A DNA stretch of 54,031 nucleotides from Trichomonas gallinae (lineage: Eukaryota). The notes beneath the pieces are model-generated. The model saw only the letters and a list, made by a program, of their open reading frames with translations. It was not told the DNA's origin and ran no database searches. The stretch lies in assembly GCA_008369845.1 (NCBI GenBank), contig MRSU01010600.1, forward strand, positions 1-54,031. Direction: 5' to 3'. This document shows, piece after piece, positions 1 through 54,031 of the stretch. The translations under genes were made by a program, and so were the position numbers. Numbering within the stretch: position 1 is the stretch's first letter; every line of letters starts with the position of its first letter.

Positions 1-129
1 GTGCTAACTGGGAGCCCATTTTTGGTACCTTTATGTGACCTTTCGTTTCAGACCTGACTTTTGAAAATCAGTTTAATTTTTGTTGTGATTTAAAAATTTA
101 CATTTCAAAAAAAATCAAAAAAAATCACT

Positions 130-2016
130 TTATTTCTTATTCTTCTGGGCGTTGTCGCTGATTGCGTTGTAGATTTCCATAGAGGCAGCCTTGAGCGCAT
201 CATACTTCTCGTCGATCTTCTTCTCATCGTTGCCAGCTGTGGCATCCTTGAGTTCCTTGATTGAGTCTCTGATTCTCTTGAGGAGGTCAGCTGGGAGCTT
301 CTTCTCGTTCTCAGAGACTGTTTTCTCGATCTCATTGATGTACTGTTCCATGGAGTACTTCTTCTCGAGGACCTCTCTCTTCTTCTTGTCCTCTGCAGCG
401 TGCTTCTCAGCGTCTTCGACCATCTTGGCGATTTCCTCCTGTGAGAGGCCTCCATGCTGCTGGATTGTCATCTGCTGCTCCTTGTTTGTCTGCTTGTCCT
501 TAGCGGAGACGTGGACGATGGAGTTGGCATCGATGTCGAATGTGACTTCGATCTTCGGGACACCGCGTGGGGCTGGTGGGATGCCGACGAGTGTGAACTC
601 ACCGAGGAGCTTGTTGCCCTCGCAGAGTGCTCTCTCACCCTGGAATACTCTGATGTTGACATGTGTCTGGCCATCAGCAGCTGTTGTGAACTCCTGGGAC
701 TTCTTTGTTGGGACGACTGTGTTGCGTGGGATGAGTGGTGCGAAAACGCCGCCCATTGTCTCGATACCGAGGGAAAGCGGGGTGACATCGAGGAGGACAA
801 TGTCCTTGTGGTCGCCACGCATGACTGAGCCCTGGATGGAGGCACCGATAGCAACGACTTCATCTGGGTTGACACCGCGGAATGGGTCCTTGCCGAAGAA
901 CTCGCGGACTGAGTCGATAACCTTTGGCATTCTTGTCATACCACCGACAAGGATAACTTCGTTGATCTGCTGTGGTGTGAGGCCAGCATCCTTGAGGCAA
1001 GCCTTGCATGGATCGATTGTCCTTGCGATGAGGTTGGCTGTGATCTTTTCGAAATTAGCACGTGTTATTGGCATCTGAAGGTGCTTTGGACCAGCGCCTG
1101 TAACTGTGATGTATGGAAGGTTGATTTCTGTTGTCATCATGGAGGAAAGTTCGCATTTGGCCTTTTCAACGGCTTCACGGATTCTCTGAAGAGCGAGTGG
1201 GTCCTTAGCGAGGTCGATCTGGTTCTTAGCCTGGAAGTCCTGGATAACATACTTCATTAAAGCGGAGTCGAAGTCTTCACCACCAAGGAATGTATCACCA
1301 TTTGTAGCCTTAACCTCGAAGACACCATCCTTGCTGATTTCAAGGATGGAGACATCGAATGTGCCACCACCGAGATCGAAGACGGCGACTGTCTGTCCCT
1401 GCTTACGTTCTGTGCCGTATGCGAGAGCAGCAGCTGTTGGCTCGTTGATTGTTCTCATAACGTTCAAGCCAGCGATCTTACCAGCATCCTTTGTGGCCTG
1501 GCGCTGAGAATCGTTGAAATAAGCTGGAACGGTAATAACAGCATCCTTAACTGTTGTTCCGAGGTAAGCCTCAGCTGTCTCTTTCATCTTTGTGAGGACG
1601 AAGGCACCGATTTGAGCTGGTGAATATGTGTTGCCCTTTTCATCCTTGACCCAGGCGTCTCCGCTCTTTGCTTTGACGATTTCATAAGGAACCATTTCAC
1701 GGCATTTCTTTGTCATTTCATCGTCGAATGTACGGCCGATCAAACGCTTTGTGGCGAAGAATGTTGATTTTGAATTTGTGATAGCTTGGCGCTTTGCCTG
1801 CTCACCAACGAGGCGTTCACCACTGCTGGTGAAAGCGACGATAGATGGTGTTGTTCTAACACCCTCAGCGTTCTGGATAACTTTTGGTGTGCCACCTTCA
1901 ACGACAGAGACGCAAGAGTTTGTTGTACCAAGGTCAATGCCGATGATTGGTGTCATTCCTTGCGCAAAGGAACGGGCAAATAAGCTGGCAGAGTACTTTC
2001 CAACACTGCTGAGCAT
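130..2016 (-). CDS. Mitochondrial-type (hydrogenosomal) Hsp70 chaperone, 628 aa
   Basis: Hsp70 motifs [40 protein letters not shown]. Proteobacterial/mitochondrial signatures GDAWV and YSPAQIG. No EEVD or KDEL end. N-terminal extension [18 protein letters not shown] resembles a hydrogenosomal presequence. Confidence 0.97.
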
Positions 2017-2028
2017 AAGTGGTCGTGT

Positions 2029-2036
2029 AAACCGCT
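2029..2036 (-). promoter_or_regulatory. M3-like (Myb-type) core promoter element AGCGGTTT upstream of Hsp70
   Basis: Minus strand reads AGCGGTTTacacgaccacttATG, matching the Trichomonas M3 consensus (DRCSGYTD, from memory) 12 nt before the ATG. Confidence 0.55.
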
Positions 2037-2837
2037 AAAATCCATCTACTCATAATTTTTTGAATAATTATATGAGGGGTGTGTTTTACTATTCAAAATC
2101 ATATGAATTGGACTGTTTTTCTGGGAAATTTGGGAAATTTTTTATTTTTTGGTTATTTATACATCTACCTGTCATAGCAAAGATTGATTTCGGTTCTTTT
2201 TAGTTGTTCGAACAATTTTGGAAAATTTTGCCTGATTTGATCATATCTTTACCTAAATATTCTAAATATATGCTTATTTCTTTAAAATGAAAATCCGATC
2301 ATTACATGACAGACATTGAATATTTTGTGAAGTTTATTTGTCATTATTTTATGGATTTGTTTACTTTACAATGTCAATATTGTTCTATGATCGTTGTTTA
2401 TGTGTCATTTTTGTTAACATTACGTGTCAACATTTTTATTTTCATCAAAAGACAACAATATTTTAGCGAAAGTTTGTTATACGCTGATGGATTCTAATAA
2501 ATGATCATGAAAAATCTGTTTAACTTCATTATTTTTCCCCTAAAATCGCAAAACAACTTGAAGAAAACATTTACAATGCGGATATTACATGCAATCAATA
2601 ATTTACATTGCCGAAATACGAAATATTCATTTTAAATTTTTTGATCATACAAATTTCATGCGAAACATGCCATATATTACTAGATTTTACAATGCTTATA
2701 GAATTTTGATTATAGTTTTCTGAAGTAAACACTTACTTTTCATTGTTGTAAAAAATAAAATATTTAATTAAATAAAGTCTATTGATAGCTGTTTATATCT
2801 TTCACAGATTATAAACGGCATAACTTATATAATAGTT

Positions 2838-4298
2838 TTATGCGTCCATTTCACGCATATCATTCAACTCACATAATTTGTCGAATAATGCTTTTTCTAG
2901 TTCTGTTTGTTCATCAATATCATCGAGAAAATCAAACAGTTCGCTGTCAAGTATCTGCTGAATTATAGTATTCTCTAACATAAAGCTTCCTTCTCTAATG
3001 AAAATTTCAAAAATTTCCATCAAATTCGCGTAAAAATCCCATCTACTGATTTGCCTCACAACTGTGCTCAAGTCACAAAGAGTGAGCATCAAACCATTCT
3101 CGAGCATCTCTCTGCTTGCAGCGAAATAACTTGGAGAAAGTAAAGGAATGAAGAACGAAAAACACTGATTTTTCTCGCTCGAACTTCCAGAGTCAATTTT
3201 TTTAAGCATGAAACTCAAAACATCTGTTTTCATTATTGCTTCAACCGCATCATCATTTCCCATTTTGCAAAGTTCTGTGAACAAATGAGCAAAAGCTTGC
3301 GGAAAGTTATTTGCTCCTGTTTCTGTTGTTTGCGGTAAATGTTTGCAAAATACGTCAATGATTTCTTTAGGAACATCAAACCTTGCTTTTTCGCAAGCAT
3401 TCGCAAGCAAATAAGCCAAATGCTGATCAAAATTGTAGTCGACTTGTAGATCTAGTAGTGGGTGAATGTCTTCTAGAATTTCAGGCAAACGAGGAAAATT
3501 CTCTTCATGGAAAGAAAAAATCGAATTTAAAAGTTCGAAAGAAACCGCAAACATCGTTATTTGTGGATGTTTGTCTCTATAACTTTGGAATAAATCATAT
3601 AACTCATCTCTAGCACTTCCTTGAGCATTCTTCATCTCTTCTTCGAATTTGTTTTCGAGATCTGATTTGATTTTAGTAATAAACTCAATAGTTCTTGGTA
3701 CTGACACTTTTATATATTGTATATACACGTTAATTAACTCATTACACACTTCTTGGTTATAACCATCTGTAAGAATTATGAGTGAATTTATCAATTTTGT
3801 ATTTTGAACGAAAACATTCTGTGAAAAGTTCTCAGGATCCAAGAAAATAACTGCTGTTTTGAGTATGAAGTTGTTTTCTAGTAAAACTGTCTGTAATTTT
3901 TTATCTTTTAATACAAGTGTTTGAAACCAGCCGGCAATGCGATGAAAAACATTTATAAATGTTTCAACTATCCCACTAGAAGTAAACATTTCCAAGTGAT
4001 CTTGTTTAGAAAGCCATAATTTCATGAATGCTGAAATTTCATAAGAAAGATTACCGGTATTAATAAAGTATTGTAGCATTTTATCGATTACTGCAATGTC
4101 CACTTCAACATCGCTATTGGTTAAATCGATTAATTTTGATATAATCATATTGATTAAATTTTTTGGCACTTCTGGATCTTCAAACTGTGGTATTATCTCT
4201 CTATAGAACTCATCGACTTCAAAATCGATAATATCTTGCTCATCTTCGTCCTCGATGTTGTTTTGTGAATTTGGATTTGATTCATCTTTGTACTCCAT
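2838..4298 (-). CDS. Hypothetical alpha-helical (ARM/HEAT-like) protein, 486 aa
   Basis: Long ATG-initiated ORF with an acidic N-terminus and amphipathic helical pattern. Inr-like TCATTT lies just upstream. The fold is inferred. Confidence 0.8.
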   Translation of the reverse strand: MEYKDESNPNSQNNIEDEDEQDIIDFEVDEFYREIIPQFEDPEVPKNLINMIISKLIDLTNSDVEVDIAVIDKMLQYFINTGNLSYEISAFMKLWLSKQDHLEMFTSSGIVETFINVFHRIAGWFQTLVLKDKKLQTVLLENNFILKTAVIFLDPENFSQNVFVQNTKLINSLIILTDGYNQEVCNELINVYIQYIKVSVPRTIEFITKIKSDLENKFEEEMKNAQGSARDELYDLFQSYRDKHPQITMFAVSFELLNSIFSFHEENFPRLPEILEDIHPLLDLQVDYNFDQHLAYLLANACEKARFDVPKEIIDVFCKHLPQTTETGANNFPQAFAHLFTELCKMGNDDAVEAIMKTDVLSFMLKKIDSGSSSEKNQCFSFFIPLLSPSYFAASREMLENGLMLTLCDLSTVVRQISRWDFYANLMEIFEIFIREGSFMLENTIIQQILDSELFDFLDDIDEQTELEKALFDKLCELNDMREMDA

Positions 4299-4385
4299 CG
4301 AGAAATGATTTCATTTCATGTTTATAAAGATAAAAACTAGAAATCCAAAGATTTTTATCAGAAAATAAAGAAAGTATAAAAGTGG

Positions 4386-7300
4386 ATGGAATGGGTTGTT
4401 AAATATATTGTGGAAAACAACCCAGACAAGCTTGTGGATCTGTCCAAAATGCGTGTTAGAACGCATAGACAGATCCCTTGCGACTTCAATGGCCAGATTT
4501 TGGAACTTCATCATCCACTACCTCTTCATTTAGCTATTTATATAGGAAGAAAGGAGATATTTGATGCTCTATTGTACGTTGGTGCTAATGTAAATGAAAT
4601 AGATCCGAATTCGAAAATTCTTCATAATCAAATTGTGCTCCACTTCATATTGCAGCATATAGTAATGATATATACGCTACAAAAGTTCTATTGGCAAGGC
4701 ATGCTGATCCAAATACGATAAATCAAAATAAAATTCATTTTAAATTTACGAAACTCCGCTGCATATTGCAGTTAAAATGCAACATTATGAAATAATTAAA
4801 TTACTTGTTGATAATGGTGCGAATATTAACGCTCAAGATATTCACGGATTTACTCCTCTTTATCGAGCAATCAAAAGAGGGGATATAAACATGTCTGCTT
4901 TCTTTGTGAAGCATAAAGCTAAGACTGATCTCCTCACGGAATCGAATTTAAACGCTTTAAATTTGGCTGAGGATCCACGTAATGTGGCAATCATCGAATT
5001 ATTATCAGGAAAGTCGCTTTTGCTCAAACCTGCGCCAAATGACTTGATTTCTGGTCCAATAACTAGAAATGAATTAATTGATCCTTTTACTGTGGAATTG
5101 CCGCCTTTGCCAGCCACAGATCCATTTGATGGACCACGTCATCCTGAACAAGAGCCAATGCAAAGCTTTTCAGCTCAAGAAAATTATTCTACTCGAAATG
5201 GGCCAAATTATACTGAAAACAGATACTCAAATGCTTATAATCAAGATTTTCAGTATCATCAAAGACAAAACTATAGAAATCAGCCACATTATAATCCTGA
5301 TGCGCCAAAATATGAGCAAAACCCAAGAAATGAGCATTATAAATTAGATCCAGCAAAATTCGAGAACAAACTTAATTATGATGCTCAAAGATCAGATCCA
5401 AAATCAAAATATGGTGAATATACTCCAAAAACAGAGCCGAATTCAAAATATGGTGAATGTACACCGAAATCACAAAAACCAGACCAAAATTCTTCAAATG
5501 ATCAAAATGCAAAAATTGAAACAAAGCAAAACGATGATCAGAATACAGATAATGCACATCAAACAGATCAAAAATCTATAAATGATCAAGATATCTCTGA
5601 ATCTTCAAAATCTGAGCAAAAGCATGAAAACGAACCACCAGCTCGTCCAAGATCTACTCCTAACTTGGTTAAATTGCAAGTTGGCACTCAGAAGCAAGTT
5701 CCTGTACCAGAAATGCATAAAGAAAAACCGAAGCAAAACAGGCCAAAACCATCAGATTTCCTTCAAGCAAAGCAACAACCAAAACCATCAATTGAAAAGC
5801 CGCAGAAACCATATAAGAAGAAAGAAAAGTCAACGCCTGACTTCAAAGAGTACAGACCGAAGCAACAGAAGCAGCCAGAGCCAGCAAAATTCAATATCGA
5901 AATCAAGAAAAATGAATCACTCAAACTCGAAATCACCAAATCAAATTCAACAAGCGACATTCCAAAGGAACAAGAAAACAAACCTGTCCACACGTTTAAG
6001 ATAGAAAAGCCTAAGATCACAATTTCTGCGAAACCAGTAGATCCACCTAAACCAGCTCCATCACAAGAATACAAGATAGAAAAGCCAGCATTCCAGATTA
6101 TTTTCCCCGAAAAAGGTAAACAACTTTTAATCCCTTCACTAACCGTAACAAAGAAAGAAGAAAAGACAGAATTCATTACATGTCCAGTTTGCAAATTCGC
6201 TGGGGCAAGAATTATCTATTTAGTCGAACATTTAGTTCAGAATCATCACATGAATCCACAGTTCGATGCAGAATTTGTTCTCTCTAAATCATCAAAGACA
6301 CAAACAGCCCTTTGTGCTACATGCAACAATGAGTTTCCAATCTCGCAAATCAGAGCCCATATTTTCTCTGAGCACACAGATAATGTCTTAGAGTTCATTG
6401 CAAAAATATCTCAAAACACAGCAATTTCAAAATTCTGCAATGATTATCTCGACAAGAAGAGGAATCCTGTCAAAGAGCAGCAAACAGAAGAAGAATCAGA
6501 AAAATATTCCGATGAATACGATGATGGATTATCTGATGTTAGCGAAGCATATTCTGATGCAAGTGATAATGATTCTGATGATGATGAGGCGGATGCATAT
6601 ATGGCTTTCGTCACAAGCACAATTGATATGAAAGGCTTGGCTGTTTCATCAAAGAAAACGAGCGAAGAAGTAACTGTACAAAAGATTGAAGCAGAAGAAG
6701 AAAAGCCAAAGAAAGTAGAAGAAGAACAAGTTGAAGCAGCTGTTGACTCTTTCGATTTGCTTCAAAACTTGTCATATGTCGAGAAATACATGAGCATCGA
6801 CAAAATGATTCAAACAAATCCAGTTTGTCACTGCAAACTTTGCCAAAAAGATTTCCCGTATGCAGTTACACTCATGAAGCACTGCATGGACAATCACGTT
6901 CCAAAGTTCACACCTCAGTTGCTCAAAACCCTCGATTTCATGAATCCTGGAATAACTTTCGAAAAAACTGACAACGAGTTATTAATCGATCAATCATTGC
7001 ATCTTCGCCTTTTCTGCTATCCAACACTAAGAGCACCAGAAAATCCACGAGTTGAGTTTGAGCTTACTTTCCCCAACTTTTTGGCTTCGCTAATAATCGA
7101 AGCACTTTCCGTCGGAAAAGAGCAACAAATAATTTTCCCGAAGGTATTCGATTCACAAGTCGTCATGCTGCGATTGCCGACACCCACTCCTTTTGTGGTT
7201 ACGACATATGAGCATGAAACTGTTTTCGGCATCATATCAACGCCGCAAATGTCAGCTGATGAAATAGGTAGAACTCTTTCTAGCGTCGCAAACTATGAAA

Positions 7301-7674
7301 GGAATCTCGCTGTTCTGACAATCAGAGTCACGAAAATAGACATCGATCGAATGACTGATGATGAGATATACAACATCGCTGAGACTAATGGATGTACTGT
7401 GCTTAGATCTCAGATGATTGTTGAGAATAATCATAAGAGTTTTGATACTTTCTTTTTCTGCTCGAGTTGGACTGAGCAGACGAAGGAGAACATCAAAGAT
7501 AGCTTCAGTGAGATCTTTTACTACAGCGAAGTCAGCACCTGCGGAAAATGCGGCAAAATGTTTTTGACAAGGGATGCTGAGAGCAAATGCGATGATGGAG
7601 AAAACCATATAGTTGATAATACTGTATCCACCGCTGAATTCTTTGAGTTTACTGTTGATGAAATTTCAAATTAA
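4386..7674 (+). CDS. Ankyrin-repeat and C2H2 zinc-finger protein encoded in three frames (about 4386-4610, 4631-4729, 4747-7674; about 1083 aa if joined)
   Basis: Segment 1 ends PLHLAIYIGRKEIFDALLYVGANVNEIDPN. Segment 2 (different frame, absent from the ORF track) is NCAPLHIAAYSNDIYATKVLLARHADPNTINQN. Segment 3 starts YETPLHIAVKMQHYEIIKLLVDNGANINAQDIHGFTPLY. Downstream are a P/K/Q/N low-complexity region, CPVC..H..H, CATC..H..H and CKLC..H..H fingers and an acidic tract. Confidence 0.8.
4611..4630 (+). other. Frame-disrupting insert 1 in ankyrin gene (17-20 nt; candidate non-canonical intron or recoding site)
   Basis: TCGAAAATTCTTCATAATCA lies between ...IDPN and NCAPLH. Removal restores the frame and the 33-aa repeat spacing. 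No GT/AG ends. Exact boundaries are ambiguous by a few nt. Confidence 0.6.
4730..4746 (+). other. Frame-disrupting insert 2 in ankyrin gene (17 nt; candidate non-canonical intron or recoding site)
   Basis: AAAATTCATTTTAAATT lies between ...TINQN and YETPLH. It contains no G at all. Removal restores the frame and the 33-aa spacing. Confidence 0.6.
5398..5475 (+). repeat. Two-copy 39-bp coding tandem repeat
   Basis: PKSKYGEYTPKTE / PNSKYGECTPKSQ; TCAAAATATGGTGAAT occurs twice, 39 bp apart. Confidence 0.8.
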
Positions 7675-7949
7675 ATAAAATATATTATATATACTTTTAA
7701 CATAATCAATCCATCTTTCAACAGCCATATTCCCATAATATTAAACTATTTATTGAGATTTAAAAAAATAAATTATGTAAACATTTTAAGAAATTATCAG
7801 TGATCATAAGTGTTAATATAGAGAAATATTGATAAAATTATGAATATTTCTTAGATTCTGTGAAAGATATTCGAAAAATATTTTTGATTAATTAAAGATA
7901 TTGGTAAACAGTAGAGCAGGATAAATAATATGTTCAACTTTTATGGAAT

Positions 7950-8342
7950 TTAGAAGAACATGCCAAGGATCTTGCCACCAGCGTTCTTCTTACGGGCCTC
8001 TTCATGATCGAGGATTCCCTTGTCTGTGGAAAGAACGACATAGCCGAACTGGCGGGATGGGAGGAGCTTGGCCTGCCACATCTCGAGATCACCAAGACCG
8101 ACGTCGAAGCGTGGGCAGATAGCGACGCACTTGTTAAGGCGGCCGAGGAGGTTGATGACGATCTTGCCGGAGCGGTGGTCATCGATAACCTCGAAATCGC
8201 CGATGTAGTTACGAGCCATCATAACCTTGAGGAAGGCGATGATGACCTTGGAGGATGGGCGGATCATAACCTGGCGCATACCACGGCGCTCGGCGTTGGT
8301 GATAGCTTTGAGGGCATCAGCAAGAACGGAAGTGCGGACCAT
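7950..8342 (-). CDS. RPS15A: 40S ribosomal protein S15a (uS8), 130 aa
   Basis: [69 protein letters not shown]. The true start is the ATG at 8342, not 8429. Strong high-expression codon bias. Confidence 0.98.
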
Positions 8343-8349
8343 TCGAACG

Positions 8350-8354
8350 AAAGG
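8350..8354 (-). promoter_or_regulatory. M5 (CCTTT) initiator-like element of RPS15A
   Basis: Minus strand gtCCTTTcgttcgaATG. CCTTT is the known alternative initiator enriched in Trichomonas ribosomal-protein genes. Confidence 0.7.
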
Positions 8355-8549
8355 ACAAACCACTATAATCGTTTTCCCCTCAATTTCCTTGGACCTTCTT
8401 TTATATATCATATCCTTACTTATTGTCAACTATATGTTATATTTTTTGCAAAATTATTCAATTATAATGTAATTTCAAAATTTCAAAAAATTATCAGTCG
8501 ATGACAAAACCATATGCAACGCATGACTTATATATACACGCATATATAT

Positions 8550-8764
8550 ACATATATGCACAACAACAAGCTCTCTAAGAGCATATAAGATCAATTCCAA
8601 GTTACTAATTTAAGAAAATCTCTCTGAGAGTCCATAAAATCAATTTCAAGTAAAGGATAATACAAATGGAAAATCACAACTATCTAAATGTAGAAGCAAT
8701 TTTTGATCTAAGAATATATATGCACATATATACAAAATCAAACTCTCTGAGAGCATATAAGATC
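8550..8764. repeat. Degenerate direct repeats upstream of RPS15A
   Basis: CTCTCTAAGAGCATATAAGATC (8571), CTCTCTGAGAGTCCATAAAATC (8620), CTCTCTGAGAGCATATAAGATC (8743). The first and third are preceded by ATATATATGCACA. Confidence 0.75.
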
Positions 8765-9061
8765 TTACACTTCTCTTAGATCAAATGTTGCGTCTCAATA
8801 TAGATTGTTGAGATTTTCGATTTATTTGTCCTTTATTGCATCATTGACTATTATGTTTTGATCAAGATATTACTAGAAAAAGTAATTGTCGTTGATATGA
8901 TGCATCAAATACTTTTAATTCAAATCTCTTTTTAATATTTTGGATTATTTCAATGAATATATAGTTTTTTATTGTATTTAATCAATATAATCATTGATAA
9001 TAGTCATATATTATTACTACAAATAACCAAATAATTTATACAAAAAAATAAAAAAATATAA

Positions 9062-11017
9062 TTAGAAGAAATCATCGTAAAGATCATCAAGTTGCTTCTC
9101 AAGCTCATTGAGTGAACTGACATAAAACTTGGGACAGTCTTCAATCGGAGTAATTAAGTCTGAGTAATTAGCTCTAATCCATCCGCTTGATTCTTGTTTA
9201 GGTCTGATGCACTGGGCGATTGCATCGCCTAGGGCCATAGCAAGCTTGTCTTCCTCAGGATTTTCAGGTTCTGGTGGAAGAGGCTGAGCTTGTTGTTGAA
9301 TCTGAGGCATCATCATTTGCTGCTGCTGCAATGACGGAGCAATTGGCATTTCCATAGGCATCTTAGGCAATGGAGTGGTTTGTAATTGGTCAGGATTCTG
9401 TGGTGTAGCGCAAGGCTTAACTTTAATAATTAATTCTGTCAAAACAATTGGTTGTCCGCATTCTGGGCATGTAGCCTTACCATTCTGGCAATTTTGGATT
9501 ATTGTAAGTGGATCTAAAGCGCATCCTCTGCAATTTGGCGTTTCAGCAATGACTTGGTCATAAAATTCGCGTTTAATGCCTGCTTTATCAAGAAGAGCGT
9601 TGAGTACATCTAATGGGGCCCTCTTTGTAGCATAGCAGAGCGTGAACCAAGAAACCGGAGTAGTTGGTGAAATAAATTGTGGTTTTATAGTGATTTTGTT
9701 CTTCGATGTTTGAGGGATCAAGTAATACATATAATTGTCGCCCAAAGAAGAAGGCTGCACTTCAACGGAGTCATCGACAATAATAGACAAAGTCTGCTCT
9801 GGCAAGCGAGGAAGGAACAGACCATAGGGAAAGGCGTCTCCTCTTTTTGTTGGAGGAAGGAGGTTGAATTCGGAACCTTTTTGCATGTTAGGGAGGCACT
9901 GCATTATCTGGAACTGCGGCTTGATGTTTTTCGCGGGCATGAAAACATTTGGACATTTCGGATTATTGAAAACGTTGTACATATCATCGCTACTCTTGAA
10001 CTGCTGGGCGAAATAGTTCGCGTAGCTTATTGCGTTTGGAATTGTCTTATAAATGTTATTAGCGAAATAAACAGTAAAGGCATCTGGGCTTCCTTCGCCG
10101 CGTTTGAAGTTGCATCCGAATATTCTGTAAAACAGGTTGTGCTTTTCTTCAGGCATCAACGCTATGTAGTGAGAAATTGATGAGACATCACTTGCTGGCA
10201 TGGAAACTTGGGATTGGACTGGTATTTGAGGTGTTTCCTGTGGGGTAGGAAGTGGAGATTCTGGGACATCTGATGTTGCTGAGTGTTTCTTTGGCTTTCG
10301 CTTGTTTTGTTGCATTTGGTTCTGTTTTTGTTTCTTTTGGTTTGAAATAGACTGATTCTTTGATTGTGTAGACGGAGGTTGTGTTGGTGTCTGTGGCTGT
10401 TGCTGCTGATTCTGTTGTTGCTGTTGTTGTTGCATTTGAGATAATAAATTGCTTTGAGAGCCTTGCATTTGGCTTTGCAATGAATTACCTGACATTTGCA
10501 TATAATTTTGCATGTAATTTTGTTGATTTTGCATGTAATTCTGCATAAAATTCTGTTGAACAGCGTTCATCATTTGATTTTGCGATGTCTGCTGGGACAT
10601 ATCATTTCCTGCCATTGAACTGAGTGATGTATTGGAAGCACTCCTGCTCATTGTCGAATTATCAACATTTGACTGATTTTGCTGTGGAGCAGGCGAATTT
10701 TCTGCATTTTGTTGCATCATCTTGTTCTGCATCATTTGCATTTGGTTTAATTGGTTCTGCTGGTTCTGTTGATGTTGCATTAAATTTTGATTTTTCATCA
10801 TCTGCTGAGAAGACGGGAATGCGTATTGCGACATGTTGAACATCGGGCCCATGGCCATTTGGAACGCTTTAATTTGACTTTGGAATTGCATTGGCGTCAT
10901 ATTTTGCATTTGCTGCATATTCTGCATCTGTTGCGGCATCTGTCTGTACTGCTGGTTCTGCAGCATCTTCATTTGCTGCATTTGGTAGTTCGTGTACTTT
11001 TGATCTTGGTGATTCAT
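9062..11017 (-). CDS. Q/M/N-rich protein with degenerate SP-RING (MIZ)-like zinc finger; putative nuclear regulator, about 651 aa
   Basis: About 240-aa Q/N/M/S low-complexity N-terminus, basic NKRKPKKH, and CRGCALD...ATCPECGQPIVLTELII. First in-frame ATG is at 11017 (the ORF track starts at TTG). Inr GTCACTTT at about 11043-11036. Confidence 0.85.
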   Translation of the reverse strand: MNHQDQKYTNYQMQQMKMLQNQQYRQMPQQMQNMQQMQNMTPMQFQSQIKAFQMAMGPMFNMSQYAFPSSQQMMKNQNLMQHQQNQQNQLNQMQMMQNKMMQQNAENSPAPQQNQSNVDNSTMSRSASNTSLSSMAGNDMSQQTSQNQMMNAVQQNFMQNYMQNQQNYMQNYMQMSGNSLQSQMQGSQSNLLSQMQQQQQQQNQQQQPQTPTQPPSTQSKNQSISNQKKQKQNQMQQNKRKPKKHSATSDVPESPLPTPQETPQIPVQSQVSMPASDVSSISHYIALMPEEKHNLFYRIFGCNFKRGEGSPDAFTVYFANNIYKTIPNAISYANYFAQQFKSSDDMYNVFNNPKCPNVFMPAKNIKPQFQIMQCLPNMQKGSEFNLLPPTKRGDAFPYGLFLPRLPEQTLSIIVDDSVEVQPSSLGDNYMYYLIPQTSKNKITIKPQFISPTTPVSWFTLCYATKRAPLDVLNALLDKAGIKREFYDQVIAETPNCRGCALDPLTIIQNCQNGKATCPECGQPIVLTELIIKVKPCATPQNPDQLQTTPLPKMPMEMPIAPSLQQQQMMMPQIQQQAQPLPPEPENPEEDKLAMALGDAIAQCIRPKQESSGWIRANYSDLITPIEDCPKFYVSSLNELEKQLDDLYDDFF

Positions 11018-11154
11018 AACATACACAAACTCCAAAAAGTGACAAAATTGGCGCGTTTACTAAAATAATCGTTTTCCCCACAATATTCCTACCATAATAA
11101 ATATATCAGACCCTCATTTTAATTAAACCTTATTTTGTTAGCGGAGAATTGTTG

Positions 11155-11515
11155 AGCGACAAACCAATGTAAATATTTGGAATGAATAACTGTGATTAAT
11201 ATAAATGATACAAAAGAACAAATCCTCTAAGTGGGTAATGCTTTCACCTAACTAATTTTTTAAAATAACAAACAATTGAAACAAGATATATGACTATGTC
11301 AAGAAATCCAAATTGAGATACACAAAGAATTGCAGACTTTCTCAAATCCAATAGAAATGATATCTATATTTCCTATATGTGTTGCTGTTATTATTAGAAA
11401 TGTTTAGCGACAAACTAATATATCTATATTTGGAATGTAGAACTGTAATTAATATATCAATTAGAGAAAAGTATTCCCTCTAAGTGAGTAGTGCTTTCAC
11501 ATAATTATAATTTTT
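11155..11515. repeat. Degenerate intergenic direct repeat (about 105-bp core, about 250-bp period)
   Basis: AGCGACAAAC..ATATTTGGAATG..AACTGT.ATTAATATA..CCTCTAAGTG.GTA.TGCTTTCAC at about 11155-11260 and 11406-11515. Confidence 0.85.
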
Positions 11516-11904
11516 TTGACATCACCGTCAATAGAAATCATGAATCATAATATAAGGTTATCTTGACATTAAGCAGAAAAATTAATAACAAAGCTGACTT
11601 ATGTAATGATTTATAGATTTGAATAAATTTAAAAATACATGTAATATCATGCAATACATATAATTACATATTCATTATCTCATATATATTAAAGTCCTAA
11701 TGAGATGGATTCATCTGGCTGAGCTATTTTCGCTGATACAATGATATTATAATAATATGACATTTTACTTGGCAATATTTTATTTTTAAATTATTTACTT
11801 TGCAAAACAATCAAAATTGATAACTTTATTTGTCAGAATTTTCTTGGAAATCTGACAAATAAAATTGATTTTTTGTATGATTTTTGACATGTAAATTAAA
11901 TACA

Positions 11905-13440
11905 ATGATGAATATTAGAGCAGATGATGCTATTGATGAAAACCAGTCTTTGGTTAAGTCAAAAGCATCATCTTCTCGCAACCCGCAGGATTACATTGCT
12001 AGATCTTTACTGCCGTTTACTTTGATGTTGGGTGTATTAATTCTTGCGCAATTCACAGATAAACTACTGCCACAATCACTAGAAATCAGCAATATTATAC
12101 CCCAAAGCGGAAATTTATCGAAAATTTTCGTTATTAAAATCTCTGAAATTCCCAAAACTTTCCAATATTTCGAATCTAAGTTATATTTCACAAGTCAAAG
12201 TCCACCATCAAAGCCTTTCAATGTCAAAATACTATATAACAATACAATAACTCGTAAAAACGAAAATATCACAAAACAAATCACGCTTTTGCGTCCAAAT
12301 GCATTCTCCACTGTAGTATTTTCACGTAGTTATACTCTTTCGAATTTGAAAAACGACATAATATACAAAATTCAAAACATTCCGGAAGAAGTTACGGGAT
12401 ACAACTTTCAAATACGCGGAATTTCTCTATACACATATTATTTTTCGATCATACATACGGCTTTTGTTATCATTGCTTTAATAATTTTAGGATTCATCAC
12501 GATAAAATCTATTTTACGCAAAAACATTAATTCATGCGATATTATTAATCCATGCTTTTATGTATCATGTATAGCATACATTTTCCCATATGATTGGTTC
12601 AATATTCCATATATTTTTATAATCAAGGCATTTTTTACTTCATTTTATCCAGGATTATTTGCATTTTTGTCATTTAAGATACTTGAAGATGCAGGTCCAC
12701 TTGTTCCACTTCCTGTTATATTCAAAGAATGGACAACACACAAATTATCAATTTTTATTTCCGTTACATGGTTTTTAAACGGAATTTTCATAGAAAAAGT
12801 ATATAGTTATGTATTTTATGCGGTATTTATTATTGTATATTTAATATATTCGTATTATATTCATGCATTATATAAAATAATGCAATGTCAACAGAGAAGA
12901 ATAGAAGAAAGCTATGCATTATGGCTTAGATTGTTATTTCTTGTTATATCTTTACTTTTCTTTTCAAGGAAAGTTTTTTATTTTATAATAATACCATTTC
13001 AGATTGCAAAAACGATAGAAATGATGTCTATCTGGGTTACAATAGGAACAGTTGTTGCCTCTATTAATATTTTAACGATCAGCACGAATAACACATTTAT
13101 TAATATTTCTTATTCCAAAGATGACAGCAAATACCTTGATTCTCTCTTCGGCAGCCCAGATAACAGCTCACAGAAGTATTCCAAAGGACAAGAGTCGAAT
13201 ACACAAGAAGATTTATCCACAGCAAAAATCGTTGACGGAATCTTCAGCAAAGAGTATCCAGAGGAGAGCTTTGGAGGCCAGCAGTACATGCAAAACAATC
13301 AGGTCTACAACAACTACCTAGGAATGCAGTATGACTACGACTACCAGAACCAGAATAACTACGGGCCTCCAATGTACGAGCAAGAATACTACAAAGATAA
13401 TAATATACAGAACCAAATGTACTTGCAATCATTGTATTGA
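11905..13440 (+). CDS. Multi-pass membrane protein (N-terminal TM, lumenal domain, about 7 TM, Y/Q/N-rich tail), about 511 aa
   Basis: Hydrophobic LLPFTLMLGVLILA, about 130-aa hydrophilic domain, then about 7 hydrophobic segments. First in-frame ATG at 11905. Confidence 0.85.
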   Translation: MMNIRADDAIDENQSLVKSKASSSRNPQDYIARSLLPFTLMLGVLILAQFTDKLLPQSLEISNIIPQSGNLSKIFVIKISEIPKTFQYFESKLYFTSQSPPSKPFNVKILYNNTITRKNENITKQITLLRPNAFSTVVFSRSYTLSNLKNDIIYKIQNIPEEVTGYNFQIRGISLYTYYFSIIHTAFVIIALIILGFITIKSILRKNINSCDIINPCFYVSCIAYIFPYDWFNIPYIFIIKAFFTSFYPGLFAFLSFKILEDAGPLVPLPVIFKEWTTHKLSIFISVTWFLNGIFIEKVYSYVFYAVFIIVYLIYSYYIHALYKIMQCQQRRIEESYALWLRLLFLVISLLFFSRKVFYFIIIPFQIAKTIEMMSIWVTIGTVVASINILTISTNNTFINISYSKDDSKYLDSLFGSPDNSSQKYSKGQESNTQEDLSTAKIVDGIFSKEYPEESFGGQQYMQNNQVYNNYLGMQYDYDYQNQNNYGPPMYEQEYYKDNNIQNQMYLQSLY

Positions 13441-13885
13441 ATAAATTGTTTTGTTTTTATGAACTATGTTTCTTTAGAAATCATCATATCATTCATTTCA
13501 ACAAAGTAGTATTATTAGATGAATTATAAGATCACCTGATTGTAATGATTGTTATGTCTCTCATCGTCAAACTTAAACTTTATCATAAAATGCTGCATAA
13601 TGTAATGCAGTTTGACCTTATGAGATTTCCAGTCGAGAAAGTTATATGTAAAATCAAAGAAATTGTTAAATTCAATATATATAATGAGCTAATGTCAATG
13701 TCAATTGGATAATGAATGAATGAAAATTCAGTTATTCGACTTTAAATCGAATAATGTTCCTTATTTTGGATTAAATTTTTCATGTTTAAAGGAGCGAAAT
13801 AGAAAGAATAAAATTACTAATCAAATACTATTTAACAAATATACAAAAAATAGATTAGAAATAATAAATCTAATCAAATAATATA

Positions 13886-16800
13886 TTAATAAGGCATGAC
13901 ATAAGTCCCAATCAGTGGCATCTCCAGCTTCTTACCTTGTTGTAAGAGTGGCGACATCGGTGGCTTGGCAGTAGGAGTGATTGCGGAAATCTTTAGCTTC
14001 TGTTCGAAGTCAGTGAGCATTGAAACTCCGTGCGATGCAGGATTATGCTCGTCAACGAGCTGGAATCCGCGCTGGCAAATTGGACACCACAGACTCTTAG
14101 CACAATCAGTGTGGAAAACATGTCCGCATCTTGCTGCGAAAGCACTGCACACAGACAACTTCTTTCCGCAAACAGCGCATCTCTCTGCATCATATTCATG
14201 TCCTTTCTGCAAAGCTCTCACGTGCTTCAATTGGGCAGCAACAGCTTCATCTTTTACGATGTGTGAGAATGTTCTAGTGAACTCCGTGCGCTCCCTCATT
14301 GCCTTGAACACTCTCGACACCAATGCGCGAGCATCTTTGAAAGGAAGGAAACTGAAAAGAGAAGTCAACTGTGTAGTAACAAATGTTGGCTCAGCGACTA
14401 ATGTCATTTTCTGTATGAAATCGCCGAGCAGGCCAATGACCTGCTGGCGTTTTTGTGAGTCATCTGGATGAGAATAAAGAGGCAGCTGAAAAACAGCAAG
14501 AACACGTGCCCAAATATCTTGAAAATCAGGCGACTGAATGGAAGAAAGATACTGGCAAACCTCAGAGACAACATCAGGGTCTGGGTTTTCCATCAAAGTC
14601 TGCAATAAATATTCCGATGCGAAATCCGTGCCTCTTTCCGTCTCCTGCGTTATTAGACATAAATACAACGTGGCGTCGAGAATTCCACGCTCAATGCAAG
14701 CGTTCAAGACTTTATCCGGCGGACAACTCTTCATGCATTTTAAGGCAGATAATAACTTCTTTGGTTGATATTTTGCGAGCTGCAATGCATACATCTCGCT
14801 CATCTGCTCGTCGGCGCACTCGAAGAACTCTTTGTTCTTGAATATTCTCGAGAGAAAGTGCCATGAAAATCCATTATTATCTTTGATGATTTTGTAAATT
14901 TGTAAAGCGAGGTCTTTGCCACCTGTTTCCCATGTTAAGTCTGCAAACTCATCTGGATTGATTGGAAGAAGAGTCCTGCAGTGCTTTAATAGGATCTTTT
15001 CTATTGCTTCTTTATCATTGTTTGTCACTTTCTTGAGTTGGTCAGAAAATTTTGTCAGTTGGTGAGTTATGATAAAAGTTAAGAATTCGTCCGGATCGTG
15101 CAGCATCTCGATTATGCTGAGCTCGCAGTCTGAGAAGCCCACGGACCTGCACATGAGCATGTACTTGTGGAGGTCTTTTATCTGGCCAGTCTTGAGAATA
15201 GTTTCAAGCATTTCACGACGAATTACAATATCACTTTTCGATGGAAGGAAAATGAATCTGTTTACAGCGTTTAGAGACTCTTCGTCCATTTTTATGTTGT
15301 TTTGGAGGATCTGCGGTATCAGGATTCCCCAGAAAGTCGAGCTGGGACTGAGAGCTGGAATTATGTGATTAATTAAAGCTTGAAGTGAAAATCCTAAATG
15401 TGGAGATATATCTAATGCTACTTGGAATACTGCTATTGCATCTGACTCATTATATTGAACAAATCCTGATAAATCGACACTTGAAAGGAATTTCAGACAA
15501 TCATGCTTCATTTTTGAAGAAATATGTTGTGAATTCTGTGGCATCAATACTGATATAATCAGTTCGTGCTCAGCAGCATAATTTTTGTTGTATTCGTAAA
15601 CTAAAAGTGCCATGTGAATGTCTGCGCAGTATTCTAAGGCTAGTTGTGATATCAAATCAATTAATCCGCGCTCAAAACAGAGATTAAATATGGATTGGAG
15701 CCATTCGATATTTAATTCAATTGATTTTAAAAATTTTATGAGTTTTTCGTTATCTGTTGTGATTTTTGCTGCCTCTAAAATGAATTCTAGTGATAATTTC
15801 CAGTTTGTTATGCCTGAATCAATGAAAGCAGAAAATATTTCCTCTTTTTTCTCTGTAAATAGCATTTGCACTACGAAATCTGTCATACTCATTCTCTCTA
15901 CGAACTTGAAAAGCTCCATAGGTTGTAATGAATCAGAATTAACATATTTTCTTAATAAACCTTGTAAATCATCAATATCGTCTGGCTCACATATCTGTGC
16001 TAACGCCATGGACCAGTTATTTTCTTGTATGTACTTTTCAACGCGCTGACTTATACTTGCAATTGATAATTGAATTAATTCGGATCCAGCGACATAAATT
16101 TTATCTTTAAATGCAAGAGAAGGACCTTTTGGCACGTGCCTCCTGAACCTTCTTTCGCCTACAGCCATTTCACAATTTCCAGCAAATAAAACTAAAACGC
16201 TATTCTCACTTAGCATCGATATTACGTTCGGTGTCTGTGAGAAATCGACAACTCTTTGTGTTTTTCCGTCTTGTTTCGTAATTATAACGGAATGTCCAAC
16301 ACCTCTCGCGATTAGCTTCGTTTCTGCAGTTTCGAAGAATGCGAAACATGATGTACACGTGTGGTCCTGCCAAAGACTTCGAAAGTCAGGCGAAATTGAG
16401 TAAGCAAGTGTATGAGTTGATGTTGAAACGTATAACGAGTTTTCATGATATGCGAGTGCTGTCAAAGGCTGCCCGAAGTTGTAAAGAATTTGTGTGGTTA
16501 CACTTTTCTTGAAAATATTCTGTGAAACTGTTGTTCTCGATAAATTACCCATTGCATCTGAGTGAAAGATCGAAAATGCTGATCCAAATGCGATGAACGA
16601 TATCGGCTCTTGCGTATTTGCTGATATTAAAGTGGTTTTACTCTGCAGAGACCATACAGCGACTTCGCCATCTGAGTGTCCAGTGGCTATGTGAGTCCGA
16701 TCAGGGCTGACATCAGCACACAAGACGACATTCTCCTCGCCTACGAACTGGCGCTCGAGTTTTATTGTTAATTTAGATTCGAAATTGAATGTTATGATTT

Positions 16801-16942
16801 CTTTTGTCGAAACAACAATGGCAAGGAGAGGATAGTTGAATGCTATCGCCATTGGTTGCTGATCAGGCATCGGAAACTCTTTGATTTTCGTAATAACAAT
16901 AAAGTTTGTTTCTTCTGCCTCCGTCATAAAAAATGCTGACAT
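13886..16942 (-). CDS. Vps8/Vps41-like CORVET/HOPS tethering subunit, 1018 aa
   Basis: N-terminal WD40 (CADVSPDRTHIATGHSDGEVAVWSL), long helical solenoid, C-terminal RING-H2 (CAVC..CGHVFHTDC..CPIC). Confidence 0.8.
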   Translation of the reverse strand: MSAFFMTEAEETNFIVITKIKEFPMPDQQPMAIAFNYPLLAIVVSTKEIITFNFESKLTIKLERQFVGEENVVLCADVSPDRTHIATGHSDGEVAVWSLQSKTTLISANTQEPISFIAFGSAFSIFHSDAMGNLSRTTVSQNIFKKSVTTQILYNFGQPLTALAYHENSLYVSTSTHTLAYSISPDFRSLWQDHTCTSCFAFFETAETKLIARGVGHSVIITKQDGKTQRVVDFSQTPNVISMLSENSVLVLFAGNCEMAVGERRFRRHVPKGPSLAFKDKIYVAGSELIQLSIASISQRVEKYIQENNWSMALAQICEPDDIDDLQGLLRKYVNSDSLQPMELFKFVERMSMTDFVVQMLFTEKKEEIFSAFIDSGITNWKLSLEFILEAAKITTDNEKLIKFLKSIELNIEWLQSIFNLCFERGLIDLISQLALEYCADIHMALLVYEYNKNYAAEHELIISVLMPQNSQHISSKMKHDCLKFLSSVDLSGFVQYNESDAIAVFQVALDISPHLGFSLQALINHIIPALSPSSTFWGILIPQILQNNIKMDEESLNAVNRFIFLPSKSDIVIRREMLETILKTGQIKDLHKYMLMCRSVGFSDCELSIIEMLHDPDEFLTFIITHQLTKFSDQLKKVTNNDKEAIEKILLKHCRTLLPINPDEFADLTWETGGKDLALQIYKIIKDNNGFSWHFLSRIFKNKEFFECADEQMSEMYALQLAKYQPKKLLSALKCMKSCPPDKVLNACIERGILDATLYLCLITQETERGTDFASEYLLQTLMENPDPDVVSEVCQYLSSIQSPDFQDIWARVLAVFQLPLYSHPDDSQKRQQVIGLLGDFIQKMTLVAEPTFVTTQLTSLFSFLPFKDARALVSRVFKAMRERTEFTRTFSHIVKDEAVAAQLKHVRALQKGHEYDAERCAVCGKKLSVCSAFAARCGHVFHTDCAKSLWCPICQRGFQLVDEHNPASHGVSMLTDFEQKLKISAITPTAKPPMSPLLQQGKKLEMPLIGTYVMPY

Positions 16943-17243
16943 TTTAGTTTACATGTCAAAAACCAATTCTTATTATAAAGACTTGGAAAGATTAATTTTT
17001 TTCCCTAAACCATTCTGTTGACAAGCTATCTTCTCAAATCAACATTAATCAACTATAATAGGAATAGTGAAGAATTTGTATTTCAATAATGACCTTTTTC
17101 TGAAGCATATATTTATTGCGTCTGACCATATTCACTTTTTATTTTTTAATGAATCATTGTATTTATTTCATATAGTATGTCTAATGAAAACATTGAAACT
17201 CTACACAAATGATATGAAAAAAAAAATCATTTGAGAAGTTTTT

Positions 17244-17546
17244 TCAAAGATAGGTATATTTAGAATTATCAAATGATATATCACATGTCTGTTCCTTACA
17301 ATCAACATTCACAATACTATTCGTTTTGTCTCGATTGTGTTTACTAGTATCTGATAATTTAGATGCAGGACATGGTTGATAAAGGCCTTTTTTAACTGGA
17401 TTCAAACAAAATGTATCATATTGATATGAATTATTAACAAAAACTGCTTTGTAAATTCTATTAATGACAAGAATTGTCGAATCCATGAATAAGTCAACAA
17501 TACCATGATAATAAATGCAAGGTAGATAATTATGCATATTTGACAT
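17244..17546 (-). other. Possible small ORF or gene fragment (100 aa)
   Basis: ATG-initiated 303-nt ORF in AT-rich spacer; no recognisable domain. Confidence 0.2.
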
Positions 17547-17772
17547 TTATCAGGATAACTAGCAGGCAATACAGAATCAAACACTATAATATATATATTA
17601 TAGTATATACCCTATATATCTATAATAGTTATATGATTTCTACTAGTTCATAAACAGAGATATATTAGAAAATAAGGTTCCAAAAACTGAGGAACTCACC
17701 CTTAAAAAAATGAATACATGATTTATAAAACACAAAAAAAAATAACTTTATTTTAATACAAACATATAATTA

Positions 17773-20526
17773 TCAATTTGCGGAATTCTTAATATAGATT
17801 CCCTTGAAGAAAATCTCGTCTTCTTTGTCAACGAAATCGTAAAATCTCGAAGCTCTTGGAACATGATACATATTTTCGTTATCTCTTTTGATGTCAAGAT
17901 CTTTGCGGCTTCCTGACATGTATGTTTCCATGTTCTGCAGCAATGGATCATGTGCACGTGGAGGTGTTGACACTTGTACTTTAATGCTGTTTTGTTCAAC
18001 ATCAGGAAGAATTTTTTCGCTGTATTGTCTATTGATTGGTTCAACTAATTTCTTTAGAATGTAAAGTTCAGTGATGATCTCGTCTTCATATTTGCAGCGT
18101 TGAGCTTGGATCTTAGACTTTGTGACGTTAAGAGGAATCTTCAGTAAATCAGTGAAGAAAGCTCTGCTGTCGCATAGCTTCAAGACTGACCTAGCGATCT
18201 TCAAATACAGTTCAGGACTTGTGATATCTTCATTCAAAATTGACACGAAATGTGTTAAGATTTCGCTGACGTGTTTGGGTATAACAGTGCGTGATCTCAT
18301 TCTCTTGTCAGGAATAACACACTTGTTTGTTGTGAATGAATAAGAGCATAGATAATAAAGAACGTCAACTGATATTAGCGAATTAATGTCAAATTGACTG
18401 TTTTTGACGTGTTTGAGGACAGCTTCGACGATGTCTTTCGTTTTATCAAGGACAACAAGATGATCTTTTATGTCAACATCTGCAATTAAAAATCTCAGAA
18501 GCCCGTTGAGAAGCTTTGTCAAATTTTTATCGTTTGCATTGATGCGAGAAATAAAACTGTTCACAACTTGCTCTAAAATGTTATGTGGACGCTGCAGAAA
18601 TACAAAAGTCGTGAGGCACTCAACGGACTTCCTATGAACAATAGGACTGTCCGAACAAATTAAATCCATAGCAATTTGCCACGGCTGCAAAATATTAGGT
18701 GGAAATTCGTGAATTGTCAAATTCAAATGCGGTTGAATTGTCAGACTTGCGTTTAAATTAGCGATTGTTGTCGACAGCATAACGATGGCTGCATATTGGT
18801 ATTCTTTGAATTCCTCTGATACATGAATGAAAATTATAGGAAATTGTGTCGAAAGATATTTTTCGGTTGCGAGTTGAAGGCAGAATCTGCTCATCTCCAA
18901 AAACATTTGGCTTCTGTAGACATCAAAACCTTTCTTGTTGTTTCTGACGTTGGAGCATGGATCGAACAATGATATCATGTGGTCAAACATCTTCAAAATG
19001 AATCCTACAGACAACAAACTTCCATTTTGTAAAACGTTCTTTTGTATTTTTGCCAACAAACTAATATATGATGCGCAAAGATGTGCGAACGAGTAAGCTT
19101 GACGGAAATCTCTTATACAGACTCCACTTGCTATTATTTTGTCAATTCGTTCCTGCATCTTCTCGAAAAACGGAGAATCGTCGATTATTGATGAAATTTC
19201 GTGGATTTTTAAGTTCAACAAACAATCAACTGATCTTGCAAGATTTGCAATCGATTCGTTGCATGTTAAATCAGGTTCTGATAGATATGATAGGTTTTTA
19301 AGACGCGATTCTAGTTCTTCTTTGTTGAAATTATTCCTGTTTAATTTCGATAATTTATAAGCTTTGTTTAAATCATTAATTTGCTCGATGTAATTTAGTT
19401 CCATGATGTCATCGATAAATATTCCAATAGAAATCTTCGCATCATCGATCATTTCCTGAATTTCGAGATAAGATTTCGAGAAATTCTTGTATTTGCTTAT
19501 ATTCAGCAAAGAAATCGCAGCTGCATGGCGTGTGAGAATGCTTGAAGTAATAAATCCATGCAAAAAGTTCAGGCAATCTTCCTGCTTTTCGAGATCTTTC
19601 AAATCGCTCAAAAACGAGAACGTGATGATTAAAACGGCTGCATTCATGCATATGTGTGATATCAGGCATTTGTCAGGATGCAGGAGGCAGAACTCGAAGG
19701 AGGGATATTTGTTGATATAAGTGAAATTGTCGACAGAGAATCGCATGAGTATATATCGCCAGTCAATGTGCTCCAATGAAGGAGGGTAAATTAAAGCGAG
19801 AATCATGATCGAATAAGGTATGTATGTTTGCAGGGCGAGTTTGTCGCAGTTCTTTGACTGATCAGTGAAATAGAAATTGTTGATTTTTTTGATAATTAAA
19901 GCAAATTCTTTCGTTAAATATGGTAAAATGTATCCACATTCTTCTGTCTTGTATATTTTATATAAAATATGGCATATTTCGATAATAATAGATGATAAAA
20001 ACGTGTGTGCGTTCAGATTTGTTTGCAATTGCTGGATTAAACAACGAATTTGAAATGCCATGAAGTATGTTTGTGTTTTCTGATTTTTGCGGAGTTCATT
20101 GATGAAGACTTTAACGATCTTTTCGTTGAGATTTTCAAAATCGCATCTTAAAAATAACGGAATTATTGTATGTAATACCTTTAACTTATCTGAACTGGTT
20201 GATCTATGAATAATCTCGCATAATGCTCGTATACTATCCTCAAATTGAGATAAATTTAATCCTTTAAATGTAATTAATTCGTCTGGAAGATTTAAAATAT
20301 AATCAAGTTCTTTTTCTGCACATATTGTTGCGATATCCATTGTCTGATTAACTAAAGTTGCAATAGAATCTGATAATGGATATTCAGTATTCTTTAAATC
20401 GATAATATTCAACTTGCTTATATCAAGAAAGTATGGAGATGTGTTAATTGTATCAATCATACTGTTTAATTCCTCTTCTGTAAGGAAATCATTAATTGGT
20501 ATATGAATAATATCTCTCACTAACAT
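17773..20526 (-). CDS. Hypothetical helical-repeat protein, about 917 aa
   Basis: 2.75-kb ORF. First ATG at 20526, preceded by Inr-like TCATTA. L/I-rich helical composition; no motif recognised. Confidence 0.85.
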   Translation of the reverse strand: MLVRDIIHIPINDFLTEEELNSMIDTINTSPYFLDISKLNIIDLKNTEYPLSDSIATLVNQTMDIATICAEKELDYILNLPDELITFKGLNLSQFEDSIRALCEIIHRSTSSDKLKVLHTIIPLFLRCDFENLNEKIVKVFINELRKNQKTQTYFMAFQIRCLIQQLQTNLNAHTFLSSIIIEICHILYKIYKTEECGYILPYLTKEFALIIKKINNFYFTDQSKNCDKLALQTYIPYSIMILALIYPPSLEHIDWRYILMRFSVDNFTYINKYPSFEFCLLHPDKCLISHICMNAAVLIITFSFLSDLKDLEKQEDCLNFLHGFITSSILTRHAAAISLLNISKYKNFSKSYLEIQEMIDDAKISIGIFIDDIMELNYIEQINDLNKAYKLSKLNRNNFNKEELESRLKNLSYLSEPDLTCNESIANLARSVDCLLNLKIHEISSIIDDSPFFEKMQERIDKIIASGVCIRDFRQAYSFAHLCASYISLLAKIQKNVLQNGSLLSVGFILKMFDHMISLFDPCSNVRNNKKGFDVYRSQMFLEMSRFCLQLATEKYLSTQFPIIFIHVSEEFKEYQYAAIVMLSTTIANLNASLTIQPHLNLTIHEFPPNILQPWQIAMDLICSDSPIVHRKSVECLTTFVFLQRPHNILEQVVNSFISRINANDKNLTKLLNGLLRFLIADVDIKDHLVVLDKTKDIVEAVLKHVKNSQFDINSLISVDVLYYLCSYSFTTNKCVIPDKRMRSRTVIPKHVSEILTHFVSILNEDITSPELYLKIARSVLKLCDSRAFFTDLLKIPLNVTKSKIQAQRCKYEDEIITELYILKKLVEPINRQYSEKILPDVEQNSIKVQVSTPPRAHDPLLQNMETYMSGSRKDLDIKRDNENMYHVPRASRFYDFVDKEDEIFFKGIYIKNSAN

Positions 20527-20632
20527 AAAATAATGATTTTTATCAGACAAAAAGGTATAATTTTTAATGAGTTTTTAATAAATAAATAAAAAATGATTTT
20601 GGTAGAATTTAATTCTAACAATAAAAAAAACT

Positions 20633-22459
20633 TTATTCTTCTTCTTTTTCTTCTTTGTCGAGGCCTTCTGGTTTGACTGCTAATTCAGGGAAATGTTCAC
20701 CTAACTTAAAAACTTCGAAAGGAATGACGCCTTTCTTTATGTGAAGACAAACATTGTTCTTGCTGATCATTCCTCCGTATTTAATGTCTGTTCCTTCGAT
20801 GTAAGCGAACATTCCACCCCTCATTGACGAAGAGAACTCTTTTCCTGCGTTTTCGGACAAAAGATTGAACTCTATTCCTCCATTTCCTATTTCTAGGAGC
20901 TTCTTCATGTCTTCTGCTGTGACTGCGAACTTCCTGTTCTTCGATGAAGCGAAAGCGACGTCAATTCCATCGAAGCATGGTGTTCCGTGGACAGCTGAGT
21001 CATCTTTAAGCCTCTTCCAGCTGAAAACTCTTGCTCCGCATGAAACAGCCCTGAGAACTTCAGGCTTTGCATTCATAACAATTTGAGATGCGGCCTCATT
21101 CATCAGAATGATGGAATGGACGCTTTTCTCTGCACGAGCGAAGCAGTTCTTCTTCAAAATGTCATCGTTGAGGTCGTATTCAGCCTTGAGTTTGTCGAAG
21201 ATGTCCTCGCCTTCGACACGCTCGATCTGTACGAACGGTGGCTCCGGCCATTTCCCTGTTGGTCTCGGATTCATTGGTACAGGTGTTGTGACTTCACCTG
21301 TCTTCTCGAGCACGCAAACGAAGAAGCCGCCTGTGTCATTGAGGTGCGGCAAGAATCTCATGGCGTGCTCTATTCCTTCCACTACATCTACTGGGAACAT
21401 AGTCTCTGGGACTCTCTTCCTGATTTCTTCTGGAACTTCGCTGAAATTGTTGAACTCTTTCTCGTCGTTGCAGACGTGCCACGATTTGAGGCCTGGCAGT
21501 CTCTTGAGCTGTGGGTACTTGCTTGAGACATCGACAATCTTTACATTACCCTTCATTTCTCTTAAAACAGACGAAACAACTGCTTCATCTTCAATTGGAT
21601 TGAGGCTGCATGTTGAATAAACACATCTGCCACCAATTTTGAGCAATCTCAATGCTTTGACGAGAATTGCACGCTGTACTGCGTGAAGACCGGCTCCTTC
21701 TGATAGTCTCCAGTTAGGGCCGGCATCTGGGGACTTCCTGAGTGTGCCATCGCCGCTGCATGGGACATCGCAGACGATTCTGTCGAATTGTGTGATCTCA
21801 GGGAACTGCTGGCCAGCGTGGCTTGTTACAATTGTCTGGCGGTTGTCGAGACGCTGAAGGCGGCCTGCTAGTGTTCTGCAGCGCTTCGCGTTGACTTCAT
21901 TGGCAACTACAATGCCTTCTACTGGTTTTCCGTTTGCTTGTTTGAGCATCATTTCCAAAACTTGCGTTGTTTTTGATCCTGGCGCCGCGCACATGTCTAA
22001 AACGAAGTGTTCTGGCTTGAGATCGAGGAAATATGGTGGAATCATTGATACGAGCTCTTGTCTGCTGAAATCTCCGCATGCTTCGTGAACGTGAAGCCAT
22101 TCTCTGAATGGTTGAAGTGCAGGGTTCTTCCTGAAGTTCGGATTATCGATGGACATCTTGTATATTTCACCAAATTCATCGCCAAATACGTCTATTTTGC
22201 TAATTTCGATATTTGATTTTTTGAGTTCTTCGAAATGTGTATTTAATGTTGATTTAACGCGATCTGCATCATGTGCAATAGGATTAAGACGGAAAACGTG
22301 TGGTAAAGAGATTCTAAAAGATTCAATCATTTGATTGAAACTTTCTTCATCGAGAATACTCGGAACAAATTGCATTTTATAATAGTTTATGAATTCATCT
22401 TTAATGAAACCTGCTTCTGCTAAATTCTCTGGTTTTTTGCGTCTTTCAGACTTAGGCAT
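20633..22459 (-). CDS. NOL1/NOP2/Sun-family RNA m5C methyltransferase, NSUN2/Trm4-like
   Basis: SRQELVSMIPP, VLDMCAAPGSKTTQ, FDRIVCDVPCSGDGTLRK, VYSTCSLNPIEDEAVV, RFLPHLNDTGGFF. Both catalytic cysteines are present. Start is probably MPKSERRKK (22459); 22504 is an alternative. Confidence 0.93.
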   Translation of the reverse strand: MPKSERRKKPENLAEAGFIKDEFINYYKMQFVPSILDEESFNQMIESFRISLPHVFRLNPIAHDADRVKSTLNTHFEELKKSNIEISKIDVFGDEFGEIYKMSIDNPNFRKNPALQPFREWLHVHEACGDFSRQELVSMIPPYFLDLKPEHFVLDMCAAPGSKTTQVLEMMLKQANGKPVEGIVVANEVNAKRCRTLAGRLQRLDNRQTIVTSHAGQQFPEITQFDRIVCDVPCSGDGTLRKSPDAGPNWRLSEGAGLHAVQRAILVKALRLLKIGGRCVYSTCSLNPIEDEAVVSSVLREMKGNVKIVDVSSKYPQLKRLPGLKSWHVCNDEKEFNNFSEVPEEIRKRVPETMFPVDVVEGIEHAMRFLPHLNDTGGFFVCVLEKTGEVTTPVPMNPRPTGKWPEPPFVQIERVEGEDIFDKLKAEYDLNDDILKKNCFARAEKSVHSIILMNEAASQIVMNAKPEVLRAVSCGARVFSWKRLKDDSAVHGTPCFDGIDVAFASSKNRKFAVTAEDMKKLLEIGNGGIEFNLLSENAGKEFSSSMRGGMFAYIEGTDIKYGGMISKNNVCLHIKKGVIPFEVFKLGEHFPELAVKPEGLDKEEKEEE

Positions 22460-22891
22460 TATATATTTAAGGGGGACACACTTATTATGAGGGGGATGCA
22501 TCATATTTCAGGGGTAAATCAGACATCATCGACAACAAGCCTCACCGCGCTAAATCATGATAATACTAGTCGAATAGAACACTTACCATCAAACAAAACT
22601 TAATTTACTGCATTAATATAATCAGAGGATTTAAAATTATTGAGATTAATGAATTTATATCTCAAAAATGATATAGCTTGTGTTTATTTAAGATATTTGT
22701 ATTTTAAGATAACTAGTTTATATTTTGACTTAAAATAGTGTTTACAAACATGGTGATAAATCGAAACTCATTTTGACAATTTCATGATTTTTTGACAAAA
22801 TTTGACGTTTTCGTGGGATGTTTGACATTGTAATGAAAAATTTTGACAAAATTTGTTGATAATTTGTGTTTACAAATAATCTGTTATAAAT

Positions 22892-23173
22892 ATGAGTGAC
22901 AACGGTGATGTTGAGTTATCTGTAAGCAGCTCAGGAGAAGAGAACAAGAAGGTAGAAAAGCCAAAAGAGACAGATGAGCCAAATATCGTTGTCGATGGCC
23001 AGAAAGAAGTTCATATTAATGTTAGTGATAGCGATTCAGATAAAGATGGTTCTATTGACGCTCAAGAACAAAAGGCTGTCAAGACAAATCCATCCAAGGA
23101 TCCAGAAATTAAACCAGACAATAAGAAAGAAGAAAAGAAAGATGCGCAGTCACAGTGCTGCTTATTGTTATAA
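22892..23173 (+). CDS. Small acidic disordered protein with C-terminal CaaX (CCLLL), 93 aa
   Basis: D/E/K/S-rich. Ends KKEEKKDAQSQCCLLL, a geranylgeranylation-type CaaL with an adjacent palmitoylatable Cys. Stop lies in TAAA. Confidence 0.85.
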   Translation: MSDNGDVELSVSSSGEENKKVEKPKETDEPNIVVDGQKEVHINVSDSDSDKDGSIDAQEQKAVKTNPSKDPEIKPDNKKEEKKDAQSQCCLLL

Positions 23174-23553
23174 ACTTATCGAATACAAAACTATATCATA
23201 AAACTAATACATGTGTTATTTTTCTCAATATTTTGAAATATCAAATGAACTCAAATCAAACTAAAATTATGCGAAAATTTTGATGCATACATTATTATGA
23301 GCCATGCCCTAAGGAGTTCAAGTTATATCTTGTAAGATATAGGATTGAAAATTAAAGAATAACAATAATTTATGAATTGTCACATGTTTCAGTCCTACTT
23401 TGAATTTATTTTAATATATATATAATTGTAGAAGCTAGACATGTAATACTGGACGTTGAGATTTTTGAGAATGTCAAAAATTATAAGTTTATTTGTCAAT
23501 TTTTTGAGATTTTTGTCTTTTTAAACGATTTTTGACACTTTACATTACAAAAA

Positions 23554-24207
23554 ATGAATGATGCTAAAATCATTAGTAGCAAGCAATTAAAAAGCATCAC
23601 ACCATTGATAACATTCATCATTGATGGTGTTAAGCTTTATCCTCATTCAAAATACCCACGACCTCTTCTCACTACAGATGACGAAGAATTCGAATCCCAA
23701 AAAATCACGAAAAAAGATATTATAACAGAAGAATTATACCATGTATTGTATTTCTTACAAAATTCCGCACTGAATCTTTCAGGTCAGCAAAGAGTCTTAT
23801 TACGTACTGAAGACAAACAAGTAATATTCGTTGATCCACGTTTGAAAGTCCCAGAGGTATTCGATGACTACTTAGCAATGCTTCATTTATTGATGGATGA
23901 TAGGAGAATTTGTTCTGTTGAGAAAGGCTCTGAAATCATGAAGTTTGTTAAAAGTGATCTATCGCATAGCCTTCCTACAGGTGCAAAACGTATCTGTGCT
24001 TACTTATCTAAGACTGATAAAATCACATCACCAAATGATTTCCTTAGCTTAGAGCCAACTGCTGTTTATATTCATTTAGATCCCTTCACAAAGTCACATG
24101 ATGAAGTTATGCTAGGAAGCTATTGTGTTTCAAACGATACACTTACACCTGTTACTCTTGCTTCCCGTCTTCTTAAGGCTGTTGAGCAAAAAGCTCAAAT
24201 TTGGTAA
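23554..24207 (+). CDS. Divergent EMG1/Nep1-like SPOUT-fold protein, 217 aa
   Basis: LYHVLYFLQNSALNLSGQQRVLLRTEDKQVIFVDPRLKVPEVFDDYLAMLHLLM aligns by eye to the Nep1 core (THQxLLxLxDSPLNxAGxLQVYIxTxxxVLIEVNPxxRIPRTFxRFxGLMxQLL). Also SHSLPTGAKRI and SNDTLTPVTLASRLLKAVEQ..W. Confidence 0.75.
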   Translation: MNDAKIISSKQLKSITPLITFIIDGVKLYPHSKYPRPLLTTDDEEFESQKITKKDIITEELYHVLYFLQNSALNLSGQQRVLLRTEDKQVIFVDPRLKVPEVFDDYLAMLHLLMDDRRICSVEKGSEIMKFVKSDLSHSLPTGAKRICAYLSKTDKITSPNDFLSLEPTAVYIHLDPFTKSHDEVMLGSYCVSNDTLTPVTLASRLLKAVEQKAQIW

Positions 24208-24692
24208 AAACTATAGAGATATTATTTTCAACAAAAATTCAATTATGAAACTATATATAATGTATATATGATATTTTTATACTGATGAAAACTATTATAA
24301 AATTTGATTATGAAAACCACAAAGCATCTATTATCATAGAGAATTTTCATTATTGATAAAACCATCAATATTCTATATAGAATATAAATATACTAATGAG
24401 AGTTATATTAAAATTTTGACATTGAAAGTCAGATAGCATAAAAAATAATAGAGAAATTTCACCAATGCTAAAACAAATAAAATTGTATATAGAGTATAAA
24501 TATACGGATTGTAGATATTCTAAATATTAACATTATAGATATGATTAACCTAGCAAAAAAATTATCTAAATTTAAATTATATATAAATCGATATAAGTTT
24601 TGATGTTTTTTGTATTTTTGTGAGGTTCTTAATACAGATATGAAATAAAAACACTTCCGAATAAACGTATATAAGAATGCGCACGTTTAAAA

Positions 24693-25796
24693 ATGTTTGG
24701 GCGAAGTTCTGATGTGTTTGCGGGGAATTCTGCAGGAAAATCAAAGCTAGAAAAGATTCATAAAGAAGCAAAAGAGATTATTACGGCGAAAAATAAAGAA
24801 ATTATGAAATATTCGAAGTTAATTGAGGAAGCTGAAAATCAATTATCCAAATTAAAAGCAGAACTTAGAGAAAAGAATAACAGAATCAATAAATTGAATA
24901 ATGAAGATTCTGATTTCGATAAATTATCAGCAATAGATGAAATACAAGAGTTAAATACGCGACATATCGAAGAAATGAAAAATCTCGAAGAAAAACATCA
25001 AGAAGATATGCAAACATACAAAATGAAATACGCTAAGACACTCAAAGAAGCTGAACAATGGGCAGAACAGCATATTGATACGTTAGCTGTTGAAAAACAA
25101 GCCAAATTACATATGGCACAACAAGAGTTACAAAGTGCTAAAGAAAAAGCCCAATCGTCAAAGCTTACAGCCACAACTCTCAAAACTAATTTTTATCAAA
25201 ATAATAAAACAGCGCAACTCATGAATACACAACGTATTGAATATCTTGAGTCCCAATTATCAGAGATTTCATCAATATCAAGGGAAGAAATACGCGATAT
25301 TAGAGGAAAAATCGAAGAATGTTTAGCGACAATAACAGTTCGACAGAATGAATACGAAGCACAGATTGCTAAATGCAAGAAGGAAATCAAGGAGAGGGAG
25401 TCTAAGTATAATGATCATATAGATGCCCTAACAAACCAATACAATACAGAAAAAACTCGATATCAAAATCAAATTAATGCAGTCAACGAAAACATTCAGA
25501 ATTTAACGCGCGTTATCAAGCAGATGGAGACCCACCATGAGCAACAGCTTCGATCTACAATGAAGGACTTAGAAAGAATGAAGACAACGATTTACACATC
25601 AAGAACAATGAGACATGAGTCAAGAGACGAAACTATTGCAAATACAAGGAATTCTTTGTCAGTGCAGAACCAGTGCATGCAGATGAGACAAGAAATAGCT
25701 GTCATTAAAGAAGAAATAGACGAATTAAATGCAGAAAACGATGAGCTTAGATCTCAGCTGCAAATATTAGATCGTAGCGTCTATGGAGGCTATTAA
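24693..25796 (+). CDS. Coiled-coil protein, 367 aa
   Basis: E/K/Q/L-rich heptad pattern across nearly the whole ORF. Confidence 0.85.
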   Translation: MFGRSSDVFAGNSAGKSKLEKIHKEAKEIITAKNKEIMKYSKLIEEAENQLSKLKAELREKNNRINKLNNEDSDFDKLSAIDEIQELNTRHIEEMKNLEEKHQEDMQTYKMKYAKTLKEAEQWAEQHIDTLAVEKQAKLHMAQQELQSAKEKAQSSKLTATTLKTNFYQNNKTAQLMNTQRIEYLESQLSEISSISREEIRDIRGKIEECLATITVRQNEYEAQIAKCKKEIKERESKYNDHIDALTNQYNTEKTRYQNQINAVNENIQNLTRVIKQMETHHEQQLRSTMKDLERMKTTIYTSRTMRHESRDETIANTRNSLSVQNQCMQMRQEIAVIKEEIDELNAENDELRSQLQILDRSVYGGY

Positions 25797-25993
25797 TGTT
25801 GTTATCTGATCTTTGTTAACCATTAAAATTGTTTATTCACGATATTAATTTTTTCATTTCTTTTTTATGAGCTTATTATAATGAAATATGATGGATTCAT
25901 AAGAGTAGATTGTGTATTGTATTATAAAATAACAAGATTTGTAACAAACAAAATTGTTGAAAATTTATACAAAAAAAATAACAATAAAACACA

Positions 25994-26794
25994 TTACAAA
26001 TCTTCGAAGTCATCAGTAAAAGCCTTCTTTGTGACAGAAAGAGAGGAAGAATATTTGGAAATTCCCTTAGATGTCGTAGTTGTCATCGTATTATTAGTAG
26101 ACTCACGTTGTATTGTATCCATTCTCGATTTATTGGCCTCACTAGCAGTCTTAAATGTTGAATGACCTTGTAAAAGACTTTTATCAGAATGTGAAGATTC
26201 ATCACTAACGTGAACAAAGCCTGCAGATGACGAAGAATAAATTGAAACTTCTGAGTCTTGCATACTTGATTCGGATTTTCCCGTATTCTCGAGTTTTGGT
26301 GTAAATGTTTTTTCTGATGGTGGAGGAACAAGAGGCTGAGAGGCAATGATTTCTACTGTCTTTGTGTGTTCATTGCCTGGGAAATATTCAACTGTTGCCG
26401 TTAGATATAATCTTGCAACTTCTTTTCTGTAAGAATCTCTCATGATTGCTTCTATATCTTTTGACTTGCTGCGTCCAATTAAGTTGAGCGCAGATGCAAG
26501 CATCGGTTTAAATTCGTATTTTGTTGTTCCAATAATAACGGAGTCTCTTTTCATCGCGACGTTGAAAGAAACGGGCCACGACTTGATTGCTTTGAACAAA
26601 TCTGTCGATATCATGATCTGATATGTCTTTTTGATGTCGAATTGAGTAGCTTCTGCTTCGTCCGCCGGTGGTTCCCAGGGAAATGCCGTTGGCTCATTGT
26701 CAGCGACAGTTATAGAAAGCTGAGGAGTAAAAACATAGTCAGCTTTTATAACCAGCTTCTTTAGTTCGATCTCAACAGCAAAAACAAGACTCAT
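25994..26794 (-). CDS. Hypothetical protein with C2-like beta-sandwich N-terminus and Ser/Thr-rich tail, 266 aa
   Basis: Alternating beta-strand patterns (FAVEIELKKLVI, VSFNVAM, IIGTTKYEF, ARLYLTATVEY). The C2 assignment is inferred. Confidence 0.8.
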   Translation of the reverse strand: MSLVFAVEIELKKLVIKADYVFTPQLSITVADNEPTAFPWEPPADEAEATQFDIKKTYQIMISTDLFKAIKSWPVSFNVAMKRDSVIIGTTKYEFKPMLASALNLIGRSKSKDIEAIMRDSYRKEVARLYLTATVEYFPGNEHTKTVEIIASQPLVPPPSEKTFTPKLENTGKSESSMQDSEVSIYSSSSAGFVHVSDESSHSDKSLLQGHSTFKTASEANKSRMDTIQRESTNNTMTTTTSKGISKYSSSLSVTKKAFTDDFEDL

Positions 26795-27324
26795 TCTAAT
26801 ATAAAACTAAAACAGGGTCTGCTTCTTCTCAATTATTTATAAACGTCTTCATATTCAAATTCGTCACTTCACCTATTTCTCAAACTTAATTATTTAATAA
26901 GTAAAGAGCAGTCATCATAATGTAAATATCAATAAAAATAGAATAGGAACCTTATATTATGTATCATCATTGATTTTTATTATAATTTTGGAATATTGTA
27001 AAATTATCCATGAAAAACTAGCAAATAGAACTATTTTAACATTATAAAAATTTAACATAATTCAATAAAGAGACTAGAAAATCAATATTATTGCATAAAA
27101 AACTATTTTTATTTGATTTTACATCATTTTTTTGATAAATATAACTAGAAATTGAAGGTAAAAATGTTATTTGAAGGTAGAAATGGATTTATATTGTTGG
27201 ATTTTATGTGTTATTCGATAAGATAGGAGCCTATATTGATTAGTTTTGATTGAAGATATTTTGATTTACAAGACAAAAATAAATTTACGTGTCATATTTC
27301 TGGTCAAATGTGACATATCAGTAA

Positions 27325-27948
27325 ATGAAGCAAGAAGAAATTAACTGGTGTCTTCAAATTCACGAAAAGATAAAAGCCAAAAAAGCTTACTCCCATGTTC
27401 TTAAACCTGATTTAAAGATAGGATATGGAAGATCCTTAAACGAAATCGATGAATTCTTAAAGCAAAACAAATATTTGACCATTTTCGATTGGTCACTTGA
27501 TGTTAACACATTAATTGAAGATCTAATCGAATACTACAATGAGCAGAAGACACTGTTGCTGATTTGCTACGATTTAGGCCATTGGTTCGAAAAGAGACTT
27601 ACAAAAAGAGCTGTTACACCAGAAGAGATAACACATAAAAAGGTCAAGAAAACTACCGAGAAAATTGTTCTTATTAGCGAAACATATGATAATTACTCAA
27701 GAATGCTCGCCGGTGAGAAATTTAATACTAAAAAGTCATCACATAAAAAGCGTATCAACTTAGAGGACGTAGCAACAATACAAAAATCACTCGAAGAACT
27801 CACGGATGAAAATTTATTAGTTGGAGTTATGAGAATTCTCAAGAAATGGATTCCAGATATCAATATACAAGAAAATACATCGATTGATGTAATGAAAATG
27901 CCACGTCAATGCATCAATGAATTGAAAATTCTTCTTGGCAAGATGTAA
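27325..27948 (+). CDS. Degenerate bromodomain-like protein with C-terminal ET-like domain, 207 aa
   Basis: WCLQIHEKI..SLNEIDEFLKQNKYLTIFDWSLDVNTLI..YN parallels the bromodomain at 41803-42501. The C-terminal LEELTDENLLVGVMRIL..IDVMKMPRQCINELK is ET-like. Confidence 0.7.
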   Translation: MKQEEINWCLQIHEKIKAKKAYSHVLKPDLKIGYGRSLNEIDEFLKQNKYLTIFDWSLDVNTLIEDLIEYYNEQKTLLLICYDLGHWFEKRLTKRAVTPEEITHKKVKKTTEKIVLISETYDNYSRMLAGEKFNTKKSSHKKRINLEDVATIQKSLEELTDENLLVGVMRILKKWIPDINIQENTSIDVMKMPRQCINELKILLGKM

Positions 27949-28838
27949 GTAGACAATTCACACATATTTAGACTTGTATAGAGTACTATTCACATTTTTC
28001 TCACGAATATCCTGCATCTCTTGAATTCGAGATATAATCTTGCCACATATGAGTTCGCCTATTTTCTCGGATGCGAACACACTAATAATAGATAATTAAA
28101 TCTGAGGCAAATGTGAATATTGTCATTTTTTCAACTGTTATGATTTCGTAATAAATTTTGTTTTATAAAATGCTTCAATTCAAGAAATAACTGCATAAAC
28201 TCATGAATATTTGTCATAGGAATCAAATCCTCAGCTCATACTAAAATTATATATGACCTTGACAATCTTTACATAAATCTATAAAATTGTAAGTAATTTA
28301 GACTTCTATTTCATAGTATTTGATATACTAATCAATATGAAATAAATGCTGCAATGAGCGATATAAAATGTATATGATGAGTCCCTAGTAATGGTCCTCG
28401 TTACAAAATTATAATGCCAACGATCATTTTCAATTCAAAAATAATCGACTTCGAATTAGAAAATTACAGCATTGTATATAACGGAATGTTTTCAGCACTT
28501 GATCGATGCTGTGACACCCGTAGGATGGAAAAAAATATTAAATAATGATGGGAAATGAGATAATAGATAAGAATGGGAAAAAAAATTGTAAGAGATAACC
28601 TTGAAACTATAATGTGTCAGAATGTAAAATTTTTCAGTTGTCAAAATCGAAAATTTCATTTTCGCGGTGTATGACTGGTTGTGGATAATGATGGACTTGA
28701 TGTAAAACGTCAAACCGTTTATTAGGATTTTATCTGAAAATGACCTTATAAGTTATATATTACGAAAACAAGTAGATTTTCTTTAATTTTAATAAAAGTG
28801 ACAAAAGTAAATTTTTTAAAAAAATTGCTTTCTTGTAA

Positions 28839-30158
28839 ATGAAATCCCCGAAAACGAGAGAGCACGTCATATCCCTGCCTGTCGAGGTCAACAGACATAT
28901 CCATATCACATTAGATTCCAATGGTACATATCAGAACGTGCCTAGGTCTATGCTACCGGCATTTATAAATAAAACCCACGGAAATGTAATTAATGATACA
29001 GAATTCAGTCCCGAAGTCCTACCAAATAAATATAGTACAGTCGATGGACACTTAATTTCTGGTTTAATTGATGTTGAGCATGTTTTACACGTAACTGTTG
29101 ATGAAGACAAAGGATTCATTGGTTTGCCTCCAGATTTGGAGCGTGCAGTCAAGGCAAGTGGCATATCACATCAAGATATTATAAAGAATCCAGATAAAGC
29201 TGTAAACATTATTAATTTTATGTCAGGGGGAAATCAAAATCTTCCACCGCCTTCAATTGAAAAACCGTTAACAGAATTGCCTCCAGTGGAGCAAGTAATT
29301 AAAATTGGAGATCCAAGAGCCGTTTTAGAAGGATTAACAAAAATTGATGAAGGCTCAACATGCACAGTTTATACTGCGATGTATCAAGGAAAGAAAATTG
29401 CCGTTAAAGAAATGTTATTAAACGAAAAAACAGAGAAAATTCTTATTGATGAAACACGATTAATGTCTACGATGAAAGATCCACACATTACAGAATTCTA
29501 CGATGCTTACCGCGATGGAGACAAGCTATGGATCTTCATGGAATTGATGGATGGAGGATCATTGACAAATGTTGCAACCTTCTGCGATTGTCAGGAACCT
29601 CACATTGCATTCTTCGCAAGAGAAATCCTTCACGCACTCAAATACATGCATTCGCAAAATAAAATACATAGAGACATCAAAACGGATAATGTTCTTCTTA
29701 CATCAGACGGTCAAGTTAAAATTTCCGACTTCGGATATACAATACAACTATCGGATCATTCTGATAAGCGCAGATCTATTGTAGGAACGCCTTATTGGAT
29801 GGCTCCGGAATTAATTCAAGCAACACCTTATAACTATAGCGTAGATATTTGGTCGCTTGGTATACTTTGTCGCGAATTGGCAGAAGGTGAGCCACCTTAT
29901 GTCCAAGAGCCGCCGATGAAGGCACTTTTCTTAATTGTATCGAAAGGTATCCCTGAGATATCTAACAAGAAGGAAAGAAGTCCGGAGTTTTTAGATTTCT
30001 TATATAAATGCCTAGAAAGAGAAGCTGATAAACGACCCACCGCAGAACAACTCCTAGAACATCCGTTCATTAAAACGGCTTGTCCCCTTAAGTTTATTCC
30101 ACCCCTTATTTTGTTGGCTAAGCAACTTGCTAATGATGATGAATTTGAAAGTTTTTAA
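28839..30158 (+). CDS. STE20/PAK-family Ser/Thr kinase with two CRIB-like motifs, 439 aa
   Basis: IAVK, HRDIKTDN, DFG, SIVGTPYWMAPE, DIWSLG, LAEGEPPY. N-terminal ISLPVEVNRHIHI and ISGLIDVEHVLHV. Confidence 0.95.
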   Translation: MKSPKTREHVISLPVEVNRHIHITLDSNGTYQNVPRSMLPAFINKTHGNVINDTEFSPEVLPNKYSTVDGHLISGLIDVEHVLHVTVDEDKGFIGLPPDLERAVKASGISHQDIIKNPDKAVNIINFMSGGNQNLPPPSIEKPLTELPPVEQVIKIGDPRAVLEGLTKIDEGSTCTVYTAMYQGKKIAVKEMLLNEKTEKILIDETRLMSTMKDPHITEFYDAYRDGDKLWIFMELMDGGSLTNVATFCDCQEPHIAFFAREILHALKYMHSQNKIHRDIKTDNVLLTSDGQVKISDFGYTIQLSDHSDKRRSIVGTPYWMAPELIQATPYNYSVDIWSLGILCRELAEGEPPYVQEPPMKALFLIVSKGIPEISNKKERSPEFLDFLYKCLEREADKRPTAEQLLEHPFIKTACPLKFIPPLILLAKQLANDDEFESF

Positions 30159-30489
30159 TATATATACATGTAAATTGTTAACCATTTATTCGAACTTAAC
30201 CTTCTTTACATAGTATATAGATATCCACTAATTTTGTATAATTTTATAGTGAAAAAATTATTATTGGGAAGCAACGAACAAGTAAATGAAATATGCTTTC
30301 TTGTAATGGAATAGGTTTGATATTTGTATGTCAAGAAGCGAAAATAGCAAATTTTTTTGATGAAATTTTAAAAATAATCGTGAACTTCATATATATTATT
30401 GAGCAATTCCTATATATGATAATGATTAAAGAAAAGCTGAAAAAATGGAGAGGAAAAATAAGATTAATTCACTTTTTAACCTTTTTCTA

Positions 30490-30981
30490 ATGGATCCATA
30501 TATTATCCCAAAACTGGAGAAATTCTTCCTAAAATTGAGGGAATTTCAGCTGAATATTTTCCTTGAGCAGAATATTGGGGAAGTGAAAGAATTATGGGAA
30601 GAATATAAGTCCGAACCACTTTATATTGATTTCATGGAGCAAAAATTCGCAGCTGGAGAGTACACAACAGTTCAGCAGGTTAGAGATGACTACGACAGAT
30701 ATCTAACAACTGCTGAACAAACTATTGAAAAATTTCCCGAAAACAATATATTGGTTTTTCACAGCATTATAGGAATGTTCCAAACAACAATCAGAGAAAA
30801 ATTGGAAAAAGCACTGAGAAACGAGATTGAAGATACACTTTACCAACATGACAAAATAATCGAAGAAACTCAGAGATTGCTGTCTAATTTACCATCATAC
30901 ATAAGCCTGGATGAACCTGAGCAGCGTCACATTGATACATTTGGCTTACCAAGAAAAATATTCCCAAACTTTGAATTATAG
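30490..30981 (+). CDS. Degenerate bromodomain-like protein, about 163 aa
   Basis: IFLE..EPLYIDFMEQKFAAGEYTTVQQVRDD resembles the bromodomain PMDLxxxxxKxxxxxYxxxxxFxxD. Start at 30490 follows Inr TTCACTTTT. Confidence 0.65.
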   Translation: MDPYIIPKLEKFFLKLREFQLNIFLEQNIGEVKELWEEYKSEPLYIDFMEQKFAAGEYTTVQQVRDDYDRYLTTAEQTIEKFPENNILVFHSIIGMFQTTIREKLEKALRNEIEDTLYQHDKIIEETQRLLSNLPSYISLDEPEQRHIDTFGLPRKIFPNFEL

Positions 30982-31342
30982 TCATAGATCAGCCTTGCAT
31001 ACTTACACCCATTACAAGAATCAACATAAAAATCTATTATTTGTTAATAATTAATTAAAATTTTGTTCTATACTTAAATTCAATCTGTTGTTTCTATCTT
31101 TTTCATCTTCAGAGAACCAATGAACACATTACAAATGACTTTAAGAGAGAAAATATAAAAGAAAATTTTAAAATGGATGATTTGAATGAATTTAAGTTGG
31201 GCTGTGTGTTTTTGTTCTAAAATATTATAGAATTGGCTATTTAAATTTTTCGTGAATCGCTTAAGTTTTAGAGAAAATTTGATTTTTTGAAGTAATTTAT
31301 TCAATTTTTACCTTGATTTTTTTCATTTTTTATTTTTCTCCA

Positions 31343-31870
31343 ATGAATGAACTAACGCAGATCCAGAATATTGAGAGATCTATTGCAGAAATTCTAGCTG
31401 CGTGCAGAAATGACCCAGCTAAGTCGGAAATTGCCCAAGTAAACTTTGATATGCTGATAACAACAATGAAAAAATTTGATCTCGGGCCTAAATACTACAA
31501 TGCTATACTCGAAGACTACGATTCTAACCAAAACAATCAAATGCAGACGTCTTTTCAAATGCAAGTCGAAAAGAGAGGCGAGCCTGACACATTCAAGTTT
31601 CCAATCATAGCTGAGCTCGAAAAAATCTATCACAAGAAGCTTATTCAAAGGGAACTTCAACTTTTAGGCACAAAACTTTCACAATTAACAGGATTAAAAT
31701 TAAACAGAGATACAAAGCGCAACAAAGTTAGTCTTTTGAACTGGTTCACTAACCATTGGCAAAATTTACACTCTAAAATTTACGAATTCCAACTTGATAG
31801 AATTGAGATTTTGAAAGAGCATCAACAACAACAAACAACAACAAATCCAGAAAATCCACCGATCACATAA
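31343..31870 (+). CDS. Hypothetical protein with small basic helical domain, about 175 aa
   Basis: ATG at 31343 after Inr TTCATTTT. Contains LSQLTGLKLNRDTKRNKVSLLNWF, possibly nucleic-acid binding. Confidence 0.8.
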   Translation: MNELTQIQNIERSIAEILAACRNDPAKSEIAQVNFDMLITTMKKFDLGPKYYNAILEDYDSNQNNQMQTSFQMQVEKRGEPDTFKFPIIAELEKIYHKKLIQRELQLLGTKLSQLTGLKLNRDTKRNKVSLLNWFTNHWQNLHSKIYEFQLDRIEILKEHQQQQTTTNPENPPIT

Positions 31871-32207
31871 TTACTTTTTATATATCAATACCCAAAATTT
31901 TACAAATTCGTCAAAATATGTATTTTATTTCGATAACCAACCAAAATACAATGAATTCTATTGACGCATTACAAATACATTACGTTTTTACTTACATTTC
32001 TTATCAATTCTTATTGATTTGTTGTTATATTTTTTATGATAAAAATTATATGTTAGTTTTTCAGCAAATAATGATGATAACATATTTCTTTATTGAAGAT
32101 CTTAATATATTTTAAATAGTTTTGATTTTTTAGGAAAAATGAAATAATATTTTGGTAAAAATAAAGAAATTGGCTCTTTTTATCAAAAAAATCTATGGAG
32201 AGGTAAT

Positions 32208-35204
32208 TTAGGCTGTGAAACCGAACTTGTTGAGGATCTCCTTGACAGCCGGGAAGACCTCCTTTGTGACCTTCATCGTCTTAACACTGACGGCTGTTGA
32301 AGCTGGAGCAGCCTGGGCGGCGGCACCCTTCTTCTTCTGTTGCTGCTTCTTTGGAGCTGTGACATCGAATGGCTGGCACGGTGGGGCGAACTTGCCACCC
32401 TGCTTTGACTCTTCGAACTGCTTCTTGGCGGCAGCGTTGATTGGCTCGAAGACGGCGTTGATCTCCTTGGCGAGGTCAGCGGCGATGTCCTGCTGGACCA
32501 TACCGACGATGTAGGATGGGCCTTGGACGAGGATGGACTTCTTGGCCATCTCTGGGAACTGTTTGCAGGCCTCTTCAATGCCCTTGATGAAGGATGTACC
32601 GTTCTCCTCTGTTCTGAGGACGATGTGTCTGTCACCTGGCTGGAAGGCGCAGCATCTGACGAGCAAGTTGATGACCTGGTCTGTGAGGGACTTGTTCTGG
32701 GATGTGAGCTGGTTCTTGGCAGCGAAGAACTTTGTGCAGTTGCCCATGATTTCCTGTGGAAGGCAGTCGAAGACGCCGCAGACGTCGTGGATCATCTTCA
32801 TATCCTCGCAGGCGGCCTTGATGGCGAGCTTGCCGGCGACGAATCTGCATCTGAAGACACCATCCTGGACGGAGTTGACACCGAGGATCTTGATCTGGCC
32901 GATCTCAGAAAGTCTTGAGACATGTGTTCCGCAGCAGGCTTCTGTATCGATGCCACCGATGTCGACAACTCTGATGGCGTCACCTGGGATGGCACCACCC
33001 TGGTAGAGGACGAAGCCCCATGTGTCTTCAGCTTCCTTACGTGTGTAGATGGACTTCTTGACGGCAGCGTTTGTCATGACGAGCTCGTTAGCGACGCGCT
33101 GGATCTCGACGACCTGCTCGAATGTTGGGAGGGAGTAGTGTGTAAGGTCGATGTGGGATTCAACCTTTGTCTTCTTGGCACCGTTCTGCCAGACGTGTGG
33201 ACCTAAGACTTTGCGGGCTGCAGCAGCGACGATGTGTGTAGCAGAGTGCTGTGTTCTCATGATCTCTCTGATCTCTGGGTCAACGAACATTGTGCATTCT
33301 GTGCCGATGAGTGACTCTGGGACATCAGCGTCGAGTGTGAAGATGGCGACCTTCTTAACCTTCTCAATGTTGAGAACTGTGTAGAGCTTGTCGCCGATCT
33401 TGATCTTGCCGTCATCGTGCTCCTGACCACCCTGTGTTGGGTAGAGGATTGTTCTGTCGAAGCAGACCTTTGTTGGGGCGAGGACCTTGATGAGCTTGGC
33501 TGTAGCCTCGTACTTGTACTCGTTCTCTGGGTAGTTGTAGATTTCCTCTGTGTCTGGGATGTCCTTGACGTCGTATGGGTCGAGAGCGATGCCCTTAGCT
33601 GTGCGGCACTTGTAGTCCTGGAGCTTGATGTAGAGATCGTCTGGCTTCTGGAGCTGTGAGTTCGGGTCGTCGACTGTGAAGGCTTCGATGATGTCGTCGG
33701 CAGAGACACCGTTGGATGTCATCTGGATGATCCACTCGTTGACTGGGATCTCCTTGCCGCGCCACTTGTTGACGAAGTTCTTGAGGAGCTTGATAGCGTT
33801 GGAGTGGGAGTTCTCCCAGCGTGTGTACTCGAGGCGGATGACATCCTCGAGGCAGCGGAGGTTGGAGAATGGACCGAAGAAGCCCTCGAGGCCCTTTGTG
33901 TGGGCCTTGAAGATTTCGATGATGCCATCAACACCGCCGATCTTCTCGAGCCAGTTGCGCTTCTTGATGATGTCGAAGACGATTCTGAGGATATCACGGA
34001 TGTTGCCAGCACCACCGACGTTGGATGGGAGGGCACCGTCTTCGATAGCGTAAAGAACTGTACGTGTGTGATCGCAGATGCGGACGAGATCGGAGAATTC
34101 GCGGAGATGGTTGCGGAACTTTGTAAGTCCAGCCTTGTCGAGTCCCATTTCAGTGCCGACCTTAGCCCATGTCTCTTCGATGTGCTGGTTCTCATCAGCG
34201 TCGAAGAGAGCTGTGTTTGGAGCGAACTTGCGGAATTCTGGTGTATCGATAGCGACACCAACCTTCTCGCCGAGGACTGGGAGGATGTAGTCGAAGACAT
34301 CGAGGTAGGATGTCCAGCCACCGTTGACCAACCATGGGATACGCTCGAGGCCGATACCGACATCGACGACCTTTGTTGTGATTGGCTCGAACTTGCCGTC
34401 TGGTGTGACGGAGTACTCTGTGAAGACCATGTTACCGATTTCGAGACCGCCGTAGAAGTATTCTACGCAGGCGCCGCAGTTGCCACCGCCAGCCCAGACG
34501 TCCTCGATGAATGTGAGCTTCTTTGGATCGAGCTTGAGTGTCTCGATGCACCATCTGTAGTTGTTAGCGATGAGTGTGTCCTTCCAGAAGATTTCTTCGT
34601 ATTCGCCGTACATGTTTGGCTCCTTGCGCTGGCGGTCAGCTCTGTTGAAGACCTGAATGCCGAGCATGTTGAAGCCGGAGTAGTGACGGCCTGTGATACC
34701 GATGTTATCAAGATCGTTGAAACGGAGGCAGAACTGGCAAGCGCAGAGTGGGTTAGCCGGTGGCTCAGACTCGCCAGTGACGCAGAATGGCTGGAAGCAG
34801 TAAATGCCAGCAGCGACGAATTCGACATCGGACCTCCAGCGGCAAACGACTGGATAACGCTTGATTGCTGTGTATGGGACTGGCTCGTTTGTCTCCATGG
34901 ACTTCTTGAAGTCGAGCCATGCCTGTAAGTATGTAACTCTTTCCTTCGGTGGTTCATCTGGGTGAAGGAATGAGTAACCGCCTGCACACTCTGAGTCACC
35001 ACAGTCCTTGCGGTCGTGGTCAGCTGTCCAGAACCTCTTGTGGCAGTGTTCGCACTCTTTCTGGATGAATCCTTTTGATGTTAAGAACTTGAATGGCCAT
35101 GGATTGTGGCCGCTCGCCTTAAGCTGCGCGAAGTACTTTCTGGCAGCAGCCTTGACTTCACTTGGTGTTAAGTTAAAAGTCTGTTGAGCTTCCTCCTTAG
35201 ACAT
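32208..35204 (-). CDS. alaS: Alanyl-tRNA synthetase, archaeal-type, 998 aa
   Basis: N-terminal CEHC..FWT..CGD..C..YSF zinc motif, RYPVVCRWRSD, CLRFNDLDNIGITGRH, WAGGGNCG, GLEIGNMVF, VDVGIGLER, DHTR. Editing domain HSATH..QNGAKK..EACCGTH. Confidence 0.96.
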   Translation of the reverse strand: MSKEEAQQTFNLTPSEVKAAARKYFAQLKASGHNPWPFKFLTSKGFIQKECEHCHKRFWTADHDRKDCGDSECAGGYSFLHPDEPPKERVTYLQAWLDFKKSMETNEPVPYTAIKRYPVVCRWRSDVEFVAAGIYCFQPFCVTGESEPPANPLCACQFCLRFNDLDNIGITGRHYSGFNMLGIQVFNRADRQRKEPNMYGEYEEIFWKDTLIANNYRWCIETLKLDPKKLTFIEDVWAGGGNCGACVEYFYGGLEIGNMVFTEYSVTPDGKFEPITTKVVDVGIGLERIPWLVNGGWTSYLDVFDYILPVLGEKVGVAIDTPEFRKFAPNTALFDADENQHIEETWAKVGTEMGLDKAGLTKFRNHLREFSDLVRICDHTRTVLYAIEDGALPSNVGGAGNIRDILRIVFDIIKKRNWLEKIGGVDGIIEIFKAHTKGLEGFFGPFSNLRCLEDVIRLEYTRWENSHSNAIKLLKNFVNKWRGKEIPVNEWIIQMTSNGVSADDIIEAFTVDDPNSQLQKPDDLYIKLQDYKCRTAKGIALDPYDVKDIPDTEEIYNYPENEYKYEATAKLIKVLAPTKVCFDRTILYPTQGGQEHDDGKIKIGDKLYTVLNIEKVKKVAIFTLDADVPESLIGTECTMFVDPEIREIMRTQHSATHIVAAAARKVLGPHVWQNGAKKTKVESHIDLTHYSLPTFEQVVEIQRVANELVMTNAAVKKSIYTRKEAEDTWGFVLYQGGAIPGDAIRVVDIGGIDTEACCGTHVSRLSEIGQIKILGVNSVQDGVFRCRFVAGKLAIKAACEDMKMIHDVCGVFDCLPQEIMGNCTKFFAAKNQLTSQNKSLTDQVINLLVRCCAFQPGDRHIVLRTEENGTSFIKGIEEACKQFPEMAKKSILVQGPSYIVGMVQQDIAADLAKEINAVFEPINAAAKKQFEESKQGGKFAPPCQPFDVTAPKKQQQKKKGAAAQAAPASTAVSVKTMKVTKEVFPAVKEILNKFGFTA

Positions 35205-35229
35205 TTTTTAGTTTTTTTTTATAATGGTC

Positions 35230-35234
35230 AAAGG
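35230..35234 (-). promoter_or_regulatory. M5 (CCTTT) element upstream of AlaRS
   Basis: Minus strand ttttCCTTTgaccattataaaaaaaactaaaaaATG. Confidence 0.5.
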
Positions 35235-35329
35235 AAAAAATTTTTTTGTCTATCGGCAAATTTTTAATTATTAAATATCTGTATTTGTAACAACAATAAA
35301 CCAAAATTTCGTATTTTTTTTTCAATTTT

Positions 35330-35780
35330 CAATTTTTTTTATTCATCATTAATGTATTCCTATAGAAAGCTGTTTTTTACAAGAATTTTTACAAAATATC
35401 AAATTGTTCATCTTCTTTTCAATTTTTAAAGTTATTATTATAGTATTATTGTAATAGATTTGTTTTTTACAAGAAAAATGGGAAAATATCAAATTGTTCA
35501 ATGTAATTTGAATTTTTTTAAATATCATTATTCATTATGCGAAATTGATCTGCTTTCCACGATAAATTTGTGAAATGTCAGATTGTACACTAAATTTGAG
35601 AAAAAATCTTTATTTGTTATGTAATTCATTAGAATAGAGCATGGTTATATTATATTTTTGCTAATTTGCTAAATTGTTCAATAAATTTGAGAAAAAAATG
35701 TTTCATTTGTTGTGTTTTGCCTTCAACGTTTTGTAATTCATTTATATAGAGCATATTTGTATCATATTTTGCTTTTATTT
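35330..35780. repeat. Degenerate ~90-bp tandem array (4-5 units)
   Basis: TGTTTTTTACAAGAA..AAAATATCAAATTGTTCA at 35371 and 35461, with a decayed copy at 35551. TAAATTTGAGAAAAAA..TGTAATTCATT..ATAGAGCAT occurs twice downstream. Confidence 0.8.
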
Positions 35781-36194
35781 GTTAAAAAGATTTTGACAAA
35801 AATTATTTTAAAGTGTTCAGACGTTTTTCAGTTAAAAAACAAATCTATATAGTATAAAAAGTCCGAAAAACTTGTTTTTGTCGGCTGATTTGATAGAAAT
35901 TTTGAAAATAATTTTTTTTTATGCTGCCAACCTTCTAACTTTTAAAATCTTGATGTTTGATGTGAATATAAAACAGCTCAAAGAAAAATTTGAATATTTA
36001 CTTTGACAAGATGAAATTTAGTCCGATGAACTAATCTATCATCAAACAAGATAGTATCGCTGTTGTCTTTGTAGTGTAAGAATGACATAGAGCTTTGGAG
36101 AAATAATTTTTAAAGATATTTTCCAGATTATTGATCAAATTTTGTAAAAAAAATTATAAGTTAATAAGTTAACATCAATTGAATCTTTATTTAA

Positions 36195-38078
36195 TTAGAG
36201 TGTAGAATATTTCTTCTTACCAACGATGTGGCAGAAAAGAACGAAGCCGCAGAATGCGACAACGATAACTGTAACTGTCGAGATAACCGGTGTAGCCCAC
36301 TTAGGCATTGGCGTCTCCTTCTCCCAGCCAGCCGGGCAAGCGTCCTGCTCGAATGGACCAGACTTATCACCTGGGAAGCACTTAGAGTGATAAATGCAAT
36401 AGCCACAGAGCTCCGCCTTCATGCAGTCGTCCTTTGCGAGGTCGCAGGCGTCGTAGCCCTCAGATCTAAACTTGATCCAAGAGAAATTCCAGACGTCTGG
36501 AAGGCCGTCGTGTGTAACTTTGAACTTTCCGTTGAAATCCCAGTTTGGATTTCCGTGTTCATTAGCTGGGGACGCGATGGCGTCGAACATCATCTTTGTG
36601 GCGTAGTCTGTGTAGCGGGCAGCCTTTGTATCGAGGCCACCGAAGGCTTTAGACGCGCCATATGGATCTCCATCGCGTCTGAGGTCGTAGCGGGACATAA
36701 TCTGCTGGGAGGCATCACCGTTGGAATAAACATCGCGACGCCAGTTGTTGTAGCGCATGAAACTCTTGAATTTTTCGTAATCATTAATATATGGAGCTTC
36801 GCGGGCCATAAGGTTGTAGCGAGCGGATCCTTCGTAGAGATAGAATAATCTCATGTGTGGTAGCTCCTTAATCCTTTCTGGATATCCCATTAAATTGTAA
36901 AGGTACTTAGAGTGTGGTTTGTTGATGGATGGCCAGTAGCCCATGCTAAGGACTTGTTCTGTGACATCCTCCTTCTGCCAGAATGGGCCTGGAACCTGTT
37001 CGACGACCCACATGAAATCTTTGCCTGGGCGTTTGCCGCGTGTGAAGAGGTTCGTGTCTACAATAACGTACTGGTTGTTATATGTACCCATGTTGTTCTT
37101 CATAAATGTATCAATCCATTCTTCGCCCTTATTTGTTGTCCACATGGCTAAGGTAGCTCTGAACCATGTCGACATGGAGGCTGGCTTAACGTAATCGTAG
37201 AGAGACATGTTGAAAATAGACATTGTTGTTTCGAGGACCATTAAACCGCTGTCTGCGAGGTAGAAGTCATCATATGATGAGATCTTGCCTGGGCGTGTTG
37301 AAAGGGAGAGGCGGTGAGCCTTGAACTCCTTGATTGGGAAATAATATTCCTTGAGAACGCCGTGGAGGTCGCGGTAGTCACTCCATGCATCGTGTGCGAA
37401 GTAGATATCGGAATAGTCATCAAGAATGCGAATTAAGCCAGAGCAGTGGTCGCCCATTTCTTCTGGGTCGCCTGGCTTGATTTCGTTGAGTGTTGCCATT
37501 GGGCCAGCGCTCTGCGATGTCTCCTTGACACGGTCGAGGTAGTGGCCGATGTCTCCGAGGTCGCCTTCGGACTGCAAAACCCAATGATCGAGAAGTGACA
37601 TGCGGCCGTGTCCTTCGGCCATGTCGTAGCCCTCTACTATGCCCTTGATCTGTGTGAATAAGTAGGAGACTTGGCGCCAGTATAATGACTCTGGATAAGC
37701 CTCAATTGATTGTTCAATAAATCTGTAGCCTGTTTTCATGAAGTTTTGGAATTGTTTTGTGTATCTGTCATTGTCTGTAGCTGCGTCACGTGGGAATCCC
37801 TTGATGTCGCAGATCAACTTGAAATGGTTATAAATATCTTTATGGGCTAAGTAGCCTTCAACAGCGCCAGAGCAGCGCATCATATCAATTGGATCTGCTT
37901 TCTCATTGCCAATGACATGTAATTGATACCAACCAGTAGAATTGATATCTCCATCGTAAATCGCGTAAGCTGCAGCCGATTTGTCAATTCCATCAGTGAT
38001 TTTGAGTTCGCCATTAACTACATTGCAACTCGCAGTGACGTTTGCTGATGCAGTTAAAGCTGTGAAGAAATGTAACAT
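36195..38078 (-). CDS. Phospholipase B-like Ntn-hydrolase, type I membrane protein (lysosomal/surface), about 627 aa
   Basis: Signal-like MLHFFTALTASA, TGWYQLHV, GAVEGYL, nucleophile HCSGLI, SYDDFY, NMGTYNNQY, EQVPG, RYNN, SRYDL, GGLDTK. Cys-rich module, TM helix and tail ending YSTL. Start follows Inr GTCACTTTT. Confidence 0.92.
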   Translation of the reverse strand: MLHFFTALTASANVTASCNVVNGELKITDGIDKSAAAYAIYDGDINSTGWYQLHVIGNEKADPIDMMRCSGAVEGYLAHKDIYNHFKLICDIKGFPRDAATDNDRYTKQFQNFMKTGYRFIEQSIEAYPESLYWRQVSYLFTQIKGIVEGYDMAEGHGRMSLLDHWVLQSEGDLGDIGHYLDRVKETSQSAGPMATLNEIKPGDPEEMGDHCSGLIRILDDYSDIYFAHDAWSDYRDLHGVLKEYYFPIKEFKAHRLSLSTRPGKISSYDDFYLADSGLMVLETTMSIFNMSLYDYVKPASMSTWFRATLAMWTTNKGEEWIDTFMKNNMGTYNNQYVIVDTNLFTRGKRPGKDFMWVVEQVPGPFWQKEDVTEQVLSMGYWPSINKPHSKYLYNLMGYPERIKELPHMRLFYLYEGSARYNLMAREAPYINDYEKFKSFMRYNNWRRDVYSNGDASQQIMSRYDLRRDGDPYGASKAFGGLDTKAARYTDYATKMMFDAIASPANEHGNPNWDFNGKFKVTHDGLPDVWNFSWIKFRSEGYDACDLAKDDCMKAELCGYCIYHSKCFPGDKSGPFEQDACPAGWEKETPMPKWATPVISTVTVIVVAFCGFVLFCHIVGKKKYSTL

Positions 38079-38571
38079 TTTTGAAAAGTGACAAACACAA
38101 CCGATCTTCTCAATTTTACTAATCACCAATTTTAGCATCAGATTTAATATATTAATAGAGAATGTGTTCTAAATTCTTAAATAAAAGCCTCAATTTTCAT
38201 TTTTTGAAATATGAAAAATTTTTTTATTGTTTTTGAGATTACTTATATAATAAAATAGTTTTACCTACTTCTATTTAATTTATATTTCATTGCTTTCCCT
38301 CTGAAAACAAGTTTGAATTTTTTCAATATATTATTTTATTCCATATCATTATTTTTGAGATGAGAAATAGAAGTTTTGGCTCAAAAATATTAATATGAAC
38401 CACTACAAATAATTCAATTTTTTAAATTATTTTTTTGATTTTATATAAATTGTTTAAAGACTTTCTGAAATAGAAAATACATTTAAAAACAATTTCATGC
38501 AATTTGTAGAATGATATTGTAAATTAGAGAAAAATAACAAATTTTATCTAACATATTAAAAGAATTACTTA

Positions 38572-39564
38572 CTAATAACAATTAATAGGTTCCATATGTA
38601 CAAGACTGTTAGAATCATGAATGTGACAAGTTGGAAAACTGTGAAGATCAGCTGTTCCATACAAATTAAAGACAACTTTGTATTCCTTCATCATTCCATG
38701 CACATTTCCTAATTTTGCACGCGGACAGTCGAAAACACAGTCTTGTAAAATAAAATAATTTGCGCCAAAAGTTGACTGATGACAGAAGACTACTGCATCA
38801 TTCTTATAAACTATGAGCTCACGAAGTATAACCGTTGAGCCAGATAAGTAAATCAAAGCATCTTCAGTGATATTATTTCCAATTAAATTTACACATGAGA
38901 TTGTATCATCAGGCTTCAAGAGGATGAACGAGAGAACTTGGTTTGGTGAAGAATTGTTATAAAATTCATTCGCAAATAATTTGAACGATAAAGATTCAAA
39001 AGTTAATAATCCACATGCATAATGCGCATTAACATTATATGATGCATTCAAATATAGAAACCTTTGGACACCTTGTCGTGCAACAATCACTTCAGATCCA
39101 TTATCATCAAATTCATAAGGGCATTGATATGTAGAAACCATGGAAGAGTTAATTAGATTGGACTCAGTATAAAAGGCTTCACCAGCAAATGCTGATCCTG
39201 AACAAACACACCTTGTAAAATAAACTCCGTTCATTTCAACTGCGTCAACGACTGAATAAACAGCACCACCCTTAACAAGTGATGAGCAGTTTTTGAATAC
39301 TGTATTGTTTATTATTATACTCGACATTTTCGAATTTATTGATATTGCAGATCCAGCATCGTTTGTAAAACAGTCTAAAAATATACTGTTTGTAATCGAA
39401 TCTTGGCATTGCTTCGCATTAATGTTGTTTGTTTTATGAACTAACGAATATTCTGTTTTCATTGACGAATGAAGCTGGAGATTGAAGCATTCATGATGAA
39501 ATTTCGAAAAAATTGTATCATTTATTGTTGCCAGTTTACACAAAGAAGCAACAAAAAGATACAT
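38572..39564 (-). CDS. Secreted parallel beta-helix (Pmp-like) hypothetical protein, about 330 aa
   Basis: Hydrophobic N-terminus MYLFVASL. Repeats FLDC..GSAISI, FKNC..GGAVYS, FTRC..GEAFY, FYNN. Confidence 0.7.
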   Translation of the reverse strand: MYLFVASLCKLATINDTIFSKFHHECFNLQLHSSMKTEYSLVHKTNNINAKQCQDSITNSIFLDCFTNDAGSAISINSKMSSIIINNTVFKNCSSLVKGGAVYSVVDAVEMNGVYFTRCVCSGSAFAGEAFYTESNLINSSMVSTYQCPYEFDDNGSEVIVARQGVQRFLYLNASYNVNAHYACGLLTFESLSFKLFANEFYNNSSPNQVLSFILLKPDDTISCVNLIGNNITEDALIYLSGSTVILRELIVYKNDAVVFCHQSTFGANYFILQDCVFDCPRAKLGNVHGMMKEYKVVFNLYGTADLHSFPTCHIHDSNSLVHMEPINCY

Positions 39565-39890
39565 TTTTGAAAAATCAAATCTATTGTCTTTAGATTTTAT
39601 GCATTTTTTATTAAAAATATAGCATCTACTAACCACAAATCATCACTTTTCAGCTACTTTTTACCCAAAAATCAATTATTTCACCAAAATATCAATATTT
39701 TATCTGCAAATTCTCATTATTATATAGATTTGAGCAGAAATTTTGATATGAATTTTGCTATTTATGTGTTTGTTGATAGATTTAGATGATCAAATTTGAA
39801 ATTTAGATACAAAATTTTATTCTATTGAAGTATATTGTATTTTCTGTCATCGAAGCCGACTGGTTTCGACTTCAATTAAGAATTATTCTA

Positions 39891-41114
39891 TTATATTTTG
39901 ACATGATCAAGCTTAATGATATAAACACCTTGCTTTGTCTTGATTGTTGGGTGCCAACGTCCGAGTCTTTCTTCATAAGAGATCTGGACGGCTAAGAAGT
40001 CGCCGCGCTCAGAGAATTTCATGTCGACAACATAACCCTCTAATTTAACATTAAAAAGCGGCAAAATCTTTCTATCCTTAATCTCCCAGAAGCGAATATA
40101 ACCATCGCAGCTTCCACTAGCAAATAATTTACGATATCTGAAAGCTGCGATCGCAGAAATTGGATTTCCGTGTCCGTGAGCGTGTTCTAATACATACTGA
40201 GGATTCTTCTTCGTCAAATCCCACAGGCAGAGCTGCTCATCAGCAGAACCTGTAATACACATGTTATTATTGAATAATGAAATTGCTTCGATCGACTGGA
40301 GGCATTTCTTTGACAGGAATAAGAGCTGCTTGTCCTCGCGATACTTCCAGAGTCTTACAGACCTGTCAGCGCCGCAAGAAACGAGAACATTGCAAAAATC
40401 GAGACCGAGAACGGAAGACTGGTGTCCGAACAATGTATGAAGTATATTTCCGTTTGTGCTGTCCCAAACACGAACGTTCAAGTCATCAGAGCAAGAAAAG
40501 ACTTCAATTCCTTTTTGATTGAAAACAACACCGGTAACTGGCTTTTTGTGTCCTTTCAATATGATCGGGCTTTCATTGCCTTCTATGTCGTAGATAGTAA
40601 CTTCGCCGTCGTTCGTTCCAACAGCTAAAACTTTTCTTGAATACTGATAATCTATCGAATTAACTTCTGTTTTAGTACTTGCGACGAGTGTGTGCTTTCT
40701 GTAGTTGGGATTTGACAAGTCATAATCGATCTTCACAACAGTTCTATCTTTTGATCCGCTGAATATGCATCCAGGGCCAAAACAAATGCAAGTTGGAGCA
40801 ACTCTGTGTGCTCTATATCTAATTGGTTCAGGAAATTCCTTGCTTAATTGAATTTTAATTTCATCGAATCTTGTTCCTGACTGTTCTTCGTAGTCCGCTC
40901 TAAGAATTTTCTCTGCTTCTTCGTCATTGTCGGCGTTCTGTTTACGAATGAATTCGAGATGCTCTTTCGCTTTTCTTATACGTTTTTCATCTGGTGTTTC
41001 TGTGAAGAAGTTGTCATTTTGATCGTCATTATCGCCTGAATCTGAGTCAACGACATCCGGGATCTCATCGGAATCAATCTCCTCGTCCTCGTCCTTCAGA
41101 TTCCGGCGCTTCAT
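39891..41114 (-). CDS. WD40 protein, Rrp9/U3-55K-like U3 snoRNP component, about 407 aa
   Basis: Acidic N-terminus with ETPDEKRIRKAKEHL, TLFGHQ, DRSVRLWK, LFASGSCDG, and C-terminal EERLGRW typical of Rrp9. First in-frame ATG at 41114 with TCACT upstream. Confidence 0.88.
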   Translation of the reverse strand: MKRRNLKDEDEEIDSDEIPDVVDSDSGDNDDQNDNFFTETPDEKRIRKAKEHLEFIRKQNADNDEEAEKILRADYEEQSGTRFDEIKIQLSKEFPEPIRYRAHRVAPTCICFGPGCIFSGSKDRTVVKIDYDLSNPNYRKHTLVASTKTEVNSIDYQYSRKVLAVGTNDGEVTIYDIEGNESPIILKGHKKPVTGVVFNQKGIEVFSCSDDLNVRVWDSTNGNILHTLFGHQSSVLGLDFCNVLVSCGADRSVRLWKYREDKQLLFLSKKCLQSIEAISLFNNNMCITGSADEQLCLWDLTKKNPQYVLEHAHGHGNPISAIAAFRYRKLFASGSCDGYIRFWEIKDRKILPLFNVKLEGYVVDMKFSERGDFLAVQISYEERLGRWHPTIKTKQGVYIIKLDHVKI

Positions 41115-41439
41115 TATAGATTTTAGTGATTGGACAGAGTCATTCAATTTTAAAGCCAAAAATTTAAAATCTCGAAAAGTGACAGGTCAATTCTTTTTCT
41201 TCTTCGTTTTTCTCTTTATCTAGCAGCTTTCGACGAACATTTTAACAGTAAAGTATTATGTTTAGAGGAGTACTACATTGCCATATAGTTATTTCTACAT
41301 TTTCATGCAATAATCATTATTGTCCTGAAAAAAATTCTCAAGATATAGTGAATTTAATCATATCTTATTATTATCTATTAATAATAATATTGTTAAAATA
41401 TGATAAAATAGGTTATTATTGATAATATTATAATTTCAA

Positions 41440-41690
41440 AATATATTTTCTATTTTACAATAAAATATTATGAAAACAAATAATAATTCTTATACTTTAA
41501 ATATATTTTCTTTCACAGCACTTTAAATTCTTAATTTCAATTTTGAAATTAATATTTTTTCTATTTTGTATTAAAATATACTGAAAATAATTAGGAATAT
41601 ATATGTTTTATATGTATTTTCTTTTCCAGCATTCTAAATTAATATTTTTATTTTTGAATTAAAATATTTTCTCTATTTTATAAATTTATC
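41440..41690. repeat. AT-rich degenerate tandem duplication (about 120-bp unit)
   Basis: TTTTCTATTTT..TAAAATAT..TGAAAA..TATTTTCTTT..CAGCA.T.TAAATT..TTTTGAA occurs twice. Confidence 0.65.
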
Positions 41691-41802
41691 AATAAACATG
41701 TTGCTAATAGCTTATGTTCATACAGAATTTAGTATTATTTTTGGCTAGTATAAAACTTTATATTATTTTATATCAGTAATACACACATACAATAATTATA
41801 AC

Positions 41803-42501
41803 TTACAAATCTTCTACTTCTTCATCCTCATTCACTGTTTGTACTTCTTGCGACTCTTCTTCCTTTGCTGGCTCTTCTGTTGCGACTTCTTCTTGCTGAG
41901 CTTCAGCTGCAGGCTCTTCTTCCTTCGGAGGCTCTTCAGCTACTGGTTCTACTTCCTCCTTAGGAGGTTCTTCTGGCTTTTGCTCTGTTTCTTCAGCTGG
42001 TTTAGTTTCAACTGGAGCAAATGTAACAGTTTGAAGCGGTGCGATTTCTGATTGTATTTTAGTCAAGTCGAATAAGACGTTTGCTGATGGAACAATCGAA
42101 TTTGGAGGCTGCGCCGCCAATCTTGATAAAATTTTTGATGCTTTTTGAAGCTGATAGACCCATTCTTCATCTTTTGTTCTCGGAATGTTTCTGTATTTGC
42201 GTGCAAACCATATTTCTTGCTCTTGTGCGATAAAATGAATCACGCTGCCTTCATTGTTATACGTTTTAGCGTTTTTCCATACCAAGTTGACATCTTCAGC
42301 CCACTGCTCTATAGATTTGTATTCGTTGGAATTTAATTTTCGTCTGATTGTTGATAAATCAATTGGATGTTTGATAATCTTGTAGTAATCAGGAGCTCCG
42401 TCTCTCTCGGGGTCGACTTTGTCCTTGAAGACTTTGCAGAGGTCTTTGTGGATCATTTTCGTTGTTATATTCAGACATTGTCGCTTCTCGAAGTCGTTCA
42501 T
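41803..42501 (-). CDS. Bromodomain-containing protein with acidic E/P tail, about 232 aa
   Basis: FKDKVDPERDGAPDYYKIIKHPIDLSTIRRKL..Y..DVNLVWKNAKTYN, with the conserved Asn intact. Confidence 0.93.
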   Translation of the reverse strand: MNDFEKRQCLNITTKMIHKDLCKVFKDKVDPERDGAPDYYKIIKHPIDLSTIRRKLNSNEYKSIEQWAEDVNLVWKNAKTYNNEGSVIHFIAQEQEIWFARKYRNIPRTKDEEWVYQLQKASKILSRLAAQPPNSIVPSANVLFDLTKIQSEIAPLQTVTFAPVETKPAEETEQKPEEPPKEEVEPVAEEPPKEEEPAAEAQQEEVATEEPAKEEESQEVQTVNEDEEVEDL

Positions 42502-42618
42502 CTTTTTTTTGATGTTTTTTATCAATTTAGCCTAATATATAACATATCTGTCAATAAAAAATCACTTTTCGAAAATAAATGCTCGCTTAATTATTCAATT
42601 TAATTAATGAAAAAAAAT

Positions 42619-43063
42619 TAAACTAAGCATTGAGTCATATTTTCATGTATTTCTAATCATTTTATTTCCACTACAATCAATATACAAAGTTAAAATATAT
42701 GATTCCGATTATTATTTTATATCAAAATAGTTCAAAATGCCCAGCTGATGAAAATACATAATAATAGCAACTGAACTGGAAAAAATGAGTCAAATATCAA
42801 ATGATTTCGTTGAGATAGAGAGTTCATTGAAAATGTGAATTAAACTAAGCATTTGGCCATATTTTCATATAATATTAATCATTTTACTTTGTTAACTATT
42901 AATATACAAAGTTAAACAATATCATCCCGATTATTATTATATATCAAAAAATTTCAAAATGAATAGATAATGAAAAGACATAATGATAACAGTTAAAATA
43001 GGGTAATCTAGTCATATATAAAGAGATTTGGTTTAGGTAGAAAGTTCGATTATGATGTGAATT
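42619..43063. repeat. Two-copy 222-bp degenerate tandem duplication
   Basis: TAAACTAAGCATT at 42619 and 42841. Shared AATATACAAAGTTAAA, CCGATTATTATT.TATATCAAAA and terminal ATGTGAATT. Confidence 0.9.
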
Positions 43064-43201
43064 CGTTGGAAAAATTTTCGCAAAATTTACACTCGTTGAT
43101 TCGAAATTGATTCCCTAGTGATAAGCTAAATAGATCTGCTGTTTATTAAAAAATAATTTTTCTTTGAATTTGATGAAATCTGACACACATCATTTTTCGA
43201 A

Positions 43202-43687
43202 ATGTCTACCAACAATAACGTACTTGTCGCATACTTCACACACAGCGGAAACACAAAGACAGCTGCCGAAATCATCCACAATATCGTCGGTGGCACTCTT
43301 TATGAGATCAAGGGAGATAATCACTATCCACACGATTATCATTCGACAACAGCTCAAGCACAAAAGGAGCAAAGAGAAAACTTCAGACCAAATCTCGTCA
43401 ACCCAATACCAGACATTGATAAGTATGACACAATCATCATCGGCAATCCATGCTGGTGGGGAACATTCCCAATGGTCACATTCACATTCCTAGAGAAATA
43501 TGGATTCGAAGGAAAGAAGATCCTTCCTTTCGTTACCCACGGAGGAAGCGGCTTAGGATCAGAAGTAGAAGATATCAAGAGAACATGCCCTAAGGCTAAG
43601 GTAGCAAGTGGACTCGCAATATATGGCTCACGTGCTTCTGGTTCTAAGGCTGCAATTGAGAAATGGCTCAAACAAAACGGATTTTAA
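43202..43687 (+). CDS. Bacterial-type flavodoxin (Flavodoxin_4-like), 161 aa
   Basis: VLVAYFTHSGNTK, YDTIIIGNPCWWG, GKKILPFVTHGGSGLG. Inr TCATTTTT about 10 nt upstream. Confidence 0.93.
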   Translation: MSTNNNVLVAYFTHSGNTKTAAEIIHNIVGGTLYEIKGDNHYPHDYHSTTAQAQKEQRENFRPNLVNPIPDIDKYDTIIIGNPCWWGTFPMVTFTFLEKYGFEGKKILPFVTHGGSGLGSEVEDIKRTCPKAKVASGLAIYGSRASGSKAAIEKWLKQNGF

Positions 43688-43780
43688 GCAAAAATTGTCA
43701 GAATTAAAAAATCTAAATTTTGAAATAGATAACATTTTTTTATCACATATATATAAAACAATAAAAAATATAAAACAATA

Positions 43781-46700
43781 TTAGATAAGTGCGTTAACAA
43801 TGTTGACGAGTGAGATTTCACCCTTTGGTGAGCCTCTGATCAGTCTGGCGCGCTTCTTATCGTAGAAGAGCGATGTCGCAGCGCCTTCAAGTTGTGCGAC
43901 CTTTTGAGCGCTCTGTACGTTATAGATATGAATGCCGCCTCCTCTGATTGCAATAGCCGCGTATGAGAAACCATCTGGTGAAGCAAAGACAACGAATGAG
44001 TCAACAATTCCGTTGAGTTCGACAGTCTTTGGCCAGAGAAGGTTGGCATCGAAGAAGACGACTTTGTAGATTTCGTTGTAGTAGATAATTGCTGAGAGAC
44101 CCATGTCGCTGACGCCGCAGTAGATTGGGACGCCTGAGATCTTGTATGAGTGGACATCTTTCTCACTGGACATGTTGAACAAGATGATGTTTCCGTCGAT
44201 TGAAGCAGAGATCATTGCATCTGCGATGACAGAGAAAGCGACACATTTGACACTTGTTCTGTGCTTTGTAAGGGTGAAGATTCTGTGCTTGTGCTTGATT
44301 TGTACTGTGCAGTCGCTGGATGAAGAAACAATGAGGTGCTTGTCGGCTGCGAGGCATGTGACTGGCATGTTGTGGTACTTCTTTGTCGAGACGATTCTTC
44401 CTGTGTTTAGGTCTGCGATGTTGATATGTGGCGACCATGTGTATGTATAGACGATTGCGTCCTTGAGGATTCTGATGAGCTGCGATTGGAGAGAAATGTC
44501 GACGAACTCTGGAGGAACATATGATGGGAGGCTGTACTTGTTGAAGCTCTTGCTCTCTGTATCGAAGATGATGGCTGTCATCGCCAAATCGATACCGACG
44601 ACTGATGTGCCGTGGCTGCCAACAGCGATGATTGGATACTCAGAAAGTCTATATGACTCAGTGAACTTAGGCGATGGGAAGCTGACTAATGTTGTAATCT
44701 TTGACCTGTGTGGCTCAGTGAACAACTGGTAGCCAGCGCTGCCGAAGCAGGCTGCATATTCTCTTGCGAATGAAAGCATATGTGGAGTGTTCATGACTTC
44801 TTGTGTGACGCTGCTGTCGTAGAAGTTCTTCGAGAAGATGTTATCAACCTGCCTGGCAAGTTGGCCGCGAGATGTTACTCCGAAGATCAAATCGATCCAC
44901 TTTGGAAGGTTGGCGGATACATATGGAGACTCCAAAGCGGCAGCGTTCTTCGTGATGAAGTCCGGAGCGTCCTTAGCCCATGGTGGCAAAACGACATCGT
45001 TGCATGACTTGCCGAGATCGAATTCGTTTGAGTTCAAGAGGAAGTCTGGGAAGTAGAAGAACTCTGGGATGAGCTCGCGGAAGTCCATGGCGACCTTGTT
45101 GCAGCAGTCCCATGCGTTAGGGATGCCGCTGAACAATCTGTCTGAGATATCGAATTTGCCACTCTGAAGCTCGATGTGGAGTGATGTGAATGGCTCGATT
45201 CTGATGAGATAACCGATGACGACAGCTGCGGATGAGTAGAATGAACCGTACAAGAACATGTCTTCATCAGCATCAGAGTCTGTATATCTCTCCTTAAGAG
45301 CCATGAGTCTCTCTCTGTTGATTGCACCAATAGGCTTTGAGAGGTCTCTGTAGACTTCTGGCTTTGACAGATCGAGTGTTTCTGATTTGTAGTCCTGCAA
45401 GATCCATGGGTAAACTGGGTACTTGGATAAGTCGTTGTATGATCTGCCTGCGTAAATGTTCAGCTTCATCAAGTACTCGAAGTTTGAGATCTTGTTTCTC
45501 TGCCATTTCTCTGTTGCCTTGTCGACCAAAATCTTGATATCTTCCTTCCTCCTCTGGACGAACTTGGCCTTATTGCAGACTGGCTGGAGAACAGTAAGAA
45601 CCTTGTCTCTTAGTCCGAGGCCGAAATCGAGATAAAGCGAGACCTTCGTTGAGAAGATCTCGATGGCGGAGTCGACGAGAAGGTACTGTCTGAGGAAGAT
45701 GTATCTGATTTCTACGTTTCCGATTCTGAACATCTTATTGTTGTCCTTGCCAGTGCTCTCGAAGACGGTGAATGTTGGATAGACAATGAGATTTCCTGAG
45801 TAAACTTTGCGCATTCTGATGAGCTTGGCTTCGACCTTGAGCAAGTAGTCCATTTCATTCTCTTCCTTCTCGAAGAGCTTTTCTTCTGGGACCATTGAGA
45901 TACCAGAGTTGTCTGAGAACGATGTGACTCTCATCTCCTGCATGTGCTTCTTGTACTGCTCGGCAGCATCGATTGGATTACCGAGATCACGAAGGAGTGA
46001 AGCGTTCTTGTGATCATCGAAGTTGTAGTTCATCGTGAGTCTTCCGCGTCTTCCGTTTCTTGTTATGTAGTTCGAAAGCTGCCACTTCGGTGATGTATTT
46101 GTTTCTGGAGACTTCCAGATACCAGTACCGTAACCGAGTGAGTGCCAAAGTCTTGTGTAGATGTTCTGGCCTCTTGTGCTTTCGCTGTCGACTTCGTTGG
46201 CGATGAATGCCATCTTAGCCTTGACTTGTTCACTACGTGGATCGAGCTTGAAGTTCTTGTCATCGACTGAGAACTTGGAGCCGATATTGGCGTACTTCTG
46301 GTTTGTCTTCGAGCACTTTTCGAAGAAGTCGTTAACTTCGTGCTCCATCTTGGAGACGGAGTTGTCAATACTCTTCTCGACCTTGGCGAATTCTGTGAGA
46401 ATTTCGTGTGCGAAGTTGTGTCCGGAGGAGTTGAAGCCGGCGTCGAATGAGTAAACAGACGAGCCCCACTTCGTTGACTCCTTGAATTGCTGATGGATGA
46501 TCTTAGCGAATGCTTGAGAGTCTTCCTGCAAGTAAAGGTGGCTCTGGTGTCCGCTGCTTGTAGAAAGGTATGACTTGATGAGACCACTCATGTAGTTGAC
46601 CAAAATCTGGAGATCGTGGTCTGATGTTCCTGTGATCTTAGCGGTGACATCTCTGATGAATCTCGCGAAGTCCATGAAGTGCTGCTCGTGGCTTAAGCCT

Positions 46701-49700
46701 CTGCCGAGGACGAAAGCCATCATTGCCTTCTGCTCGTGGTTGAGTGAGAAGAGGCGCATCTTACCGATCAAGTTGTTTGCGAGCATTGCATCCTCCCAGA
46801 CACCTTCGCAGTTTGTTCTCGTCGCGTATGTGAAGCTGACTTGAACTGGTGTGACATTGAGATGGAGCTGTTGTAATTCCTGGAATGAGTACTTGATGAA
46901 TACGTGCTCTTCTGTTAAGAATGGATTGAAGTACTTCGATGTGGATGGAATTGCGAACAAGAAACTCCAGATTGCGGCGAGCATTTCTTCGAATATAAAC
47001 TTTGGTGTCTGTGTAGTGATGAATGTAGTGACATAGCGGAACAAAATTGCTCTGTAGACGAATGAATAGTCGACAGCTGCCTTCTGGCTGAAGTATGCGA
47101 AGAAGTTCGTCATCTCCTTGAAAGCGTCAGTGTTGCCTGAAGCGCAGACAGTGAGAAGTGCGTCCATAACCATTTTCGCTGCTTCGTCGAATTCCTTTCC
47201 TTCTTCTTTGATTCTCGAGATGATGAACATGATGAATGGGACCTCCCACTCTGTGATATTCAAGATAATCTTAGGATTCTTGTGTATTGCAGAGAGGATT
47301 GGTTCGATGTAACGAACAGCGACACTTGTCTCGAATTCTGAAACGATCATGAGGCAGAATGGAATAAGCTGCTCATTGGCGATATCATAAATAATATAGT
47401 GGGCGGCATCTGTCTTCTCTGAGATTCTGACTGTTGGAAGTATTGATGTTGACTTCGGGTCGACTAAGCCGAACATGTATGCATAAATGATGTCAGCCAT
47501 GAGCACGTCGTTGTTTTCGAGTGACATTGTGAACATTATTGCGTTGATCCACTCATCGAATGTGTACGGCTGGAAGAATTGCTTCCTGTTCTCCTTCTGG
47601 AATGCGTTTCCGCGCATCATCAAATGGAAAGCTTGGGATCTGATCATCTGGTTCTTCGTCGTGAACAAATTGAAGAAGTAGCTGAACTTCAAGTTCGTCT
47701 TCAATGCTGGCAGAACAGAGTCCAATCTATCGGCCATCATTCCCAAAAGATAAGTGATCGTTGGATATGTCTGATCTGTGTCCTTCGTGTCGAATGCCAT
47801 GTAGCAGAGTGTTGTGGCATCACCGACGGAGAATCTGATCCTTGAGACTTTGTCAGCGAGTCTCCACAAGCACTCTCTGATTTGCGGCATGATCTCTGTT
47901 GGACGCTTGGCTTCTTCTTCCTTAGTGATCGGGTCCATCTTAGGCTCAGTGAGCATGTTGATGTTTGGATCTGTGACTTTAGACCAGTAGCAGACTTTCA
48001 TGAAGCACAAAATCTTAGAGAAGGATATCTGCTGGCTGAACCACTGGCGCCTCTTAGCAGACATGCCTTCGAATATTTCGTCGATTGTCTTGTAGAGGAA
48101 GAGTTGCTTCTCGAGTGGAAGGTAGATCCAAAGCTTAGGATCGAAGAAGATGGACTGAAGCATCTGAGCGCCAAGACCAATAACCATGATGCTCAAGTAC
48201 AATTCTTTCAGCTTCGTGATAACTTCTTCTGTGATATGATCGAGTTTCGACTTAGAGATGAGGTAAGAGATGACTCTGAATCCGTCGAACTCGTAGAAGT
48301 TCTGCTGGTTCTTTGGTGACTTCGAGAGAATTGAAATGAGCAAGGAAAGAAGTGATGGAAGGAATTTTGGCTCGAATTCGAAGTTGACTGGCTTTCCTTC
48401 TGGTGGAAGTACTGGCATGTCGAGCTGTGCGAAGAGCGGAAGGATTAAGACCGAACCGCCGATGTTGGCGATGGCATTCTTTGGCTTGGATGGGAATGAG
48501 AATGTCGGGCAGTCGAGTTTGAGCATCTTGGTGCCTGTTGTCATTGGAGACATGTTGACAGCGTAAACGTTGTTGAGGATGAGTGACGCGTTGTAAGAGT
48601 AGATCATGTTCTCGTAGAGTCTGCCTGTGAAGAGTGGAGCGAACAAGGATTCGTAGTCTTCTGCTTCAGCTGGCGAGAAAGCGCAAGGAACAAGTGGGAA
48701 TTTGTTCATTAACGCGACCTCTTCATCGGAAAAGGCATAGCAGTAGAGAGAGAATGAGCCAAGGTCAGCTGAAAGACCGGCACCGAATGATGATTTAGTT
48801 ATTGAGCCGTCCATGATGATTTCCTTGGCCATGAGGACTTCACGTTTCTCTCCGCGGATGTAGAGTGAGAAAGCGTTGTTCTTGTAAGTGAGGGTAAGTT
48901 TATACCATTGTGATTTGGCAAATTCTGTCTTGAAAGCACCTCTAACGGCGTTGCCTGCTGTATCTCTCTGAGTAATTGCAATGTGATTCTCATCCAAGTC
49001 GAATGAGATGGCCGAACCATTAATAGAGAAGAGACGAATAAGGTTGCCTTTAGTTGAGCGGAACTTAACCTCGCACATGTATGTTAACTCAGTAATTGAT
49101 TGTTTAAGCGGAACGTCGGGGATTAACATTGGATTGCCATTTAACTTGAAAAGCGACGTAGGAATTGTGTAGTTACTATCGAATATTGTTTGAAGTGTAT
49201 TAAGTATCCTAATTGTGAATTTGGGTCTGAAGTTTCCTGGCAAAGGAGATAAAGATTGGATTAATGATAACATATCGCTAGATTTGAGTGACCTTTGTCC
49301 GATAAATGAAATGAAATAGCAAAGTAATTCAAATAATCCGTCAATTTCGTTTTTCATGCGATATTCTTGAATTGTTGCAATTGCCTTCGCTGGAAGATTA
49401 GATGAGTTGATCTCATTTGTTGTCTTCTCCGAGGACTGGCAGCAGAGAAGGATCCTCTCGATAAATATATGCTTTTGAGCCGGCCCAAATATGTCATACA
49501 AAACACTGAGCGAAGCAATGGCGTTCTTGAAGTTGTTTTCGAAGAGATCTTCTGCAATTTTGATGGCATCCTCTTCCGATATGACTTTTGAAAGAGAATT
49601 GAAAATTGGCGAAGTTGAATCGTTCGAGCAAGCAGTGTAAACCCTGAAGACAATGTCAATATCTTCTGGGCTACGGCTTGCAAAGTTGATCATTTCTTGA

Positions 49701-51556
49701 ATAAATGTCGTCTGTGTTAAAACTGAAGATAATTCGATTGAATTTTCAGGATAAGCATTCAAAAACAGGCGGAGAATGTATCTAACATGCTGTGGTTCTC
49801 CATCTTTAAAGATCGAGACGAAATATTGGAAAATTTGTAATAATGTTTGATCAGTCTTTTTGAGTTTTCTGAGAGATCCTATAAGAACTGCGCCGGAAAA
49901 TTCAACGAGGCGACGTGCGTATGAGATTTTGATAACACATCCGATAAAATCTGCCGACTGAATCATAACTTGGGCAATCTTTTGCTTGTAGAAGAAGTGG
50001 TTTAACAACTCAAGGAATATAGTGAGGTTCTCGATGATCTTATTTCTTATTTCTTCGCTGTTATCGCCCCATAAGCAAGAAACAAAATTCAATAATATGA
50101 CAGCTATAGCTTTTGTAACTTCTACAGCTTCAAAAGCAAAGTGGAAGCATGCGAGATCGGAAATCATAGCAATTTGCACGAGTTCATTAATGTATGGTGT
50201 TAATGCGTATTCTTGTGCAGAAATGATGAAGATTTCGAGGGCTGACATGTATAATTCGACTGAAAGTTTATTACTTGCGAGGATATTGGGGAAGTATCTC
50301 AACGAGAAATCGATTACGTCTGGATCGTTGTAAATAAGGAAACCTACTTCGAATATTGAAGCGAGAATTGGATGAACGACATTCATGATGTCAGGGCTTA
50401 TAGGTATATAATAAAGAACTCTGGCAGAAAATTGGGCAACACCAAGCGATTTATCGCTAATTAAGAGTCTTGCAACTAACTCGAGTGATTTTGTAGACTT
50501 GTTTGTTGAGCTGCCACACAATTTAATAATTGCTTGGAACAAAGCAGCAAGAGATCTGTTTGCAAATTTTGGCGGTCTTTCATAGGGTCGAATATTTGGC
50601 TTAGGAGGCTGTGGGTCGAACTTGTATGATTTTTGAAGACCGATATCTTTGACTTTGTTGTTGATATTTCCAACGTAAGGTCTAATTGGTGTATATCCTG
50701 CCGGACTTGGTATGCATTGATCGATAACCTTGGCAGCAAACCTTGATATAATATCCAAATTTTGCGCATCCAGGACAAAATCGACAATTTCTGGATGTTT
50801 TTCAGAAAATGTAGATATTAAAAGAAATGTCGCAATTTTTGACTCTGTAGTGAAATTTGTTTCTAGAAGAAGTACGAGGTGAGCAACGAAAGCCATGTAG
50901 TTAAATTCGATCTCGAAGTTGTTTCTAATAACAGTGGCAAGAGATCTTACGACCTCTTGATAGATATCATCCGTATCCTTCTCGCCGTTGAAGCAGAAAA
51001 TAGCGTTATATAGGAACTCCACGAGCTTCGTTTTCATGGAAGACGCTGCCTTATCTCTCATAATTAAGCCAGTTTTAACAATCAAAGCAACATCACTCTG
51101 GCGCATCTTACTATCCCTAAGACGAGGGGTGATGGCGAATAAAGCGTAATTTATGGCTCCTAAAACAATATCGGTAAGTTCGGGTCTAAATGGTAAGGTT
51201 TCAATCAGTACTTCGAAAATATTAGCGAGCTCGTTGTAGTATTTAACGGAATCGTAAGTAATTAATGGTCCTGCAAAATAGCTGAAGGAATATAATTTAC
51301 GGATGTAAAGGACTGGATTATTATCAATGAACTGCTTGTCAACATAATCAACAAATCCAAACAAGAGTGCTAAGTAGTCCATTCTCTGGTCAATCTTCAT
51401 CTCGTCGATTATCTGTGTAATGAAGTCTTTGTCGTATGATAAGTAGAACTCATCAGACTCCGAAGAGATGCAGAATGCGAGAATACATTCATTTAAGTAT
51501 GGCTTCTCATCTTCGCTGAATCTCTTGGGGAAAAATGTAGGTATAAAGTCACTCAT
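43781..51556 (-). CDS. Beige/BEACH domain protein (ARM, ConA-like, PH, BEACH, WD40), 2591 aa
   Basis: WQRNKISNFEYLMKLNIYAGRSYNDLSKYPVYPWIL, RDLSKPIGA, YLIRIEPFT, ELIPEFFY, LPPWA, ALES..WIDLIFG. PH motif RQYLLVDSAIEIF. C-terminal WD repeats. Confidence 0.96.
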   Translation of the reverse strand: MSDFIPTFFPKRFSEDEKPYLNECILAFCISSESDEFYLSYDKDFITQIIDEMKIDQRMDYLALLFGFVDYVDKQFIDNNPVLYIRKLYSFSYFAGPLITYDSVKYYNELANIFEVLIETLPFRPELTDIVLGAINYALFAITPRLRDSKMRQSDVALIVKTGLIMRDKAASSMKTKLVEFLYNAIFCFNGEKDTDDIYQEVVRSLATVIRNNFEIEFNYMAFVAHLVLLLETNFTTESKIATFLLISTFSEKHPEIVDFVLDAQNLDIISRFAAKVIDQCIPSPAGYTPIRPYVGNINNKVKDIGLQKSYKFDPQPPKPNIRPYERPPKFANRSLAALFQAIIKLCGSSTNKSTKSLELVARLLISDKSLGVAQFSARVLYYIPISPDIMNVVHPILASIFEVGFLIYNDPDVIDFSLRYFPNILASNKLSVELYMSALEIFIISAQEYALTPYINELVQIAMISDLACFHFAFEAVEVTKAIAVILLNFVSCLWGDNSEEIRNKIIENLTIFLELLNHFFYKQKIAQVMIQSADFIGCVIKISYARRLVEFSGAVLIGSLRKLKKTDQTLLQIFQYFVSIFKDGEPQHVRYILRLFLNAYPENSIELSSVLTQTTFIQEMINFASRSPEDIDIVFRVYTACSNDSTSPIFNSLSKVISEEDAIKIAEDLFENNFKNAIASLSVLYDIFGPAQKHIFIERILLCCQSSEKTTNEINSSNLPAKAIATIQEYRMKNEIDGLFELLCYFISFIGQRSLKSSDMLSLIQSLSPLPGNFRPKFTIRILNTLQTIFDSNYTIPTSLFKLNGNPMLIPDVPLKQSITELTYMCEVKFRSTKGNLIRLFSINGSAISFDLDENHIAITQRDTAGNAVRGAFKTEFAKSQWYKLTLTYKNNAFSLYIRGEKREVLMAKEIIMDGSITKSSFGAGLSADLGSFSLYCYAFSDEEVALMNKFPLVPCAFSPAEAEDYESLFAPLFTGRLYENMIYSYNASLILNNVYAVNMSPMTTGTKMLKLDCPTFSFPSKPKNAIANIGGSVLILPLFAQLDMPVLPPEGKPVNFEFEPKFLPSLLSLLISILSKSPKNQQNFYEFDGFRVISYLISKSKLDHITEEVITKLKELYLSIMVIGLGAQMLQSIFFDPKLWIYLPLEKQLFLYKTIDEIFEGMSAKRRQWFSQQISFSKILCFMKVCYWSKVTDPNINMLTEPKMDPITKEEEAKRPTEIMPQIRECLWRLADKVSRIRFSVGDATTLCYMAFDTKDTDQTYPTITYLLGMMADRLDSVLPALKTNLKFSYFFNLFTTKNQMIRSQAFHLMMRGNAFQKENRKQFFQPYTFDEWINAIMFTMSLENNDVLMADIIYAYMFGLVDPKSTSILPTVRISEKTDAAHYIIYDIANEQLIPFCLMIVSEFETSVAVRYIEPILSAIHKNPKIILNITEWEVPFIMFIISRIKEEGKEFDEAAKMVMDALLTVCASGNTDAFKEMTNFFAYFSQKAAVDYSFVYRAILFRYVTTFITTQTPKFIFEEMLAAIWSFLFAIPSTSKYFNPFLTEEHVFIKYSFQELQQLHLNVTPVQVSFTYATRTNCEGVWEDAMLANNLIGKMRLFSLNHEQKAMMAFVLGRGLSHEQHFMDFARFIRDVTAKITGTSDHDLQILVNYMSGLIKSYLSTSSGHQSHLYLQEDSQAFAKIIHQQFKESTKWGSSVYSFDAGFNSSGHNFAHEILTEFAKVEKSIDNSVSKMEHEVNDFFEKCSKTNQKYANIGSKFSVDDKNFKLDPRSEQVKAKMAFIANEVDSESTRGQNIYTRLWHSLGYGTGIWKSPETNTSPKWQLSNYITRNGRRGRLTMNYNFDDHKNASLLRDLGNPIDAAEQYKKHMQEMRVTSFSDNSGISMVPEEKLFEKEENEMDYLLKVEAKLIRMRKVYSGNLIVYPTFTVFESTGKDNNKMFRIGNVEIRYIFLRQYLLVDSAIEIFSTKVSLYLDFGLGLRDKVLTVLQPVCNKAKFVQRRKEDIKILVDKATEKWQRNKISNFEYLMKLNIYAGRSYNDLSKYPVYPWILQDYKSETLDLSKPEVYRDLSKPIGAINRERLMALKERYTDSDADEDMFLYGSFYSSAAVVIGYLIRIEPFTSLHIELQSGKFDISDRLFSGIPNAWDCCNKVAMDFRELIPEFFYFPDFLLNSNEFDLGKSCNDVVLPPWAKDAPDFITKNAAALESPYVSANLPKWIDLIFGVTSRGQLARQVDNIFSKNFYDSSVTQEVMNTPHMLSFAREYAACFGSAGYQLFTEPHRSKITTLVSFPSPKFTESYRLSEYPIIAVGSHGTSVVGIDLAMTAIIFDTESKSFNKYSLPSYVPPEFVDISLQSQLIRILKDAIVYTYTWSPHINIADLNTGRIVSTKKYHNMPVTCLAADKHLIVSSSSDCTVQIKHKHRIFTLTKHRTSVKCVAFSVIADAMISASIDGNIILFNMSSEKDVHSYKISGVPIYCGVSDMGLSAIIYYNEIYKVVFFDANLLWPKTVELNGIVDSFVVFASPDGFSYAAIAIRGGGIHIYNVQSAQKVAQLEGAATSLFYDKKRARLIRGSPKGEISLVNIVNALI

Positions 51557-52992
51557 TTAAAAATATTTCTGTCACATTTTTAGTTTATTTCTAATTTATC
51601 ATTCCTATGCTTTATTTATACCCAAAAGCTGTATTTTTCAATAAAAAAAAATAACAATCCGAATTTTTGTTTAAAAAAACAATCATGGACTCTTATGTTA
51701 TCGTGATAATAAATCTAAAACCTTATAAATTCAGATAATTTTCGATTAATTATCGTCATTTAAAAAAATCTAGTGAACAGACGTTGCAGAACTTTATCGC
51801 GGTTTGTTATGAGTTTTATCAACCATATTTTGTAGGGAGTTAACATATTATTAGGAACCTTTCGATATTTTTTTTCGGCCATAGTTAGTAGCATAATTAT
51901 TATATTGCATTATATAGATAAATCAATTCTTATTTTATTATTAAAATATTATAGCCTTATTCCATAGATTTAATTCCAAACTCATAATTGTTAGCTATTT
52001 TTCAATTTTTAGGTTGTATTTAATCTGCTTAAACCATAAAATAGTTAAATCTTTATGTTCCCGCATTTGGTGTATAGCCTCAAAATTTTTCAATAAGAAT
52101 CATGAAAAAAGAAGAAAAAACGCCTATAGAGAACGTATAAAAATCATATTTTAGAAAATTCGACTCGATATCATAAGACAAATTTGTTTTGAAACGTTGT
52201 AGATTTTATTGGACAATTTATATATCATGAATTATCGATATATATTAAAGATATACTAATATATTCAAGCTATTCGCGAATGAAAATTTGGACCACGAGA
52301 AAAAATAAATCTACCGGAAATTTAATGATATTCGCTTTGCATACCAATATAGATGGTATTTTTCGTCTAAAATCAAAAATAAAGAAATCGACCACACGAA
52401 GATTAACATGCGAAACGTGACAATTTTTATCTCAACGCACTTTTTGTTTTTTTTTAAGTGTAAAATGACTAATTACATATAAACGGCAATATCATGTGTG
52501 ACCACAGATCGATAGCTTTCAATTTAGCGATTGGGCTCTCAAAATTTAACAGCGAGAAAACGATCAGTCGGCTAAAACGAATAGATAAATGCTCAACAAT
52601 TAACATTTATAAAACTACAGCTTTACAATTACAAACAAATTATTTTGAATGCTTTAACTCATCAAAGCATATAAACCGATTATAACTAAGTCTTACATAT
52701 TCATACGGGATAAAATACCATTTATTAACTAAAAAACCTACAATAATATTTTTATTTGTTTGATTGCCATATAATTATATAATAATTCTAAATATACCAA
52801 AAATAGCCTCTTAAAACAACTTTTTAGCAAGACAAAGTCAAAAAGTTGATATTTTTGTTTTTAAACATAATAATAAAATACATTATAGAAGGTTGTAAGC
52901 TATATAGTGATGAAAATTTCTTTTGAAAGAAATATCTAGGTTTTTGTTATGAAATATTTGTGTGAGTTTTCAAATCGTACATTATTGATAAA

Positions 52993-53202
52993 ATGATGAC
53001 CACTTCCTCGTCCTTTGAAGAGATGTCCGAGTTTATGGACAATTCCTCGTTCAACATACTGGAAAGCAGCGAATCAGAGTCCTCTTCTCCAATAAAGTTC
53101 GAGCCTGATACATTCTCGATGAGAGCCGTTGCAAAAAGACTCCACGCACTCAAAAACAATCAAAAATTAAATAAAATCCATACAAGAATACACAGAATCT
53201 AA
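52993..53202 (+). CDS. Putative small protein, 69 aa (acidic Ser-rich N-terminus, basic C-terminus)
   Basis: GC-elevated island with many C/G-ending codons and an AAAATG start context inside AT-rich DNA. No homology recognised. Confidence 0.45.
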   Translation: MMTTSSSFEEMSEFMDNSSFNILESSESESSSPIKFEPDTFSMRAVAKRLHALKNNQKLNKIHTRIHRI

Positions 53203-54031
53203 GACCATGGGGATTTCTTCTTAGTAATTCTCTTACGAGATATTAAGCCGTGATATCATTGGCCGGCTGACATATTGTTTGTAATAATATTAGTAAATTC
53301 GCCTATCTGACTATTTCTTAACATCAATTTTTTTAGACTAAATATTTTTTTATTGCCTATTGCAATATGTTTCCCATTTTTCATATGATATTTCTGATAT
53401 AGGTGAGTAGTGGATTATATCCTTCATAGTAGTCAGTTTCCTTTTGGTAAATTATTATATGGCGAAATAAATTTTTAGGGGAATAAGGGGTCTTACCTTT
53501 AAGATTAGAATTAGAATCCTTTTTATATTATTATTAACACAATAATATCCTTATTTGTCGACTTTTTTTTATACTCAAAAAAATATCAATTCTTTTGAGT
53601 TGATGCGTTAAACATACTTTACGATAGAGTACATAGAACGCTATTAAACCATTCCTATTGATCCAAAATATGGAAAAAATGATGGAAATTTTTAGTTGCC
53701 ATAAGTGCAATCACAGATATCATCGCTACATTTATGATCCACAATAGAGACTTTGCCATCATATCTTACAACATATTTTTGGTAATAGCATTTAAAAAAA
53801 TGAATTATCTTCAATTAATAAGTCTAGATTGAGTAATTTGGTAATTATTCCTGGTAGCAACCGATATAATAACTATCAATGCTTAAAATAATGAAAAAAA
53901 TTTGAAATTAATAAAAACATTAATCTATATTATTATTGTACTTTTCTAGGTGTTTTTACCTGAGGATGTAGTAAATACATATAGTTTCACTTTTCCAAAT
54001 ACATCTTCGGTGAAATATCAAGGTTTTATCA

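What the first reader, a model, noticed from the sequence alone, without database searches (positions are those of the whole stretch)
4386..4800. Ankyrin gene split by two related non-GT-AG micro-inserts at the same repeat position: candidate non-canonical micro-introns or programmed recoding
Seen in sequence: consecutive ankyrin repeats are spread over three frames, and the middle segment (4631-4729) is exactly 99 nt, one intact repeat. Both breaks sit in the loop before the (T)PLH motif and both need removal of 3n+2 nt. The last 17 nt of each insert align without gaps: AAAATTCTTCATAATCA (4614-4630) and AAAATTCATTTTAAATT (4730-4746), consensus AAAATTCnTnnTAA. In both, the TAA is in the downstream frame exactly five codons before the Pro. 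Removal gives GANVNEIDPN-NCAPLH and HADPNTINQN-YETPLH, the spacing of the uninterrupted next junction (GANINAQDIH-GFTPLY). The following 2.9 kb is fully open. Established: known trichomonad spliceosomal introns are GT-AG with a branch point fused to the 3' site (ACTAAC...AG) and are about 25 nt or longer; neither insert fits. Sliding the boundaries permits AT...AA ends (4609-4631, 23 nt; 4728-4744, 17 nt). Inference: random pseudogenisation or sequencing error would not give two position-matched, sequence-related insertions, so an undescribed splicing, bypass or frameshift mechanism is plausible. My unverified recollection is that parabasalid ankyrin gene models often run into I/F/N-rich junk at this loop.
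Basis: partly seen in the sequence, partly recalled or inferred. Interest (0 to 1): 0.9.

Follow-up and report, generated by a model that had tools for sequence, protein, structure and literature searches.

The report
Seventeen-base AT-ended introns in Trichomonas
An ankyrin-repeat gene of a trichomonad parasite is interrupted by two 17-base pieces that start with AT instead of the usual GT; related sequence records lack exactly these pieces, so they are likely real introns, shorter and differently marked than any trichomonad intron in the catalogues read here, and likely invisible to the surveys made so far.

Summary
Both inserts are 17 nt, phase 0 and follow an AAA codon: 4617-4633 (AT...AT) and 4733-4749 (AT...AC). 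They flank a 99-nt, one-repeat exon (4634-4732).

Two independent records lack one insert each. (1) A contig from a probable RNA run lacks exactly 17 nt at 4733, while a DNA contig with the same five substitutions keeps them. (2) The T. vaginalis orthologue has insert 1 at the same place and size in its 2007 model. Its 2022 model lacks exactly those 17 nt, and that assembly was polished with RNA-seq reads.

The pieces are conserved in the spliced frame, so this is neither a sequencing error nor a pseudogene. The in-frame TAA is not conserved, which weakens recoding.

Likeliest mechanism: the major spliceosome removing a spacer-less, A(+1) variant of the trichomonad type B intron (0.5); non-spliceosomal excision 0.25. 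No read-level evidence, no full-length protein on record, and only one gene examined. Published Trichomonas catalogues list only GT-AG introns of 23 nt or more and filter on those motifs.

The parts
4386..4616 (+). Exon 1 (coding): ATG, unique N-terminus and ankyrin repeat 1; 77 codons, ends in AAA (Lys)
   Evidence: Sequence; Pfam Ank; 64 of 77 residues identical to T. vaginalis P0006
4617..4633 (+). Insert/intron 1, 17 nt, phase 0, ATTCTTCATAATCAAAT (AT...AT), no slide ambiguity
   Evidence: The only removal that gives the S-K-C junction of the T. vaginalis 2022 model; present at the same place and size in the T. vaginalis 2007 model; kept in DNA contig X1. Removal from RNA is inferred from the T. 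vaginalis records.
4625..4627 (+). TAA at intron positions 9-11; candidate degenerate branch site (inferred), not conserved in relatives
4634..4732 (+). Exon 2, 99 nt, exactly one ankyrin repeat, ends in AAA (Lys)
   Evidence: Pfam Ank; 15 of 20 residues identical to T. vaginalis in the spliced frame, 9 of 19 in the read-through frame
4719..4721 (+). Stop met if insert 1 is retained (111-aa product)
   Evidence: matching proteins P0005 (111 aa) and T. vaginalis TVAG_271000 (102 aa)
4733..4749 (+). Insert/intron 2, 17 nt, phase 0, ATTCATTTTAAATTTAC (AT...AC), no slide ambiguity
   Evidence: 17 letters left out at place 4733 in contig 4 of run X2, kept in X1; the place is read as the first missing base
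4741..4743 (+). TAA at intron positions 9-11; candidate degenerate branch site (inferred)
4750..7674 (+). Exon 3 (coding): further ankyrin repeats, a long low-complexity linker and a C-terminal region with CxxC...HxxxH zinc-finger-like motifs; the three exons would give 1,084 aa
   Evidence: C-terminal part 57% identical to T. vaginalis TVAG_271010

Best explanation
The gene is one conserved trichomonad ankyrin and zinc-finger gene broken by two 17-base inserts (AT...AT and AT...AC) that are likely cut out of the mRNA as introns, most likely by the ordinary (U2-type) spliceosome. Shown: position, size and ends of the inserts; both must go to give the 1,084-aa frame; one record lacks insert 2 and another lacks insert 1, base-exactly. 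Inferred: that those records reflect spliced RNA. Inferred, untested: the intron is a type B intron stripped of its spacer, that is a 6-nt donor (GTWYWD with A at +1) fused to an 11-nt branch-site/acceptor block with a branch A at -7 or -8 and A at -2. The terminal G...G pair would be replaced by A...C or A...U, as in U2-type AT-AC introns. Splicing is probably partial, and the unspliced RNA stops at 4719.
For:: contig 4 of run X2 (173 nt, 4642-4831, 91 nt left and 82 nt right of the gap) lacks 17 nt at 4733. All 5 of its substitutions are shared with the 12.2-kb DNA contig of X1, whose 22 gap letters are all insertions elsewhere. X2 covers only 4642-7640, inside the gene.

T. vaginalis TVAG_271000 (2007; also in Logan and ENA contigs) reads K-ILHIFI-ALHF. 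The 2022 model XP_001322632.2 reads K|CSPLH and is 'partial'; 309-17 = 292 nt = 97 codons + 1, as expected of a lifted model on a sequence missing 17 nt. (PMC12289875): that assembly was Pilon-polished with RNA-seq reads mapped by BWA, and models were moved with Liftoff.

conservation in the spliced frame (64/77, 15/20); 13 of 16 listed exonic X1 substitutions in 4386-4990 are synonymous.

no microhomology at either junction; both inserts match the type B donor apart from +1, have A at -2 and TAA at -9..-7. Among 14,978 AT-rich 17-mers of the window, 14.7% match the donor, 1.3% donor plus AT...AY, 0.06% all features (chosen after the fact). Real type B donors include GTTCAG, GTTCAA and GTTCTA; the six shortest lose one base at -4; the branch distance may be 7 or 8 nt. 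U2-type AT-AC introns exist (PMC1557818), as do 15-nt and 18-nt introns.
Against: Each insert has only one record lacking it. The X2 record is one contig at depth 3.2 in a run whose RNA status is the tool's guess; the tool warns that one contig under depth 5 may be an error. The T. vaginalis 2022 DNA was not seen, only its protein. The insert 2 boundary depends on reading 'place 4733' as the first missing base; 4734-4750 (TT...CG) would also restore the frame and would not fit this mechanism.

No full-length protein was found. Two T. vaginalis Logan contigs (3,495 and 3,338 nt) give a protein starting at MPLH, so they are unspliced, DNA or cut short.

There is no CTAAC branch site and no AACAG acceptor, although both are strongly conserved in trichomonads. 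The TAA is not conserved (X1, P0005, T. vaginalis). The full motif occurs 10 times in the window, twice on the sense strand of the intact ORF 11905-13437, so it cannot alone select the sites. In PMC1557818 AT-AT ends are tabulated for U12-type introns only.
Confidence: 0.5

Rival explanations
1. The 17-base pieces are removed from RNA, but by a non-spliceosomal cut-and-ligate route (an endonuclease plus an RtcB-type ligase, or something undescribed) that measures a fixed 17 nt or reads the flanking ankyrin-coding sequence.
For: The same removal evidence. Fixed length in both sites and both species; no CTAAC or AG; identical repeat position; shared exon context AAA| and CATATTGCAG 13-22 nt downstream. 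3n+2 lengths of 20-26 nt are typical of HAC1/XBP1 introns (recalled).
Against: No IRE1-type CNG|CNG site, bulge-helix-bulge helix only 3/4 and 2/4, no significant folding (z -1.4 to +0.5). The ends AT...AY with +2 U and -2 A and the type B-like donor are what spliceosomal chemistry predicts.
Confidence: 0.25
2. The missing bases are a DNA-level difference or an artefact: organism A and the 2022 T. vaginalis assembly simply lack one insert (strain indel, intron loss, assembly or reverse-transcription error), and the window's gene is split.
For: X2 is only guessed to be RNA and is one low-depth contig; the 2022 T. vaginalis DNA was not seen; no full-length protein is on record.
Against: It needs two separate 17-nt, frame-restoring, microhomology-free deletions at homologous sites. 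The 2007 assembly of the same strain G3 has insert 1. X2 shares all 5 substitutions with X1, which keeps insert 2. A gene split in DNA would not keep exon 2, which has no start codon of its own, conserved in frame.
Confidence: 0.12
3. The inserts stay in the mRNA and the ribosome shifts frame or bypasses them.
For: In the window both inserts hold a TAA at the same place; some records retain the inserts.
Against: The TAA is lost in X1, P0005 and T. vaginalis; no XXXYYYZ heptamer in the upstream frame; no stable hairpin; it does not explain records lacking exactly 17 nt.
Confidence: 0.08
4. A decayed 5' end or two separate genes: a short ankyrin ORF and a 965-aa protein started at 4777, with the inserts as old lesions.
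For: This is how T. vaginalis is annotated (TVAG_271000 and TVAG_271010); Met 4777 could start a long ORF.
Against: Segments 1-2 are more conserved than the C-terminal part (83% and 75% against 57%), and segment 2 is conserved in the frame it reaches only by removal. Insert 1 has kept its exact length across species, and X2 has a contig running from exon 2 into exon 3.
Confidence: 0.05

Closest known systems
Trichomonas type B spliceosomal introns (Wang et al. 2018, PMC6260720; Callejas-Hernandez et al. 2025, PMC12316389; Yeh et al. 2026, PMC13548475)
   Same: Very short, fixed-length, A/T-rich; donor positions +2 to +6 fit GTWYWD; A at -2; TAA where the branch site of the shortest type B introns lies. 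Several ankyrin genes carry phase 0 type B introns (S2 Table).
   Different: 17 nt against 23-28 nt; A not G at +1; ends AT or AC not AG; no TCTAAC or AACAG; no T-rich spacer; the TAA is not conserved across species.
U2-type (type II) AT-AC introns, e.g. human SCN4A and SCN5A (Sheth et al. 2006, PMC1557818); AT-AC splicing in Giardia (Roy et al. 2012, title seen in a reference list)
   Same: Major-type donor with A at +1; insert 2 ends in AC.
   Different: Those keep full-size bodies (recalled); here 17 nt, one AT-AT end, no clear branch consensus, two in one gene at the same repeat position.
U12-type introns with AT-AC or AT-AT ends (PMC1557818 Table 2)
   Same: The same pair of terminal dinucleotides.
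   Different: No ATATCCTT donor or TCCTTAAC branch site (consensus recalled); PMC12316389 reports U12-type introns absent from T. vaginalis.
Tiny spliceosomal introns: Stentor coeruleus 15 nt, Bigelowiella 18 nt (as cited in PMC12316389), myxozoans about 22 nt (PMC13644364)
   Same: Length shows that a spliceosome can handle 17 nt.
   Different: Those are GT-AG (recalled for Stentor and Bigelowiella) and genome-wide.
IRE1/RtcB (HAC1, XBP1, bZIP60) and tRNA-endonuclease introns (features recalled)
   Same: Short, non-GT-AG, frame-shifting 3n+2 length.
   Different: No hairpin with CNG|CNG at either site, no bulge-helix-bulge; the gene is not a bZIP factor.

Membership tests
Trichomonas type B intron | GT...AG ends | tested here: not met
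   AT...AT and AT...AC
Trichomonas type B intron | Donor GTWYWD at positions +2 to +6 | tested here: met
   Both inserts; 14.7% of AT-rich 17-mers also match
Trichomonas type B intron | TCTAAC(H)AACAG branch site fused to the acceptor | tested here: not met
   Only TAA at -9..-7 and A at -2; TAA not conserved
Trichomonas type B intron | Length 23-28 nt | tested here: not met
   17 nt; the listed minimum is 23 nt in both species
U2-type AT-AC intron | AT...AC ends with a major-type donor | tested here: inconclusive
   Met by insert 2 if the place is read as the first missing base; insert 1 ends AT
U2-type AT-AC intron | Removed from mRNA | tested here: inconclusive
   One probable-RNA contig and one RNA-polished annotation; no raw reads
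U2-type AT-AC intron | Lariat formation; dependence on U2, U6 and Prp8 | not testable with these tools
   Needs bench work
U12-type intron | ATATCCTT donor and TCCTTAAC branch site (recalled) | tested here: not met
   Sequence of both inserts
U12-type intron | Minor snRNAs in the genome | not testable with these tools
   No genome held; PMC12316389 reports no U12-type introns
IRE1-type intron | CNG|CNG loops on hairpins at both sites | tested here: not met
tRNA-endonuclease (bulge-helix-bulge) intron | 4-bp helix between two 3-nt bulges at the sites | tested here: not met
   3/4 and 2/4 pairs
Programmed -1 frameshift or bypass | Slippery heptamer, or conserved stop plus hairpin | tested here: not met
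   No heptamer printed; TAA not conserved; weak folding

The most novel reading that the evidence does not exclude
Trichomonads have a third, hidden intron class: fixed 17-nt AT...AY micro-introns without a recognisable branch site, removed by a specialised or non-spliceosomal route. They would be spread through repeat-protein genes now annotated as split or pseudogenes, and partly erased from the T. vaginalis reference genome by RNA-based polishing.
Probability: 0.3. Interest if true: 0.93.

Novelty: new variant of a known kind. Interest (0 to 1): 0.8.

Why it matters
T. vaginalis is a textbook intron-poor eukaryote whose roughly 50-60 introns are said to be all GT-AG and at least 23 nt. Both recent surveys kept only junctions with the known motifs, so a 17-nt AT...AY class could not have been found. 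If real, it sets a near-minimal size for an intron with non-canonical ends, gives a direct test of how a reduced spliceosome finds sites with no branch consensus, rejoins two annotated genes into one, and suggests that other split trichomonad gene models are intact. It also flags a practical problem: the reference assembly was polished with RNA-seq reads and may have lost short introns.

Tried and rejected
No whole genome is held, so no genome-wide ankyrin or insert scan was possible. No listed holder run is on record as RNA. Runs X3 and X5 gave nothing on the breaks, and X2 has no contig over insert 1; absence of cover is not used as evidence. X4 and X6 were never laid. The insert 2 boundary was not pinned independently of the tool's place convention, and X2 was not tested on a long intergenic stretch.

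No full-length spliced protein was found: C-terminal search, 2 hits; N-terminal search of longer proteins, 14 hits, all generic ankyrins, weak evidence by the tool's own note. The 42 hits are C-terminal-domain relatives; named ones are from Histomonas and Tritrichomonas, and the 8 viewed besides P0001 start without ankyrin repeats. The metagenome scan gave 1 locus, a chance antisense match in a bacterial gene.

Folding around the sites was not significant. IRE1, bulge-helix-bulge and slippery-site tests were negative. There are no strict type A or B introns in the window, and a scan for other frame-rescuing 17-mers gave 20 hits, none besides the two here with support. A search for a conserved ankyrin intron position in other eukaryotes found nothing usable. 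Five look-ups in earlier findings gave nothing on this locus or on trichomonads.

Full report
Observation. The window is gene-dense, about 35% GC trichomonad-like DNA. The locus has an orthologue in Trichomonas vaginalis, so the source is inferred to be a Trichomonas relative; the species was not determined. Ankyrin repeats at 4386-4900 lie in three frames, and each piece hits Pfam Ank.

The inserts are in other DNA too. A 12,215-nt contig of run X1 (DNA by the tool's guess, bird metagenome) covers 4200-7758 with 194 substitutions. Its 22 gap letters are all insertions away from the breaks, so both inserts are present. The T. vaginalis 2007 model TVAG_271000 (P0048, 102 aa; NCBI, Logan, ENA) reads EIDPNSK-ILHIFI-ALHF where the window reads EIDPNSK-ILHNQI-VLHF: same place, same size. 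The next gene model, TVAG_271010, starts at MPLH in repeat 3. Whether T. vaginalis has insert 2 cannot be told from proteins.

Records that lack the inserts. Insert 2: contig 4 of run X2 (RNA by the tool's guess; 21 Mb, longest record 8 kb) spans 4642-4831 in 173 letters, with 17 left out at place 4733 and 5 substitutions, all 5 shared with X1. X2's pieces lie only within 4642-7640, inside the gene. It is one contig at depth 3.2. I read the place as the first missing base, giving 4733-4749 with AT...AC ends; 4734-4750 is the alternative. Insert 1: the 2022 T. vaginalis model XP_001322632.2 (P0006, 97 aa, 'partial') reads EIDPNSK|CSPLHIAAYANDIYTTRVLV. Its length is the 2007 CDS minus 17 nt (309-17 = 292 = 97 x 3 + 1), and among all 14-26-nt removals of length 3n+2 tried, only 4617-4633 gives the same S-K-C junction. 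PMC12289875 (passages) states that the 2022 assembly was polished with Pilon using Illumina, Sanger and RNA-seq reads mapped by BWA, and that 2007 models were moved with Liftoff. The simplest reading is that spliced RNA reads overwrote the insert; an annotated 17-nt intron would point the same way. I did not see that DNA.

Selection. Segment 1 is 64/77 identical to T. vaginalis. Segment 2 is 15/20 identical in the spliced frame and 9/19 in the read-through frame. Of the 16 exonic X1 substitutions listed for 4386-4990, 13 are synonymous in the spliced frames, 4 of 6 in segments 1-2. I left out four rows upstream of the ATG and one inside insert 1; the tool showed 40 of 199 rows. Both inserts must go: with insert 1 kept the frame stops at 4719, and with only insert 1 removed it stops 53 codons after 4634. 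The joined frame would be 1,084 aa.

Anatomy. Both inserts are 17 nt, phase 0, follow AAA, lie two codons before the Pro of xPLH, contain no G, start ATTC, have A at -2 and cannot slide; they share 9 of 17 bases. The third junction (DIHG-FTPLY) has no insert. Positions +2 to +6 fit the type B donor GTWYWD, and the last 11 nt carry TAA at -9..-7, where the branch site of the shortest type B introns lies. So 17 = 6 + 11 with no spacer. This is suggestive only. The TAA is changed in X1, in P0005 and in T. vaginalis, though an A remains at -7 or -8 in each (from for X1, from the encoded residues for the other two). The full motif occurs 10 times in the window, twice inside an intact ORF. IRE1, bulge-helix-bulge, hairpin and slippery-site tests were negative.

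Against. No full-length protein is on record. Two T. vaginalis Logan contigs yield only the MPLH-started protein. There are no raw reads, each insert rests on one record, and only one gene was examined. Retention in some records would not be unusual: most validated T. vaginalis introns gave both spliced and unspliced cDNA.

Mechanism. Removal from RNA is about 0.75 likely in all: spliceosomal 0.5, non-spliceosomal 0.25. DNA-level difference or artefact 0.12, recoding 0.08, split gene 0.05. It works like a U2-type AT-AC micro-intron, but it fails membership of type B on ends, length and branch motif, and of U12-type on motifs.

Known or new. [quoted passage not shown] PMC13548475 (parts 1-3 of 7, passages, Table S1) is also motif-guided. 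TVAG_271000 and TVAG_271010 occur in neither paper's searchable supplements (3 and 5 files). One supplement store gave no answer, figures are not held, and tables may use 2022 gene ids that I do not have. Also seen as passages: PMC6260720, PMC10711314, PMC6679479, PMC2396436, PMC1557818, PMC1266365 (64, not relevant). PMC13644364: abstract and introduction (68, 72). PMC10639083: no mention of Trichomonas in the main text. Searches listed no report of 17-nt or AT-ended introns in trichomonads; the library lacks most subscription journals.

Verdict. A real, cross-species-conserved feature, probably a pair of 17-nt AT...AY introns. New variant of a known kind; categorically new if removal proves non-spliceosomal. 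Interest 0.8.

Noticed in passing
Literature: PMC12316389, PMC6260720, PMC12289875: Three 25-26-nt type B introns listed as functional in 2018 (TVAG_056030, TVAG_324910, TVAG_416520) were dismissed in 2025 as false positives because the new assembly has the CDS without the intron. That assembly was polished with RNA-seq reads, so these may be true introns erased from the reference.
   Followed up: partly
window 6154-7671; P0007-P0047: The C-terminal zinc-finger-like region defines a family (42 hits; named members from Histomonas meleagridis and Tritrichomonas musculus) with a shared motif near 'AFxxSxIxxxG'. The members viewed lack N-terminal ankyrin repeats. No good Pfam match.
   Followed up: partly
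PMC12316389 S2 Table: Ankyrin-repeat genes recur among T. stableri type B intron hosts, mostly phase 0 with a first exon near 100 nt; whether they sit at the same repeat position as the 17-nt inserts is unknown.
   Followed up: no
window 17247-17611, - strand: Overlapping short ORFs in different frames (100 aa and 69 aa) with no Pfam match; possibly a frameshifted or decayed small gene.
   Followed up: partly
window 29439-29455, + strand: A 17-mer after AAA that resembles insert 1 (ATTCTT...AC) lies inside the intact PAK-like kinase ORF; a natural negative control for the splicing signal.
   Followed up: no
window 2838-4298 (-) and 4386 (+): The ankyrin gene is head-to-head with its neighbour, only 87 nt between the start codons, so the promoter region is probably shared.
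   Followed up: no
window 130-2034, 7950-8342, 20633-22504, 28839-30158, 32208-35204, 43202-43687, 43781-51556: Ordinary intact genes, named from their translations: organellar-type Hsp70, ribosomal protein S15a, RNA m5C methyltransferase, PAK-like kinase, alanyl-tRNA synthetase, a bacterial-like flavodoxin and a 2,591-aa BEACH/WD-like protein. EMG1 at 23554-24207 is confirmed by Pfam.
   Followed up: no
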